A stretch of DNA of 41,573 nucleotides from an uncultured Actinomycetota bacterium (GTDB lineage: Bacteria; Actinomycetota; Nitriliruptoria; Euzebyales; Egibacteraceae). The DNA lies in contig CAYQMQ010000001.1 of NCBI GenBank assembly GCA_964418395.1, positions 1-41,573 of the forward strand, given 5' to 3'. The translations under genes were made by a program, and so were the position numbers. Below, piece by piece: positions 1-41,573 of this stretch. Numbering within the stretch: position 1 is the first letter of the stretch; every line of letters starts with the position of its first letter. The notes beneath the pieces are model-generated. The model ran no database searches and was not told the DNA's origin. It worked only from the letters and a program-made list of their open reading frames with translations.

Positions 1-661
1 GGGTGGTCTCCAGCCCCACCTCGACCTCGAAGAAGTCGGCGCGCTGGCTGATCTGGTAGGGCACGTCGGTCAGGCCGAACTCGTTGCCCACCCGGCCAGC
101 GCCCACCATGACCTGGCGCGACACCAGGAACGGGACCAGCTGGCGCACGATCTCGCCGAACGGCAGGCGCCGCGAGATCAGGAAGTTCTCGTGGCACCCG
201 TAGGCGGCGCCCTTGCCGTCGGTGTTGTTCTTGGTGACCACGATCCGGCCGGGGTTGGCGGGGCTGTGACCCGGCAGCAGCTCCCCGGCCCGGTCGGCGG
301 CCATCTCGAGGATGCGTTCGCCGGCTTTGTCCCAGATGAGCGCATCGCGGGGGTTGGAGCACTCCGGCGAGGAGTACTCGGGGTGCGCGTGGTCCACGTA
401 GAACCGGGCCCCGTTGGCCAGGATCGCGTTGGCCAGCCCGATGTCGTCCTCGGGCGGGGGCTCGTGGGCCCCCGGCTGGGTGAACCCGCGAGCGTCCCGC
501 AGCGGGTTTTCCTCTTCGTAGTCCCACTTGGCCCGCGGGCCGCCGTCGGCGCTGTAGGCGTTGACCACCATGGAGGAGGCCAGCACGGGGTTGAAGTCGG
601 GGCGGCCGACCACCGAGATGCCGTACTCGGTCTCGGTGCCGAGATACTTGGGGAGCGCCAT
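1..661 (-). CDS. dop: Pup deamidase/depupylase Dop, N-terminal ~220 codons (3' end lies beyond the window start)
   Basis: Not in the ORF track because no stop codon lies inside the window. My minus-strand translation from ATG 661..659 reads MALPKYLGTETEYGISVVGRPDFNPVLASSMVVNAY...GARFYVDHAHPEYSSPECSNPRDALIWDKAGERILEMAA...YGCHENFLISRR...QISQRADFFEVEVGLETT. This is the Dop/PafA carboxylate-amine ligase signature, and it is closer to Dop (YVDHAHPEYS-PEC, IWDKAGER) than to PafA. It starts 28 nt after the arc stop. Confidence 0.85.
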   Translation of the reverse strand, partial: MALPKYLGTETEYGISVVGRPDFNPVLASSMVVNAYSADGGPRAKWDYEEENPLRDARGFTQPGAHEPPPEDDIGLANAILANGARFYVDHAHPEYSSPECSNPRDALIWDKAGERILEMAADRAGELLPGHSPANPGRIVVTKNNTDGKGAAYGCHENFLISRRLPFGEIVRQLVPFLVSRQVMVGAGRVGNEFGLTDVPYQISQRADFFEVEVGLETT

Positions 662-689
662 CGTCACGTGCCCATGCCCACCGCGGGGC

Positions 690-2414
690 TCACAGATACT
701 GCCCGGTGGAAACGTTCTCGATCGACTTGCCCGGCGAGCTGCCGTCCTCGATCAGGGTCCGCACGTACACGATACGCTCGCCCTTCTTGCCGGAGATCCG
801 GGCCCAGTCGTCGGGGTTGGTGGTGTTGGGCAGGTCCTCGTTCTCAGCGAACTCGTCGCGCACGGCCGCGTACATGTCGTCGGCCTTGATGCCCTTCTGC
901 CCCTCGTCGAGGTAGCGCTTGATCGCCTTCTTCTTGGCGCGCGCCACCACGTTCTCGATCATCGCCCCGGAGTTGAAGTCCTTGAAGTACAGGATCTCCT
1001 TGTCGCCGTTGGCGTAGGTGACCTCCAGGAAGCGGTTCTCGTCGCTCTCGGCGTACATCCGCCGGCACGTCTCGGCCACCAGGTCGTCGATGGCGGCCGA
1101 CTCGTCGCCGTCGTGGCTCTTGACCAGGTCCGGGTGCAGCGGAAGCTTCTCGTTGAGATAGACGCGGAAGATGTCGCGCGCGCCGGCCTCGTCGGGGCGC
1201 TCGATCTTGATCTTCACGTCGAGCCGGCCGGGGCGCAGGATCGCCGGGTCGATCATGTCCTCGCGGTTGGAGGCGCCGATGACGATGACGTCCTTGAGCG
1301 ACTCCACCCCGTCGATCTCGCTCAGCAGCTGCGGCACGATCGTGTTCTCGACGTCGCTGGAGACCCCCGAGCCGCGGGTGCGGAAGATCGAGTCCATCTC
1401 GTCGAAGAACACGATGACCGGAAAGCCCTCCTCGACCTTCTCGCGGGCGCGCTGGAAGATCAGCCGGATCTGGCGCTCGGTCTCGCCGACGTACTTGTTC
1501 AGCAGCTCCGGGCCCTTGATGTTCAGGAAGTAGCTGCGGGCGTCGGCCCGGCCCTCCTTCTCGGCCACCCGCCCGGCCAGCGAGTTGGCCACGGCCTTGG
1601 CGATCATCGTCTTGCCGCAGCCGGGCGGGCCGTACAGCAGGATGCCCTTCGGCGGGGTCAGATCGTGCTCGTGGAACAGGTCGGCGTGCACGAACGGCAA
1701 CTCGATCGCGTCCTGGATCTGCTCGATCTGGCCGCCCAAACCGCCGATGTCCTCGTAGGCCACGTCGGGGATCTCCTCGAGGACGAGCTCTTCGACCTCG
1801 GGGCGGGGAAGCCGCTCGAGGGCATACCCGCTGCGGGGCTCGACCAGCAGCGAGTCCCCGGCACGCAACGGCACGTCCCGCAACGGCTCGGCGACGTGGA
1901 CGACCTGCTCGTCGTCGGTGCGCCCGATCACCAGCAGCCGCTCACCGGCGATGCGCTCCTTGAGGGTCATCACCTCGCCGACGAGCTGGAAGGTGGCGCT
2001 CTCCACCACGTTGAGCGACTCGTTGAGCACGACCTCCTGGCCACGCACCAGCGAGTCCAGCTCGACCTCCGGGCTGACGTGCACGCGCAACTTGCGGCCC
2101 TGGGCGAAGACCTCAACCACCTCGTCGGTGAGCCGCTGCAGGTACACGCCGTAGCTTGACGGCGGCGACGACAGCTTCTCGACCTGTTCCTTGAGCGATT
2201 GGATCTGCTCGCGGGCTTCACGCAACGTCTCGGCGAGCTTCGCGTTCTGCGCGTTCGCGGTCGACAGCTGGGTGCGGGTCTCCAGCAGCCGCTCCTCGAG
2301 CGCGCGAACACGCGACGGCGAGTCCTCCAGGCGGCGCTGCAGCACCGTGATCTCTTCCTGCAGGGACCGCACCTTGGCACGAAGTTCGGTGACGTCTTCC
2401 TGCTCTTCGGACAT
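690..2414 (-). CDS. arc: Proteasome-associated AAA ATPase ARC/Mpa
   Basis: ORF 690..2540. It has an N-terminal coiled coil ([22 protein letters not shown]...), Walker A GPPGCGKT, Walker B IVFFDEMD, and the C-terminal ...STGQYL tail typical of Mpa/ARC. I place the start at ATG 2414 (MSEEQEDV). In-frame ATG 2444 and the ORF-track start 2540 are alternatives. Confidence 0.9.
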
Positions 2415-2505
2415 GGCGCTGGCCCTCCCCGCGTCGGCGGTCATCAGATCGGCGACGCGTCGGTTGTCCCGTGCGAGTATAGGTCGACAGGGACGGGTGC
2501 AGGGC

Positions 2506-3360
2506 TTAATCGCCTTTTGCCGCCCCGCCGGAGAGCTCATCGGCGGCGGGCACGCGGCGGGCCACGGTCAGGAAGGCGGTGTGGGCGACCATCCGATGAT
2601 CGGGGCGCACCGCCAGCCCGTCCACGTGCCATCCCCGCTGCAGGGTCTCCAGCGTCTCGGCCCTGGCCCAGCCGCCAGCGGCGTCCAAGGCCTCCCGCAA
2701 GCGGGTGACCTGGGTGATGGTGGGGGTGTACGCGCACAGGATCCCGCCGGCCCGAAGCGCCGTGCCGGCTGCCGCGACCAGCTCCCAGGGCTCGAGCAGG
2801 TCCAGCACCAGCCGGTCGCACTGGCGCTGGGCGAGATGATCGGCGGCATCGGCGACCACCAGCTCCCACGCGTCGCCGACGTCGCCGAGACGGGCCGCCA
2901 CGTTGCGGCGCGCCACGTCGGCGAACTCTTCGCGGCGCTCGAAGCTGGTCACCCGCCCACCGGGCACCACCGCGCGCAGCAGGGCCGCCGTCAGCGCCCC
3001 GCTGCCGGCGCCGGCCTCGACGACCTCGCAGCCAGGCCCGATGTCGGCCAGCCCGACGATCATCGCCTGGTCTTTGGGATACACCACCTGGGCGCCGCGC
3101 GGAGCCTTCAGCGTCCAGTCGGCCGCGGTCGGACGCAGCGCCAACAGCCACGCGCCGGTGTTGGTGCGCACCCGGGTGCCCTCCGGCTGGCCCAGCAGCT
3201 CGTCGTGGGCGACCGTCCCGGCATGGAAAGAGAACTTCTCGCCCGCCTCGAGGCGCACCAGATAGCGGCGCTGCTTGCGGTCGGTGAGCACCACCGTCTC
3301 CCCGGGCGAGAGCGGGTCGGGGTGACCGGGGTGGCGCGGGACGCCGGCGTCGTGGCTCAC
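2506..3360 (-). CDS. trmI: tRNA (adenine58-N1)-methyltransferase TrmI
   Basis: This is the C-terminal 284 codons of ORF 2506..4137: VSHDAGV...[41 protein letters not shown]...[45 protein letters not shown]...[30 protein letters not shown]. As I recall it, this is collinear with mycobacterial Rv2118c TrmI, including the SAM motif EAGAGSG. GTG start 3360..3358 overlaps the upstream stop TGA 3359..3357 (GTGA). Confidence 0.88.
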
Positions 3361-4547
3361 GCGCTGCGGGGTCCGGCCTCGGCGGACGGCGCGTCCACCA
3401 GGCGCAGCATCCGCCGCCGGGTGCGGCAGAAGGCGCACACGGCCGGCCGGTCGTCGGACGGCTGCGGGGTGGGCATCTCGCACTCGGCGCACGGCACCAC
3501 CCCGCCGCCGGCGTCGGCGTCCTCCCGCGGGAAGTGCGCATCGCGCACACGGTCGAGAAAGCCGAACAGGAACTGGGCCTTCGTGCCGGGCGAGTGTGCC
3601 TCGATGCCGTTGAGCGCCTCCTTGTACCGCAGCACCGTGTTGCCGCCCACCAGCGGGCACTCCTCCACGATGTAGTCGATCCCGCGGAGCAGGCAGTACG
3701 CAGCCGTCTCCCGCTCCCCCAGGCGGTACAGCGGCTTGACCTTCTTGGCCATGCCCGCCTCGGTGGCCGGCAGGGCCACGTCCTGGCGCGAGAGGAACGG
3801 CGTCTGCCACCGCAACAGGTTGCCCAGCAGCTGGCTGGCCTCGTCGTCGAGGTTGTGGCCGGTGGCCATGCAGTCGTAGCCCTCCTCGAGGGCAACCCGG
3901 TTGAAGGCGTAGCGCTTGCTCAACCCGCACACCCCGCACGTGGAGCGGCGGTCGTCGCGCCCCGCCGTGGGCACGTCGAAGCCGAAATCGTCGGCCAGGT
4001 CGCGGACGTGGAGCGTGGCCCCGCGCGCGGCGGCGAACTCCTCGCACACCTCGCGCGAGCGGTCGGAGTAGGCGCCGATGCCCAGGCCGAGGTAGAAGCC
4101 GTCGACGCGGTAGCCCATGTCGAGCAGCACGTCCCACAGCGCCAACGAGTCCTTGCCGCCGGACACCGCCACGACGATCGAGTCGCGGTAGGACATCATC
4201 CGGTGGCCGTCGATGGCTTTGCGGACCTGGGCGCGGACGTGGTCCACGAAGCAGTCGGCGCAGAACGCGCTGTTGTGCCAGGCGATCTCGATCACGGCAG
4301 GGGCGTCGCAGCGCGTGCCGTCGTCCCGCTGGGCCCGGCAGCGGGCCGGCCCGGACCCGCCGGAGATGACCGAGCGGATCTCGACGTCGGCCTCGTTGGG
4401 CAGGACGTGATCGCGCGTGACCAGCGTGCCGTCGTGGATGACGAGCACGGTCTCCGGGTTGATCTCGAGGTCGGACAGCAGCTCGCTCACCGGCTTGGGC
4501 CCGGTGACCTCGTGGACCTCGTCGGGGTTGCGGCGCGTGACCCTCAT
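3357..4547 (-). CDS. Fusion protein: N-terminal ThiS/TtuB-like beta-grasp domain ending in GG, joined to a TtuA-like PP-loop tRNA 2-thiolation ATPase with two zinc fingers
   Basis: This is the C-terminal 396 codons of ORF 3357..5180, starting at ATG 4547. Residues 1-64, MRVTRRNPDEVHEVTGPKPVSELLSDLEINPETVLVIHDGTLVTRDHVLPNEADVEIRSVISGG, fit the ThiS/MoaD pattern, including the terminal GG. Next come a CX7C...CXXC zinc finger (CRAQRDDGTRC...CADC), the PP-loop SGGKDS, Fe-S ligand candidates CGVC plus ECPLVGG, and a C-terminal finger CAEC...CAFC. Confidence 0.8.
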   Translation of the reverse strand: MRVTRRNPDEVHEVTGPKPVSELLSDLEINPETVLVIHDGTLVTRDHVLPNEADVEIRSVISGGSGPARCRAQRDDGTRCDAPAVIEIAWHNSAFCADCFVDHVRAQVRKAIDGHRMMSYRDSIVVAVSGGKDSLALWDVLLDMGYRVDGFYLGLGIGAYSDRSREVCEEFAAARGATLHVRDLADDFGFDVPTAGRDDRRSTCGVCGLSKRYAFNRVALEEGYDCMATGHNLDDEASQLLGNLLRWQTPFLSRQDVALPATEAGMAKKVKPLYRLGERETAAYCLLRGIDYIVEECPLVGGNTVLRYKEALNGIEAHSPGTKAQFLFGFLDRVRDAHFPREDADAGGGVVPCAECEMPTPQPSDDRPAVCAFCRTRRRMLRLVDAPSAEAGPRSA

Positions 4548-4601
4548 CGAACCGGCCACGCTACCAGCGTCGCGCGGGGGTGCTCGCCTACACTCCGGGG
4601 C

Positions 4602-5177
4602 ATGAGTGCTCCCACGACCACCACGGTGGGCCTCAAGGAGTGGGGGGCGGTCGTCCACGCGCTCCTGCAGGGCCGCCAGTCCGTCCTGTTGCGCAAGGGC
4701 GGCATCCACGAGAAGGCGTTCGCACCCCTTGAGCAGCCAGGTGGCGCGGTGCTGTTTCCCACCGTGGCCCACAGCCACCGCGAGCGCGTGCGGGCCGAGC
4801 ACAGCGATCTGCTCGACCTCGGCGAGGCCGACGTCGCCGAGCGCGCGCTGACCCTGCGGGCGGGCGTGCAGGTGGTCGACACGATCGCGGTGGCCCGTCC
4901 GGAGGCGCTGCCCGAGCTCGCCGACCTCCACATCTGGACCGACGCCTCGGTCCGCGCCGACCGCGTGGATTTCCGGCCCAAGCATGCGCTGACGATCATG
5001 GTCGTGCAGGCGGTGGCGCTGCCCGACCCGGTGGTGCTCGAACGGACCGAGGCGTACCGGGGGTGCCGCTCCTGGCTGGACCTGCCGTCTGTGTGGGACG
5101 GCGTAGCGGGCACGCCCGCCCTCGGTCGTGACCGCCTGGCCGATGACGCCGAGCGCGTCCGCCGCGCCGTCGCGTGA
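4602..5177 (+). CDS. DUF1802 family protein (function unknown)
   Basis: This is the tail of ORF 3534..5177 from ATG 4602: MSAPTTTTVGLKEWGAVVHALLQGRQSVLLRKGGIHEKAF... The LKEW...G.Q..LLRKGGI.E opening is what I recall for DUF1802. The upstream part of the ORF is antisense to the TtuA-like gene. TACACT lies at 4589..4594, 7 nt before the ATG, so a leaderless transcript is possible. Confidence 0.65.
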   Translation: MSAPTTTTVGLKEWGAVVHALLQGRQSVLLRKGGIHEKAFAPLEQPGGAVLFPTVAHSHRERVRAEHSDLLDLGEADVAERALTLRAGVQVVDTIAVARPEALPELADLHIWTDASVRADRVDFRPKHALTIMVVQAVALPDPVVLERTEAYRGCRSWLDLPSVWDGVAGTPALGRDRLADDAERVRRAVA

Positions 5178-5671
5178 CACCGGGTTCCAACAGCCGGGGC
5201 GGGGGCGACGGCGGCGGGGACGAGCGTCCAGCGGACCAGCCCTCGGTGACGATCCGCACGGCCGCCGACGCCGACGTGCCCGCGATCGTGGCGTTGTGGG
5301 ACGAGGCGGGGATGCTCGCCTACACCCCCGACCCCGCCGACGATCTCGCCCGCACCCGCGAGCACGACCCCGGCCTGGTGCTCGTCGCCGAGCGCGCCGG
5401 CCAGGTGGTGGGCACGATCACAGGGACGTGGGACGGGCGCCGCGGCTGGATCATGCGGTTGGCCGTCGCGACGGCGGCCCGCCGCCGTGGGATCGCGTCG
5501 CGGCTCACCGCCGAGGTCGAGACGCGCCTGCGCGCTCGCGGCGCCCGCCAGATCAACCTGCTGGTGATTACCCACAACCGGGAGGCGCTGGCGTTTTGGC
5601 GCGAGCGTGGCTACCGCTCCACCGTGCCGGTGGTCATGCTCACACACCGCTTCGACGAGGAGCAGCCCTAG
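5174..5671 (+). CDS. GNAT family N-acetyltransferase
   Basis: ORF 5174..5671. The acetyl-CoA binding core reads WIMRLAVATAARRRGIASRLTAEVETRLRARGARQINLLV...NREALAFWRERGY. GTG start 5174 overlaps the DUF1802 stop (GTGA). An alternative start is GTG 5246 (VTIRTA), which would skip a Gly-rich leader. Confidence 0.8.
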   Translation: MTPGSNSRGGGDGGGDERPADQPSVTIRTAADADVPAIVALWDEAGMLAYTPDPADDLARTREHDPGLVLVAERAGQVVGTITGTWDGRRGWIMRLAVATAARRRGIASRLTAEVETRLRARGARQINLLVITHNREALAFWRERGYRSTVPVVMLTHRFDEEQP

Positions 5672-5900
5672 CGTGGGCTGTCAGAGCGTGGATCGCCAGT
5701 GCGTGGACCGCCACAGATCGGGCAGCGAGCGACGCATCCACGAGTGCCCAACTTGTCGCCGATGCGCCGCACCGTCACCCCCGCCGGGCTCCCTCGTTGA
5801 CCACGGAGACACCGGCATGGTGTCCCGGTTAGCCTGCGCCGAGTGCCGCCTCCGTGCACGCGCACCGGTTCCCTACACGGCCGTCGACGATCGCAGCGAG

Positions 5901-7265
5901 ATGAGCCAGCCCACCGAACTGAGTGGACCCAGCCGCCGCGGGCACCTCGCCGTTCTGGGATGTGCGTGTCTCCTGGCGCTGTCCACCTGTGCTCCGAGCA
6001 TCTCGGCCGACCTCGCCGGGGAACCGAAGCTGTCGTCGCTGTCCACCGCCGACGAGCCCGGCACGGAGACGGCCCCGGCCCTGCCGTCGCTGCCGGACAG
6101 CGAGCCGGTCGACGGCAGCGGGCGTCCGGTGGGGCAGGGCGCCGGGCGCAGCTCGTCGGGCCGCGGCGACCCCGCCGAGGCCGTCGGGGACGGGGAGAAC
6201 GGCAACGCCAGCGACGAGCCCACGATCGAGACCCAGCAGCCGACGATACGCCTCACCGGCAACCAGGTCATCGCCGATCCGCGCAGCGCCGCGGTGGAGG
6301 TGGACGGCGTGCGGTCTGCCGCCGCCATCCGGGTCGGGCAGCTGCCGATCGCCACGAGCGACGGCCCCACCACGGTGGAGACCGCCTCCGTCGACCCCGA
6401 GCAGTTCCGCGTGTTCACCCCCCAGGTGACGGCGGATGCCACCGAAGTCTGGGAGCGCATCGACGAGGGCGACATCGCCGTCACCCACGACACCGGCCAA
6501 CAGCTCGGCCTCGAGCTGGGCGAGCGCCTGCCCGCCGGCGGCGATGACGGCGGGCGGGTGCGCATCGGCGCCTTTGCTTCCAACGGGATCCCGCCGGTGG
6601 CCGACGCGATCATGAGCCACAGCGCCGCCGATGACCTCGGCTTCGGCGGCGAGCTGCAGATCCTGGTGAGCCTCAACGACGGGGTGGACGCCAACCTGGT
6701 CGCCCGCCTGCTCACCGAGGCCACCGGCCTCGAGGCCGAGCCGATCGTCCCACCCGAGACCCAGCAAGCCAACCAGCAACAGACCGGCCAGAAGGCCAGC
6801 AGCGTGCCCGCACGCACACAGCAGATCCAGCCGTTCCGCTACCAGTCCATCGGCGACGGCATGATCCGCATCGACCCCTCCTGGGTCCGGCGCAACATCG
6901 TCTCCGCCAACGTGCCGGTCCTGCCCGGAGCGGTCAGATGCCACCGGGCGATGATCCCTCAGCTGCGGGCGGCGCTGCAGGAAGTCGCCGAGCGTGGCCT
7001 CGCCGACCTCATCCGCCCGGGCGATTACGGCGGCTGCTGGACCCCGCGTCACATCCTGTTCAACCCCCAGCGCAACCTCTCGATGCACGCGTGGGGCCTG
7101 GCGATCGACTTCAACGTGTCCACCAACGGCTACGGCGCCCCACCCCAGCTGGATCCGCGCATCGTCGAGATCTTCCAGAAGTGGGGCTTCGAGTGGGGCG
7201 GCAACTGGTCGACGCCGGACGGCATGCACTTCGAGCTGCGCACGCTGATGGACGTGCCGGGATAA
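5901..7265 (+). CDS. Secreted (possibly lipoprotein) M15 family metallopeptidase, VanY/D-Ala-D-Ala carboxypeptidase-like C-terminal domain
   Basis: This is the tail of ORF 5607..7265 from ATG 5901. It opens with a signal-like peptide, MSQPTELSGPSRRGHLAVLGCACLLALSTCAP. The C-terminus carries M15 zinc-ligand motifs (SMHAWGLAIDF and WSTPDGMHFE). The ~300 aa between them match nothing I recognise. Confidence 0.75.
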   Translation: MSQPTELSGPSRRGHLAVLGCACLLALSTCAPSISADLAGEPKLSSLSTADEPGTETAPALPSLPDSEPVDGSGRPVGQGAGRSSSGRGDPAEAVGDGENGNASDEPTIETQQPTIRLTGNQVIADPRSAAVEVDGVRSAAAIRVGQLPIATSDGPTTVETASVDPEQFRVFTPQVTADATEVWERIDEGDIAVTHDTGQQLGLELGERLPAGGDDGGRVRIGAFASNGIPPVADAIMSHSAADDLGFGGELQILVSLNDGVDANLVARLLTEATGLEAEPIVPPETQQANQQQTGQKASSVPARTQQIQPFRYQSIGDGMIRIDPSWVRRNIVSANVPVLPGAVRCHRAMIPQLRAALQEVAERGLADLIRPGDYGGCWTPRHILFNPQRNLSMHAWGLAIDFNVSTNGYGAPPQLDPRIVEIFQKWGFEWGGNWSTPDGMHFELRTLMDVPG

Positions 7266-7345
7266 TCCGCCGCATCGGGCCGTTGCACCGGCGCGGCGGC
7301 CTTTGCAGCTCCGACCCCCCCTTGGCATACTCGCGCTTTGCCCAC

Positions 7346-7429
7346 GTCGGCGTGGCGGAATTGGTAGACGCGCACGGTTGAGGGCCGTGTGGACTTCGGT
7401 CCTTGAGGGTTCAAGTCCCTCCGCCGACA
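7346..7429 (+). tRNA. tRNA-Leu, anticodon GAG, class II long variable arm, CCA not encoded
   Basis: Hand-folded cloverleaf. Acceptor stem GTCGGCG/CGCCGAC. D arm GCG-GAATTGGTAGA-CGC. Anticodon stem CACGG/CCGTG with loop TTGAGGG. Variable arm GGAC-TTCG-GTCC. T arm GAGGG-TTCAAGT-CCCTC. Discriminator A. Confidence 0.9.
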
Positions 7430-7511
7430 CTCCCCCTCGCCACACCGCCCGCTGGCCTGCGACACCGCCCCGGCGAAGCTCGCCGGGGCGTGGGGCCGCC
7501 GAGCCGGGCCC

Positions 7512-8774
7512 TCACCTGCCGGGGCCCTCCGGCTTCCCTGCCGCCGGCGCCTCGAGCTTGGTTTGGGTGAAGCGGACCGGCAGCCGTTGGAGGCCGTACA
7601 CGCCGGGAGCGGTGTCAAACGTCGGGGCCTCGGTCAGCTCGAGCGCGCCGACCCGTTCGGCGAGGAACGCCACCGCCTCCTCGAGCTCGGCGCGGGCCAG
7701 CGCCGCACCCAGGCAGAAGTGGGGCCCGGCGCCGAACGTCAGGGGCTTGACCGAGCCGCGGTCGGCGGTGAGATCGAACCGTTCAGGGTCGGCGTAGACC
7801 GAAGGGTCGTGGTTGGCCGTGAGGGCGCAGGCGAACAGCACGGTGCCGGCGGGGAAGGTCACGTCGCGATGGGAGAACTCCCGCTCGACCAGCCGAGCGG
7901 TGAAGGGCGCGATCGGCTCGTAGCGCAGGATCTCGTCCACGGCGGCCGGTGCCATGGCGGGATCGGCCACCAGCGCGGCCCACTGCTCGGGGTGGTCGGC
8001 CAGCAGCCGCATGCCGTGGGCCAGCTGCGCCTGGGTGGTGTCGACCCCGCCGATGAGCACCGCGCCGACCAGCGCGACGCACTCCTCGTCGGACAGCGTC
8101 CCGGCATCGCGCGCGGCCACGAGCACCGAGCGCAGGTCGTCGCCGTCGCCGTCGGCGGGATGGGCGAGCAGGTCGCGGACGTAGGCGTCGAACTCCACCG
8201 CCGCCTCGGCGATCCGTTCGGGCTCGCCGGCGATCTTGGTGGGGTCGAACGTGCTCTGCAGCCAGTAGGCCCATTCCCCCAGCCGGTCCGCGTCACTGGC
8301 CGGCGCCCCCACGATCTCGGCGATCATCCGGGCGGGATAGGGCTTGGCGACCGCCGACACGAACTCGCAGGCCCCCTCGCGGGCGACCGCGTCGAAGAGC
8401 GCGGCGAGGTGAGCGCGCATGGCCGGGCGCAGCCGATCGGCCGCGCGCGGGGTGAACGCCGACTGCACGAGGGCGCGTTGCCGGCGGTGGGCCTCGCCGT
8501 GCAGGCTCAACAGGTTGCCCGACAGCTGGTCGTGGATCGGCCCGGAGGTGATGCCCTGCAGCTCGAGGATCTCCATGGCGGGCATGCGCGCATCGCGGGT
8601 GCGCAGCACGAGGTCGACCGTTTCCCGGTCGAGAACCACGTAGCCCATCGGCTGCACGGCGGCCAGCCAGCTCCGCTCCCGGAGCCCGTTCATGACCGCG
8701 TGGAACCGGGAGCCGACCAGGGTCGGATCCAGGTAGTCGAACGTCGGCAGGTCCAGTTCGCTGACCTCGGGCAT
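7512..8774 (-). CDS. Cytochrome P450
   Basis: ORF 7512..8819. It has the heme-thiolate loop FGAGPHFCLGAALARAE, the EXXR motif (VDEILRYEP), and the I-helix LIGGVDTTQ. Start taken at ATG 8774 (MPEVSELDLPTFDYLDP). Confidence 0.88.
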   Translation of the reverse strand: MPEVSELDLPTFDYLDPTLVGSRFHAVMNGLRERSWLAAVQPMGYVVLDRETVDLVLRTRDARMPAMEILELQGITSGPIHDQLSGNLLSLHGEAHRRQRALVQSAFTPRAADRLRPAMRAHLAALFDAVAREGACEFVSAVAKPYPARMIAEIVGAPASDADRLGEWAYWLQSTFDPTKIAGEPERIAEAAVEFDAYVRDLLAHPADGDGDDLRSVLVAARDAGTLSDEECVALVGAVLIGGVDTTQAQLAHGMRLLADHPEQWAALVADPAMAPAAVDEILRYEPIAPFTARLVEREFSHRDVTFPAGTVLFACALTANHDPSVYADPERFDLTADRGSVKPLTFGAGPHFCLGAALARAELEEAVAFLAERVGALELTEAPTFDTAPGVYGLQRLPVRFTQTKLEAPAAGKPEGPGR

Positions 8775-8901
8775 GACACGGGCTCCGCGGCGAGGGGGAC
8801 GGCAGACGACGCTGATCACAGGCTACGGGATGCTTCGGCGCGCGGGGGCGTCCGGTCCGCCCCCGTTGACGGGCTCTGCGAGCGGTGATCCACTCAGCCG
8901 C

Positions 8902-10590
8902 ATGACGGCAACCGAGCCACGCCCCACGCCCCCGGAGACGGCCGCGCCCACCCACGAGGTGGCCAATCAACCACCACCGCCGCTGGGCTACGACCTGTCC
9001 GCCGAGGCCGCGTTGTCCGAGGGACTGGCCCGCGAGGGCGCCGGCGGGGTGGACGATGGCCTGGCACAGCTGGGCCAGTTGGCCGGATCGGAGCGGGCGG
9101 GCGTATGGGCCGGGCAGGCAAACGCCCACCCTCCGGCGCTGCACACCCACGATCGCTACGGTCACCGCATCGACGAGGTCGCCTACCATCCCGCCTACCA
9201 CGAGCTAATGCGGGTGGCCGTGGGCCACGGGCTGCATGCGACCCCGTGGGCACAGCAGTGGCCGGGCGCCCACGTGGCCCGGGCGGCCAAGTTCTATGTC
9301 TGGGGCCAGGTGGAGTTCGGCCACGCCTGTCCCATCTCGATGACCTACGCGGCGGTGCCCGCGCTGCGCCATCAGCCCGAGCTTGCCGCCGACCTCGAGC
9401 CGCTGCTGGCCAGCCAGACCTACGACCCCGCCCTGCGTCCCCCGGCCGACAAGGCGGGCGTCCTCGCGGGCATGGCCATGACCGAGAAGCAGGGTGGCTC
9501 GGATGTCCGCGCCAACACCACGGCCGCGGCGCCCGCCGGGGCCGGCGGCCCCGGTGCTGAATACCGGCTCCGCGGCCACAAGTGGTTCTGCTCAGCGCCG
9601 ATGAGCGACGTGTTCCTGATGCTGGCCCAAGCACCGGAGGGCCTGTCGTGCTTTCTGGTCCCGCGCGTGCTGCCGGACGGCGCGCGCAACCCGATCTGGC
9701 TGCAACGCCTCAAGGACAAGTGCGGCAACCGCGCGAACGCCTCGGCGGAGATCGAGCTCCCCGACACGGCCGGCTGGCTGATCGGCGACGAGGGCCGCGG
9801 CGTCAAGACGATCATCGAGATGGTCAACCACACGCGGCTGGACTGCCTGATCGGCTCCGCCGCGCTGCAGCGCCAGGCCCTGGTCCAGGCGCTGCACCAC
9901 ACGTCCCACCGGGAGGCGTTCGGCGCCCGGTTGCTGGAACAGCCGTTGATGCGCAACGTGCTCGCCGACCTCGCCGTGGAGTCCGAGGCCGCCACCACGC
10001 TGATGCTGCGGCTGGCCGGCGCGGTGGACCGCAGCCACGGCTCGGGCGGCGACGCCCACGAGCACCGGCTCAAACGGCTCGGCGTGGCGTTGGGCAAGTA
10101 CTGGGTGTGCAAGCGCACCCCCACCGTGGTGGGCGAGGCCCTCGAGTGCCTCGGCGGCAACGGCTACGTGGAGGAGTCCGGCATGCCGCGGCTGTATCGC
10201 GAGGCGCCGCTGAACTCGATCTGGGAGGGCACCGGCAACGTGCAGGCCCTCGACGTCCTGCGCGCGCTGAGCAAGGAGCCCGACGTCCTCGAGGCCTACA
10301 CCGACGAGGTCGACGCCGCGCGCGGCGCCGACGCCCGCTTCGATGGCGCCGCCGACGCGCTGCGCGCCGAGCTCGCCGACACCGACGACGCCCAGTTCCG
10401 GGCCCGCCGGGTGGTCGAGCGCATGGCGACCGTGCTGCAGGGGGCGCTGCTGGTGCGCCACGCCCCGGACGCCGTCGCCGACGCCTTCTGCGCCACGCGG
10501 CTGGCCGGTGAGGGCGGGATGGCACTGGGCACCCTGCCGCGGGGCGCGGCCGTCGACCAGATCCTCGAACGGGCCGCCCCGCGCTGGTGA
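8902..10590 (+). CDS. aidB: AidB-like acyl-CoA dehydrogenase family protein
   Basis: ORF 8773..10590, start at ATG 8902 (MTATEPRP). As I recall it, the protein is collinear with E. coli AidB: HEVANQPPPL..YDL, GMAMTEKQGGSDVRANTT, YRLRGHKWFCSAPMSDVFLMLAQ, LSCFLVPR, RLKDKCGNRANASAEIE, PRLYREAPLNSIWEGTGNV. Confidence 0.85.
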   Translation: MTATEPRPTPPETAAPTHEVANQPPPPLGYDLSAEAALSEGLAREGAGGVDDGLAQLGQLAGSERAGVWAGQANAHPPALHTHDRYGHRIDEVAYHPAYHELMRVAVGHGLHATPWAQQWPGAHVARAAKFYVWGQVEFGHACPISMTYAAVPALRHQPELAADLEPLLASQTYDPALRPPADKAGVLAGMAMTEKQGGSDVRANTTAAAPAGAGGPGAEYRLRGHKWFCSAPMSDVFLMLAQAPEGLSCFLVPRVLPDGARNPIWLQRLKDKCGNRANASAEIELPDTAGWLIGDEGRGVKTIIEMVNHTRLDCLIGSAALQRQALVQALHHTSHREAFGARLLEQPLMRNVLADLAVESEAATTLMLRLAGAVDRSHGSGGDAHEHRLKRLGVALGKYWVCKRTPTVVGEALECLGGNGYVEESGMPRLYREAPLNSIWEGTGNVQALDVLRALSKEPDVLEAYTDEVDAARGADARFDGAADALRAELADTDDAQFRARRVVERMATVLQGALLVRHAPDAVADAFCATRLAGEGGMALGTLPRGAAVDQILERAAPRW

Positions 10591-10597
10591 CCGCGGC

Positions 10598-11959
10598 TCA
10601 GCCGAGCCACGGCAGCGCGGCCGCGGTCTCTCTGAACTCCGGCAGGATCGCGATGGCGATCGTGAAGTAGATGATCAGCCCCGTGGCGTCGACCAGGGTG
10701 GCGATCAGGGGGGCGCTGACCACGGCCGGGTCGATGCCCACCCGCTTGGCGACCATCGGCAGCGCCGCGCCGGCCAGCGTCGCCCAGGCGCACAGCGCGA
10801 GCAGCGTCAACGAGATCACCAGGGCGAAGTTGGCGTCGAGAAAGACGGCCACGGGCGCGAATGCCACCACGCCCAACATCGCCCCGAGCATCACGCCGGT
10901 CACCAGCTCCCGTCCTGCCACCTTGGGCAGGTCCACGAACCGCACCTCCCCGACCGCCATGGCGCGGATGACCACCGTGGCCGCCTGCGCCCCCGCGTTG
11001 CCGCCGGCCCCGATCAGCAACGGCACGAACAGCGCCAGCGTGGTGACCGTCTCCAGGGTGCCCTCGAAGCGCTCGAGCACCGACACCGTCAGCGTCGCCG
11101 CGATCCCGAGGACCAGCAGCCACATCGCACGCTTGCCGGCCAGGGTGAACGGCGAGACCGCGAGGTAGGGCTTCTCGAGCGGCTCGGCGGCGCCGGCGCG
11201 GGAGATGTCCTCGGTGACCTCGGCCTCGAACACCTTCATCGCGTCGTCGACGGTGATCACGCCCACCAGCCGGTTCTCGTGATCGACCACCGGCATCGCC
11301 AGCAGGTTGGCCTCCTGGATGCGACGAGCAACCTCTTCCTGGTCCTCGTCGACCCGCGCGGCGATCGGGTCGGTGTTCATGAACTCGGTCACCTGGCGCG
11401 CGGACGGGTTGAGCACCAGCTCGCGCAGGCTCACGATGCCCACCAGCTCGCGCTGATCGTCGGTGACCGGCAGCGTGTAGATCGTCTCGGCGTCCACTCC
11501 CAGCCGGCGGATCTTGGCCAGCGCGTCGGCCACCGTCATGCTCGCGCGCAGGTTGACGTATTCGGGCGTCATCATGCGCCCGGCCGACTCCTCCTCGTAG
11601 CCGAGCAGGCGCGCCGTCATCCGCCGCTCCTCGGGGCTGAGGCCGGCTTGCAGGCGCTTGGCGACCTTGGCGGGCACCTCGTCCAGCAGCCTGGCGCGGT
11701 CGTCGGGGCTCATCTCCTCGATGAGCTGGTTCACGTGCGTGTCCCGCAGCCCCTCGAGCAGCTCCTGCTGATGGACCGGCTCGAGCGCCTCGAAGACCTG
11801 CAACGCCCGATTCTTGGCCAGGAGCCGAAAGACCACCGCCCGCTCGGCCGGGTCGAGCCGGGCGAGCTCGTCGGCGATGTCGGGGACGCCGGTCTCCTCG
11901 AGCCACGAGCGGATCTCGTCGAGATACTCGCCCCTGGTCAGCTCTTGGAGGTCGGTCAT
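10598..11959 (-). CDS. mgtE: Magnesium transporter MgtE
   Basis: Complete ORF. It has the MgtE N-domain (LARLDPAERAVVFRLL), tandem CBS domains, and a C-terminal 5-TM domain (GAGGNAGAQAATVVIRA..., PLIATLVDATGLIIYF). Confidence 0.92.
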   Translation of the reverse strand: MTDLQELTRGEYLDEIRSWLEETGVPDIADELARLDPAERAVVFRLLAKNRALQVFEALEPVHQQELLEGLRDTHVNQLIEEMSPDDRARLLDEVPAKVAKRLQAGLSPEERRMTARLLGYEEESAGRMMTPEYVNLRASMTVADALAKIRRLGVDAETIYTLPVTDDQRELVGIVSLRELVLNPSARQVTEFMNTDPIAARVDEDQEEVARRIQEANLLAMPVVDHENRLVGVITVDDAMKVFEAEVTEDISRAGAAEPLEKPYLAVSPFTLAGKRAMWLLVLGIAATLTVSVLERFEGTLETVTTLALFVPLLIGAGGNAGAQAATVVIRAMAVGEVRFVDLPKVAGRELVTGVMLGAMLGVVAFAPVAVFLDANFALVISLTLLALCAWATLAGAALPMVAKRVGIDPAVVSAPLIATLVDATGLIIYFTIAIAILPEFRETAAALPWLG

Positions 11960-12028
11960 GCGAGCTCCTGTTCGCGCTCGGGCGCGGAAGGCTTCGCGGC
12001 AGGGCGCGCTGCGGACAAGCGGTGGGGC

Positions 12029-14005
12029 CTACGACCGCGGCGGCGCCACGCGGACGATGCGGTCGTCTCCCCCACGGGGATCGCCGCGCCCGTCGCGGTT
12101 GCTGGTCAGCAGCCACAGGCTGCCGTCCGGCGCTTGCTCGACGTGTCGCAACCGACCGTAGTCGCCCACGAACGTCTCGGCGGCGCCGGTGACGGTCCCG
12201 CCGTCGAGCGCGAAGCGCCACAGCCGCTCACCGCGCAACGCGGCCGCCAGCAGCTGCCCGTCCCATTCGGGCACCGCCGAGCGTCTCGGGATCGTCGCGC
12301 CGCTCCACGATGCCACCGGGGGCTGACGCACGATCACCGGCTCGATCGCGCCCTCGCGGGTCTCGCCGCACGGGTCGGGCCACCCGTAGTTGCCACCGGC
12401 CACGATCAGGTTGACCTCGTCGTCACAGCCCGGGCCGAACTCGGTGGCCAGCAGTCGCCCGTCGGCGTCCCACGCCAGCCCCTGGACGTTGCGCAGCCCG
12501 GTGGCGTACACCGGCGAGCCGGCGATCGGGTTGTCGGGGGGCACGGCGCCGTCGGGCGTGACGCGCAGGATCTTGCCGGCCAGCGACGACGGGTCCTGGG
12601 CGCGCGACGACTCGCCGGCGTCGCCGGTGGCGACGTACAGGTCGCCGTCCGGGCCGAAGGCGATGCGCCCGCCGTTGTGGATCGACGCGTGCGGGATGCC
12701 GTCCACGATGATCTCAGCGTCGGCAGCGCCGGGGCTGAAGCGCACCACGCGGTTGTCGCCGTGGGCCGCGGCGCTGTAGTAGACGTACAGTTGCTCACCG
12801 TCAGGGTGAGCGGTCAGGCCGAGCAGCCCGCCCTCGCCCTGTGAGTCGACGTCGAAGGTGGCCACCTCGGTGGCTGAGCCGGTGCCGGGATCGACCTGCA
12901 GCAAGCGGCCGGTGTCGCGTTCGGTGACGAACGCGCGGCCGTCGTCGGTCCAGGCCACGTCCCAGGGGATCTCGAGGCCCTCCACGACCGTCTCGGGGAC
13001 GATGCCGCAGCGGCGACCCTCAGCGGCGGCGTCACCGATCGCGGCGCGCCCGCCGACCACCACGAGCGCGTCGCCCACCCCGAGCGCCTCCAGCGCGTCA
13101 GCCGACGCGTTCGGCAGGCAGGGCGCCCGTGACAACAGGACGGGATCGCCTTCCCGACCGGCAGCCGCGGAGGCGGCCAGGGCGTCGGGGAAGGCCTCGC
13201 CGGTGGCCAGCCACGCGCCCTCGGCATCGGACAAGCGCCGGGTGGCGACCTCGGCGGCGGTGGCGAAGCGGTCGGCGCCGGCCACGCGGGTGAGATCGGC
13301 ACCGGCCGCGTCGGCGGCGCTCGTGGCCACGCCCTCGCTGATCGCAGCGGTCCCGCCGACCACCACCACCTCGTCCGGATCCAACCCGGCCAGTGCCCGG
13401 GCGGTGGGCTCGGGCAGCGTCCCCTGGGTGGCCAGCAACAGCGGCGCGTCATCGGAGGCAGCGGCGGCGCCAGCCGACAACCCGTCGGGGAACGCGGCGC
13501 CGGAGGCCAGGTAGGCGGTGGCCGCGCCGTCCGGATGGGTCCGGTCGGCGACCGCCGCCGCGGTCGCGAAGCGCCCGCCCCCGGAGATGCGGACCACGTC
13601 GGCACCAGCGGCGTCAGCGGCGTCGTCGGCCACGGCGTTTGAGACCGCCCCGGTGCCGCCGACCACCCACACCTCGTCGACGTCGAGCCGGCCGAGCGTG
13701 TCCAGGGTCGTCGCGGGCGCGTGATCGCGGGTGACCAGCAGCACCGGGGCGGCTTCGGCGGCGGCCGCCGGAGCCACGGCCAGCGCGTCGGCGAACCTGG
13801 TGCCGCTGGCGACGACCGCGACACCGTCTGCGCCCACCTCCTCGGCGACGGCCGCCGCGGTGGCGAACCGATCGTCGCCGGCCAAGCGTGGTGGGGGCTG
13901 CGCTGAGGCGCTGACGATCAGGGCGGCCACGACCAGGGCGGTCGCGGCCGCGACGGTCGCGACGCGTGCCGCCGCTATGCCCATCGTGCGTGGCGGGTGC
14001 GTCAT
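12029..14005 (-). CDS. Secreted protein: three CWB2-type cell-wall-binding repeats fused to a PQQ-dependent sugar (glucose/sorbosone) dehydrogenase beta-propeller
   Basis: Complete ORF with a signal peptide (MTHPPRTMGIAAARVATVAAATALVVAALIVSASA). Three repeats carry G.DRFATAAAVA (GDDRFATAAAVAEEV, GGGRFATAAAVADRT, GADRFATAAEVATRR). The propeller motifs follow: GLEIPWDVAWTDDGRAFVTERDTGRL, HNGGRIAFGPDGDLYVATGD, RNVQGLAWDADGRLLATEFGPGCDDEVNLIVAGGNYGWP. An AAAGGA ribosome-binding site lies before ATG 14005. Confidence 0.85.
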   Translation of the reverse strand: MTHPPRTMGIAAARVATVAAATALVVAALIVSASAQPPPRLAGDDRFATAAAVAEEVGADGVAVVASGTRFADALAVAPAAAAEAAPVLLVTRDHAPATTLDTLGRLDVDEVWVVGGTGAVSNAVADDAADAAGADVVRISGGGRFATAAAVADRTHPDGAATAYLASGAAFPDGLSAGAAAASDDAPLLLATQGTLPEPTARALAGLDPDEVVVVGGTAAISEGVATSAADAAGADLTRVAGADRFATAAEVATRRLSDAEGAWLATGEAFPDALAASAAAGREGDPVLLSRAPCLPNASADALEALGVGDALVVVGGRAAIGDAAAEGRRCGIVPETVVEGLEIPWDVAWTDDGRAFVTERDTGRLLQVDPGTGSATEVATFDVDSQGEGGLLGLTAHPDGEQLYVYYSAAAHGDNRVVRFSPGAADAEIIVDGIPHASIHNGGRIAFGPDGDLYVATGDAGESSRAQDPSSLAGKILRVTPDGAVPPDNPIAGSPVYATGLRNVQGLAWDADGRLLATEFGPGCDDEVNLIVAGGNYGWPDPCGETREGAIEPVIVRQPPVASWSGATIPRRSAVPEWDGQLLAAALRGERLWRFALDGGTVTGAAETFVGDYGRLRHVEQAPDGSLWLLTSNRDGRGDPRGGDDRIVRVAPPRS

Positions 14006-14070
14006 GGCACGATCCTTTCTTCGTCAGCGCACACCTACTGGGCGGTGGTGCACATCCCGAGCCTCCCGTG

Positions 14071-14205
14071 GTAAACCGTCGAATACCACGGTTTCCGGCC
14101 GAGCCACCGCTAGCCCCGCGGCGCAAACCGTCGAATGCCACGGTATCCGGCCGAGCCACCGCCAATCCCGCGGCGCAAACCGTCGAATGTCACGGTTTCC
14201 GCCCG
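14071..14205. repeat. Tandem direct repeat, 52-bp unit x about 2.6, each unit carrying the palindrome AAACCGT-N8-ACGGTTT
   Basis: Unit starts were read directly at 14073, 14125 and 14177 (AAACCGTCGAATACCACGGTTT, AAACCGTCGAATGCCACGGTAT, AAACCGTCGAATGTCACGGTTT). Units 1 and 2 continue with the near-identical CCGGCCGAGCCACCGC(T/C)A(G/A)(C/T)CCCGCGGCGC. The array lies between the molybdoenzyme stop (14279) and the CWB2-PQQ dehydrogenase start (14005). Confidence 0.9.
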
Positions 14206-14278
14206 GATCGAAGTCCAGTCTCTCGCAGGGGCGGGGCGTCCTCTCAGCACTGCTCTCGTCGAGCGCCGTCGAGCCGGG

Positions 14279-15829
14279 TCAGGCGACGCTGACGGTGATC
14301 GTGTGCCAGCCGGTGGCCCCATCCGGTTGCGGTGGGGACTCCTGTCCGCTTTGGCGCCGGCCGTCCCCGCCAACGCATCGCACCCGCAGGCGGTGGTCGC
14401 CAGAGGCGAGCTCGCCGCGCCACACCCACTGTCGCCAGGTGGCGTCGTTGAGCTCGGGGCCGAGCTCGGTCCGTTGCCAGTCGGCGTCGTCGACCTGCAC
14501 CTCCACCTGCTCCACGCCCACCAGCGGCGCCCACGCCACCCCGGCGACCACGACCTCCGAGCCCTCCAGCTCGGCTCCGTCGGCTGGCCGGTCGATCCGG
14601 GATTGTCGCCGGATCGGGGCTTCCTTCGCCCACCCGCGGGGCACCCAGTAGGCGTCGAAGTCCCACGTGGCGAGCTCGATCTCGGCCAGCCACTTGGTGG
14701 CCGAGACGTAGCCGTACAGGCCGGGCACCACCAGCCGGGCCGGAAAGCCGTGCCTCGTGGGCAGCGGCTCGCCGTTCATGCCCACCGCGACGAGGGCCTG
14801 GCGCCCGTCGAGCGCCGCCTCGAGGGGGAACCCACCGGTCCAGCCGTCGACCGATCGCCCGACCACCTGCTCCGCGCCGGGCTCCACGCCGGCGCGCTCC
14901 AGCAGCTGCGCCAGCGGCACGCCCAGCCAGCGCGCGGTGCCGACCAGGTCGTTGCCCACCTCGTTGGACACACACGCCAGCGTCACGTCGGCTTCGATCA
15001 GGTCGAGCTCGAGGAGCTCGGGCAGTGTCAGCGTGAACGGCCGGGCCACCAGGCCGTGGACCCGCAGCGTCCAATCGGCCGCGTCCACCCGCGGCACCGA
15101 CACCGCCGTGTCGATGCGGTAGAAGTTGTCGTTCGGGGTAAACAGCGGGGACAGCCCCTCCATCTCCAGGCCCGCGGGAGCTGGCTCGAGCGCCCGCTGG
15201 GCCGGGGGCAGCGCGATCTCGCGCGGACCCACCTCGAGGGCCCGTCGCGACCGTGCCACCGCCCCCACGGTCGATCCCGATGCCGCCACCACAGCCGTGG
15301 CTCCCAGCGCGATGAGAAGCCGGCGCCGCGACGGGCCCGGCGCGCCGGCGGGGGCGCTGGCCGTCTCGGCCCGCGCCGTGGGGGCCGCACCGGTCAGCCA
15401 GCGAGCCAGCGGCGGCAGCGCGACGGCGCCGGCCACCGCCGCCATCCCCACCGCCAACACCGCCTGCGGGCCCGTTCCGGCTCGCCCGGCGGCGGGAGCG
15501 ACCGCGGTGGCGGCCGCGGCCACCGCACCGAGCAGGATCATCCCGCTTGCGGCAGCGATCGTCGACCGCGCTGACACCAGACCCAACAGCCCGCCGAGCG
15601 CGAGAGCCCCGAGGCCGACGCCCGTCACCGCGAGAGGCCGGCCGAGCTTGCCGAGCGCCCCGATCGCCGCCGTGGCCAGCCCGCCGGGGGTCACCGCGAT
15701 GACCCGTTCGCTGAGCGCGACGGCCGGCGAGACCCCGGCGCCCCACCCCGCGACGACCTCGGCGATGCCGGCGGCCATCCCCACGGCCACCACCCCGGCC
15801 GCCGCACGCTCCAGCTTGCGCTCGATCAT
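14279..15829 (-). CDS. Membrane-anchored molybdopterin-dependent oxidoreductase (sulfite-oxidase fold)
   Basis: ORF 14279..15868. The N-terminal half is multi-TM and Ala/Gly-rich. The C-terminal half has the Oxidored_molyb pattern: FYRIDTA, TLACVSNEVG (molybdenum-ligand Cys), GEPLPTRHGFPARLVVPGLYGYVSATKWL. Start taken at ATG 15829 (MIERKLE); GTG 15868 is an alternative. Confidence 0.82.
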   Translation of the reverse strand: MIERKLERAAAGVVAVGMAAGIAEVVAGWGAGVSPAVALSERVIAVTPGGLATAAIGALGKLGRPLAVTGVGLGALALGGLLGLVSARSTIAAASGMILLGAVAAAATAVAPAAGRAGTGPQAVLAVGMAAVAGAVALPPLARWLTGAAPTARAETASAPAGAPGPSRRRLLIALGATAVVAASGSTVGAVARSRRALEVGPREIALPPAQRALEPAPAGLEMEGLSPLFTPNDNFYRIDTAVSVPRVDAADWTLRVHGLVARPFTLTLPELLELDLIEADVTLACVSNEVGNDLVGTARWLGVPLAQLLERAGVEPGAEQVVGRSVDGWTGGFPLEAALDGRQALVAVGMNGEPLPTRHGFPARLVVPGLYGYVSATKWLAEIELATWDFDAYWVPRGWAKEAPIRRQSRIDRPADGAELEGSEVVVAGVAWAPLVGVEQVEVQVDDADWQRTELGPELNDATWRQWVWRGELASGDHRLRVRCVGGDGRRQSGQESPPQPDGATGWHTITVSVA

Positions 15830-16085
15830 TGACCGCACGGTACCGCGCCCCGGCCCGCCGCTGGCCACAAACCCGGCTCAGCGCCGGGACCTCAGGGTAG
15901 ACTGGTGTGGATGTCGCGGCGTGCCGGACACCGCGGTGTCGTCGCCCCGGCGCCCGGCGGTTGCGGGTCCGGGCGCCTCCGGGAGACGGGGTGGCCGAGT
16001 TTGACCTGTTCGGTCCGGCGGAAATGGTGGGCTTCGGCGCGGCGGGCATCCGCCGCCCACACCGCGGGACCGAGGGCAGCGGGAC

Positions 16086-17798
<1,713 letters not shown>

Positions 17799-17893
17799 GC
17801 GCCGCCGCCGTCTCCGGCGTCGGGCGGAGGTTCTCACCGCTGTCCCTGGGCAGCCCTTGGCACGGGACGGGCGATAGGTACGATCAGGGGTCT

Positions 17894-20134
17894 GTGACGA
17901 AAGGTTGTGCGATCGAATCCGCCGTGTCGACCGAACTCGCCGCGCGCTGGCGCGAGGGGACGCTCCGCCCCGAGCCTGCGGGCGGCACGCCCGGCCCCGG
18001 CGACACGCCCGGAGGCGGGCTCAGCGAGGCCGACGAGGTCGACCTGGACGATCCGGTCCTGTATCTCAACCGCGAGCTGTCGTGGCTGGAGTTCAACCGG
18101 CGGGTGCTGGCGCAGGCGACCGACTCGACGGTGCCGTTGCTCGAGCGACTGCGGTTCGTGGCGATCTTCGCCCGCAACCTGGACGAGTTCTTCATGGTGC
18201 GGGTGGCCGGGCTGAAGCAGCAGGTCACCGCCGGGGTCACCACCCTGAGCCCCGACGGCCATACGCCGGCCCAGCAGCTCGAGGCGATCTCGGAGCGCTT
18301 GCGCCCGCTGTTGACCTCCAGCTCGGACCTGTTGCACGACCAGCTGCTGCCGCTGCTGGCTCGTCACGGGGTGGCGCTGCGCAGCATCGCCGACCTCGAC
18401 GAGGCCGAGCAGGCCCACATCGACCGGGAGTTCGACGAGGAGATCTTCCCGGTGCTCACCCCGCTGGCGGTCGACCCCGGCCACCCGTTCCCCTACATCT
18501 CGAACCTGTCGCTGTCGCTGGCGGTCACGATCCGCCATCCCGACACCGGCGAGCACCGGTTCGCCCGCGTCAAGGTGCCCAGCGTGCTCCCCCGCTTCGT
18601 GGGGCTGCCGGACGGCTCTTCGTTCGTGCCGCTGGAGGAGGTGATCGAAAGCCGGCTGGACCGGCTGTTCCCCGGCATGGACGTGATCGAGGCCTCGCCG
18701 TTCCGGGTCACGCGCAACAGCGACCTCGACCTCCAGGAGGAGGAAGCCGACGACCTGCTCATGGCCGTGGAGCGCACCGTCCGCCGCCGCCGTTTCGGGG
18801 CGGTGGTGCGGCTCGAGGTCGCCGACGACACCCCGGACGAGACCGTCGCGATGCTCGCCGAGGAGCTCGACGTCGGCGATCGCGACCTCTACCGCACCAG
18901 CGGCCTGCTCGGCCTCGACGACCTCGCCGAACTCGCCGATCTCGACCGGCCCGATCTGCACTGGCCACACTGGGAGCCCGTGGTCCCGCCGGCGTTCGAG
19001 CGCCATGGCGACATCTTCTCGACGATCCGCGAGCGCGACGTCCTGGTCCATCACCCCTACGAGAGCTTCGAGGCCTCGGTCCAGCGCTTCATCACCGAGG
19101 CCAGCCAGGATCCGCAGGTCCTGGCGATCAAGCAGACGGTCTACCGCACCAGCGGGGACTCACCGATCGTCCACGCGCTGATCCGGGCCGCCGAGGCCGG
19201 GAAGGGGGTGGTGGCCCTCGTCGAGCTCAAGGCCCGCTTCGACGAGGAAGCCAACATCCAGTGGGCCCGGGCCCTGGAGAAGGCCGGCGTGCACGTCGTC
19301 TACGGCCTGGTGGGGTTGAAGACCCACTCCAAGACCTCGCTGGTGGTCCGCCGCGACGCGGACGGCATCCGCCGCTACGCCCACCTCGGCACCGGCAACT
19401 ACAACCCGCACACGGCCGGCTCGTACACCGATCTCGGCCTGTTCACCTGCGACGACGCCGTCGGCGCCGACCTCACCGACCTGTTCAACGTGCTGACCGG
19501 CTACGCCCGCCAGGACCGCTACCGCGAGCTGATGATCGCGCCCACCACGATCCGCCACGACATCCGCGAGCTGATCCACCGCGAGATCGACGCCCACCAG
19601 CGCGGCGAGCGCGCCGGCCTGATCCGGCTCAAGCTCAACGGCATGCTCGACTCGGCGTTGATCCGCGAGCTGTACGAGGCGTCGCGGGCGGGCGTGCGCA
19701 TCGACTTGCTGGTGCGCGGGATCTGCGGGTTACGTCCCGAGATCCCCGGCATCAGCGAGCGCATCCGCGTGGTCTCGGTGGTGGGACGCCTGCTGGAGCA
19801 CAGCCGCATCTGGCAGTTCGGCCCGGACCAGCTGTGGATCGGCTCGGCCGACTGGATGCCCCGCAACCTGGACCGGCGCGTCGAGCTGATGGCCCCGGTC
19901 CGCGAGCCGGAGCTGCGCACCGAGCTCAAAGCGGTGCTCGACCTGGTGCTGGCCGACAACGTCCAAGCGTGGCGCTTGTGCGCGGACGGCTCGTGGGTGC
20001 AGCGCTTCCCCGGCGACGGCGAGCATCCCGTGGACAGCCAGGCGTTGCTCATGGCGCGGGCCGAAGCACGTGCGGCCGGCGAGCCGGACCCCACGGCTCA
20101 CCTGGCCGACCAGATCGACGCCGCCCGCGGGTGA
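17894..20134 (+). CDS. ppk: Polyphosphate kinase 1
   Basis: This is the tail of ORF 16976..20134. PPK1 hallmarks are present: YLNRELSWLEFNRRVL, RLRFVAIFARNLDEFFMVRVAGL, the phosphohistidine region GLKTHSKTSLVVRR, and GTGNYNPHTAGSYTDLGLFT. No in-frame ATG lies between the recQ stop and the conserved core. I take GTG 17894; GTG 17924 is an alternative. Confidence 0.88.
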   Translation: MTKGCAIESAVSTELAARWREGTLRPEPAGGTPGPGDTPGGGLSEADEVDLDDPVLYLNRELSWLEFNRRVLAQATDSTVPLLERLRFVAIFARNLDEFFMVRVAGLKQQVTAGVTTLSPDGHTPAQQLEAISERLRPLLTSSSDLLHDQLLPLLARHGVALRSIADLDEAEQAHIDREFDEEIFPVLTPLAVDPGHPFPYISNLSLSLAVTIRHPDTGEHRFARVKVPSVLPRFVGLPDGSSFVPLEEVIESRLDRLFPGMDVIEASPFRVTRNSDLDLQEEEADDLLMAVERTVRRRRFGAVVRLEVADDTPDETVAMLAEELDVGDRDLYRTSGLLGLDDLAELADLDRPDLHWPHWEPVVPPAFERHGDIFSTIRERDVLVHHPYESFEASVQRFITEASQDPQVLAIKQTVYRTSGDSPIVHALIRAAEAGKGVVALVELKARFDEEANIQWARALEKAGVHVVYGLVGLKTHSKTSLVVRRDADGIRRYAHLGTGNYNPHTAGSYTDLGLFTCDDAVGADLTDLFNVLTGYARQDRYRELMIAPTTIRHDIRELIHREIDAHQRGERAGLIRLKLNGMLDSALIRELYEASRAGVRIDLLVRGICGLRPEIPGISERIRVVSVVGRLLEHSRIWQFGPDQLWIGSADWMPRNLDRRVELMAPVREPELRTELKAVLDLVLADNVQAWRLCADGSWVQRFPGDGEHPVDSQALLMARAEARAAGEPDPTAHLADQIDAARG

Positions 20135-20151
20135 GCCTCGCGCAGCGCCGC

Positions 20152-20820
20152 TCACTCGGCCACTCGGAATGTGGCGGTGACGCGCAAGCCCACGTCGTCG
20201 ACGTCGCTGTCGGCCGGAGCCTGATAGGTCGCGGTCTTCGTGATCCGGTAGCGCCCGGGCTTGGCCGCGCCCCACGGCTCGACGGGCCAGAACTGGCCCG
20301 CGCTGACCGCGCCGGGTTGCAGCTCCACCCCGACGGAAGCCCACGCCCAGCCCGCGTCCTCGCCCTCCGCCGGGTCGAGCTCCCGCCAGCCGTCGCCGAC
20401 CCACCGCTCGACCGCAAACGGCAAGTCGATCAGCAGCGCCACGTCACCGCGGTTGACCAGGTGAAACGCCACCTCCCCGCCCGTGCGGATCTCTCGCGGG
20501 ATGATCACCAGCTCAACGGCGGCCTCGCCGTGCCGGGTGGGTTTTCGCGCCAGGCTCGCCGCCGCGGGCGGTCGCTCCCGGCCCGCCGCCTCTTGCACCG
20601 AGACCTCCGGTGTCACCCGCTCCGGCATCCCGGGCTCGCCGCTGTCGGGCCACAGCACCACCGCCGAGAGCGCCACCAGGCCGATCACGGCCCCGGTGAC
20701 GAGGCGGGCGGGGAACGCGTCAACTCCGGACCACCCCGTCCCGGACCACGGGCTCAGACCCGCCGACCACCGGTGCCACCACACGCCGACGATCCGGCGC
20801 AGATCACGTGATGTGGGCAC
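20152..20820 (-). CDS. Hypothetical membrane-anchored protein (one TM segment, C-terminal beta-rich domain)
   Basis: ORF 20152..20910, with G/C-rich third codon positions. The TM segment is LVTGAVIGLVALSAVVLW. I recognise no catalytic motif. I trimmed the start to GTG 20820, because the ORF-track start 20910 would overlap the divergent M15 gene. Confidence 0.5.
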   Translation of the reverse strand: MPTSRDLRRIVGVWWHRWSAGLSPWSGTGWSGVDAFPARLVTGAVIGLVALSAVVLWPDSGEPGMPERVTPEVSVQEAAGRERPPAAASLARKPTRHGEAAVELVIIPREIRTGGEVAFHLVNRGDVALLIDLPFAVERWVGDGWRELDPAEGEDAGWAWASVGVELQPGAVSAGQFWPVEPWGAAKPGRYRITKTATYQAPADSDVDDVGLRVTATFRVAE

Positions 20821-20892
20821 ATCACCTCCAATGAACCCCAACCATACGTCGGATGCGGCGGTGGGGAAAGAGCGTGTCGCTACGGTGTGGGC

Positions 20893-21822
20893 ATGCCCAT
20901 CCGGCGACACCGCCTCCTGCTCGCCCCGGCGTTCGTGGTGGCCGCGGCCGCGTGCGGCGCCAGCGACCAGCCGGGGTCACCCCCTGAGCCCGCGGTCGCC
21001 GACGAGGCTGCCACGCCGTCGTCCTCCCCGGCCACGCCCGCGTCCTCGCCCGCCCCGCCGGATCAGGACGCCGCCCAGGCACCGTCCGACCCGAGCCCGG
21101 AGCGCGCTGGGGAGACGGCACGGCCCGAGTGGCTGGGCAGCCGGGAGCTGCCCATGCGCGACGACGGGTTCGGCCAGGTGCGGGACACGCCCGCCGAGCT
21201 CGTCGACCGCCGCCTGCCGCCGCCGGAATCCGACCTGCCCCCACCGCCCGCCGACGGATCGTTCGCCGCCAGCATCGAGCCGGTGCCTGACCCGGTCGCG
21301 GCGCGCTCCACCTGGCGGCCCGGGTGTCCGGTCGGGCTCGACGAGCTGCGCTACGTGACCGTGACGTTCTGGGGGTTCGACGACCGTCCCCACACCGGCG
21401 AGGTGATCGTCCACCGCCGGGTGGCCGAGGACGTCGCCGCGGTCTTCGAGCGCCTGTTCCGGGCGCGCTTCCCGATCGAGGAGCTGCGGGTGGTCCGCTC
21501 CGACGAGCTCGACGCGCCCCGGACGGGCGACGGCAACACCTCGACCGGCTTCGTGTGCCGCGAGATCACCGGCGGGGAGGGCTGGTCGCAGCACGCCCAC
21601 GGGCTCGCGGTCGACATCAACCCGTTCCACAACCCCTACCGCCGCGGGGACCTGGTCGTGCCCGAGCTCGCCAGCGCCTACCTGGACCGCCAGCACCACC
21701 GCCCCGGCATGATCCAACGCGGCGACGTGGTCACCGAGGCGTTCGCCGACATCGGCTGGGGGTGGGGCGGCGACTGGCAGTCGCTCGCCGACTGGATGCA
21801 CTTCTCGGAGTCCGGCCGCTGA
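20893..21822 (+). CDS. M15 family metallopeptidase lipoprotein (D-Ala-D-Ala carboxypeptidase-like)
   Basis: ORF 20887..21822. ATG 20893 gives MPIRRHRLLLAPAFVVAAAACGASD (lipobox AAAC), followed by a Pro/Ala/Ser linker. M15 motifs are SQHAHGLAVDINP and WQSLADWMHFSE. Confidence 0.8.
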   Translation: MPIRRHRLLLAPAFVVAAAACGASDQPGSPPEPAVADEAATPSSSPATPASSPAPPDQDAAQAPSDPSPERAGETARPEWLGSRELPMRDDGFGQVRDTPAELVDRRLPPPESDLPPPPADGSFAASIEPVPDPVAARSTWRPGCPVGLDELRYVTVTFWGFDDRPHTGEVIVHRRVAEDVAAVFERLFRARFPIEELRVVRSDELDAPRTGDGNTSTGFVCREITGGEGWSQHAHGLAVDINPFHNPYRRGDLVVPELASAYLDRQHHRPGMIQRGDVVTEAFADIGWGWGGDWQSLADWMHFSESGR

Positions 21823-21866
21823 CAGGGCCGCGACCGGTCCCGATCCCGCGTTGGTGAGCGCCCGCC

Positions 21867-22367
21867 ATGCACGTGCTCGTGATCGCCGACACCCACATCC
21901 GGCGCACCGGTTCGCGGACGCTGCCGCCGGCCGTCTACGACCACGCCGAGGGCGCCGAGACGATCCTGCACGCCGGTGACGTCCTCGTCGGCGAGGTCCT
22001 CGACGACCTCGCCCGGTTCGCGCCGGTGCACGCGGTCCTGGGCAACAACGACCCGGAGCTGACCGGCCGGCTGCCCGAGACGCTCGAGCTCGACCTCGAC
22101 GGCCTGCGCGTGGCCATGGTGCACGACTCCGGGCAGTCCAAGGGCCGGGCGCGGCGTCTGCAGCGGTGGTTCCCCGAGGCCGACGTCGTGGTGTTCGGCC
22201 ACAGCCACATCCCGGTCAACGAAGCCGGCGAGGGCGGCCAGTGGCTGCTCAACCCCGGCTCGCCCACCGAGCGCCGCCGCCAGCCACACCACACGGTGGC
22301 CACCTTCGACGTCGTCGCCGGGGCGCTGGCTGCCCCGCAGCTGCACGTCGTCCCGCGCCCGGCCTGA
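21867..22367 (+). CDS. YfcE/MJ0936-type metallophosphoesterase
   Basis: Complete ORF: MHVLVIADTHI..., HAGDV, LGNND, VFGHSHIP, LLNPGS. This is the canonical calcineurin-like phosphoesterase motif set at ~165 aa. Confidence 0.85.
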   Translation: MHVLVIADTHIRRTGSRTLPPAVYDHAEGAETILHAGDVLVGEVLDDLARFAPVHAVLGNNDPELTGRLPETLELDLDGLRVAMVHDSGQSKGRARRLQRWFPEADVVVFGHSHIPVNEAGEGGQWLLNPGSPTERRRQPHHTVATFDVVAGALAAPQLHVVPRPA

Positions 22368-22623
22368 CCCAGCCGCTCCGCGAGTCGCTTGGGACCGCGA
22401 AGCGGATGCGCCCACGATTCTGTCCGGGAATGCCGGCCGAGTGTGGCCGCGGATCGACGACAGTCCGATTGTGCAGTTGTGATCTGTCGCCCGGCTTCGG
22501 CTACTTAGGGCCGACGGACCCAGACAGGTTGGAGCGCCCAGCTCGGCGGGAAGGATGATGCAACCCCACGAGCGCGTTGTTCGGACCACGAGCGCAGAGA
22601 GCTCACGAAAGCGAGGCTGTGCC

Positions 22624-23613
22624 ATGACCCGGGTAGGGCTCGTGCTCGGCGCCGGTGGAACGGTCGGTCAGGCCTACGAGGCCGGTGTGCTCGCCGCGCT
22701 CGAGAACGACCTCGGCTGGGACGCCCGCAACGCGGACGTGATCGCCGGCACCTCCGCCGGGGCGGTCAACGCCAGCTTGCTGCGCTTGGGCGTGCCTGCC
22801 CACGACCTCGCGGCGTGGGCGGTCAACGCCCCGCTGTCCACCGACAGCGCGCCGCTGCACGCGTGGTTGCGGCGCTCCCGGTCGCACCTGCCACCGCTGA
22901 GCCTGCGGCACTACCTGGGCCGGTGGCGGCTCCCGGCGCCGGCGATGATCAAAACCATCCTGCGCCGGCCGTGGGCGCTGCGCCCCAGCGTGGTCGCCAG
23001 CGCGATGGCGCCCACCGGCAAGGTCGACCTCGCCGAGCGCGCCAACGACCTGCACCGCGTGATCCCGCGCGAGTGGCCGGACGGGCTGCGCATCGTCGCC
23101 ACCCGCCGGGAGGACGGTGCCCGGGTCACCTTCGGGCGGCCGGAGGCTCCGGCGGTGTCCCTGCCCGACGCCGTGTCGGCCTCCTGCGCGATCCCCGGCT
23201 ATGCCACCCCGCTGGAGATCGGCGGCGTGGAGTACCTCGACGGCGGCGTGTACTCGCCCACGAACGCCGACGTGCTCGCCGACGAGGGCTGCGACCTGGT
23301 GCTCGCCCTCGCGCCCATGTCGGCGGCCTCCGGGCTGGCCCCCGGCTGGGACGCGCCGCTGCGCTACGTCGTCCATCTCGAGCTCGAGCGCGAGCTGGCC
23401 ACGTTGGTCCAAGCGGGCACCACGGTGGTGCGGTTCGAGCCGGCGCAGGCGGCCCTGTCGGCCATGGGGCTGGACCTGATGGACGATCACCGCTCCGAAC
23501 AGGTTCTGCAAGAGGCCGTCGTGGAGACGGGGACGTACACTGCCCGTGAGGACATCGCCGCGCGGCTGACTGCACTGACGAACCGGTCGTCGCGACGACA
23601 CCCCGCCGCCTGA
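22624..23613 (+). CDS. Patatin-like phospholipase family protein
   Basis: This is the tail of ORF 22555..23613 from ATG 22624. It has the oxyanion loop LVLGAGGTVG, the nucleophile elbow GTSAG, and the catalytic Asp motif YLDGGVYSPTN. Confidence 0.85.
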   Translation: MTRVGLVLGAGGTVGQAYEAGVLAALENDLGWDARNADVIAGTSAGAVNASLLRLGVPAHDLAAWAVNAPLSTDSAPLHAWLRRSRSHLPPLSLRHYLGRWRLPAPAMIKTILRRPWALRPSVVASAMAPTGKVDLAERANDLHRVIPREWPDGLRIVATRREDGARVTFGRPEAPAVSLPDAVSASCAIPGYATPLEIGGVEYLDGGVYSPTNADVLADEGCDLVLALAPMSAASGLAPGWDAPLRYVVHLELERELATLVQAGTTVVRFEPAQAALSAMGLDLMDDHRSEQVLQEAVVETGTYTAREDIAARLTALTNRSSRRHPAA

Positions 23614-23662
23614 CCCCCACGCGCCGCGCGCCACCGCCCGGCACGACCACACAGGACCCCTC

Positions 23663-26110
23663 GTGTCGGATCCGGCGCGGGCGCGCCGCGCCCGCCCCCC
23701 TCGCAGACTGCTGGCCGCCGCGGCGGCGTTGTCGCTGCTCCCGGCCCTGGGCTGGGCCTCACCGGAGCTCGCTGCCACGACGGAAGCGGGCGACCGCTGC
23801 CCCCGCCCGGTCTCGTCGAGCGCGCCGATCGACCGCGTCGCCGGCACCGACCGCTTCGCCACCGCCGCCTGCGCCTCGACAGCCGAACACCCCGACGGCG
23901 CCGAGCACGTGGTCCTCGCCCGCGGCGACGCCGCCGGCGGACTGGCCGACGCGCTCGCCGGGGCCGTGCTGGCCGACGCCGTCGGCGGGCCGGTGCTGCT
24001 GACCGCGCCGCGCACCCTGCCGACGGTCACGGCCGACGAGATCTCCCGGCTGGGCACGGAACGGGTAACCGTGCTCGGCGGCACGGGCGCGGTGAGCGCC
24101 GACGTCGCGCGCGAGGTCGAGGAGCTCGGCGTCGAGGTCGACCGTGTGGCGGGCACCGACCGCTTCGCCACCGCTGCCGCGATCGCCGAACGCGCCGACG
24201 CCGGCCCCACCGCGTTCGTCGTCAACGGCCTGCGCCCGGCCGATTCGCTGGTGGCGGCCGCGCCGGCGGCCCGCGCGGGGGCGAAGCTGCTACTCGTCAC
24301 CGCCCAGGGGGTGCCCCCGACGACGGCCGCGGCGCTCGACGGCGTGGACGAGGTCGTCGTCGTCGGCGGCCACGGCGTGGTGCCGGCGGCCGTGGCGGCG
24401 CAGGTGGAGCAGCTCAACGCCGGCCCGGTGCGGCGCGTCGCCGGCGGCACCCGCGCCGAAACCGCCGCCTCGGTGGCCCGTGCGTTCCCCGCTGCCGGCC
24501 GGGTGCATCTCGCCGTGCAGTTCGACGAACACCTCGTCGACGCCGTCACCGCCGGGTGGGCGGCAGCCCGCCCCGGGGGCGGCCCGGTGCTGTACACCGG
24601 CCGCGACGCGCCCGGCCACGCCGCCGACCGCTGGCTGCGCCTCGGCGGGCTCGGCACGGCCGACCAACCGGCCGCCTCCCGCCTGGTGGGCGGGTCCGCG
24701 GTGCTCAGCGACTCGCTGGTCGCCCGGCTGGAGTCCCGCTACGAGGAGGCTGCCGCGGGCGGGCCCCCGGCGCAGCTGCGCGGCACGTGGGTGCACCTGT
24801 TCGACGACGATCTCAAGTCGGAAGCCGGCATCCACCGGGTGCTGAACGAGGCGGCCGCCGCCAACGCCAACACCGTGGTGGTGCAGGTCGCCCGCCGACA
24901 GGACGCCTACTACGACTCCGCCGTGCTGCCGCGCACCCCGGACCCGGCGATGCCCGGCGACCTCGACCTGCTCGCCGAGCTCGTGCCCGCCGCCCACGAC
25001 CGGGGCCTGCAGGTGCACGCGTGGGTGTCGGTGCTGCAGGCCTACCACGAGGACTACGACGGGCTGGCCCTGCCGGCCGACCACGTGTGGCGCACCCACG
25101 GGCCCGGCACCAGCGAGCCGTGGCTCATGCAACGCCGCGACGGCGCGACCGGCACGTATCTGGACCCCGGCGTGCCCGGCGTGCAAGACCATGTGGCCGC
25201 GATCATGCGCGAGCTGGTCGAGCGCTCCGACGTCGACGCGGTCCACACCGACTATCTGCGCTACAGCGGCCAGGGCGACTGGGGCTACCACCCGACGTCG
25301 CTGGCACGCTTCCGCGCCCAGACCGGCTACTCGGGCACGCCCCCGCCCGACAGCCCGAGCTGGAGCGATTGGCGGCGGCGCCAGACCGCCGACCTCGCCC
25401 GCCGGGTGTTCCTCGAGACGGTCGAGGCCGACCCGGACACGGCCGTGTCCATGGCGGCCAGCACGATGGGACCGGGCCCGGCCCACGCCGGCGGCTACCA
25501 CCACACCCGCACCTACAGCTGGGTGTATCAGGACTGGCCCGGCTGGCTGGCCGAGGGCACCGTCGACGCGGCCGTGCCGATGAACTACTTCCGCGAGGCC
25601 AACCCCGAGCATCGGGCCTGGTTCGACGACTGGGGCGAGTTCCAACGGGGCCTGCCGCGCGCCGGGTCGGTGCTGGCGGTCGGCCAGGGCGGCTACCTCA
25701 ACAGCGTGGACCACTCGCTGGCCCAGATCGGGCGCGCCACCGCGCGCTCGGACGGCGTCGTGCTGTTCAGCCACCATCAGAACGTCGCCAGCGGCCCGCC
25801 GCAGGCGCTGCTGTCGCGGCTGGGCTCCACCGCCTGGGCCGAGCCCGCTCCCCCGCCGCCGTTGACCGACCGCCGCCCCGGAGGCCACCTGCTGGTCGCG
25901 GTCGCCGACGGCGTGGAGGTCACCGCCCAGCCCACGCTCGGCGGTGACGCCACCCCGCCGCGCCGGGCCGACGCCAGCGGCCACGCCGGGCTGCTGTGGC
26001 TGCAGCCGGGACAGTGGACCGTCGACGCGGACGGCTATGCGCCCACCACCGCCACGGTCCGCGCCGGCGAGGTCACCCGCGTGACGCCGACCGCGGGGCC
26101 GGCGGACTGA
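23663..26110 (+). CDS. Secreted protein: three CWB2-type cell-wall-binding repeats fused to a GHL10/DUF187 (YngK-like) glycoside-hydrolase-like domain
   Basis: Complete ORF (GTG start) with a Tat/Sec-like leader (RRARPPRRLLAAAAALSLLPALGWA). The repeats read VAGTDRFATAACAS, VAGTDRFATAAAIAER, VAGGTRAETAASVARA. A TIM-barrel-like region follows: LRGTWVHLFDD...NTVVVQVARRQDAYYDS...HAWVSVL...DAVHTDYLRY. The C-terminal tail is beta-rich. Confidence 0.78.
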   Translation: MSDPARARRARPPRRLLAAAAALSLLPALGWASPELAATTEAGDRCPRPVSSSAPIDRVAGTDRFATAACASTAEHPDGAEHVVLARGDAAGGLADALAGAVLADAVGGPVLLTAPRTLPTVTADEISRLGTERVTVLGGTGAVSADVAREVEELGVEVDRVAGTDRFATAAAIAERADAGPTAFVVNGLRPADSLVAAAPAARAGAKLLLVTAQGVPPTTAAALDGVDEVVVVGGHGVVPAAVAAQVEQLNAGPVRRVAGGTRAETAASVARAFPAAGRVHLAVQFDEHLVDAVTAGWAAARPGGGPVLYTGRDAPGHAADRWLRLGGLGTADQPAASRLVGGSAVLSDSLVARLESRYEEAAAGGPPAQLRGTWVHLFDDDLKSEAGIHRVLNEAAAANANTVVVQVARRQDAYYDSAVLPRTPDPAMPGDLDLLAELVPAAHDRGLQVHAWVSVLQAYHEDYDGLALPADHVWRTHGPGTSEPWLMQRRDGATGTYLDPGVPGVQDHVAAIMRELVERSDVDAVHTDYLRYSGQGDWGYHPTSLARFRAQTGYSGTPPPDSPSWSDWRRRQTADLARRVFLETVEADPDTAVSMAASTMGPGPAHAGGYHHTRTYSWVYQDWPGWLAEGTVDAAVPMNYFREANPEHRAWFDDWGEFQRGLPRAGSVLAVGQGGYLNSVDHSLAQIGRATARSDGVVLFSHHQNVASGPPQALLSRLGSTAWAEPAPPPPLTDRRPGGHLLVAVADGVEVTAQPTLGGDATPPRRADASGHAGLLWLQPGQWTVDADGYAPTTATVRAGEVTRVTPTAGPAD

Positions 26111-26222
26111 ACAGGAGCGGAGTGAGTACGAGCGGTGTAACGTCGGGGCACATCGACTAACGTTGTTCCGCGATGCCTTCTGACGTGCGTGTGGGCGGTC
26201 GCAGCCTGTCCCTCCCTTCCTT

Positions 26223-28421
26223 GTGGCTCGGTGCGCTGACGTGCCGGGAGCTCCCGGTGACGACACGCCAACCGCGGTCACCCCGTCCGGGTCTCACCGA
26301 GCCGTGAGAGCCGTGACGGACGGGCTGGGGCCATCCGGGCAGCGAGCGCTGGGCTCGCTGACAGTCCTCCGGCGGCACACGCTGCGCGCCCTCACCAAGC
26401 TCCGCCAGCGTCCGCACGGTCAGTCCACCGACTTGGGGCTGGCCGCCACGGTCGGGGTCGCCACCGGCCTCTTGGCCGTCGCGCTGATCGAAGTCATCAG
26501 CGTGGTGCAGACGTTCGCGTTCGGCAGCGACCCCAGCCCGCTGCGTCTCGTGCTCGCCCCGACGATCGGGGCGCTGATCGTCGGGGTGCTGGTGACCTAC
26601 TGGGCCACCGAGACACGCGGCAGCGGCGAGGTCCAGATCATGCGCAGCATGGCGACCGGCGGCGGCGGGCTGCGGGGGCGCACGCCGCTGGCCGGCCTCC
26701 TGGCTTCCGGTGTGGTGCTGGGAAGCGGCGTGTCCGGCGGCCGCGAGGGACCGATCGTGCTGATCGGCGGCAGCGTCGGCTCGTTGCTGGCCCGCATCTT
26801 CACCCTCGATGAGGAGCGCAAGCGCGGCCTCATCGGCGCCGGCGCCGCGGCCGGGATCGGGGCCTCGTTCAACGCGCCGATCGGCGGGATGCTGTATGCC
26901 ATCGAGCTGATCCTGGGGGGACTGCGCGCACGCTCGCTGCAGATGGTGGTGATCGCCTCGGTCGTGGCCTCCGTCACCGCCCAGGAGATCATCGGCGCCG
27001 GCATCATCTACGAGCCCAGCGCCGTCTACGAGCTGAACGACCCCCGCGAGCTCCTGCTGTATCTGCTGCTCGGGCTCGCCGCCGTGGCCGCCGGCCTCGG
27101 CCTGCAGTACAGCGAATACTGGGTGAGCGTGCTGTTCGAGCGGGTCGAGCGAGTGCGGCTCTGGCGCGCGCTGGGGTTCACCGCCGGCGGTTTGGGCACC
27201 GGGATCATCGCGTTGTGGCTCCCTGAGGTGTTGGGCACCGGCGGCGAGCTGCCCCCGGTGACCGAGTACCGCGAACCGATCCAGGCGATGCTGGACAACG
27301 AGATGGGATTCGATCTCGATCTCGGCTTCGTCGCGGTGGCCTTTCTTCTGCTGCTGGCGATCGGCAAGCTAGTGGCCACCGCGCTCGCCGTCGGCAGCGG
27401 CAACCCCGTGGGCACGTTCGCGCCGCTGTTGTTCATCGGCGCCGGGCTCGGCGGCGCCTTCGGCAACGCGGCCGTGGCGCTGCTCCCGGGCTCGGGGATC
27501 AACGCCGGCGCGTTCGCCCTGGTGGGGATGGCCGCGGTGTTCAGCGCCGCTGCCCGCGCGCCGCTGACCGCGATCGTCATCCCGTTCGAGCTCACCGGCG
27601 ACTACGGGCTGGTGCTCCCGCTGATGCTCGCGGCGGGTATTGCCGCGCTCGTCGCGGACCGGATCCAGCCCGAGTCGATCCACACCATGCCGCTGCGACA
27701 CGAGGGGATCATCGCCAGCGAGCCCGAGGAGATCGACCTGCTGCAGACCGTGACGGTCGACGCCGTCATGACCACCGATCCGCTCACCGTCACCTCCGAC
27801 ACGACGATGCACACGCTGCGGGCCACGCTGCGGGAGGCCGGTCACGCCGTGCCCGTCGTGGACGGCGACCAACTCATCGGGGTCGTCGCGCCCGCCGACC
27901 TGCCCGCCGAGAGCACCGACGCCGACGAGTACCTGACGGCGGGCGATCTGTGCACCCGCGATCCGGTGACGGTGGCTCCCACCGCCCCCGTCTACCGCGC
28001 CATGCGCCGCATGGCGTCGCTCGACATCGGGATGGTGCCCGTCGTCGCCCAGCAACAGCCCCGCCGGCTCGTCGGTGTCGTCCGCCGGGACGACCTCGTC
28101 GACGCCTACCGCCAGGCAGCCAACCGCAGCCTCGGGATGCAACAGCGCCAGGAAGCCTCCCAGCTCCGCGACCTGGGCGGGGCACGGTTCCTCGAGCTCG
28201 CCGTGCACGCGGACGCGCCCGCCGCCGAGCAGGCGGTCCGCGACATCACCTGGCCCGACCGCGCCGTGCTGACCGGCGTCCACCGCGACGGCGAGCTGTT
28301 GCTGCCGGACGGCGACACGGTGCTTGAAGCCGGCGACCAGCTCGTGGTGCTCACCGACAAGGACAACACCGAAGAGCTGCGCCGGCTCATCACCGAGCCC
28401 CGGGAGTACGGGGCGGGTTGA
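26223..28421 (+). CDS. ClC family chloride channel/antiporter with C-terminal CBS pair and TrkA-C domain
   Basis: Complete ORF. ClC selectivity motifs are GSGEVQ, GREGPIVLIGG and GNPVGTFAP. A CBS pair follows (VDAVMTTDPLTV...VPVVDGDQLIGVV; GDLCTRDPVTV...MVPVV), then a TrkA-C-like end (LTGVHRDGELLLPDGDTVLEAGDQLVVL). The start is uncertain: there are several in-frame GTGs and no early ATG. Confidence 0.85.
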   Translation: MARCADVPGAPGDDTPTAVTPSGSHRAVRAVTDGLGPSGQRALGSLTVLRRHTLRALTKLRQRPHGQSTDLGLAATVGVATGLLAVALIEVISVVQTFAFGSDPSPLRLVLAPTIGALIVGVLVTYWATETRGSGEVQIMRSMATGGGGLRGRTPLAGLLASGVVLGSGVSGGREGPIVLIGGSVGSLLARIFTLDEERKRGLIGAGAAAGIGASFNAPIGGMLYAIELILGGLRARSLQMVVIASVVASVTAQEIIGAGIIYEPSAVYELNDPRELLLYLLLGLAAVAAGLGLQYSEYWVSVLFERVERVRLWRALGFTAGGLGTGIIALWLPEVLGTGGELPPVTEYREPIQAMLDNEMGFDLDLGFVAVAFLLLLAIGKLVATALAVGSGNPVGTFAPLLFIGAGLGGAFGNAAVALLPGSGINAGAFALVGMAAVFSAAARAPLTAIVIPFELTGDYGLVLPLMLAAGIAALVADRIQPESIHTMPLRHEGIIASEPEEIDLLQTVTVDAVMTTDPLTVTSDTTMHTLRATLREAGHAVPVVDGDQLIGVVAPADLPAESTDADEYLTAGDLCTRDPVTVAPTAPVYRAMRRMASLDIGMVPVVAQQQPRRLVGVVRRDDLVDAYRQAANRSLGMQQRQEASQLRDLGGARFLELAVHADAPAAEQAVRDITWPDRAVLTGVHRDGELLLPDGDTVLEAGDQLVVLTDKDNTEELRRLITEPREYGAG

Positions 28422-28422
28422 G

Positions 28423-29238
28423 TTGGCTGGCGCACCACCGGAGGCGAGCCGGTCAGGCGGGGAGGGCGCCGCCCGGGCCGGGGATCGGGCCGGGACAACG
28501 CCACCGGCACGCGCGCGCTTCCACGGCGACCTCGTCGAGCTGGCCGCATGTGCGGACCGGACCGGCCTCGTGCTGGTGCGCGCTCCGTCGCACCGCACGG
28601 TCAAGGATGCCGTGGAGGCGTGCGGCGTACCCCACACCGAGGTGGACCTGCTGCTGGCCGACGGCGCCAGCGTCGGCTTCGCCCACCGCGTGCGCCCCGG
28701 GGCCACGCTCGACGTGTACCCGTGGGCGGGCGCGCCCCCCGACGAGCCGCCCTCGCTCGTGCGGCCCGAGCCGCTGCCCGCGCGCTTCGTGGCCGACGTG
28801 CACCTGCACCGCCTCGCCCAGCTGCTCCGGTTGGTCGGCGTCGACGTCCGCGCTCACGCCGGCGCCGACGATCCCGAGTTGGTCGACACCGCCGTGACCG
28901 AACGCCGGTGGCTGCTCACCCGGGATCGGGGGCTGCTGATGCGCCGCCGGGTCACGCACGGCTACCTCGTGCGGGCCCACGACCCCCGCGCGCAGCTGCG
29001 CGAGGTGGTCGCCCGCTTCGGCCTCGCCGACCGGCTCGCGCCCTTGACCCGCTGTGCCCACTGCAACTCGGGGCTGGCGCCGGTGGCCAAGGCCGATGTC
29101 GCCCACCGCCTGGAGCCGGGCACCAAGGCGGCGTTCGACGACTTCGCTCAGTGCACCGGCTGCGGGCAGGTCTTTTGGCGCGGGGCCCACGCCGAAGCGC
29201 TGGACGAGCTCATCGCCTCGACCCGACAGGGCTCCTGA
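28423..29238 (+). CDS. Ub-Mut7C protein: N-terminal ubiquitin-like beta-grasp, Mut7-C (DUF82, PIN-like) RNase domain and zinc ribbon
   Basis: This is the tail of ORF 28324..29238. The beta-grasp reads RFHGDLVEL...VKDAVEACGVPHTEVDLLLADGASVGFAHRVRPGATLDVYP. The Mut7-C domain reads RFVADVHLHRLAQLLRLVGVDV...ERRWLLTRDRGLL...RCAHCN...CTGCGQVFWRGAH. The only start codon upstream of the domain and outside the ClC gene is TTG 28423, 1 nt after the ClC stop. Confidence 0.75.
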   Translation: MAGAPPEASRSGGEGAARAGDRAGTTPPARARFHGDLVELAACADRTGLVLVRAPSHRTVKDAVEACGVPHTEVDLLLADGASVGFAHRVRPGATLDVYPWAGAPPDEPPSLVRPEPLPARFVADVHLHRLAQLLRLVGVDVRAHAGADDPELVDTAVTERRWLLTRDRGLLMRRRVTHGYLVRAHDPRAQLREVVARFGLADRLAPLTRCAHCNSGLAPVAKADVAHRLEPGTKAAFDDFAQCTGCGQVFWRGAHAEALDELIASTRQGS

Positions 29239-29266
29239 CGCGGTGCCCGCGTCCCGCCGGTGTCCG

Positions 29267-30916
<1,650 letters not shown>

Positions 30917-31537
30917 TCATCGATTCACCTCGAGATCGAAGCACGGCTGGCACAGCTCTCGCCCGTCGAAGCGGCGGAGCCGCGTCTCCATGACCTCCTC
31001 ACCACAGCGGACGCAAGGCACCGACTCCTTGATGCGCGCCCGTCGGGGGGGCTCGTCGTCGGCCGGCTCCACGGTGTACAGCTCCTCGGGGTCTTGGGCG
31101 AGCACCTGCTTAGAGCGCTGCAGGTGCAGTTGGCGGAACCGGTCGCGGTCGGCGTCGGTGGCCTGCCCGGCGCTGATGCGCCCGCGCAGGCGCTGGTGCT
31201 CCGGGTCGGGCTGCAGCGCGCCGGGGCGAGCGGCGACGCGCACGGCCTTGCCGTCGCTGCGCCGGAAGAAGGTGAAGGCCTTCTTGCCCCAGTCCCGGTG
31301 GACGAGGTTGCCCTTGCCAAACGTGCAACCCGTGAGGAACTGGATCGCGTCCACCCCGCACATGTCGGTCTCGACCACGGCGACCACGTCCTCGTCGGTG
31401 GTGTCGGGGCCGACCTCACGCAGAGCGAGGCGCGCCGCTTGCACCCCCATCGCCAAACCGGGGCACTGGTGGCCGTGGAAGGCCACGAGGCGCTCCAGCA
31501 CGGAGTCGTCGACGGCGTCTGGTGCGGTTGCGGTCAT
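30917..31537 (-). CDS. FmdE/FwdE family protein with C-terminal CXXC...CXXC zinc ribbon
   Basis: Complete ORF. The FmdE-like core reads FHGHQCPGLAMGVQAARLAL...VVETDMCGVDAIQFLTGCTFGKGNL. The zinc ribbon is CVRCGEEV...CQPC. A GAAGGAG ribosome-binding site precedes ATG 31537. Confidence 0.75.
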   Translation of the reverse strand: MTATAPDAVDDSVLERLVAFHGHQCPGLAMGVQAARLALREVGPDTTDEDVVAVVETDMCGVDAIQFLTGCTFGKGNLVHRDWGKKAFTFFRRSDGKAVRVAARPGALQPDPEHQRLRGRISAGQATDADRDRFRQLHLQRSKQVLAQDPEELYTVEPADDEPPRRARIKESVPCVRCGEEVMETRLRRFDGRELCQPCFDLEVNR

Positions 31538-31562
31538 GTCGGCTCCTTCGAGGGACGGATCG

Positions 31563-31592
31563 TCAGGAGGATGCCTGTCAGGAGGATGCCTG
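31563..31592. repeat. Perfect 15-bp tandem duplication (TCAGGAGGATGCCTG x2) spanning the stop codon of the SBP gene
   Basis: Read directly: 31563..31577 and 31578..31592 are identical. On the coding (minus) strand this reads CAGGCATCCTCCTGA twice, that is ...Q A S S stop followed by a second untranslated Q A S S stop. Confidence 0.9.
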
Positions 31593-33299
31593 GTCGGGCA
31601 GGCCGGTCTCCTGGCCGGTAACGAACATGTGCTTGTTACGGCTGCCGCGGCACGGGCTGCAGCCGGGGGTGTAGTACCACCCGTCGAAGGTTGCCTCGTC
31701 GTAGAACAGATACCGGGTGGGCACGTACAGCGACAGCACCGGCAGATCCTCGGCGATCTCGCGCTGCAGGTCGGCCACGATCTCGCGGCGCTCGTCGGGG
31801 TCGGTGGCGGTCAGCTGCGCCTCAGCGAGCTCGTCCACCTCGTCGTTGGCGTAGCCGTGCACCGTGGAGTGCCCGCGCGGTGGCGCTTCGGAGTGGTAGC
31901 GCTGGCGCAGGGTGTCCGGATCGGACATCAGCCCGCCGTATCCGACGGCTGACATCGTGTAGTTGCCCTCGGTGGCGGCCTCGTCGGCCGACGACCGGTC
32001 GACAACGTTCGGTTGGACGTCGATGCCAACGTCGCCTAGGTACTCAGCGACCAGCTCCGGGCCGTCGGCGGTGAAGCGGGAGCTTGCCAGCAGCTCGATC
32101 TCGAAGGGCTCGCCGTTGGGCAGCTCGCGTGTGCCGTCGCCGTCGCTGTCGGTGATGTCGAGCCCCTCGAGCAGCTCGCGCGCCTGCTCGGGGTCGTGGT
32201 CGTAGGTGGGCAGATCTCCGGGGTTGAACGGATGCTCGGGCGCCAACCCGCCGCTGCTGCCGGGCAGCCCTCGGCCGAACACCAGCCGGTCCACCATGTC
32301 CTGCTGATCGACGGCGTAGGCCACCGCGTGGCGGAAGTCGACCTCGTCGTAGGGAAAGCCTTCCTCGAGGTTGAAATGCAGCGCGAGGTTCCAGTCCGCG
32401 AAGCCGTCCACTCGTCCGAACTGGGCGTCGAAGGCCTCGTATTGCTCGTCGGGCAGCGGCTCGCGGGCGATCTCGGCGACGTCGAGCTCGCCGCGTTCTA
32501 AGGCCAACAGCTCGTCCTCGACGGAGACGAACTCGACGCGCTGCACGTGGGGCTCACCCAGGAAGAAGTCGTCGTTGGCCTCGAACAGGTAGTTGCCGGC
32601 GGCCTCGTCGTATTCGACCAGTTCGTAAGGCCCCGAGCCCACGAAGGCATCGTCCTCGAGATACTGCTGCGGATCGTCGACGTCGGACCAGATGTGCTCG
32701 GGCAGGATCATCATGCTGCCGGCCACGTCCGACTCGAACGCGGCGTAGGCTTGAGGCAGCTCGAAGGTGACGGTGCGCTCATCGGTGGCGACGACGTCGT
32801 CGACGACTTCGAGCGACCCGCCGCGGCCGGTGTCGGCCGCGGCGCCCTCGGTGTAGTAGTCGAACGAGAACGCCACGTCGTCGGCCGTCAGGGGCTCGCC
32901 GTCCTGCCAGGCGATGTCCTCGTGGAGGGTGAACGTCCACTCGGTCCCGTCATCGCTCGCCTCCCAGTCCTGGGCCAGCCACGGGCCGAACTCGCCGGAC
33001 GCGTCCCACCACAGCAGGGTGTCGAACTGATAGCCCGCGAGGATGCGGCCAGGCCCGCGAACCCACGAGAACGGCGTGGGCTGGCCGTAGTCGCCCCCGG
33101 CCACCCGAAGCCGTTCGATTCGCTCGTCATCGCCTGTCGCGTCGTCGGCGGTCTGCTCGGTCTCGTCCGAATCGTCAGTCTCGGGCTCGTCGGCCTGTTG
33201 ATCCGGGTCAGCGGTCGGGTCGCAGGCGGCCACCAGAAGGGCCGTCAGCATCAGCCCCGCCAGCCACAGCCAGGCATTGGTCGTGCGAACAGCGTGCAT
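31578..33299 (-). CDS. ABC transporter substrate-binding lipoprotein, family 5 (peptide/nickel/opine type), copy 1
   Basis: This is the tail of ORF 31578..33404 from ATG 33299, preceded by AAGGAG 8 nt upstream. The lipoprotein signal is MHAVRTTNAWLWLAGLMLTALLVAAC, followed by a ~35-aa acidic tether (DPTADPDQQADEPETDDSDETEQTADDATGDDE). The SBP_bac_5 body reads YQFDTLLWWDASGEF.PWLAQDWEASDDGTEWTFTLHEDIAWQDGEPLTADDVAFSF. The C-terminal motif is GCSPC. Confidence 0.85.
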   Translation of the reverse strand: MHAVRTTNAWLWLAGLMLTALLVAACDPTADPDQQADEPETDDSDETEQTADDATGDDERIERLRVAGGDYGQPTPFSWVRGPGRILAGYQFDTLLWWDASGEFGPWLAQDWEASDDGTEWTFTLHEDIAWQDGEPLTADDVAFSFDYYTEGAAADTGRGGSLEVVDDVVATDERTVTFELPQAYAAFESDVAGSMMILPEHIWSDVDDPQQYLEDDAFVGSGPYELVEYDEAAGNYLFEANDDFFLGEPHVQRVEFVSVEDELLALERGELDVAEIAREPLPDEQYEAFDAQFGRVDGFADWNLALHFNLEEGFPYDEVDFRHAVAYAVDQQDMVDRLVFGRGLPGSSGGLAPEHPFNPGDLPTYDHDPEQARELLEGLDITDSDGDGTRELPNGEPFEIELLASSRFTADGPELVAEYLGDVGIDVQPNVVDRSSADEAATEGNYTMSAVGYGGLMSDPDTLRQRYHSEAPPRGHSTVHGYANDEVDELAEAQLTATDPDERREIVADLQREIAEDLPVLSLYVPTRYLFYDEATFDGWYYTPGCSPCRGSRNKHMFVTGQETGLPDQASS

Positions 33300-33337
33300 C
33301 GATGATTCTCCTTGTGTTGCCATGCGATTTCGGATTC

Positions 33338-33360
33338 GACCGGCGGGTGGCCCACCGGTC
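33338..33360 (-). other. GC-rich stem-loop in the methyltransferase/SBP intergenic spacer (10-bp stem)
   Basis: The plus strand reads GACCGGCGGG-TGG-CCCACCGGTC. On the minus-strand transcript this is GACCGGUGGG-CCA-CCCGCCGGUC, with all 10 positions paired (one G-U). On the plus strand the same position would be a C-A mismatch, so the structure favours the coding-strand RNA. No U-tract follows. Confidence 0.35.
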
Positions 33361-33376
33361 GCGCGCCGGTTTCTGA

Positions 33377-34183
33377 CTACTGCTCGGTGGGAGGCGTCCA
33401 CCACAATGTGGCGGTGGCCCGCGTCGCCGGCGGTGGGTAGCGCTCGAGCAGTTCACGGATCTCGGGATCCCGATCGGGACCGAGACACAGCCGCTTGCGG
33501 GCGAAGGCGACTCGGTCGTCCACGGTGCGGTCGAGGTTCATCGACCGGGCCCACCGCTCGACGTGCACGTGGTAGCCGGCGGCTCGGATCGCCGCGATGG
33601 CGTCGTCGGCGGTGGGGCCGGCGGGCAGTTCGATGCCGTGCACGTGCCACCAGTACGGCCTCAGCCAGGCCGTGGGGTGTTCCTGGGTGAGCTGGACGAC
33701 CACTCGCCGTCGAGCGTGATGGGTCAGCGCGTGGACGAACGACTCGAGGTCGGCCACGCCGTAGAGGACGTTGTGGCACACGACCACGTCGACCATGGGA
33801 GCCTGGTTGGCGATGTCGGGCCAACGGCCCACGAGGGTGTCAAAGGTCGCTCCGCGGGCAGCGGCACGATCAGCGAATGCCTGCAGCATGCCCTCGGACT
33901 CGTCCACGCCGAACAGCTGGCCGGCGGGTGGCACCAACGGCAGCGATCCGGCTCCGGCCCCAGAGCCGACGTCCAACACGTTGCCGCCCTCGGGCAGCAC
34001 CTCTCGGGCCGCCTGCTGTGACGGTGTCGTCTCGTGGAGGGTTGCGTCGGCGATCCGCGCGAAGTGGGCAACGTCGAACCCGTGGGGCGACTCCGGAGCC
34101 GCGGCACGGATTTCACCGGGCACTGCCCGAGCGGCCAACTGGTCTGCCCACCGTTGGGCGGGGTTCGGTGTGGTGGTCGTCAT
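33377..34183 (-). CDS. Class I SAM-dependent methyltransferase
   Basis: This is the tail of ORF 33377..34309 from ATG 34183 (MTTTTPNPAQRW...). SAM motif I is VLDVGSGAGAGS, followed by post-I FGVDESEGML and VVVCHNVLYGV. The substrate cannot be inferred from sequence. Confidence 0.8.
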   Translation of the reverse strand: MTTTTPNPAQRWADQLAARAVPGEIRAAAPESPHGFDVAHFARIADATLHETTPSQQAAREVLPEGGNVLDVGSGAGAGSLPLVPPAGQLFGVDESEGMLQAFADRAAARGATFDTLVGRWPDIANQAPMVDVVVCHNVLYGVADLESFVHALTHHARRRVVVQLTQEHPTAWLRPYWWHVHGIELPAGPTADDAIAAIRAAGYHVHVERWARSMNLDRTVDDRVAFARKRLCLGPDRDPEIRELLERYPPPATRATATLWWTPPTEQ

Positions 34184-34236
34184 CGTGAACCTCGAGGTGT
34201 CAGCCACTGACGTCGCGCAGCGGTAGCGGCCATAGA

Positions 34237-35934
34237 TCAGCCACCGGTGACGTAGAGGTACTTGTTGCGGGTCGCCCCGCAGGGGGTGCACGTCGGGGTG
34301 TAGGCCCATGCGTCGAACACCGACTCGTCGTAGAACGTCAGCCGGTCGGGCACGTACAGCGACAGCACGGGCAGGTCCTCGGCGAGGATCTGCATCATCT
34401 CGGCCACGATCTCCTTGCGCTCGTCCTCGTCGACGGTGACCAACTGTTGCTCGGCGAGCTCATCCAACTCGTCGTTCGCATAGCCGTGCACCGACGTGAA
34501 GCTGTCGTTCGGTGTCTCGGAGTGATACCGCTCGCGCAGCCGGTCGGGGTCGCTGCCCAACCCGCCATAGCCGTGCAGGGCCATCGTGTAGTTGCCTTCC
34601 TGGCCGGCTTCGTCGGAGCTGGCGCGATCCAGCATCGTCACCTGTACGTCCAAGCCAACCTCGCCGAGATATTCGGCCACCAGCTCGGGGTCCCGGGGTC
34701 CGAAGCGCTGGCTGGAGTTCAACTCGATCTCGAACGATTCACCGTTGGGCAGCTCGCGGGTGTCGTCATCGTCGGCGTCGGTGATGTCCAGCCCGTCGAG
34801 CAGCTCGCGGGCCTGCTCGAGATCGTGTTCGTAGGCCGGCAGATCGTTGGGGGTGTAGGGGTGGTCGGGGGTCAGTCCGCCGGTGCTTCCCGGTTGCCCG
34901 CGGCCGAACAGCAGCCGGTCGACCATGTCCTGGCGGTCGATGGCGTAGGCCACGGCGTGGCGAAAGTCGACCTCGTCGAAGGGAAAGCCGGCATCGAGGT
35001 TGAAGTGCAGCGCGTGGTTCCACTCCCCCGATGCCTCGGCCAGCCCGTATTGGGAGTCGAAGGACTCGAACTGCTCGTCGGGCAGCGGATCGCGGAACAC
35101 CCCGGCGGCGTGAATCTCGCCGCGCTCGAGGGCCAGCAGCTCGTCTTCGATCTCCGGTATGAACTCGAGGCGCTGCACCACGGGCTCGCCGAGGAAGAAG
35201 TCGTCGTTGGCCTCGTAGAGGTAGCTGCCGGCGGCCTCGTCGAACTCGACCAACTCGTAGGCACCCGTGCCGACGAACGCGTCGTCCTCGAGATATTGGC
35301 CCGGCTCGTCAACGTCGGACCAGATGTGCTCAGGCAGGATGAACATGCCCCAAAGTCCGGCCACGTTGTCCTCGAACCCGGCGAACGGCTGGGACAAACG
35401 GAAGACGACCTCGCGATCGCCTTCGGCGACGACCTCGTCCACGACGTCGAGGTTGCTGGTGTGAATCCCCGGTGGCCCGTCGGTCATGTACTCGAAGCTG
35501 AAGACCACGTCGTCGACCGTCAGCGGCTCGCCGTCGTGCCACTGCACGTCCTCGCGCAGGGTGAACGTCCATTCGGTGCCGTCGTCGTTGGACTCCCAGT
35601 CCTCGGCCAGCCACGGGATCGTCTCGCCATCGGGGTTCATCCACAGCAGCGTGTCGAACAAGAAGCCGGTGTGGATCAGCCCGGGACCACGCACGTAAGC
35701 GAAGGGTGTGGGGTGGCCGAAGTCGCCGCCGCCCAGCCGCAGCCGCTCGATGCGCTCGGTCTCGGCGGTGTCGTCGGACTCGTCGTCGGAGGTTTCGGAG
35801 CCGGTGTCGGATTCGTTCCCAGAAGCCGTGGCTTCGTCAGGAGAATCGTCGGCCGTCGGGCTGCACGCCACCGCCAGCGCGAGGCAGGCGAGCAGGAAAA
35901 TGGAGGTAAGCAGCTTGCCGGTCTTGGTCATCAT
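34237..35934 (-). CDS. ABC transporter substrate-binding lipoprotein, family 5, copy 2 (paralog of 31578..33299)
   Basis: Complete ORF. The lipoprotein signal is MMTKTGKLLTSIFLLACLALAVAC, with acidic tether SPTADDSPDEATASGNESDTGSETSDDESDDTAETE. The body is collinear with copy 1 (ERIERLRLGGGDFGHPTPFAYVRGPGLIHTGFLFDTLLWMNPDGETIPWLAEDWESNDDGTEWTFTLREDVQWHDGEPLTVDDVVFSFEY). The C-terminal motif is TCTPC. The start overlaps the ATPase stop (ATGATGA). Confidence 0.88.
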   Translation of the reverse strand: MMTKTGKLLTSIFLLACLALAVACSPTADDSPDEATASGNESDTGSETSDDESDDTAETERIERLRLGGGDFGHPTPFAYVRGPGLIHTGFLFDTLLWMNPDGETIPWLAEDWESNDDGTEWTFTLREDVQWHDGEPLTVDDVVFSFEYMTDGPPGIHTSNLDVVDEVVAEGDREVVFRLSQPFAGFEDNVAGLWGMFILPEHIWSDVDEPGQYLEDDAFVGTGAYELVEFDEAAGSYLYEANDDFFLGEPVVQRLEFIPEIEDELLALERGEIHAAGVFRDPLPDEQFESFDSQYGLAEASGEWNHALHFNLDAGFPFDEVDFRHAVAYAIDRQDMVDRLLFGRGQPGSTGGLTPDHPYTPNDLPAYEHDLEQARELLDGLDITDADDDDTRELPNGESFEIELNSSQRFGPRDPELVAEYLGEVGLDVQVTMLDRASSDEAGQEGNYTMALHGYGGLGSDPDRLRERYHSETPNDSFTSVHGYANDELDELAEQQLVTVDEDERKEIVAEMMQILAEDLPVLSLYVPDRLTFYDESVFDAWAYTPTCTPCGATRNKYLYVTGG

Positions 35935-37751
35935 GTGGTTACTCCGGGTTCATGCGAGTGACGGTCGGGGGCGGAGAGGGTGTGGGCCTGCCCGTTGGGA
36001 GACGCCTGAGGTCCCTGGGCCAGCGGAGCGCCGCTGGCGGCGAGCAGCCGTTGGGTGACGGGGTGTTGAGGGGCGACCAGCAGCTGCGTGCTGGTGGCCT
36101 CCTCGACGACCCGACCCTCGTCGAGCACCACGACACGGTCGGCGACGCGCAGGACCACGGCGAGGTCGTGGGAGATGAAGATCATCGCCATCCCGCGGTC
36201 GACCTGCAGGGTCTTGAGCAGCTGCAACAGCTTGGTCTGCTCGGAGGGGTCGAGCATGGCCACGGACTCGTCGGCGATGAGCAGCTTGGGCTCGAGCACC
36301 AGCGCGCGGGCCAGCGCCACCCGCTGCAGCTGGCCGCCGGACAGCTCGTGGGTGTGGCGCTCCAGGAAGCTGGGATCGGCCGGCAGCCGGGCGTCGCTGA
36401 GGGCGTCGGCGACAGTGGCGTCGCGGTCGCCGGGTTCGCCGAGATGTTGGATGTCGAGTGGCTCGCGCACCGCCTGGCGCACCGTCAGCCGTGGCGACAA
36501 GGCCTCGAAGGGGTCTTGGAACAGCATCTGGGCCTTCTGGCGCAGGGCCTTGAGCGCGTCGTGGCCGGCGGCGAGCACGTCGCGGGCCTGCAGGTGGACG
36601 CTGCCGGCGTCGGGCTCGACCAGCCGCAACAGCAGCTGGCCCAGCGTCGACTTGCCGGCCCCGGTCCCGCCGACGCAGCCCAGGACCTCGCCTTCGCGGA
36701 CCTCGAGGTCGATGCCGTCGACGGCGGTGACGGTCTCGCGGCGGACCACGCCGGTGCGCACCTGATAGGTCTTGCGCAGCCCGCGCGCGGACAACACCGG
36801 CACCAGCCCGCCGCGGATGCACGCGACCGTGCGGGCTCCGTCCTCACCCTCGGGGGCCAGCAACGGCGGCCGGTCGTGGGTGCACTCGTCGATCGCTTGG
36901 GTGCAGCGCTCGAAGAACGGACACCCCGTGGCCACCTCGGTGGGGTCGGGTGGCATGCCGCGGATGCCGCGCAGGTCCTTGACGGTGCCCAGCGACGGAT
37001 AGGCGTTGAGCAGCCCCCAGGTGTAAGGGGCCCGGGGGTCGTCCAGGATCCGCTCGGCGGGGCCGATCTCGGCCAGCCAGCCCCGGTAGAGGACCGCCAC
37101 CCGATTGGCGAGCCCGCGCAGCGCGTCGACGTCGTGGGTGAACACCACCAGCGTCCGCCCCGCGTCGCGCATCCCGGCCAGCAGCTGCAACACCTCGTGG
37201 CGGCGCAGCACATCGAGCCCGGCGGTGGGCTCGTCCAGGACCACGACGTCGGGGTCGCAGGCCAGCGCGATGGCCAAAAGCGACAGACGACGTTGGCCAC
37301 CGGACAGCTCGTTGGGGTAGCGCGCCACGGCCCACGCCCCGAGACCGACCTCCTCCAACAACTGCGCGGCGCGCTGGCTGGCGGCGCGCGGGCTCAGGTC
37401 CAGATGGACCTGGATCGGTTCGGCGATCTGGTCGCCGACGCGCAGTACGGGGTTGAGCGCCGCCGTCGACTGGAACACCAGCGACAAGCGGCGCCAGCGG
37501 ACCTCGCTCCAGCCGTCCTCGTCGAGCTCCACGAGGTCGGTGCCGTCGAGGCGCGCCGTGCCCTCGAGCTGGGCCTCGGGCACCAAGCCCAGCAACGCCT
37601 TGGCCAGTGTCGACTTGCCCGATCCGGATTCGCCGAGCACCCCGACGCACTCGCCCGAGTGCACGGTCAGGTCCAGGTCGTCCACGGCCCGCACCGGCGG
37701 CGGGCCGGGATAGGTCACCCGGAGCCCGCTGATGTCCAACGCTGCGGTCAC
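35931..37751 (-). CDS. ABC transporter ATP-binding protein, fused tandem (DppD/DppF-like) ATPase
   Basis: This is the C-terminal 606 codons of ORF 35931..38642. Cassette 1 has GESGSGKST, LSGGQRRLSLLAIAL and VVVLDEPTAGLD. Cassette 2 has GGTGAGKSTL, LSGGQLQRVALARAL and LLIADESVAMLD. An Opp-type Cys motif, GCPFFERC...C, lies between the cassettes. GTG start 37751 overlaps the permease stop (GTGA). Confidence 0.88.
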   Translation of the reverse strand: MTAALDISGLRVTYPGPPPVRAVDDLDLTVHSGECVGVLGESGSGKSTLAKALLGLVPEAQLEGTARLDGTDLVELDEDGWSEVRWRRLSLVFQSTAALNPVLRVGDQIAEPIQVHLDLSPRAASQRAAQLLEEVGLGAWAVARYPNELSGGQRRLSLLAIALACDPDVVVLDEPTAGLDVLRRHEVLQLLAGMRDAGRTLVVFTHDVDALRGLANRVAVLYRGWLAEIGPAERILDDPRAPYTWGLLNAYPSLGTVKDLRGIRGMPPDPTEVATGCPFFERCTQAIDECTHDRPPLLAPEGEDGARTVACIRGGLVPVLSARGLRKTYQVRTGVVRRETVTAVDGIDLEVREGEVLGCVGGTGAGKSTLGQLLLRLVEPDAGSVHLQARDVLAAGHDALKALRQKAQMLFQDPFEALSPRLTVRQAVREPLDIQHLGEPGDRDATVADALSDARLPADPSFLERHTHELSGGQLQRVALARALVLEPKLLIADESVAMLDPSEQTKLLQLLKTLQVDRGMAMIFISHDLAVVLRVADRVVVLDEGRVVEEATSTQLLVAPQHPVTQRLLAASGAPLAQGPQASPNGQAHTLSAPDRHSHEPGVTT

Positions 37752-38656
37752 GACGTCCTCCCGGTCGAGTGACGAGCCAGTCGGGGATTGATGCGCTGTT
37801 CGACGCCCACGCCGAGGAACGTGATCCCGAGCAACAGCACGGTGATGGCCACCAGCGGCGGGCCCAGCCACCACATCCAGGCGGTGGTGTAGAACACCCC
37901 CGAGAACTCCAGCGAGTCGCGCATGATCTGGCCCCAGCTGGCCCGGCTGGGGTCGCCCAGCCCGAGGAAGGCCAGGCCGGCTTCGAGCATCACGGCGCGG
38001 CCGGCGGACGAGACCAGCCCGGCCACCAGAATCAGCCCGACCTCGGGCAAGAGGTGGCGGCGCAGCACGTAGGCGGTCTCTCCGCCAAATCCCATGGCGG
38101 CCTTGACGTGGGAGCGGCGCCGCAGCGACAGGACCTGGGAGCGCACCACGCGGGCCGAGCTGGGCCAGAACGTCAGCGCGATCGCCGCCGAGATCACCCA
38201 GATGGACGGGCCCGCGTAGGCGCCCAGCACGATCAGCAGCGGCAGCCGGGGGACGGCCAGCACGAAGTCGACCACGCGCATCGCCGCCGCGTCGACCAGC
38301 CCGCCGACCCAGCCGGCCATCATCCCGACCAGCGCGCCGATCACCACCGTGCCGCCGCCGGCCAGGGCGGCCACGGTCAGCGACACGCGCGCGCCGGACA
38401 CCAGCTGGCTGGTCAGGTCCTGGCCGACCCCGTTGGTGCCCAACAGGTGGGTGGCACTCGGCGGTTGCAGCGGCTGGCCGATCAGCTCGGTGGGCCGGTA
38501 GGGGGCCACCCACCCTCCGAGCGCCGCGACGGCCACCACGGCGGTCACGATGGCCACGCCGACCCACCCGATGGTCGGCAACGCGCCCCCTGCTGCCCGA
38601 AGCCGCTTGCTGGCCGGGGCTCGCGCCGGGTTCGGCGACCACACGCCGCTGGTCAT
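37748..38656 (-). CDS. ABC transporter permease (DppC/NikC-like)
   Basis: Complete ORF. It has an N-terminal TM segment, the LLGTNGVGQDLTSQL motif, and an EAA-like loop (SHVKAAMGFGGETAYVLRRHLLPEV). ATG 38656 overlaps the upstream permease stop (ATGA). Confidence 0.88.
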   Translation of the reverse strand: MTSGVWSPNPARAPASKRLRAAGGALPTIGWVGVAIVTAVVAVAALGGWVAPYRPTELIGQPLQPPSATHLLGTNGVGQDLTSQLVSGARVSLTVAALAGGGTVVIGALVGMMAGWVGGLVDAAAMRVVDFVLAVPRLPLLIVLGAYAGPSIWVISAAIALTFWPSSARVVRSQVLSLRRRSHVKAAMGFGGETAYVLRRHLLPEVGLILVAGLVSSAGRAVMLEAGLAFLGLGDPSRASWGQIMRDSLEFSGVFYTTAWMWWLGPPLVAITVLLLGITFLGVGVEQRINPRLARHSTGRTS

Positions 38657-39840
38657 TCGGTTCCCACCCGCGGGTCGAGCCGCCGGTAGACCAGCTCGAT
38701 GACGAAGTTGGCCGCCAGCACCGTGACCGCCAGCGTCAAAAACACCGCTTCCAGCACGGGGTAGTCGCGCGCTTCGACCGCTTCGAGGATCAGCGCGCCC
38801 ATGCCGGGATAGGCAAAGACCGTCTCGACGAAGATCGAGCCGCCCACCGCCGTGCCCACCTGCAGCGCCATCACCGTCAGAAACGGCAGCAGCGCGTTGC
38901 GGCCCACGTGGCGGAACTGCTGCAGCCGCACCGGCAGGCCTTTCGCGCGGGCCAGCTGCATGTAGTCCTCACCCAGCACCGAGATCGCGGTGTTGCGCAC
39001 CAACAAGAACTTGGTGCCGATCAGCGACAGCGTCAGCGCCAGCAGCGGCAACGCGAGGTGGAAGGCGACGTCGCCGATCTGTTCCCACACCGACTCGTAT
39101 TCGGCAAACGACGTGTAGGCGCCGAACAGGGGAAACAGCGGGATCAAGACGGCCAGGCCGATCATCAGCAGGGCCGCCAGCGCGTACTCGGGCAGCCCGC
39201 GCAGCCCCGTCAGGGCCACCAGCACCACGCGGTCCGGCAAGCGCCCGCGGTTCCAGGCGGCCACGATCCCCGCCACGTAGCTGATCGTGGCCGACAGCAG
39301 CAATGCTAAGCCGACCAGCAGCAGCGTCCACGGCAGGTGGCCGGCGATCAGGCCTGCCACGGGGGCGTTGCGCGCCACCGACCAGCCCAGGTCGCCGGTG
39401 GCGAGGCTGCCCAGATAGTCCACGTACTGCTCGTGCAGCGGCCCGTCGAGGCCGTAGTAGCTCAACACCTGCTGGCGGACCTCGGGGTCGGTGATGAAAT
39501 AGCCCGTGTCCGGGTCCTCCAGCGCCGACAACGGATCGCCGGGCATCGCCCGCGGCAACAAGAACACCATGGTCACGATCGCCATCAACGTGATCCCGTA
39601 CAGCCCGATCAGCCGCAACGTGGCGCCGCGTCGACTCCTAACCGGCGGTGCCTCGAGTTCCTCCCCGCCCGGACTCGTCGAATCGGCCGGATGCGCGGGT
39701 GGGGCCGGGCCATCGGGTGCCGGCGACGGGGCGCCAGCGGGGCCAGCGGCCCCATCTCGCGTGCGCGTCAGAGGTGCCTCCTGTCTGTCCCTGCCGTCGC
39801 TTCCTTCCTGCGCATCCGTATACTCGGACTTCAAGCGCAC
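38653..39840 (-). CDS. ABC transporter permease (DppB/NikB-like); 5' boundary uncertain
   Basis: ORF 38653..39840 (GTG start). The conserved body begins near LRLIGLYGITLMAIVTMVFLLPRAMPGDP and includes the EAA-like loop DYMQLARAKGLPVRLQQFRHVGRNALLP. The first 74 codons are Pro/Ala/Gly-rich, and by my count 22 of them end in A/T, unlike the rest of the gene. TTG 39618 may therefore be the true start. Confidence 0.8.
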   Translation of the reverse strand: MRLKSEYTDAQEGSDGRDRQEAPLTRTRDGAAGPAGAPSPAPDGPAPPAHPADSTSPGGEELEAPPVRSRRGATLRLIGLYGITLMAIVTMVFLLPRAMPGDPLSALEDPDTGYFITDPEVRQQVLSYYGLDGPLHEQYVDYLGSLATGDLGWSVARNAPVAGLIAGHLPWTLLLVGLALLLSATISYVAGIVAAWNRGRLPDRVVLVALTGLRGLPEYALAALLMIGLAVLIPLFPLFGAYTSFAEYESVWEQIGDVAFHLALPLLALTLSLIGTKFLLVRNTAISVLGEDYMQLARAKGLPVRLQQFRHVGRNALLPFLTVMALQVGTAVGGSIFVETVFAYPGMGALILEAVEARDYPVLEAVFLTLAVTVLAANFVIELVYRRLDPRVGTE

Positions 39841-39860
39841 TCGAGATCAATAGGTGTCTT

Positions 39861-41573
39861 TTGCATACAGCAAACAGTCGCGACGGTGCGGAGCGGCTGC
39901 TGTCCATCGGGGAGGTGGCCCAGCGCACGCAGCTGCGCCCATCGGCCTTGCGCTTCTACGAGGAGAAGGGGCTGATCACCCCGACCACCAGGATCGGCGG
40001 CAAGCGCCGCTATCACCCCGCGATCCTGCGTCGCCTAGCCCTCATCGAGATGGCCACCCGGGCGGGGTTCACGCTGGCCGAGACCGGCGAATTGCTCGGC
40101 GACACCAGCGACGAGCCGAGCTGGCGGCAGTGGGACGACCTGGCCACCCGGAAGGTCCACGAGCTCGAGGAGACCATTCAGCGGGCGCGGACCATGCAGC
40201 GCCTACTAGAGGACGGTCCGTTCAGTGTGCGGCGAGCGGGCGGCCGGTGGGGCTATCCCTCGCCGTTCGCCTACCGACGCGGTCCGGGGCTGACCCAGGC
40301 CAGCCTCCTGTTCGACACCCTGCTGTGGAAAAACACTGATGGCCACCTGCTGCCATGGCTGGCCGCGAGCTGGGACCTGCGCACCGACGGGCGCGCGTAC
40401 CGGTTCATGCTGCGCGACGACGTCGAGTGGGCCGACGGCGTCGCCTTCACCGCAGACGACGTGGCCTTCACCGTCACCTACCTCACCTCAGGCGCCGGCA
40501 ACCGGCCCCTGGTCAGCCACGCCCGCGGACTCGACGCCGTTGACGGCGTCCGCGTCGACGACGACCACACCGTCACCTTCGAGCTGAAACGGCCCCACGC
40601 GTCGTTCCTCGAATGGGTCGCCGGGCGCATGCTCATCATCCCCCGCCACGTCTGGGAGGGCGTCACCGATCCGGTCAGCTTCCGCCAGCCCGAGGCGACC
40701 GTCGGCACCGGGCCTTACCGGCTGGAGTCGTGCGACGACGAGGCGGGAAGCTATCGCTACACGGCCAACGACGGCTACTTTCAGGGAGCACCCTACGTGC
40801 GACGCCTCGAGTTCGTGCCCGTGCGCGACTCGTTGAACGCGCTCGCCAACGGGGAGATCGACGTCGCCGAGTACATCTCTGACGCGCATCGACCCAGCCG
40901 CCAGCAGCTCGAGGGCTTCGCCTTCCCCGACTACGCACAGCGGACCCGCCCCGGGGAGTGGACGCGGGCCCTCCACGTGAACCTGTCACGTGGCTTTCCC
41001 TACGACGACCGGCGCTTTCGCCACGCGGTGGCCCACGCCATCGACCGACCGGCTTTGATCGACGCATTGCTCGACGGTCTCGGCGAGCCCGGCAGCCCCG
41101 GCGGCATGGCCCCGTCCCACGCGTGCGCCGCTTCTGGCTTGCCCACCTACCAGCACGACCCGGCCGCCGCTCGGGCACTGCTCGACCAGCTCGGCATGGC
41201 CTCCCACCCGAGCGCCCGACTTCGAGGGCTGCCAGACGGCAGCTCCTTCCGGCCAGTGTTGCAGACGGACGCCAACGACCCTGGCGCCGCCGAGCTCGTC
41301 GCCGCACAACTGCAGGAGGTGGGCCTTGACGTCCGGGTCGCGCGCATGCCACCAGACCAAGCGGACGCGACTGCTGCGGCGGGCGGCTACGAGCTCGCGC
41401 TCGTCGGCCACGGCTCGTTGGGTGGGGATCCCGATCTGCTGCGGTTGCAGCTGTCTGTCCACGCGCCGTCGAGGCAGCGCACCAAGGCCCACGGCTATCA
41501 CCACCCCGAAGTTGAGCGTCTCGCCGAGGCGCAGCGCCGGTGTCTCGATACCACTCGCCGCCGTCAGCTGCTC
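39861..41573 (+). CDS. MerR-family HTH domain fused in frame to a signal-less family-5 substrate-binding (SBP_bac_5) domain; 3' end lies beyond the window
   Basis: Not in the ORF track because no stop lies in the window. My translation in the frame of TTG 39861 stays open for all 571 codons to 41573. The MerR part reads ...RLLSIGEVAQRTQLRPSALRFYEEKGLITPTTRIGGKRRYHPAILRRLALIEMATRAGFTLAETGELL, followed by the coiled coil WRQWDDLATRKVHELEETIQRARTMQRLLED. It then runs directly into GGRWGYPSPFAYRRGPGLTQASLLFDTLLWKNTDGHLLPWLAASWDLRTDGRAYRFMLRDDVEWADGVAFTADDVAFTVTYL... This last stretch aligns residue for residue with the two lipoprotein SBPs of the facing operon. The start codon is uncertain (TTG; no in-frame ATG or GTG nearby). 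Confidence 0.8.
   Translation, partial: MHTANSRDGAERLLSIGEVAQRTQLRPSALRFYEEKGLITPTTRIGGKRRYHPAILRRLALIEMATRAGFTLAETGELLGDTSDEPSWRQWDDLATRKVHELEETIQRARTMQRLLEDGPFSVRRAGGRWGYPSPFAYRRGPGLTQASLLFDTLLWKNTDGHLLPWLAASWDLRTDGRAYRFMLRDDVEWADGVAFTADDVAFTVTYLTSGAGNRPLVSHARGLDAVDGVRVDDDHTVTFELKRPHASFLEWVAGRMLIIPRHVWEGVTDPVSFRQPEATVGTGPYRLESCDDEAGSYRYTANDGYFQGAPYVRRLEFVPVRDSLNALANGEIDVAEYISDAHRPSRQQLEGFAFPDYAQRTRPGEWTRALHVNLSRGFPYDDRRFRHAVAHAIDRPALIDALLDGLGEPGSPGGMAPSHACAASGLPTYQHDPAAARALLDQLGMASHPSARLRGLPDGSSFRPVLQTDANDPGAAELVAAQLQEVGLDVRVARMPPDQADATAAAGGYELALVGHGSLGGDPDLLRLQLSVHAPSRQRTKAHGYHHPEVERLAEAQRRCLDTTRRRQLL

Follow-up and report, generated by a model that had tools for sequence, protein, structure and literature searches.

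A TtuB–TtuA fusion gene with an internal Gly-Gly in an uncultured Actinomycetota bacterium: a candidate precursor of a sulfur carrier and its tRNA thiolase

Organization of the ttuBA locus and authenticity of the fusion

The window, meaning the whole stretch of 41,573 nucleotides analyzed here, comes from an uncultured Actinomycetota bacterium (GCA_964418395.1 CAYQMQ010000001.1:1-41573). Its minus strand carries a ttuB-ttuA fusion coding sequence (ttuBA) at positions 3357–4547, consisting of 396 codons and a TGA stop at 3357–3359. Minus-strand translation of this interval yielded a 396-aa product with the motifs MRVTRRNPDEVHEVTGPKPVSELLSDLEINPETVLVIHDGTLVTRDHVLPNEADVEIRSVISGG, SGPAR, CRAQRDDGTRC...CADC, SGGKDS, CGVC, EECP, and CAEC...CAFC in this order, which reproduced exactly the motif order reported in the initial annotation. 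That annotation named no strand, and the plus-strand frame at 3357–4547 is not the gene. The annotation also did not mention the trmI overlap, the Pup-proteasome locus, or the split ttuB-ttuA pairs described below.

The other genes described here lie on the same strand. A trmI gene of the tRNA m1A58 methyltransferase family occupies 2506–3360 (Pfam GCD14, 1.7e-29; TrmI-like_N, 6.5e-17), and its GTG start (3358–3360) shares the sequence GTGA with the ttuBA stop (3357–3359). This 4-nt overlap suggests translational coupling of the two genes. A trmI homologue was called directly downstream in the related loci L001–L005, and a trmI-family neighbour was present in 40 of 86 loci. The next gene in the same direction, at 690–2540, encodes an Arc/Mpa proteasomal AAA ATPase (Pfam AAA, Prot_ATP_ID_OB_N, and Prot_ATP_ID_OB_C), and it is followed at 1–751 by a gene of the Pup-ligase family (Pfam Pup_ligase, E 1.3e-74), which stands in the dop position and is cut by the window edge. 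The ttuBA gene thus stands at the head of an arc-dop Pup-proteasome locus, and the complete order arc-dop-pup-prcB-prcA-pafA was found in L001, L002, and L004. Rfam, promoter, and terminator scans returned nothing around ttuBA. The exact sequences of the fusion protein of the window and of P0111, the Egibacter rhizosphaerae orthologue, had no match in the contig collection, and locus context was drawn from the homologues P0007, P0063, P0038, and P0092.

Genes for possible partner enzymes were sought in the same regions. Neither the window nor 85 related loci, searched within approximately 10 kb, yielded a gene for a JAMM protein, an E1, a rhodanese, or a cysteine desulfurase. For the window, Pfam analysis of called ORFs, a listing of ORFs in the gaps, and motif scans agreed with the earlier statement that it contains no E1-like or JAMM gene; the JAMM and E1 signature regex scan of the 85 loci and the window was a crude one and gave only two spurious matches. 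Three neighbours were considered as protease candidates and are unlikely: the HtrA-like S1C/PDZ protease upstream in fused group B has a lipoprotein-type signal and is probably extracytoplasmic, a recurrent protein with a Lon-substrate-binding domain has no protease domain, and PBP4, also a recurrent neighbour, is secreted.

Pfam analysis of the fusion identified PP-loop and TtuA_LIM_N domains, together with weak ThiS and SAMP2 matches below their cut-offs, and the full-length homologues (n = 120) ranged from 363 to 424 aa. The homologues share the same M(K/R)V..RNPD beginning, no in-frame ATG, GTG, or TTG occurs from residue 55 to Cys70, and dN/dS was 0.165 for the TtuB part versus 0.20 for the rest of the protein. 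Judged by these ratios, the TtuB part is under purifying selection without relaxed constraint and evolves as slowly as the enzyme part. The homologues, the absence of alternative start codons, and the dN/dS values all place the start upstream of the Gly-Gly, contrary to the concern raised earlier that the true start might lie downstream of it and leave the N-terminal module untranslated.

A fusion of this kind could arise as an artefact of a sequencing frameshift, of a stop lost in one assembly, or of an over-extended start. Split ttuB-ttuA pairs with overlapping stop and start codons are common, so that one indel could mimic a fusion, and the split loci L046 and L069 nest among fused loci in the tree. 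However, the frame is the same in 137 fused sequences, which are independent and come from many different samples and sources, and one of them, from Egibacter rhizosphaerae, lies on a 4.64-Mb contig. Together with purifying selection on the TtuB part and the lack of an alternative start before the zinc finger, these sequences effectively refute an artefact.

In the literature searched, we found no description of a TtuB-TtuA or ThiS-PP-loop fusion. Makarova and Koonin (2010) described ThiS adjoining PP-loop ATPase genes in archaea without mentioning a fusion, and such a fusion is also unmentioned in Iyer (2006) and Burroughs (2007). The TtuB-TtuA fusion is a new form of an already known thiolation system.

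Carrier domain, Gly-Gly junction, and thiolase part

Residues 1–64 (4356–4547, minus strand), which end in VISGG, form a TtuB-like beta-grasp sulfur-carrier domain according to phmmer, AlphaFold2, Foldseek, and dN/dS. A phmmer search of the PDB aligned these residues to Thermus thermophilus TtuB (5ztb_E), the best solved relative of the domain, with an E-value of 6.6e-7 and approximately 38% identity, and the alignment ended at the C-terminal GG of TtuB. In the AlphaFold2 model (mean pLDDT 87 and pTM 0.87 for the whole fusion), the beta-grasp spans residues 2–59 with strands at 2–6, 10–13, 34–38, 41–43, and 54–59 and a helix at 20–26, giving a bb-a-bbb arrangement with pLDDT values of 82–94. 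Foldseek matched the domain to 5ztb_E with a TM of 0.89, so that both methods agree on the beta-grasp fold that had been proposed for the N-terminal module. Among prokaryotic proteins, TtuB-type carriers are regarded as those most closely related to Urm1 and ubiquitin.

The Gly-Gly of the carrier domain is internal, at residues 63–64 of 396 (codons at 4356–4361, minus strand), and the predicted cleavage site is G64|S65. TtuB-type carrier chemistry requires a free Gly-Gly carboxylate. As encoded, the domain cannot act as a carrier, and it would qualify as one only after the predicted cleavage. The linker SGPAR (4341–4355, minus strand) places five residues between the GG and the first zinc-finger cysteine, Cys70, and contains no in-frame start codon. 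Among the 137 fused homologues, the GG was invariant (137/137, as VIS-GG) and was followed by Ala in 119, Ser in 17, and Gly in 1, while the linker ranged from 4 to 8 aa and varied in sequence. An invariant GG beside a drifting linker favours carrier function over a non-carrier module. The only residues with pLDDT below 50 were 62–64, which is consistent with a flexible, accessible junction in the model. The GG might also be invariant because the junction has to be flexible and not because of carrier chemistry, and this would speak against cleavage. An autocatalytic cut through an N-to-O or N-to-S acyl shift was ruled out, since the residue that follows the GG is Ala in 119 of 137 sequences.

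[quoted passage not shown] In the phmmer search, residues 80–377 showed the highest similarity to T. thermophilus TtuA (5gha_A; E 3.5e-77, approximately 45% identity), the best solved relative, followed by Pyrococcus TtuA (3.4e-60), NcsA (6scy, 2e-19), and TilS (6e-8). Foldseek ranked the matches in the same order, with a TM of 0.85 between TtuA 5ztb_B and the remainder of the model after the carrier domain.

The sequence features of this part all lie on the minus strand. The N-terminal zinc finger (C70, C80, C96, and C99; 4251–4340) was recognized by PF22082, TtuA_LIM_N, with 32 bits against a cut-off of 27. Its first knuckle is an unusual C-x9-C where the family has CxxC, with a 7-residue insert that is missing from the family consensus; C70, C80, and C96 are invariant columns, whereas the fourth ligand, Cys99 here, is mostly His in relatives (CAEHF consensus). 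The PP-loop SGGKDS, the ATP pyrophosphatase motif (residues 129–134; 4146–4163), was invariant in 81 sequences and matched PF01171 with an E-value of 2e-10 and a score of 41 bits (cut-off 27). Three cysteines are predicted to hold the [4Fe-4S] cluster, namely C204 (3936–3938), C207 (3927–3929), and C297 (3657–3659). They span 3657–3938, are likewise invariant in 81 sequences, and correspond in the alignment with T. thermophilus TtuA to its CxxC and EECP cysteines, for which a role as cluster ligands is known (PMC7025502). The C-terminal zinc finger (C353, C356, C371, and C374; 3426–3491) consists of invariant cysteines aligned to the CxxC...CxxC of Thermus TtuA.

Among the NCBIfam models, NF049949, the Pyrococcus-type TtuA equivalog, scored 228 bits and did not reach its cut-off of 450, and the NcsA and TtcA models matched with E-values of 1.8e-28 and 6.8e-15. 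The NF049949 shortfall can be attributed to a model built on the archaeal type being applied to a bacterial enzyme; it weakens the automatic equivalog call and not family membership. With the TtuAs of Thermus and Pyrococcus as the best matches and with two zinc fingers that are absent from TtcA, the enzyme is of the TtuA rather than the TtcA type. Sequence, fold, and context therefore agree with the initial annotation in describing a ThiS/TtuB-like Ubl carrier joined through its Gly-Gly to a TtuA-type, not a TtcA-type, thiolase.

The TtuA part probably acts in the 2-thiolation of tRNA U54, a position deduced from homology and from the trmI context. The modification s2T54 is classically one of thermophiles, and the Nitriliruptoria, which supply the nearest named relatives, are a class not known to be thermophilic. 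This, the low NF049949 score, and the NcsA match at 1.8e-28 would fit an enzyme acting at another tRNA position, such as s2U34 (NcsA/Ncs6-like) or s2C32 (TtcA-like). We consider such an activity very improbable: the E-values for Thermus and Pyrococcus TtuA far surpass the 2e-19 of NcsA, the Foldseek order is the same, TtcA does not have the two zinc fingers found here, and the gene overlaps trmI, with m1A58 pairing with residue 54 and promoting thiolation there (PMC7912444, PMC3980101). NcsA/Ncs6 with SAMP2/Urm1 (s2U34) and TtcA (s2C32) belong to the same PP-loop/[4Fe-4S] thiolase superfamily, and NcsA and Ncs6 also draw on a Ubl thiocarboxylate (PMC3980101), but their similarity to the enzyme described here is much weaker (NcsA 6scy, E 2e-19; TtcA NCBIfam, 6.8e-15), and unlike for these anticodon-loop systems, the context points to the T-loop. 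In Thermus, m1A58 and C56 are determinants of U54 thiolation (PMC7912444); this dependence on m1A58 and the trmI overlap kept in related loci support U54 as the target, and the ttuBA-trmI overlap would then be an operon-level mirror of the biochemical need of U54 thiolation for m1A58.

Origin of the fusion and blocked Gly-Gly ends in the TtuB family

Comparison of fused and split loci indicates that the fusion is specific to its clade and derives from a split ttuB-ttuA pair, a widespread and tightly packed arrangement. Of the 80 loci scanned, those with split genes had at most approximately 30 codons between the end of the TtuB ORF and the first Cys codon of ttuA, or had a TtuB ORF that overlapped the ttuA start. 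In-frame fusion appears to have arisen at least twice, only in Actinomycetota and including Nitriliruptoria, as read from an NJ tree without support values. The closest named relatives of the fusion are Nitriliruptoria MAGs.

TtuB outside Actinomycetota ended exactly at the GG in 20 of 28 cases, whereas within the phylum 5 ended at the GG, 24 had 1–5 extra residues, 1 had a long tail, and 15 were fused. The 150 closest TtuB representatives included 30 that ended at the GG, 52 with tails of 1–5 aa, 47 with tails of 6–60 aa, some of which may stem from frameshifted or truncated metagenomic gene calls, and 7 that were fused. The GG was blocked in 106 of 136 of the closest TtuB relatives worldwide, and sister lineages of the fusion carried TtuB with short or long tails past the GG. 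Although the GG is always kept, it is hardly ever free when the carrier is made, which would imply a maturation step.

These observations present a paradox, in that the carrier is joined in one polypeptide to the very enzyme it serves, and its relatives are mostly tailed past the GG, though the chemistry requires a free GG. Either there is a general bacterial Ubl-maturation protease for the TtuB pathway, or the carrier domain also has some role other than that of a carrier. The system also occurs in lineages not known as thermophilic, namely Nitriliruptoria, Acidimicrobiia, Nitrospirota, and Chloroflexota; if position 54 is assigned correctly, U54 thiolation, usually treated as a thermophile trait, would reach wider.

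Comparison with known systems and fate of the fused carrier

The fusion shares with Thermus TtuA/TtuB (5GHA, 5ZTB) the order of zinc finger, PP-loop, three Fe-S cysteines, and zinc finger, the ...ISGG motif that is C-terminal in Thermus TtuB, and the tie to TrmI/m1A58 (PMC7912444). In contrast, TtuB of Thermus is made on its own and ends in a free GG, whereas the GG here is internal, 5 residues before the first zinc-finger Cys. The Thermus conjugation lysines K226 and K229 have no conserved counterparts in the fusion, and unlike in the Thermus system, the gene overlaps trmI and sits in a Pup-proteasome locus.

MoaX of Mycobacterium tuberculosis, which comes from the same phylum as the fusion, and the MoaD-MoaE protein DR2607 of Deinococcus radiodurans resemble it in having an N-terminal beta-grasp carrier of the ThiS/MoaD type fused through Gly-Gly to an enzyme that consumes the thiocarboxylate. 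MoaX is cleaved at G82|S83, and cleavage at the GG is needed for activity (PMC4326299); a small residue thus follows the GG in both proteins, as GG|S or GG|A in the fusion. In Deinococcus and Haloferax, a JAMM protease does the cutting: linear fusions, MoaD-MoaE and SAMP1-MoaE, are substrates of DRJAMM and HvJAMM1 (PMC8832034). No protease has been named for MoaX (PMC4326299), so MoaX offers no candidate to carry over to TtuB-TtuA. The partner of the carrier in MoaX and DR2607 is MoaE, whereas here it is a PP-loop/[4Fe-4S] tRNA thiolase whose cleavage is predicted.

Residues or a whole protein past the GG are also found in ubiquitin-ribosomal protein fusions and in tailed SUMO and NEDD8. GG-blocked eukaryotic Ubl precursors require a GG-specific protease, and in the eukaryotic fusions, too, ubiquitin forms the N-terminal part, ahead of a small zinc-binding protein that belongs to the translation apparatus. 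This likeness is an analogy only; we claim no homology of the fusion partners, and the carrier here serves sulfur transfer.

We propose, with a probability of about 0.55, that TtuB-TtuA is synthesized as a precursor and that a peptidase not linked to the locus cuts it after Gly64, which would free the carrier for the U54 thiolation pathway. The comparative data favour such cleavage over a non-carrier module, the other option left open by the initial annotation, through the invariant GG set against a variable linker, the two or more apparent fusion origins, the tailed TtuB of sister lineages, and the MoaD-MoaE fusions that are cleaved. Under this proposal, a peptidase encoded elsewhere, with JAMM/MPN+ enzymes as the precedent, would cut the polyprotein between Gly64 and Ser65, and the carrier so released would end in a Gly-Gly carboxylate. 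An enzyme of the E1 type (TtuC/MoeZ-like) would adenylate and thiocarboxylate the freed carrier, TtuB-COSH would pass its sulfur on to the [4Fe-4S] cluster of the likewise freed TtuA, and TtuA would adenylate C2 of U54 (or m5U54) and then thiolate it, probably with a preference for tRNA carrying m1A58 from the co-expressed TrmI. Synthesis as a fusion would guarantee a 1:1 ratio of carrier to enzyme. Both the peptidase and the E1 are assumed to be encoded elsewhere in the genome, the searched loci reaching approximately 10 kb.

It is possible, if less probable, that the fusion stays uncleaved, with the TtuB domain having given up sulfur carriage and serving as a tethered structural, docking, or lid module while TtuA takes sulfur from sulfide or persulfide on the [4Fe-4S] cluster or from another free Ubl thiocarboxylate of the CysO or MoaD type. 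Thermus TtuA uses sulfide in vitro without TtuB, which means that an uncleaved enzyme could still work, some archaea thiolate tRNA straight from sulfide, and Ubl carriers are redundant in Thermococcus (PMC11323500). The very short linker (4–8 aa), the compact AlphaFold2 model (pTM 0.87), and the linkage of a protease or E1 gene in 0 of 86 contexts would fit as well. However, it is not obvious why a module that is no carrier would need an invariant Gly-Gly (137/137) with a small residue after it and a drifting linker around it, and the TtuB domain shows no relaxed constraint. Moreover, a family with every grade from free GG ends through short tails to full fusions is better explained by precursor processing than by a function lost repeatedly, and in the MoaD-MoaE precedents the fused proteins become active only on cleavage (PMC4326299, PMC8832034). 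A more elaborate possibility, and an improbable one, is that both forms matter, the uncleaved protein being an auto-inhibited proenzyme in which TtuB blocks or mis-occupies the carrier site until regulated cleavage activates T-loop thiolation. It would parallel the regulatory conjugation of TtuB to TtuA Lys137 in Thermus, where TtuB is conjugated to TtuA and TtuC and a JAMM mutant shows aberrant conjugates and approximately 50% less thiouridine (PMC3980101). The lysine aligned with Thermus K137, Lys211, is invariant, and blocked GG termini are the rule in the TtuB family; on the other side, the Thermus TtuA lysines K226 and K229 are not conserved in the fusion, and regulation would be a further assumption added on top of cleavage.

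Extended beyond the fusion, the cleavage proposal becomes tentative and rather unlikely to hold in full: TtuB of Actinomycetota would be a Ubl made nearly always in GG-blocked form, with a short tail, a long tail, or the entire TtuA as the block, and matured by a dedicated GG-specific peptidase, so that T-loop thiolation would be gated by proteolysis. In its boldest form, this step would be coupled to the Pup-proteasome genes (dop, arc, and prcBA), which flank the locus across the phylum. If true, such GG maturation would be a bacterial counterpart of ubiquitin-precursor processing, and the coupling to the Pup-proteasome would link two bacterial Ubl systems. The fusion offers a route to the protease, with one band or two as the read-out and with the comparison of blocked-GG and free-GG lineages.

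Free TtuA from an internal translation start was ruled out for the clade of the window fusion by the linker, which has no start codon. The ancestral TtuA Met is retained in 10 fused sequences, and in fused group B, which retains ...NRMKC, an internal start that would give free TtuA is possible.

The ttuBA protein and its two domains

The minus-strand gene ttuBA forms a single ORF from an ATG at 4547 to a TGA at 3359-3357 and, in translation, encodes 396 residues in a window of 72% G+C. Its N-terminal module of 64 residues ends in ...EADVEIRSVISGG and is followed by SGPAR, CRAQRDDGTRC...CADC, SGGKDS, CGVC, a third Cys within EECP, and CAEC...CAFC, matching the motif layout described in the initial annotation. 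Pfam searches assigned a PP-loop domain with an E value of 2e-10, and the LIM/zinc-finger domain of the TtuA N-terminus scored 32 bits (cut-off 27); residues 9-64 matched SAMP2 (E 1.4e-4) and ThiS (E 5e-4), both under their cut-offs. The top NCBIfam model was the TtuA equivalog, with an E value of 9.7e-68 and 228 bits, below its 450-bit cut-off; the NcsA, TtcA, and TilS models scored far lower.

Searches against all PDB sequences showed that residues 80-377 were closest to T. thermophilus TtuA (5gha_A/5ztb; E 3.5e-77), followed by Pyrococcus TtuA (3.4e-60) and NcsA (2e-19), which, with the low TtcA score, agrees with the earlier assignment to the TtuA rather than the TtcA type. Residues 1-64 alone matched T. 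thermophilus TtuB (5ztb_E; E 6.6e-7) in an alignment reaching the final TtuB residue (...LEVLSAISGG vs ...VEIRSVISGG). An AlphaFold2 model, for which 81 fused homologues served as the input alignment, had a mean pLDDT of 87 and a pTM of 0.87 and contained a beta-grasp with strands at residues 2-6, 10-13, 34-38, 41-43, and 54-59 and a helix at 20-26. Foldseek aligned the model with TtuA (5ztb_B, TM 0.85) and separately with TtuB (5ztb_E, TM 0.89, 65 columns), so that the fold proposed for the N-terminal module was borne out by both methods. The sole stretch with a pLDDT below 50 was the SGG junction (residues 62-64).

No variation was seen among the 81 sequences at the PP-loop (residues 129-134), at C204, C207, and C297, which correspond in the alignment to the Fe-S ligands of the Thermus CxxC and EECP motifs, at Lys211, the counterpart of the conjugated lysine K137 in Thermus, at all four C-terminal zinc-finger cysteines, or at three N-terminal ones; the fourth N-terminal ligand is Cys99 in the window protein but usually His in relatives. 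The components of ttuBA are those of the TtuA/TtuB system. In the N-terminal zinc finger, the first knuckle (window 4311-4340, minus strand; residues 70-80) is C-x9-C (CRAQRDDGTRC) where the family consensus is CxxC, and this 7-residue insert occurred only in the closest relatives (database proteins P0001-P0008 and locus L001).

Reality and origin of the fusion

The ttuBA fusion is real and translated. The best 120 database homologues (60-98% identity) were all 363-424 aa long, with the same architecture and a shared N-terminus, M(K/R)V..RNPD, and the window sequence contained no in-frame ATG, GTG, or TTG between residue 55 and Cys70. Relative to the 80%-identical orthologue in L001, dN/dS was 0.165 over the TtuB codons, against 0.20 over the catalytic part. 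These results argue against a true start downstream of the Gly-Gly, and the beta-grasp model against an N-terminal module of another fold, both of which the initial annotation had considered. Some pipelines already label homologues "TilS/MesJ/sulfur carrier protein ThiS", and hundreds of such sequences are present in databases under generic names, including the Egibacter rhizosphaerae orthologue (4.64-Mb contig; junction VISGG-AGPRAPQ-C). No published description of a TtuB-TtuA fusion or of tailed TtuBs was found in the literature searched.

A scan of a single genome from each species, queried with the first 135 residues of the protein, yielded at least 600 candidate stretches, of which at least 493 encoded a relative; the nearest named relative among the matches listed was a Nitriliruptoria MAG (77% identity across this query). 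The best 80 loci of the 493 relatives listed were read frame by frame, with genes in MAG loci called by a simple purpose-made caller. An in-frame fusion was present in 16 of these 80, and all others were split, with a TtuB ORF ending ...V(I/M/V)SGG directly before ttuA, in Acidimicrobiia, Nitrospirota, Chloroflexota, Methylomirabilota, Binatia, and two archaeal MAGs. Outside Actinomycetota, the 28 loci with TtuB comprised 20 ending at GG, 7 with 1-5 further residues, 1 with a long tail, and no fusions, whereas the 45 in Actinomycetota comprised 5, 24, 1, and 15, respectively. TtuB was not found or lay at a contig edge in 3 and 2 further loci, respectively, and one more fused locus and one more without a detected TtuB were labelled only "uncultured bacterium". 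In tailed forms, the TtuB stop usually overlapped the ttuA start (ATGA or GTGA in many Actinomycetota), which creates the tails of 1-5 residues. In split loci L020-L085 (e.g., L041 10190-10205, L024, and L043), the TtuB Gly-Gly codons were often GGAGG, 5-10 nt before the ttuA start, and may double as its Shine-Dalgarno ribosome-binding site.

A neighbor-joining tree of the TtuA part, calculated without support values, placed the fusions in two groups, which indicates at least two fusion events. Group A, the Nitriliruptoria group including the window, had the junction GG-(A/S)GPAR-C without Met, and group B, interleaved with split forms, had GG-x(2-6)-NRMKC, retaining the ancestral TtuA Met. 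When the TtuB domain by itself was used as a phmmer query against the whole sequence collection, 258 matches were obtained; the best 150 representatives ended at GG (30), carried tails of 1-5 aa (52) or 6-60 aa (47), continued into TtuA (7), or lacked a detectable motif (14), and Ala or Ser followed GG in 72 of 106. Many stand-alone TtuB-like proteins (P0123-P0162, e.g., P0127, P0128, and P0148) had unconserved low-complexity tails extending 7-40 residues past GG; although some of these may be faulty gene calls, such tails are common.

Genomic context

Directly after ttuBA on the minus strand lies trmI; its GTG start (3358-3360) and the stop codon of ttuBA overlap in the sequence GTGA. The next genes are arc/mpa and, in the dop position, a member of the Pup-ligase family. 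The order ttuBA-trmI-arc-dop-pup-prcB-prcA-pafA recurred in annotated relatives, and Arc-type, TrmI-type, and Pup-ligase-type neighbors were found at 46, 40, and 33 of 86 loci, respectively. The trmI link is meaningful because thiolation of residue 54, which pairs with 58, is determined chiefly by m1A58 and C56 in Thermus (PMC7912444, PMC3980101). Elsewhere, the neighbors of the ttuB-ttuA pair are other tRNA-related genes: in Anaerolineales, those for QueF and a Vut_1/YhhQ-type transporter, and in Nitrospira, one resembling the gene for the CCA-adding enzyme.

A search of the 41.6-kb window found no ThiF/MoeB-type E1, JAMM/MPN+, rhodanese, or cysteine desulfurase genes, in line with the initial annotation as to E1 and JAMM, and a motif scan of 85 fetched loci found no JAMM or E1 signatures. 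A DUF1802 gene (4602-5177, plus strand; E 2e-42), starting 55 nt upstream, and a GNAT acetyltransferase gene (5174-5671, plus strand) are divergent from ttuBA; both also adjoined the fusion in L001 and L002, DUF1802 alone in L003, and neither in L004 or L005, and no functional link to ttuBA was evident in the window or these loci. In seven group B loci (L008, L013, L014, L016, L017, L021, and L022), the gene next upstream of the fusion encodes an HtrA-like trypsin/PDZ protease, and before it lie methylenetetrahydrofolate reductase-like and GcvT-like genes. This protease is an unlikely processing enzyme, as its lipoprotein-type N-terminus makes it probably extracytoplasmic.

Proposed maturation of the fused carrier

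ThiS/TtuB-type carriers act through the carboxylate of their last Gly. A terminal Gly-Gly is one defining feature of TtuB; in the ttuBA protein it is internal, and the protein as encoded therefore cannot be a carrier. The most economical reading, to which we assign a probability of about 0.55, is a precursor cut after Gly64 by an unlinked peptidase. The VIS-GG motif was intact in all 137 fused sequences while the linker leading to the zinc finger's first Cys varied in sequence and length (4-8 residues), so the Gly-Gly is more conserved than its surroundings; it was followed by a small residue (Ala 119, Ser 17, Gly 1). Cleavage is further supported by the graded series from free GG through short and long tails to full fusion and by direct precedents. 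In M. tuberculosis, the MoaD-MoaE fusion MoaX is cut at G82|S83 by a protease still unknown and is inactive when uncleaved (PMC4326299), and Deinococcus DRJAMM and Haloferax HvJAMM1 cut linear MoaD-MoaE and SAMP1-MoaE fusions (PMC8832034); by analogy, ttuBA may work like these precursors. Because the residue after GG is usually Ala, autocatalytic cleavage by a Ser, Thr, or Cys at that position was excluded.

The main competing explanation, appreciably less probable than cleavage, is that the enzyme stays uncleaved and either draws directly on sulfide or receives sulfur from a different Ubl, with the TtuB domain as a tethered non-carrier module. TtuA can use sulfide in vitro (PMC11323500), the linker is very short, and neither the window nor the 85 loci yielded a linked JAMM-type protease or E1; the invariant Gly-Gly points instead to cleavage. 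A regulated proenzyme is improbable, thiolation of a different tRNA position, set against the trmI link, more so, and an artefact, given the shared N-terminus and dN/dS values, hardly credible.

If ttuBA is a cleaved precursor, the peptidase would cut between Gly64 and Ser65, and an E1-like enzyme would adenylate and thiocarboxylate the freed TtuB. This carrier would pass sulfur to the [4Fe-4S] cluster in the freed TtuA, which would thiolate U54 or m5U54, preferring m1A58-containing tRNA. Although ttuBA is a simple fusion of operon neighbors with clear precedent, it suggests a family-wide need for maturation of a bacterial Ubl, offers a clean assay for it, and places the predicted U54 thiolation machinery well outside the known thermophiles.

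ARAGORN identified a tRNA-Leu(GAG) at 7346-7430 (plus strand) with a canonical T-loop, TTCAAGT, containing U54, C56, and A58; an Rfam scan of the window at gathering thresholds gave zero matches, tRNA family included. The window also encodes a second beta-grasp fusion (28273-29238, plus strand), which has a Ub-Mut7C ubiquitin-like domain (E 1e-18) at its N-terminus and a Mut7-C RNase domain (E 1.4e-43). Two further genes belong to Peptidase_M15_4 and are D-Ala-D-Ala carboxypeptidase-like (5607-7265 and 20812-21822, both plus strand). Triple CWB2 cell-wall-binding repeats occur in two other proteins (12029-14023, minus strand; 23579-26110, plus strand), combined with a glucose/sorbosone dehydrogenase domain in one and with a GHL10 domain in the other.

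Follow-up and report, generated by a model that had tools for sequence, protein, structure and literature searches.

The window, a 41,573-nucleotide stretch of DNA from an uncultured Actinomycetota bacterium (contig CAYQMQ010000001.1), holds at positions 30917-39840 a genuine seven-gene operon for an ABC importer of the nickel/peptide family. All seven genes are co-directional. A Pfam search of the translated genes agreed throughout with the content and order given in an earlier note on this DNA, namely two permeases, a fused double ATPase, the substrate-binding protein SBP2, a methyltransferase, a second substrate-binding protein (SBP1) and an FmdE-like protein. A regulator gene with a MerR module and a family-5 SBP domain is encoded divergently. 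The operon and this regulator are best explained as one regulatory and functional unit (Table 1).

Table 1. Features of the importer locus; coordinates refer to the window.
Feature	Coordinates	Strand	Remarks
FmdE-family protein	30917..31537	-	PF02663, 151 bits; zf-dskA_traR, 30 bits; 206 aa
SBP1, family-5 lipoprotein substrate-binding protein	31578..33299	-	PF00496, 230.8 bits; 573 aa
Class I SAM-dependent small-molecule methyltransferase	33377..34183	-	Methyltransf_25/11/12; 268 aa
SBP2, family-5 lipoprotein substrate-binding protein	34237..35934	-	PF00496, 240.4 bits; 565 aa
Fused double ABC ATPase	35931..37751	-	Two ABC_tran stretches and PF08352 (one oligo_HPY region); 606 aa
OppC/NikC-like permease	37748..38656	-	BPD_transp_1 and OppC_N; 302 aa
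OppB/NikB-like permease	38653..39618	-	BPD_transp_1; 321 aa from probable TTG start; maximal ORF to GTG 39840
MerR-type promoter/operator, facing the operon	39820..39850	-	-35 TTGATC 39850-39845; -10 GAGTAT 39825-39820
MerR-HTH::SBP_bac_5 one-component regulator	39861..41573	+	MerR, MerR_1, MerR-DNA-bind and SBP_bac_5 matches; divergent

The first four genes are joined by 4-nt stop/start overlaps on the coding strand (ATGA 38653..38656, GTGA 37748..37751, ATGA 35931..35934), which were read exactly where the earlier note had placed them. The remaining genes are separated by gaps of 53 nt (34184-34236), 77 nt (33300-33376) and 40 nt (31538-31577), and a scan found no terminator-like sites between the operon genes. 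SD-like sequences lie upstream of the SBP1 and FmdE genes; the SD sequence of the methyltransferase gene is weak. One boundary had to be revised. The OppB-like permease had been taken to begin at 39840, but its in-frame starts are limited to 39840/39834 and then TTG 39618, and a conserved -10 element sits at 39825-39820. Thus, the true start is probably TTG 39618 and not the GTG of the maximal ORF, which would leave a 321-aa protein and a leader of ∼195 nt.

The regulator ends with the window, so that 571 of about 633 aa are present (full-length homologues have 615-690 aa), and we infer TTG 39861 as its start codon. Its N-terminal MerR HTH and dimerisation helix (PF13411, PF00376, PF09278) are followed by an SBP_bac_5 domain of roughly 500 aa, with 44% identity to SBP2 along the entire mature domain. 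Assignment to the metal-sensing MerR subgroup was rejected, since this large domain stands in place of a short Cys-bearing effector domain; the first 120 residues of the regulator contain no Cys. Like SgrR-type regulators, the protein is a transcription factor with a cytoplasmic SBP domain of family 5 for its sensor, and SBP2 and the regulator both give weak matches to the SgrR model NF010149. Unlike SgrR, it has a MerR HTH and a coiled coil for DNA binding, is associated with a 19-nt-spacer promoter, and carries as sensor a close paralogue of the SBPs of its own transporter.

The spacer of this promoter (39844-39826) holds the dyad TCGAG (39844-39840)-N4-CTTGA (39835-39831), as in MerR-activated promoters, where a 19-20-nt spacer carries a dyad operator. 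The architecture is kept in register in six loci, the window and the related loci L004, L089, L090, L091 and L092, and all five relatives also have the divergent arrangement of regulator and operon. Their consensus (TTGAY, 19-nt spacer, dyad TCRAG-N4-CTTGA) matched the window a single time, at 39829-39850, while 0 of 100 shuffled controls gave any match. Arrangement and promoter together speak for the control of the unit by the MerR-SBP protein that had been suggested earlier: as a one-component activator, it would sense the imported ligand with its SBP domain and switch on the 19-nt-spacer promoter. Nutrient-metal importers are normally repressed by their metal, and a ligand-activated MerR protein is unusual for them. 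Such a clean regulator-operator pair, with a MerR module joined to a paralogue of the importer's SBP and with a conserved operator, could be exploited for ligand identification and as a biosensor scaffold.

SBP1 and SBP2 are paralogues (65% identical), in line with the importer with two paralogous, tethered SBPs proposed at the outset. Both have a signal peptide with a lipobox cysteine (Cys26 in SBP1, Cys24 in SBP2) and, after it, an acidic, D/E/T/S-rich tether of about 34-37 residues (approximately residues 27-60 and 25-61, respectively). Apart from the lipobox, their only cysteines form a CxPC pair about 15-25 residues from the C-terminus (CSPC 547-550 and CTPC 549-552). The residue positions thus bear out the lipoboxes, tethers and C-terminal pairs described before. 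SBP1 has a pI of 4.05 and a D+E content of 22%, and the importer may be served by two salt-adapted lipoproteins. The CxPC pair is carried by about one third of the FmdE-linked SBPs, which rules it out as a family signature, and it is absent from the cytoplasmic sensor paralogue of L004 (the window's own sensor ends before that position). It therefore seems likelier to be a structural disulfide than a ligand site.

The components are those of Nik/Opp/Dpp (PepT) importers such as NikABCDE of E. coli: PF00496 SBPs, two OppB/OppC-type permeases (BPD_transp_1 with OppC_N or BPD_transp_1_N) and two ATPase domains with oligo_HPY. The best-scoring NCBIfam models for the SBPs were Opp4A, NikA and CntA rather than DppA or OppA, and neither SBP reached any equivalog cut-off. 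SBP2 scored best with Opp4A (142 bits) and NikA (126.5 bits), both far below cut-off; the NikA cut-off is 393, and SBP1 scored 116.5. The permeases remained below the cut-offs for NikB (165 vs 447) and NikC (143 vs 358), and the OppC-like protein also for Opp4C (197 bits). For the fused ATPase, the scores with nikE (368 vs 332.6) and nikD (324 vs 318.7) are sums over its two fused domains, and a dipeptide-type model scored higher (426 against a cut-off of 408). A NikABCDE orthologue was rejected on the SBP and permease scores. The system differs from NikABCDE in its fused ATPases, in two tethered lipoprotein SBPs whose genes follow that of the ATPase, in a MerR::SBP regulator instead of NikR, and in the presence of FmdE and a methyltransferase inside the operon. 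The staphylopine system (CntABCDF with CntKLM) shares the SBP5 metal-chelate type of importer and SAM-using enzymes in the operon. However, the CntA model gave only 78.6 and 89.2 bits against a cut-off of 800, the methyltransferase here is an ordinary class I enzyme, and Pfam detected no nicotianamine-synthase-like or opine-dehydrogenase domains in the operon; a Cnt system was rejected as well.

The FmdE-like protein belongs to PF02663 well above the gathering score of 22.9, and its match to PDB entry 2gvi (E=1.6e-11) covers both domains. The N-terminal domain has FHGHQC at residues 20-25 and C60, D63, Q66, T69 and C71, the C-terminal domain a C4 finger made of CVRC (175-178) and CQPC (196-199). 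It shares with the structures 2GVI, 2GLZ and 3D00 the FHGHxC plus Cys site, the D/Q/T dimer-interface motif and the Cys4 treble-clef finger. The His2Cys2 site is intact, its residues are invariant in 17 homologues, and the motif matches the site that held Zn or Ni in crystals of the family (PMC2954224). Structures have been available since 2010 without a function, and a paper of 2026 still calls the role undetermined. The earlier note was correct in describing the family as functionally unresolved, but an association had been noted already in 2010: most PF02663 genes adjoin metal-transporter genes (PMC2954224). Unlike methanogen FmdE, the protein is not encoded with formylmethanofuran dehydrogenase genes. 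No fmd/fwd catalytic-subunit genes were present among the window genes scanned or the annotated or scanned genes of the relatives' loci, and its naming as subunit E of that enzyme in a functional sense was rejected for this reason.

The authors of the structures took the treble-clef finger and the intertwined dimer as hints of a role in regulation or protein-protein interaction (PMC2954224), and fusions of FmdE with a transcription regulator have been reported from Methanosaeta. FmdE could thus be a regulator or adaptor and not a metal acceptor, its zinc finger modulating the transporter ATPase or transcription according to metal status. We regard this as quite improbable, as the loci already have dedicated regulators (MerR::SBP, PadR, LysR, Cys-rich MerR) and the His2Cys2 site, which is invariant and open to solvent within a large groove, resembles a ligand site. 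As an acceptor, FmdE would receive the metal or its chelate at this site in the cytoplasm.

Gene neighbourhoods were compared in 84 loci, the 80 with the highest FmdE similarity out of 533 and four found separately; as they were chosen in this way and cluster phylogenetically, their counts cannot be taken as independent observations. FmdE has an SBP5 homologue within 8 kb in 50/84 loci, and in 21 of the 31 loci that have at least 6 kb on both sides. FmdE stands beside SBP_bac_5/Opp-type transporters in Actinomycetota, Chloroflexota, Acidobacteriota, Desulfobacterota and Methanosarcinales, five phyla with ANME-2 included, and the linkage is strongly conserved across them. The FmdE subfamily of the window (44-88% identity across phyla) shows a specific linkage to SBP5-type importers and, in actinobacteria, to methyltransferases as well. 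FmdE, methyltransferase and MerR-SBP regulator repeatedly accompany such transporters, in many bacteria as well as in some archaea. Together they mark an uncharacterised uptake module, probably a nickel-related one; no published description of it was found in the literature searched. FmdE is thus widely and tightly associated with an SBP5 importer, and often also with a methyltransferase or with a dedicated regulator of the metal type, which makes its function testable in bacteria.

The methyltransferase has motif I (DVGSGAG, 71-77) and a Rossmann-type fold, as expected for class I SAM-dependent enzymes. Its AlphaFold model (pLDDT 95.4) gave Foldseek matches to SAM methyltransferases at probability 1.0, with generic small-molecule enzymes at TM 0.5-0.6 and neighbours spanning carboxyl, thiol, lipid and prenyl methyltransferases. 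It would act on a small molecule tied to metal traffic. The enzyme might instead be a passenger without a role, FmdE alone belonging to the transporter. Only in the window does it stand between the SBPs, and this is a local rearrangement: L004 lacks it there, as does the closest relative, L089 (SBP2-SBP1-FmdE, then a methyltransferase-like gene). Homologues of 50-60% identity lie away from FmdE and the transporter in L085-L088, and the weak SD sequence would fit a passenger as well. But methyltransferases are the commonest non-transporter neighbour in FmdE loci: methyltransferase-like ORFs occur within 8 kb of FmdE in 22/84 loci (13/31 with at least 6 kb on both sides), they belong to three non-homologous types within the same operons, and L092 has three in its cluster. 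In L001 a 60% identical homologue starts 3 nt past the FmdE stop codon, and in L004 and L089 the methyltransferase gene overlaps that stop by 4 nt. A passenger is thus rather unlikely. Of the earlier view that the methyltransferase is part of the unit, the association with FmdE holds, whereas the position between the SBPs is a local feature and homologues also exist apart from FmdE and the transporter.

From the neighbourhoods, the intact His2Cys2 site of FmdE and the SBP model scores we infer a metal cargo, most likely imported as a small chelate of a transition metal, with nickel as the best-supported candidate. Cys-rich ZntR/CueR-like MerR regulators, CDF exporters and FUR are encoded near FmdE in relatives, and the same FmdE subfamily is found in FecCD/Peripla_BP_2 operons and beside Mod/Tup-type importers. 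The CooT nickel-chaperone gene directly follows FmdE in L080 and L073, CooT-like ORFs lie near it in L081 and L040, a NiFe-hydrogenase small subunit is encoded in 8 loci, and in L001 a Ni-SOD gene is found 2 kb from the syntenic FmdE-methyltransferase pair; only a minority of loci have such nickel-related genes near FmdE, and among the closest relatives of the window only the Ni-SOD of L001 is of this kind. The metal or metal-chelate cargo envisaged in the earlier note is consistent with this gene context. ATPases near FmdE that had appeared CooC-like proved to be generic MinD/ParA-type proteins. Within the window, no nickel-enzyme genes were found and no NikR or Nur could be assigned. A nickel cargo would mean that Acidimicrobiia, Gaiellales, Rubrobacteria, Nitriliruptoria, Anaerolineae, Desulfobacterota and ANME/Methanosarcinales have a way of acquiring nickel that has gone unrecognised. 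NiFe hydrogenases, Ni-SOD, CODH or F430 are needed by many of these groups.

An organic cargo without metal, such as a thiol-containing or modified peptide, was also considered. FmdE and the methyltransferase would then be a Zn-dependent processing pair, with metal only as cofactor, in which Zn-thiolate activation precedes S- or O-methylation of the cargo. Most family-5 SBPs are peptide binders, the use of an SBP domain as sensor points to something larger than an ion, and the best PDB sequence matches of SBP2 are a chitooligosaccharide-binding protein, Lmo0135 and NikA, so that sugar- and cysteine-binding proteins stand beside NikA. The structural neighbours of the methyltransferase include the thiol enzymes GtmA/TmtA and the carboxyl enzymes BioC/Tam/HvrF, and the translational coupling of FmdE and methyltransferase genes in relatives, together with reported archaeal fusions of FmdE to a TrmO-like methyltransferase (PMC11237513), fits an enzyme pair. 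The occurrence of the same FmdE subfamily with FecCD/Peripla_BP_2, Mod/Tup, CooT, CDF and Cys-rich MerR genes argues against it, as do the many FmdE-transporter loci that have no methyltransferase, and we consider an organic cargo unlikely. Less probable still is a cargo of cobalt, a corrinoid or another tetrapyrrole, with a tetrapyrrole-related methyltransferase. CbiX and CbtA genes and FecCD/Peripla_BP_2 importers do occur near FmdE in some loci, the methyltransferase weakly matches CpaM and BchM/ChlM models, and a cobalamin riboswitch adjoins the L081 operon. But this opposite-strand riboswitch belongs to another gene, neither cobalamin nor NiCo riboswitches were detected upstream of the operon in the window or 31 loci, all NCBIfam matches of the methyltransferase are far below cut-off, and the fold search gave no preference for tetrapyrrole enzymes.

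Taken as a whole, an importer of the Nik/Opp family for a metal chelate, controlled by MerR::SBP, with FmdE as acceptor and a ligand-linked methyltransferase, has in our estimate a probability of about 0.5. Most plausibly, the methyltransferase would modify the co-imported ligand and thereby lead to metal release or ligand disposal. Siderophore systems offer a conceptual analogy only, as they differ in protein families, metal and chemistry: cytoplasmic modification after import releases or recycles the chelator, and the imported complex acts as the activating ligand of the regulator, as is proposed here. Ferrichrome is acetylated by FiuC after import in Pseudomonas, and PchR senses imported ferri-pyochelin. 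As a long shot, FmdE proteins could be the missing cytoplasmic receivers for several importer types (Nik/Opp, FecCD, Mod/Tup), in this actinobacterial version with the methyltransferase stripping nickel by methylating the chelator, FmdE capturing the metal for Ni-enzymes and MerR::SBP sensing the chelate for substrate-induced uptake. If so, PF02663 and by extension the enigmatic FmdE subunit of methanogens would gain a function, and a new metal-release chemistry would be defined. ABC-2 exporter pairs recur in 6 loci and would fit export of a modified ligand.

The earlier note had described seven co-directional genes at 30917-39840, and Pfam searches matched every one of them (see the table below). 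The three 4-nt overlaps (ATGA at 38653-38656, GTGA at 37748-37751 and ATGA at 35931-35934) lie exactly where they had been placed. Likewise, both substrate-binding proteins (SBPs) carry the lipobox cysteine, the tether of ∼35 residues rich in Asp, Glu, Thr and Ser, and the C-terminal C-x-P-C (CxPC) pair. AAGGAG was found 5′ of SBP1 and GAAGGAG 5′ of the FmdE gene. A consensus scan of the operon for sigma-70 promoters and terminators detected no intergenic terminator-like sites, and was uninformative in DNA of 70% GC. The G+C content of the window is 66-78%, and it encodes the actinobacterial markers Pup ligase and ARC/Mpa ATPase.

Features of the transporter operon and of its divergent regulator gene
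Feature	Position	Strand	Source
FmdE + zf-dskA_traR	30917-31537	minus	Pfam
SBP_bac_5 (SBP1)	31578-33299	minus	Pfam
Class I methyltransferase	33377-34183	minus	Pfam
SBP_bac_5 (SBP2)	34237-35934	minus	Pfam
606-aa protein, two ABC_tran domains and one oligo_HPY region	35931-37751	minus	Pfam
BPD_transp_1 permease	37748-38656	minus	Pfam
BPD_transp_1 permease, first in operon	38653 onward	minus	Pfam
MerR HTH and dimerisation helix fused to SBP_bac_5	∼39861 to window end	divergent	

At E ≤ 1e-5, over 3,300 homologues of the FmdE-like protein were retrieved, many with 63-88% identity. A conserved neighbourhood of FmdE and the transporter was looked for in 84 FmdE-anchored loci by tblastn with the window proteins. 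These comprised four related loci (L001-L004) and the best 80 of 533 matches (44-68% identity) from a scan of species-representative genomes with FmdE. The latter 80 come from Acidimicrobiia, Gaiellaceae, Rubrobacteraceae, Solirubrobacterales, Egibacteraceae, Anaerolineae, Pyrinomonadaceae, Desulfobacterota and ANME-2/Methanosarcinales. A family-5 SBP (SBP5) homologue was present within 8 kb of FmdE in 50 of the 84 loci, and 37 of the 84 had permeases; these proportions describe the sample rather than independent events, as most loci lie on MAG contigs that differ in length and the set is phylogenetically clustered. The median gap between FmdE and SBP genes was 125 bp in the gene-cluster census. 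Among the 31 well-flanked loci (≥6 kb on each side), SBPs were found in 21 and permeases in 19. The closest relative, L089, encodes proteins 78-90% identical to those of the window in the order MerR-SBP / permB-permC-ATPase-SBP2-SBP1-FmdE. The linkage counts and this gene order indicate that FmdE is a conserved component of this type of SBP5 transporter across phyla and both domains.

In distant Desulfobacterota loci, the same FmdE subfamily ends a Peripla_BP_2-FecCD-ATPase operon and adjoins Mod/Tup-type importers. These contexts extend the remark, made in 2010, that PF02663 genes mostly adjoin metal-ion transporter genes (PMC2954224). The window protein is a member of the FmdE family but, by its gene context, not a formylmethanofuran dehydrogenase subunit. 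Three loci (L035, L042 and L049) hold two FmdE paralogues each, 39-56% identical to the window protein, one of which adjoins the SBP5 transporter. Literature searches on the FmdE family (PF02663, COG2191), also together with methyltransferase and ABC transporter or with nickel or metallochaperone, retrieved no description of this module, a nickel paper on cable bacteria does not mention FmdE, and a 2026 paper still states that FmdE function is undetermined. The robust gene association makes this old orphan family testable, with substrate and chemistry as the inferred part.

The SBP domain of the divergent regulator is 44% identical to SBP2 across the whole mature domain, and a family of such MerR::SBP5 fusions, with ∼40 sequence clusters, is present in Actinomycetota. 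In all five other readable loci (L004, L089, L090, L091 and L092) the regulator and either an SBP5 gene or the whole transporter are divergently oriented. One promoter architecture, facing the transporter, is common to all six intergenic regions and begins 10-35 nt upstream of the regulator start codon. It consists of a -35 element TTGAY(Y), a 19-nt spacer with the dyad TCRAG-N4-CTTGA, and a -10 element of the form xAxxxT; the dyad arms are perfect over 7-8 bp in L004 and L092. A consensus derived from the five other loci, with the window left out, had a single match in the 41.6-kb window, on the minus strand at 39829-39850 (shuffles with a match: 0/100). Since MerR-activated promoters are typified by a 19-nt spacer that contains a dyad, the suggestion that the MerR-SBP protein governs the operon is well supported by this promoter and the divergent layout. 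In its DNA-binding domain and promoter the regulator conforms to the MerR family, with an SBP5 domain instead of the usual small effector domain; its likeness to SgrR is confined to the SBP5 domain.

The window -10 element lies at 39825-39820, so that transcription likely starts downstream of GTG 39840. Next in the same frame comes the start codon TTG 39618, at which the first permease (321 aa) likely begins, behind a leader of ∼195 nt. A long untranslated leader separates the first permease gene from the MerR-type promoter both in the window (39619-39813) and in L004 (∼600 nt, 2200-2800). The leader had no Rfam match and no obvious conservation, and alignment of the window and L004 leader regions revealed nothing conserved beyond the operator.

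The evidence that the methyltransferase (MT) belongs to the system is mixed, with most of it in favour. Class I MTs were the commonest non-transporter neighbour in a Pfam census of 359 ORFs located ≤2.5 kb from FmdE or transporter genes. Iterated profile searches placed MT-like ORFs within 6 kb of FmdE in 21/84 loci; with an 8-kb limit the count was 22/84, and 13/31 for well-flanked loci. The neighbouring MTs are of three types: the window type (L001, L005, L020), a Methyltransf_2-like type in 11 loci, embedded between ATPase and SBP genes or 3′ of FmdE, and a DVU_1556-like type in Anaerolineae. In L004 and L089 the MT gene and the FmdE stop codon overlap, in L001 the MT gene begins 3 nt past that codon, and L092 has three MTs among its FmdE, SBP and permease genes. 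Archaeal fusions of FmdE with a TrmO-like methyltransferase have been reported (PMC11237513). Against this, the MT family of the window is not dedicated to FmdE: four homologues of 50-60% identity (L085-L088) occur in unrelated contexts, and the SBP adjoining the L086 homologue shares just 29% identity with the window SBPs.

The placement of the MT between the two SBPs, peculiar to the window, also counts against membership. The flanks of L001 are syntenic with the window (IMPDH, Mut7-C, CLC channel); there the MT gene comes directly after FmdE, and no transporter is present. From this synteny we infer that the FmdE-MT pair is the local core, that the window gene order is rearranged, and that the transporter block was gained or lost beside the resident pair. 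Window 26223-31537 and L001 6912-14468 have the same order of CLC channel, Mut7-C, IMPDH-like gene and FmdE locus. The AlphaFold model of the MT was confident (pLDDT 95.4), and its Foldseek matches were generic small-molecule methyltransferases only (TM 0.5-0.6), including BioC, Tam, HvrF, GtmA and TmtA. Attempts to find its substrate class with NCBIfam, Foldseek and a PDB sequence search ended in generic class I matches only.

SBP1 and SBP2 are 65% identical to each other, and the CxPC pair provides the only cysteines in each beyond the lipobox. CxPC was rejected as a conserved ligand site: it occurs in about one third of FmdE-linked SBPs, with a Gly/Pro loop in its place elsewhere. As only an actinobacterial subclade has it and the sensor paralogue of L004 lacks it, the pair is read as a putative extracellular disulfide. 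Both SBPs are extremely acidic (pI 4.05, 22% D+E, 5% K+R), whereas the cytoplasmic SBP paralogue in the regulator has a pI of 6.1. This difference looks like salt adaptation of secreted proteins, consistent with a haloalkaliphilic Nitriliruptoria/Egibacter-like host, and it probably explains the lower G+C (0.66-0.70) at 31-36 kb.

The SBPs and permeases fall short of the NikA, NikB and NikC equivalog cut-offs, and the SBPs of that for CntA; the transporter is therefore not an orthologue of NikABCDE or CntABCDF. Among NCBIfam SBP models, Opp4A, NikA and CntA scored above DppA and OppA, all far below cut-off. Compared with the window, the permeases, ATPase and SBPs of L004, from an Egibacteraceae MAG, are 80-89% identical, FmdE only 66% and MerR-SBP 45-49%. 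In L089 every part is 78-90% identical. This pattern suggests that modules have been exchanged between lineages.

Several features point to a transition metal as the probable cargo. The window FmdE retains FHGHQC, C60 and the D/Q/T motif, residues that form a solvent-exposed His2Cys2 site, occupied by Zn and Ni in crystals, in a groove that could take a sizeable ligand (PMC2954224). FmdE loci of relatives contain Cys-rich ZntR/CueR-like MerR regulators, FUR and PadR regulators, CDF exporters and a small wHTH protein whose tail reads HGEC..C.CH. A ∼120-aa protein with a Cys/His-rich C-terminal tail, HGEC..(D)C.CH...C, recurs near FmdE (L017, L031, L036, L042, L049, L055, L062); it had no match in Pfam or NCBIfam and may be a new small metal-sensing regulator. 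A CooT nickel chaperone gene lies directly 3′ of FmdE in L080 and L073, CooT-like ORFs are nearby in L081 and L040, NiFe-hydrogenase small-subunit genes occur within a few kb in eight loci of four lineages, and in L001 Ni-SOD and its S26 peptidase are 2 kb away from the FmdE-MT pair. Together with the SBP model ranking, these neighbours are nickel-specific hints. P-loop ATPases near FmdE were considered as CooC and dropped as nickel evidence, since NCBIfam gave only generic MinD/ParA/BcsQ-type similarity.

In the window and 31 related loci, Rfam detected no riboswitch in front of any operon; besides one tRNA and one tmRNA, it matched only a cobalamin riboswitch on the opposite strand in L081. 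Cobalt or a corrinoid is a less likely cargo; none of the 31 operons examined has a cobalamin riboswitch 5′ of it. The L081 riboswitch (8093-8238, minus strand; Anaerolineae MAG) is directly upstream of, and divergent from, an operon of CooT-like, methyltransferase, FmdE and transporter genes, and the small ORF that it apparently controls (7205-7630) had no Pfam match. That the cytoplasmic sensor is of the SBP type favours a chelate over a bare ion.

In the mechanism that we propose, the MerR::SBP protein would bind the imported ligand and activate the 19-nt-spacer promoter with which it is paired. The two tethered lipoproteins, family-5 members, would hand a metal chelate to the permease-ATPase complex, and the His2Cys2 site of FmdE would take the metal or chelate. 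More speculatively, the MT might modify the ligand or another small partner. ABC-2 exporter pairs (ATPase and ABC2_membrane) were seen in or beside FmdE/SBP5 clusters at six loci (L003, L007, L008, L016, L083 and L092), and none in the window; they would fit removal of a modified ligand.

Elsewhere in the window, three ORFs either carry long N-terminal extensions or are over-extended in high-GC DNA: a polyphosphate kinase (16976-20131; 1052 aa, PPK domains from residue 363), a TtuA-like PP-loop ORF (3360-5180) and an IMPDH-like ORF (29267-30877). Triple CWB2 cell-wall-binding repeats occur in two secreted proteins (12032-14005 and 23663-26107), one of which also has a fused glucose/sorbosone dehydrogenase domain and the other a fused GHL10 domain; CWB2 is best known from Clostridia, which makes it noteworthy in an actinobacterial window.

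What the first reader, a model, noticed from the sequence alone, without database searches (positions are those of the whole stretch)
39861..41573. MerR DNA-binding domain fused to a cytoplasmic copy of the importer's own family-5 substrate-binding protein
Seen in sequence: a canonical MerR wHTH plus dimerisation coiled coil (about 115 aa) continues with no stop or frame change into at least 450 aa of an SBP_bac_5 domain. This domain is a clear paralog of the two lipoprotein SBPs encoded by the divergent ABC operon. Compare GGRWGYPSPFAYRRGPGLTQASLLFDTLLW...DVEWADGVAFTADDVAFT with GGDYGQPTPFSWVRGPGRILAGYQFDTLLW...DIAWQDGEPLTADDVAFS. The signal peptide, lipobox Cys and acidic tether of the paralogs are exactly the part that the MerR module replaces. 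Established knowledge: MerR regulators normally carry short C-terminal effector sites. LacI and LysR families use type I/II periplasmic-binding folds as sensors. I know of no characterised regulator that uses a large cluster-C (Opp/Nik/Dpp-type) SBP as its sensor. Inference: this is a one-component regulator that senses, inside the cell, the same ligand the transporter imports, and it controls the facing operon by MerR-style promoter distortion.
Basis: partly seen in the sequence, partly recalled or inferred. Interest (0 to 1): 0.88.

Follow-up and report, generated by a model that had tools for sequence, protein, structure and literature searches.

The report
SoxR-type regulator fused to transporter-binding-protein domain
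This is a real, conserved but uncharacterised bacterial gene switch: the DNA-binding half of a SoxR/MerR regulator is joined to a cytoplasmic copy of the binding-protein fold that ABC importers use outside the cell, and it sits on a MerR-type promoter facing such an importer, although a regulator with this kind of sensor domain (SgrR) is already known.

Summary
ORF 39861..41573 (+) is open for 571 codons to the contig end. It encodes MerR wHTH plus coiled coil (aa 15-117) running straight into an SBP_bac_5 domain (Pfam E 1.7e-66).

It is not an assembly artefact. 36 database protein clusters from other assemblies (46-89% identity, 600-690 aa) share the junction, and their SBP domains form one clade, which points to one ancient fusion.

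The DNA-binding module is SoxR-like (31-35% identity to E. coli SoxR) but lacks the SoxR Fe-S cysteine motif.

All 13 fusion loci carry a SoxR-box-like 8-4-8 inverted repeat (window 39828-39847). It lies inside a TTGAyy-19 nt-nAnnnT promoter that points at the divergent gene, with the same geometry as E. coli soxS.

In 12 of 13 loci the divergent target is a paralogous secreted SBP5 or a whole Nik/Opp-type ABC cassette. Four loci, including the window, show the cassette (two permeases, ATPase, two SBP5s, FmdE-like protein); three also have a SAM methyltransferase.

The likely function is a one-component, ligand-responsive regulator of that importer. The ligand and the sign of regulation are not known.

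SgrR/DsvR already pair an HTH with SBP_bac_5, and the sensor is not a recent copy of the operon's own SBP.

Verdict: a new variant of a known kind, of moderate interest.

The parts
39861..41573 (+). Fusion gene, 5' 571 codons (TTG start). It is cut by the contig end; about 62 codons are missing.
   Evidence: Open frame. 89% identical over all 571 aa to the 633-aa P0001, which starts MHIANSR.
39903..40211 (+). SoxR-like MerR module: wHTH (aa 15-79) plus long dimerisation helix alpha5 (aa about 86-118).
   Evidence: Pfam MerR_1/MerR/MerR-DNA-bind. NCBIfam best hit is SoxR TIGR01950, E 2e-19, below cut-off. 35% identity to E. coli SoxR. The AF2 model has helices 16-23, 27-35, 54-67, 72-79 and 86-118.
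40212..40229 (+). Junction (aa 118-123, DGPFSV). Alpha5 runs directly into the first beta-strand of the SBP domain. No Cys residues remain here.
   Evidence: Alignments A1 and A3. The AF2 model shows strand 122-127 directly after helix 86-118.
40227..41573 (+). Cytoplasmic family-5 (cluster C) solute-binding domain with no signal peptide or lipobox.
   Evidence: Pfam SBP_bac_5 E 1.7e-66. AF2 mean pLDDT 92.6. Foldseek best hits are NikZ, NikA and CcNikZ-II, TM 0.80-0.87. 89 of 143 family-conserved columns are retained.
39828..39850 (+). Predicted operator: ACTTCAAG-CGCA-CTCGAGAT (39828-39847), followed by CAA. It is a SoxR-box-like 8-4-8 inverted repeat, imperfect in this window (5 of 8 positions complementary).
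   Evidence: The motif ASYTVAASNNNNSTYSARRTCAA occurs once in the window with 0 expected by chance. Among the 113 loci it is found only just upstream of fusion genes and of 2 SoxR-like genes. Orthologous sites are shown. Compare the E. coli soxS box ACCTCAAGTTAACTTGAGGA.
39845..39850 (-). Predicted -35 hexamer TTGATC of the promoter that faces the ABC operon. It overlaps the operator arm.
   Evidence: TTGAyy is conserved in 15 of 15 loci.
39820..39825 (-). Predicted -10 hexamer GAGTAT, 19 nt from the -35 hexamer.
   Evidence: Only a 19-nt spacer gives a hexamer with A at position 2 and T at position 6, in 15 of 15 loci. The generic 16-18-nt promoter scan finds nothing here.
38653..39840 (-). 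ABC permease 1 (NikB/OppB-like). The longest ORF starts inside the operator, so the real start is probably downstream of about 39812.
   Evidence: Pfam BPD_transp_1. NCBIfam best hit is Opp2B nickel permease, E 1e-61, below cut-off. Translation.
37748..38656 (-). ABC permease 2 (NikC/OppC-like).
   Evidence: Pfam BPD_transp_1 and OppC_N. NCBIfam.
35931..37772 (-). Fused double ATPase (two ABC_tran domains plus oligo_HPY). The start coordinate is approximate.
   Evidence: Pfam. NCBIfam DppD/F- and NikD/E-like hits.
34237..35934 (-). Secreted lipoprotein SBP5 paralog 1.
   Evidence: Pfam E 4.2e-71. Lipobox LAVAC plus acidic tether. 44% identity to the fused domain.
33377..34309 (-). Class I SAM-dependent methyltransferase. 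The called ORF overlaps the SBP gene by 73 nt, so its start is uncertain.
   Evidence: Pfam Methyltransf_25/12/11. No specific NCBIfam or PDB match.
31578..33404 (-). Secreted lipoprotein SBP5 paralog 2.
   Evidence: Pfam E 4.2e-68. 42% identity to the fused domain.
30917..31537 (-). FmdE-like protein with a C-terminal DksA/TraR C4 zinc finger; the last gene of the cassette.
   Evidence: Pfam FmdE E 2.4e-44 and zf-dskA_traR E 4e-7. An FmdE-domain gene lies in the related cassettes L005, L104, L111 and L112 and near the permease genes in L004.

Best explanation
The gene encodes a cytoplasmic one-component transcription factor of the SoxR branch of the MerR family. The C-terminal [2Fe-2S] sensor tail of SoxR has been replaced by a complete family-5 (cluster C, Nik/Dpp/Opp-type) solute-binding domain.

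Proposed mechanism:
- As a dimer held by the alpha5 coiled coil, it binds the SoxR-box-like inverted repeat at 39828-39847.
- That repeat lies inside the over-long 19-nt spacer of the promoter TTGATC-N19-GAGTAT. The promoter drives the divergent ABC import cassette: two permeases, a double ATPase, two lipoprotein SBP5s, a SAM methyltransferase and an FmdE-like zinc-finger protein.
- A small molecule binds in the cleft of the fused SBP domain. It is most simply the imported substrate or its intracellular derivative.
- The signal passes through the directly attached alpha5 helix, and the spacer DNA is untwisted so that RNA polymerase can use the promoter (MerR/SoxR-style activation).
- The regulator probably also autoregulates, because its own start codon lies within tens of nucleotides of the operator (13 nt in this window, 2 nt in L001).

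Shown here: ORF continuity, domain architecture, conservation and single origin of the fusion, purifying selection on the SBP domain, the conserved operator and promoter geometry, and conserved synteny.

Inferred: DNA binding, activation rather than repression, and the identity of the ligand.
For: Architecture.

The family is real.
- 37 fusions, counting the window copy, share 47-89% identity with P0001 and have the same junction.
- The fused SBP domains are monophyletic.
- In a library of 1.84 billion 50%-identity representatives, one representative (P0031) covers profile positions 5-627. The other listed hits begin at about position 96 or later and match only the SBP part.

The DNA-binding module is SoxR-like.
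- NCBIfam best hit is SoxR.
- It is 31-35% identical to E. coli SoxR.
- The nearest stand-alone relatives are 126-179-aa proteins, 43-55% identical, that JGI names SoxR.

Operator and promoter.
- The 8-4-8 repeat lies just upstream of the fusion gene in all 13 loci.
- It is unique in the window, with 0 matches expected by chance.
- In the 113 loci fetched it is absent from every position other than just upstream of fusion or SoxR-like genes.
- TTGAyy-19 nt-nAnnnT is present in 15 of 15 loci, and only a 19-nt spacer gives A at position 2 and T at position 6.
- The geometry matches the E. coli soxS promoter TTTACC-19-TATACT, with the repeat starting at base 4 of the -35 hexamer.

Synteny.
- The divergent partner is a secreted SBP5 or the ABC cassette in 12 of 13 loci.
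- The same FmdE-methyltransferase-ABC-SBP5 cassette is paired with a divergent LysR regulator in genomes L111 and L112. This suggests that the fusion occupies the regulator slot.

The SBP domain looks functional.
- The AF2 model has pLDDT 92.6 and pTM 0.84.
- 89 of the 143 columns conserved at 90% or more in secreted relatives are kept in the fusions.
Against: - There is no experimental evidence for DNA binding, ligand binding or regulation.
- The window's own inverted repeat is imperfect (5 of 8 positions complementary). The repeat finder did not detect it. It is recognised only by comparison with orthologous sites.
- The -10 elements are weak (2-3 of 6 matches to TATAAT).
- The operator pattern was derived from these same loci, so its presence there is partly circular.
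- One locus (L105/L106) has a secreted FG-GAP protein as the divergent gene, not an SBP5.
- Positive feedback on an importer would be unusual if the substrate is a metal chelate.
- I had no model coordinates, so the ligand pocket could not be compared with the secreted paralogs.
- The 20 columns that are conserved in secreted SBPs but relaxed in fusions could include ligand contacts.
Confidence: 0.62

Rival explanations
1. The architecture and operator are the same, but the logic differs. The ligand-bound form represses the importer (negative-feedback homeostasis, as with NikR for nickel uptake). Alternatively, the effector is not the transported solute but a product of the methyltransferase or FmdE step, or an unrelated metabolite.
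For: - Structural and profile neighbours of the SBP domain are nickel/metallophore binders: NikZ, NikA and CntA.
- The permease's best NCBIfam hit is a nickel permease.
- Metal-related neighbours occur in some loci: Fur plus ABC-3 in L001 and a CsoR-like gene in L005.
- Metal importers are usually repressed by their cargo (established knowledge).
- The ligand of SgrR is still unsettled after two decades, which shows that such sensors need not bind the obvious molecule (PMC13060122).
Against: - A conserved 19-nt spacer is the hallmark of MerR-type activation, not of simple repression.
- By my reading of the alignment, with residue roles recalled from memory, the NikA nickel-binding residues R97, R137 and H416 have no conserved counterparts.
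- All nickel-family NCBIfam scores are far below their cut-offs.
Confidence: 0.22
2. The fused SBP domain no longer binds a small ligand. It serves instead as a protein-interaction or oligomerisation module. For example, it could sense transporter activity by docking to cytoplasmic parts of the ABC system, or to the FmdE or methyltransferase proteins.
For: - 20 columns conserved in secreted relatives are relaxed in the fusions, and 10 columns are newly fixed.
- Precedents exist for regulators controlled by transporter components, such as MalT-MalK and Mlc-PtsG (established knowledge).
Against: - 62% of the family's most conserved columns are retained, including the N-terminal PSPF...RGPG...FDTLLW motif.
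- The relaxed positions include five acidic residues among the 20. These may lie on the surface, which would fit loss of permease docking rather than loss of the cleft (inference; no coordinates).
- Several fusion loci have only a lone SBP5 next door and no transporter core.
Confidence: 0.1
3. The fusion is an artefact: a mis-assembly, or a deletion that joined a MerR gene to an SBP gene and left a non-functional chimera.
For: The gene lies at the contig end and is incomplete.
Against: - The same junction is found in 36 clusters from independent assemblies spanning 46-89% identity.
- The clade is monophyletic.
- Both domains are conserved.
- The single-chain AF2 model is confident.
Confidence: 0.02

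Closest known systems
SoxR (E. coli; MerR family, redox-sensing [2Fe-2S] activator of soxS)
   Same: - The wHTH and alpha5 coiled coil are 31-35% identical to SoxR.
- SoxR is the best NCBIfam hit.
- The operator half-sites are nearly identical. ACCTCAAG occurs in L009 and L026, and the E. coli box is ACCTCAAG-TTAA-CTTGAGGA.
- The promoter geometry is the same: the repeat starts at base 4 of the -35 hexamer and the spacer is 19 nt.
- The regulator and its target are divergent, and the regulator's start codon lies beside the -35 hexamer.
   Different: - The CX2CXCX5C cluster motif is absent. The window clade has no Cys there, and the long-linker clade keeps only a CxC remnant.
- The TIGR01950 score is 69.7 against a cut-off of 116.9.
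- A roughly 510-aa SBP5 domain replaces the 30-aa tail.
- The target is an ABC importer, not a stress regulon.
SgrR / DsvR family (SgrR_N wHTH + C-terminal SBP_bac_5)
   Same: It is a cytoplasmic transcription factor whose sensor is a family-5 solute-binding domain. This was verified for E. coli SgrR (Pfam SBP_bac_5 E 2.2e-21) and is described for DsvR in PMC13060122. The order is the same: DNA-binding domain at the N-terminus and SBP at the C-terminus.
   Different: - The DNA-binding domain is different (SgrR_N, not MerR).
- The two are independent fusions.
- In SgrR the Pfam SBP_bac_5 match covers only aa 165-306, about 40% of the model. Here the whole domain is 42-52% identical to genuine secreted SBPs.
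- SgrR is not paired with a paralogous ABC importer.
- There is no MerR-type 19-nt-spacer promoter mechanism.
MerR regulators with large C-terminal sensor domains (BmrR, TipAL, CarH) - from my own knowledge
   Same: The MerR DNA-binding and dimerisation module is followed by a sizeable ligand-binding domain attached at the end of alpha5. Activation is by promoter distortion.
   Different: Those sensor folds are GyrI-like, TipAS and B12-binding respectively. None is a periplasmic-binding-protein fold, and none is a paralog of the regulated transporter's receptor.
LacI/GalR and LysR families (PBP type I/II sensor folds)
   Same: The concept is the same: a solute-binding-protein fold recruited as the cytoplasmic sensor of a one-component regulator. 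A LysR regulator occupies the equivalent divergent position next to the same cassette in L111 and L112.
   Different: The SBP cluster differs (small type I/II domains versus the large three-part cluster C domain). The DNA-binding domain and the regulatory mechanism also differ.
NikA/NikZ/CntA nickel- or metallophore-binding SBPs
   Same: They are the best structural matches (E about 1e-34, TM 0.80-0.87, 18-23% identity) and the best profile match (NikA, E 4e-54).
   Different: - There is no export signal.
- NikA R97, R137 and H416 have no conserved equivalents in the alignment.
- The TIGR02294 score is 112 against a cut-off of 393.
- DppA, AppA and sugar-binding SBP5s score almost as well.

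Membership tests
MerR family | N-terminal winged helix-turn-helix matching the MerR Pfam models | tested here: met
   MerR_1 51.5 bits (cut-off 21.6), MerR 44 bits (28.2) and MerR-DNA-bind 41.6 bits (25.4).
MerR family | Long antiparallel coiled-coil dimerisation helix (alpha5) after the DNA-binding domain | tested here: met
   The AF2 model has a helix at 86-118, with 10-residue-block mean pLDDT of 83-93 from residue 91. The MerR-DNA-bind match covers aa 56-117. Dimerisation itself was not modelled.
MerR family | Palindromic operator inside a promoter with an over-long (19-20 bp) -35/-10 spacer | tested here: met
   An 8-4-8 repeat lies inside TTGAyy-19 nt-nAnnnT in 15 of 15 loci. The motif is unique in the window. 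Binding was not tested.
SoxR subfamily | C-terminal CX2CXCX5C [2Fe-2S] cluster motif | tested here: not met
   In the alignment with E. coli SoxR the window clade has no Cys in this region. Other fusions keep only the CxC that aligns to C122 and C124.
SoxR subfamily | Score above the TIGR01950 equivalog cut-off | tested here: not met
   69.7 bits against a cut-off of 116.9, although it is the best regulator model.
SoxR subfamily | SoxR-box operator (ACCTCAAG-N4-CTTGAGGT type) | tested here: met
   Half-sites such as ACCTCAAG, ACTTCAAG and ACTTGAAG occur across the loci. Compare the E. coli box.
Family-5 / cluster C solute-binding proteins of ABC importers | SBP_bac_5 domain and bilobed fold | tested here: met
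   Pfam 225 bits. Foldseek TM 0.80-0.87 to NikZ and NikA.
Family-5 / cluster C solute-binding proteins of ABC importers | Export signal (Sec/Tat signal peptide, lipobox) that places the protein outside the membrane | tested here: not met
   The N-terminus is a DNA-binding domain. 63 of 85 non-fused relatives have a lipobox-like motif. The protein is therefore not a transport receptor.
NikA-type nickel-binding proteins | Ni-(His)2-binding residues R97, R137 and H416 (residue roles recalled from memory) | tested here: not met
   In the profile-to-NikA alignment, R97 and H416 fall on variable columns and R137 falls in an insertion. TIGR02294 scores 112 against a cut-off of 393.
SgrR family | SgrR_N DNA-binding domain (PF12793) | tested here: not met
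   No SgrR_N hit in the fusion. SgrR itself gives SgrR_N at E 2e-43. The resemblance is functional, not membership.
Ligand-responsive one-component regulator (functional class) | Demonstrated effector binding and effector-dependent transcription | not testable with these tools
   This needs biochemistry or genetics. Only conservation of the sensor domain is shown.

The most novel reading that the evidence does not exclude
These bacteria use the same receptor family twice for one solute. Lipoprotein SBP5s capture it outside the cell, and a paralogous SBP5 welded onto a SoxR-derived DNA-binding module reads its concentration inside. Venus-flytrap closure of a roughly 500-aa clamshell would directly drive MerR-type DNA untwisting. 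That would be the first MerR-family allosteric trigger of this kind, a documented case of an Fe-S redox sensor converted into a metabolite sensor by domain replacement, and a natural template for modular SBP-based biosensors.
Probability: 0.4. Interest if true: 0.72.

Novelty: new variant of a known kind. Interest (0 to 1): 0.55.

Why it matters
If the mechanism holds, it would matter in four ways.

1. It adds a third route by which solute-binding folds become cytoplasmic sensors, and the first inside the MerR family. The evolutionary path is unusually clear: a SoxR-like ancestor, loss of the Fe-S cysteines, then an SBP5 domain joined at the end of alpha5.

2. It gives a handle on an uncharacterised but recurrent actinobacterial cassette (Nik/Opp-type ABC importer, two SBP5s, FmdE-like zinc-finger protein, SAM methyltransferase). 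The soluble, signal-less sensor domain is an easy target for ligand screening.

3. It is a natural counterpart of engineered SBP-transcription-factor biosensors (for example PMC6079105, seen only by title and abstract).

4. It offers a second, genomically better-anchored system for asking how family-5 SBP domains signal to DNA. That question is still open for SgrR.

Tried and rejected
- Rfam gathering search of the window and 6 related loci found no riboswitch or leader RNA.
- The generic sigma-70 scan only allows 16-18-nt spacers. It found nothing in 39500-40000.
- The repeat finder did not detect the window's imperfect operator repeat. The repeat emerged only from cross-locus comparison.
- PDB sequence searches gave no functional clue for the methyltransferase (best E about 1e-3) or for the FmdE protein (only uncharacterised structural-genomics entries). 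NCBIfam gave none either. The ligand stays unknown.
- The NikA-like nickel-binding hypothesis was rejected on residue mapping and scores.
- Pocket comparison between fused and secreted SBPs was not possible, because model coordinates are not exposed. Column-conservation statistics were used instead.
- The scans returned few fusion loci. The genome-contig scan gave 3 of 17 loci and the metagenome scan gave 1 of the 80 kept.
- The roughly 700-aa SBP5 relatives with long N-termini are not other transcription-factor fusions. Six of the ten checked carry a prepilin N_methyl motif; the other four have no recognised N-terminal domain.
- Exact look-up of a window protein's contig failed. The source organism is therefore only inferred to be Actinomycetota, from an Mpa/ARC-type proteasomal ATPase and 72% G+C.
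- Five literature searches found no paper on a MerR-SBP5 fusion or on the FmdE-ABC cassette. The library is incomplete, so this is weak evidence of absence.
- The assembly-artefact reading was rejected.
Full report
**1. The observation**

Translating 39861-41573 (+) gives 571 codons with no stop. The ORF runs off the window. The window is itself a complete 41,573-bp NCBI contig.

Pfam finds MerR_1 (aa 15-79), MerR (aa 15-51) and MerR-DNA-bind (aa 56-117), followed by SBP_bac_5 (aa 164-525, E 1.7e-66). All are above the curated cut-offs.

The two SBP genes of the divergent operon are 44% and 42% identical to the fused domain (E 6e-122 and 3e-117). Each paralog has a signal peptide, a lipobox and an acidic tether that end just before '(E)RLR(L/V)xGG'. 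That is the point where the fused protein's SBP part begins ('SVRRAGG').

**2. The fusion is real and forms a family**

A search of 5.8 billion protein clusters returned 36 clusters with the same MerR + SBP_bac_5 architecture. They are 46-89% identical and 600-690 aa long. Most come from unnamed metagenome assemblies, and a few are named MAGs of Acidimicrobiales, Egibacteraceae or Actinomycetota.
- The closest full-length relative, P0001 (633 aa), is 89% identical over all 571 window codons. About 62 codons are therefore missing at the contig end.
- The alignment of 37 fusions, counting the window copy, shows a conserved junction...M(Q/K)RLLxxG, a short linker, then the SBP's first strand and its (Y)PSPF..RGPG..FDTLLW motif.
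- A neighbour-joining tree of the SBP region places all 37 fusions, plus one N-terminally truncated fusion, in a single clade. The window's two secreted SBPs are each other's nearest relatives in a different clade. This points to one old fusion event, not a recent copy of this operon's own SBP.
- An exhaustive HMMER search of 1.84 billion 50%-identity representatives found one representative (P0031) covering profile positions 5-627. The other listed hits begin at about position 96 or later and match only the SBP part.
- Scans found only 3 fusion loci among 185,579 species-representative genomes, and 1 among the 80 metagenome loci kept.

The family is real, narrow, rare, and so far seen only in uncultured Actinomycetota. 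The window itself is probably actinomycetal: it encodes an Mpa/ARC-type proteasomal ATPase at 690-2540 and has 72% G+C. That assignment is inference.

**3. The DNA-binding half is SoxR-like**

The best NCBIfam regulator model is SoxR (TIGR01950, E 2e-19, 69.7 bits, below the 116.9 cut-off), ahead of CueR, MerR and ZntR. The N-terminal 120 aa are 31-35% identical to E. coli SoxR. The nearest stand-alone relatives (43-55% identity, 126-179 aa) are proteins that JGI names SoxR.

The SoxR [2Fe-2S] motif CX2CXCX5C is absent. The window clade has 'GPFSVRRAGG' with no Cys. A second clade with a longer linker keeps only a CxC that aligns with SoxR C122 and C124. A stand-alone relative (L102, 146 aa, 53% identical to the fusions' MerR part) still has CxCx5C. 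The sensor tail of a SoxR-like ancestor has therefore been replaced.

**4. The sensor half is an intact family-5 SBP**
- An AlphaFold2 model of P0001, built on 123 aligned sequences, is confident (mean pLDDT 92.6, pTM 0.84). It shows the MerR helices, a 33-residue alpha5 (86-118) and, with no spacer, the first SBP strand (122-127).
- Foldseek's best PDB matches are NikZ, NikA and CcNikZ-II (E about 1e-34, TM 0.80-0.87, about 20% identity). DppA, AppA and CntA follow closely. The family profile's best PDB sequence match is NikA (E 4e-54).
- In that alignment NikA R97 and H416 fall on variable columns and R137 falls in an insertion. The roles of these residues are recalled from memory. All NCBIfam nickel, peptide and opine models score far below their cut-offs. 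This is not a NikA orthologue, and the ligand is unknown.
- 143 columns are conserved at 90% or more in 85 non-fused relatives, 63 of which have a lipobox-like motif. Of these, 89 keep the same residue at 90% or more in the fusions, and only 20 are relaxed. Five of the relaxed positions are acidic. This is the pattern expected if the cleft is kept and the permease-docking constraint is lost. That second point is inference.

**5. Operator and promoter**

All 13 fusion loci examined carry an 8-4-8 inverted repeat directly upstream of the fusion gene: A(C/G)(C/T)T(C/G/A)AA(G/C)-N4-(G/C)T(T/C)(G/C)A(G/A)(G/A)T, followed by CAA.
- In the window the repeat is ACTTCAAG-CGCA-CTCGAGAT at 39828-39847. 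It is imperfect: only 5 of 8 positions are complementary, and the repeat finder missed it.
- The degenerate pattern matches once in the window, even with one mismatch allowed, against 0 matches expected by chance.
- Among all 113 loci fetched, the pattern matches only just upstream of fusion genes and of two SoxR-like genes. One of these (L102) is a complete stand-alone protein; the other (L101) is cut by its contig end. The pattern was derived from these loci, so its presence there is partly circular.
- Read on the strand of the divergent gene, every locus shows TTGAyy, 19 nt, then nAnnnT. Among spacers of 16-21 nt, only 19 gives A at position 2 and T at position 6, in 15 of 15 loci. In the window this is TTGATC (39850-39845), 19 nt, GAGTAT (39825-39820).
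- I fetched the E. coli soxS promoter for comparison. It reads TTTACC-tcaagttaacttgaggaat-TATACT. The half-site is the same (ACCTCAAG, identical in L009 and L026), the repeat starts at base 4 of the -35 hexamer, the spacer is 19 nt, and the regulator's start codon lies a few bases beyond the -35 hexamer.

A 19-nt spacer with an embedded palindrome defines a MerR-type activated promoter (established knowledge). The generic 16-18-nt promoter scan finds no alternative promoter in 39500-40000.

The longest permease ORF (GTG at 39840) starts inside the operator. The real start must therefore lie downstream of about 39812. This leaves either a leader of up to about 190 nt or a Pro/Ala-rich N-terminal extension. 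No Rfam family matches there.

**6. What it controls**

On the minus strand the window encodes, in order:
- a NikB/OppB-like permease (38653-39840);
- a NikC/OppC-like permease (37748-38656);
- a double ATPase (35931 to about 37772);
- a lipoprotein SBP5 (34237-35934);
- a class I SAM methyltransferase (33377-34309);
- a second lipoprotein SBP5 (31578-33404);
- an FmdE-domain protein with a DksA/TraR zinc finger (30917-31537).

The same gene set faces the fusion gene in L104 (78% identical fusion; no methyltransferase on the short contig) and in L005 (Egibacteraceae). L108 has SBP5 and the permeases. L004 has SBP5 and ATPases next to the fusion, with methyltransferases, FmdE and permeases nearby. 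L001, L002, L007, L008, L009 and L107 have a Tat-lipoprotein SBP5 of the same subfamily as the divergent gene. L026 appears to match L008, judging only from similarity of the upstream sequence. The one exception is L105/L106, where the divergent gene encodes a secreted FG-GAP protein.

In genomes whose SBP5 is not fused (L111, L112), the same FmdE-methyltransferase-permease-permease-ATPase-SBP5 cassette has a divergent LysR-type regulator. The fusion therefore occupies the regulator slot of a recurrent, uncharacterised uptake cassette.

**7. Mechanism**

Best reading (confidence about 0.6): a dimeric SoxR-lineage MerR regulator sits on the operator inside the 19-nt spacer. Ligand binding in the cleft of the fused SBP domain is transmitted through the directly attached alpha5 helix, and the promoter is remodelled to switch on the importer cassette. 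The regulator's own gene starts within tens of nucleotides of the operator (13 nt in this window), so it is probably autoregulated.

The ligand is most simply the imported solute or a derivative of it. Structural neighbours and some genomic neighbours hint at a metal chelate, but the evidence is weak.

Rival readings:
- the same device with opposite logic, or with a different effector (about 0.2);
- an SBP domain reused for protein-protein sensing (about 0.1);
- an artefact (about 0.02, refuted for the family).

**8. Comparison with known systems and novelty**

E. coli SgrR is SgrR_N + SBP_bac_5 (Pfam E 2.2e-21). The NCBIfam SgrR model even hits the window's secreted SBP weakly. A 2026 preprint describes V. 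cholerae DsvR as an HTH plus an SBP_bac5 solute-binding domain (PMC13060122).

MerR proteins with large sensor domains also exist, for example BmrR, TipAL and CarH (my own knowledge).

What is new here:
- the particular combination of a SoxR-type MerR module with a cluster-C SBP;
- its origin by replacement of an Fe-S sensor;
- its tight pairing with paralogous secreted SBPs.

NCBI calls these proteins 'ABC transporter substrate-binding protein' or 'MerR family transcriptional regulator'. No NCBIfam model reaches its cut-off. No paper in the held library describes the fusion.

I rate it a new variant of a known kind, with interest about 0.55. It is a clean, testable and evolutionarily instructive regulator, but it is not a conceptual first.

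Noticed in passing
window 30917-39840 (-); also L005, L104, L111, L112 (elements in L004): A recurrent, uncharacterised actinobacterial cassette. It comprises a Nik/Opp-type ABC importer, one or two SBP5 lipoproteins, an FmdE-domain protein with a DksA/TraR zinc finger, and usually a class I SAM methyltransferase. In L111 and L112 it is paired with a divergent LysR regulator instead of the MerR-SBP5 fusion. The substrate is unknown.
   Followed up: partly
L102 97-537 (+), operator at 67-89; L101 813-835: A stand-alone 146-aa SoxR-like protein, 53% identical to the fusions' MerR part. It has the same operator and the same 19-nt-spacer promoter (TTGACT-19-TACCCT). It carries CxCx5C but lacks the first SoxR cysteine, so it is a plausible ancestor type. 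The long-linker fusions (for example P0023-P0028 and P0034-P0036) keep only CxC, most with a distant third Cys.
   Followed up: partly
proteins P0159, P0174, P0177, P0192, P0217, P0231: SBP5 relatives of the same subfamily, about 665-720 aa long, carry an N-terminal prokaryotic N-methylation (type IV prepilin-like) motif in place of a lipobox. This suggests pilin-like processing or anchoring of a solute-binding protein.
   Followed up: no
window 39620-39812 (-); L005 about 9330-9975: A long stretch lies between the predicted promoter and the first transmembrane segment of permease 1: about 190 nt in the window and about 650 nt in L005. It is either a Pro/Ala-rich N-terminal extension or an untranslated leader. 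No Rfam family matches it.
   Followed up: partly
window 34237-34309: The called methyltransferase ORF (33377-34309) overlaps the 3' end of the upstream SBP5 gene by 73 nt, so its true start is probably further downstream. In this window the methyltransferase sits between the two SBP genes. In L005 it follows the FmdE gene.
   Followed up: no
L001 11932-14142; L005 15058-15339: Metal-homeostasis genes lie next to some fusion loci: Fur plus an ABC-3/ABC_tran Mn/Zn-type transporter in L001, and a CsoR-like Trns_repr_metal gene with rhodanese and TauE genes in L005. This is a weak hint towards a metal-related ligand.
   Followed up: no
L004 (P0030) and P0031: Two divergent fusion paralogs (P0030, 664 aa; P0031, 639 aa) are both recorded on a 72,396-bp soil-metagenome contig. 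One genome may therefore hold two such regulators. I did not verify that it is the same contig.
   Followed up: no
window 12029-14005 (-) and 23663-26110 (+): Two secreted enzymes carry triple CWB2 cell-wall-binding repeats: a glucose/sorbosone dehydrogenase-like protein and a GHL10 glycosyl-hydrolase-like protein. Elsewhere in the window are a CLC channel with CBS and TrkA_C domains (26223-28421), a Mut7-C RNase with a ubiquitin-like domain (28324-29238), and a polyphosphate kinase ORF with an unexplained N-terminal extension of about 360 aa (16976-20134), which may be an over-called start.
   Followed up: no
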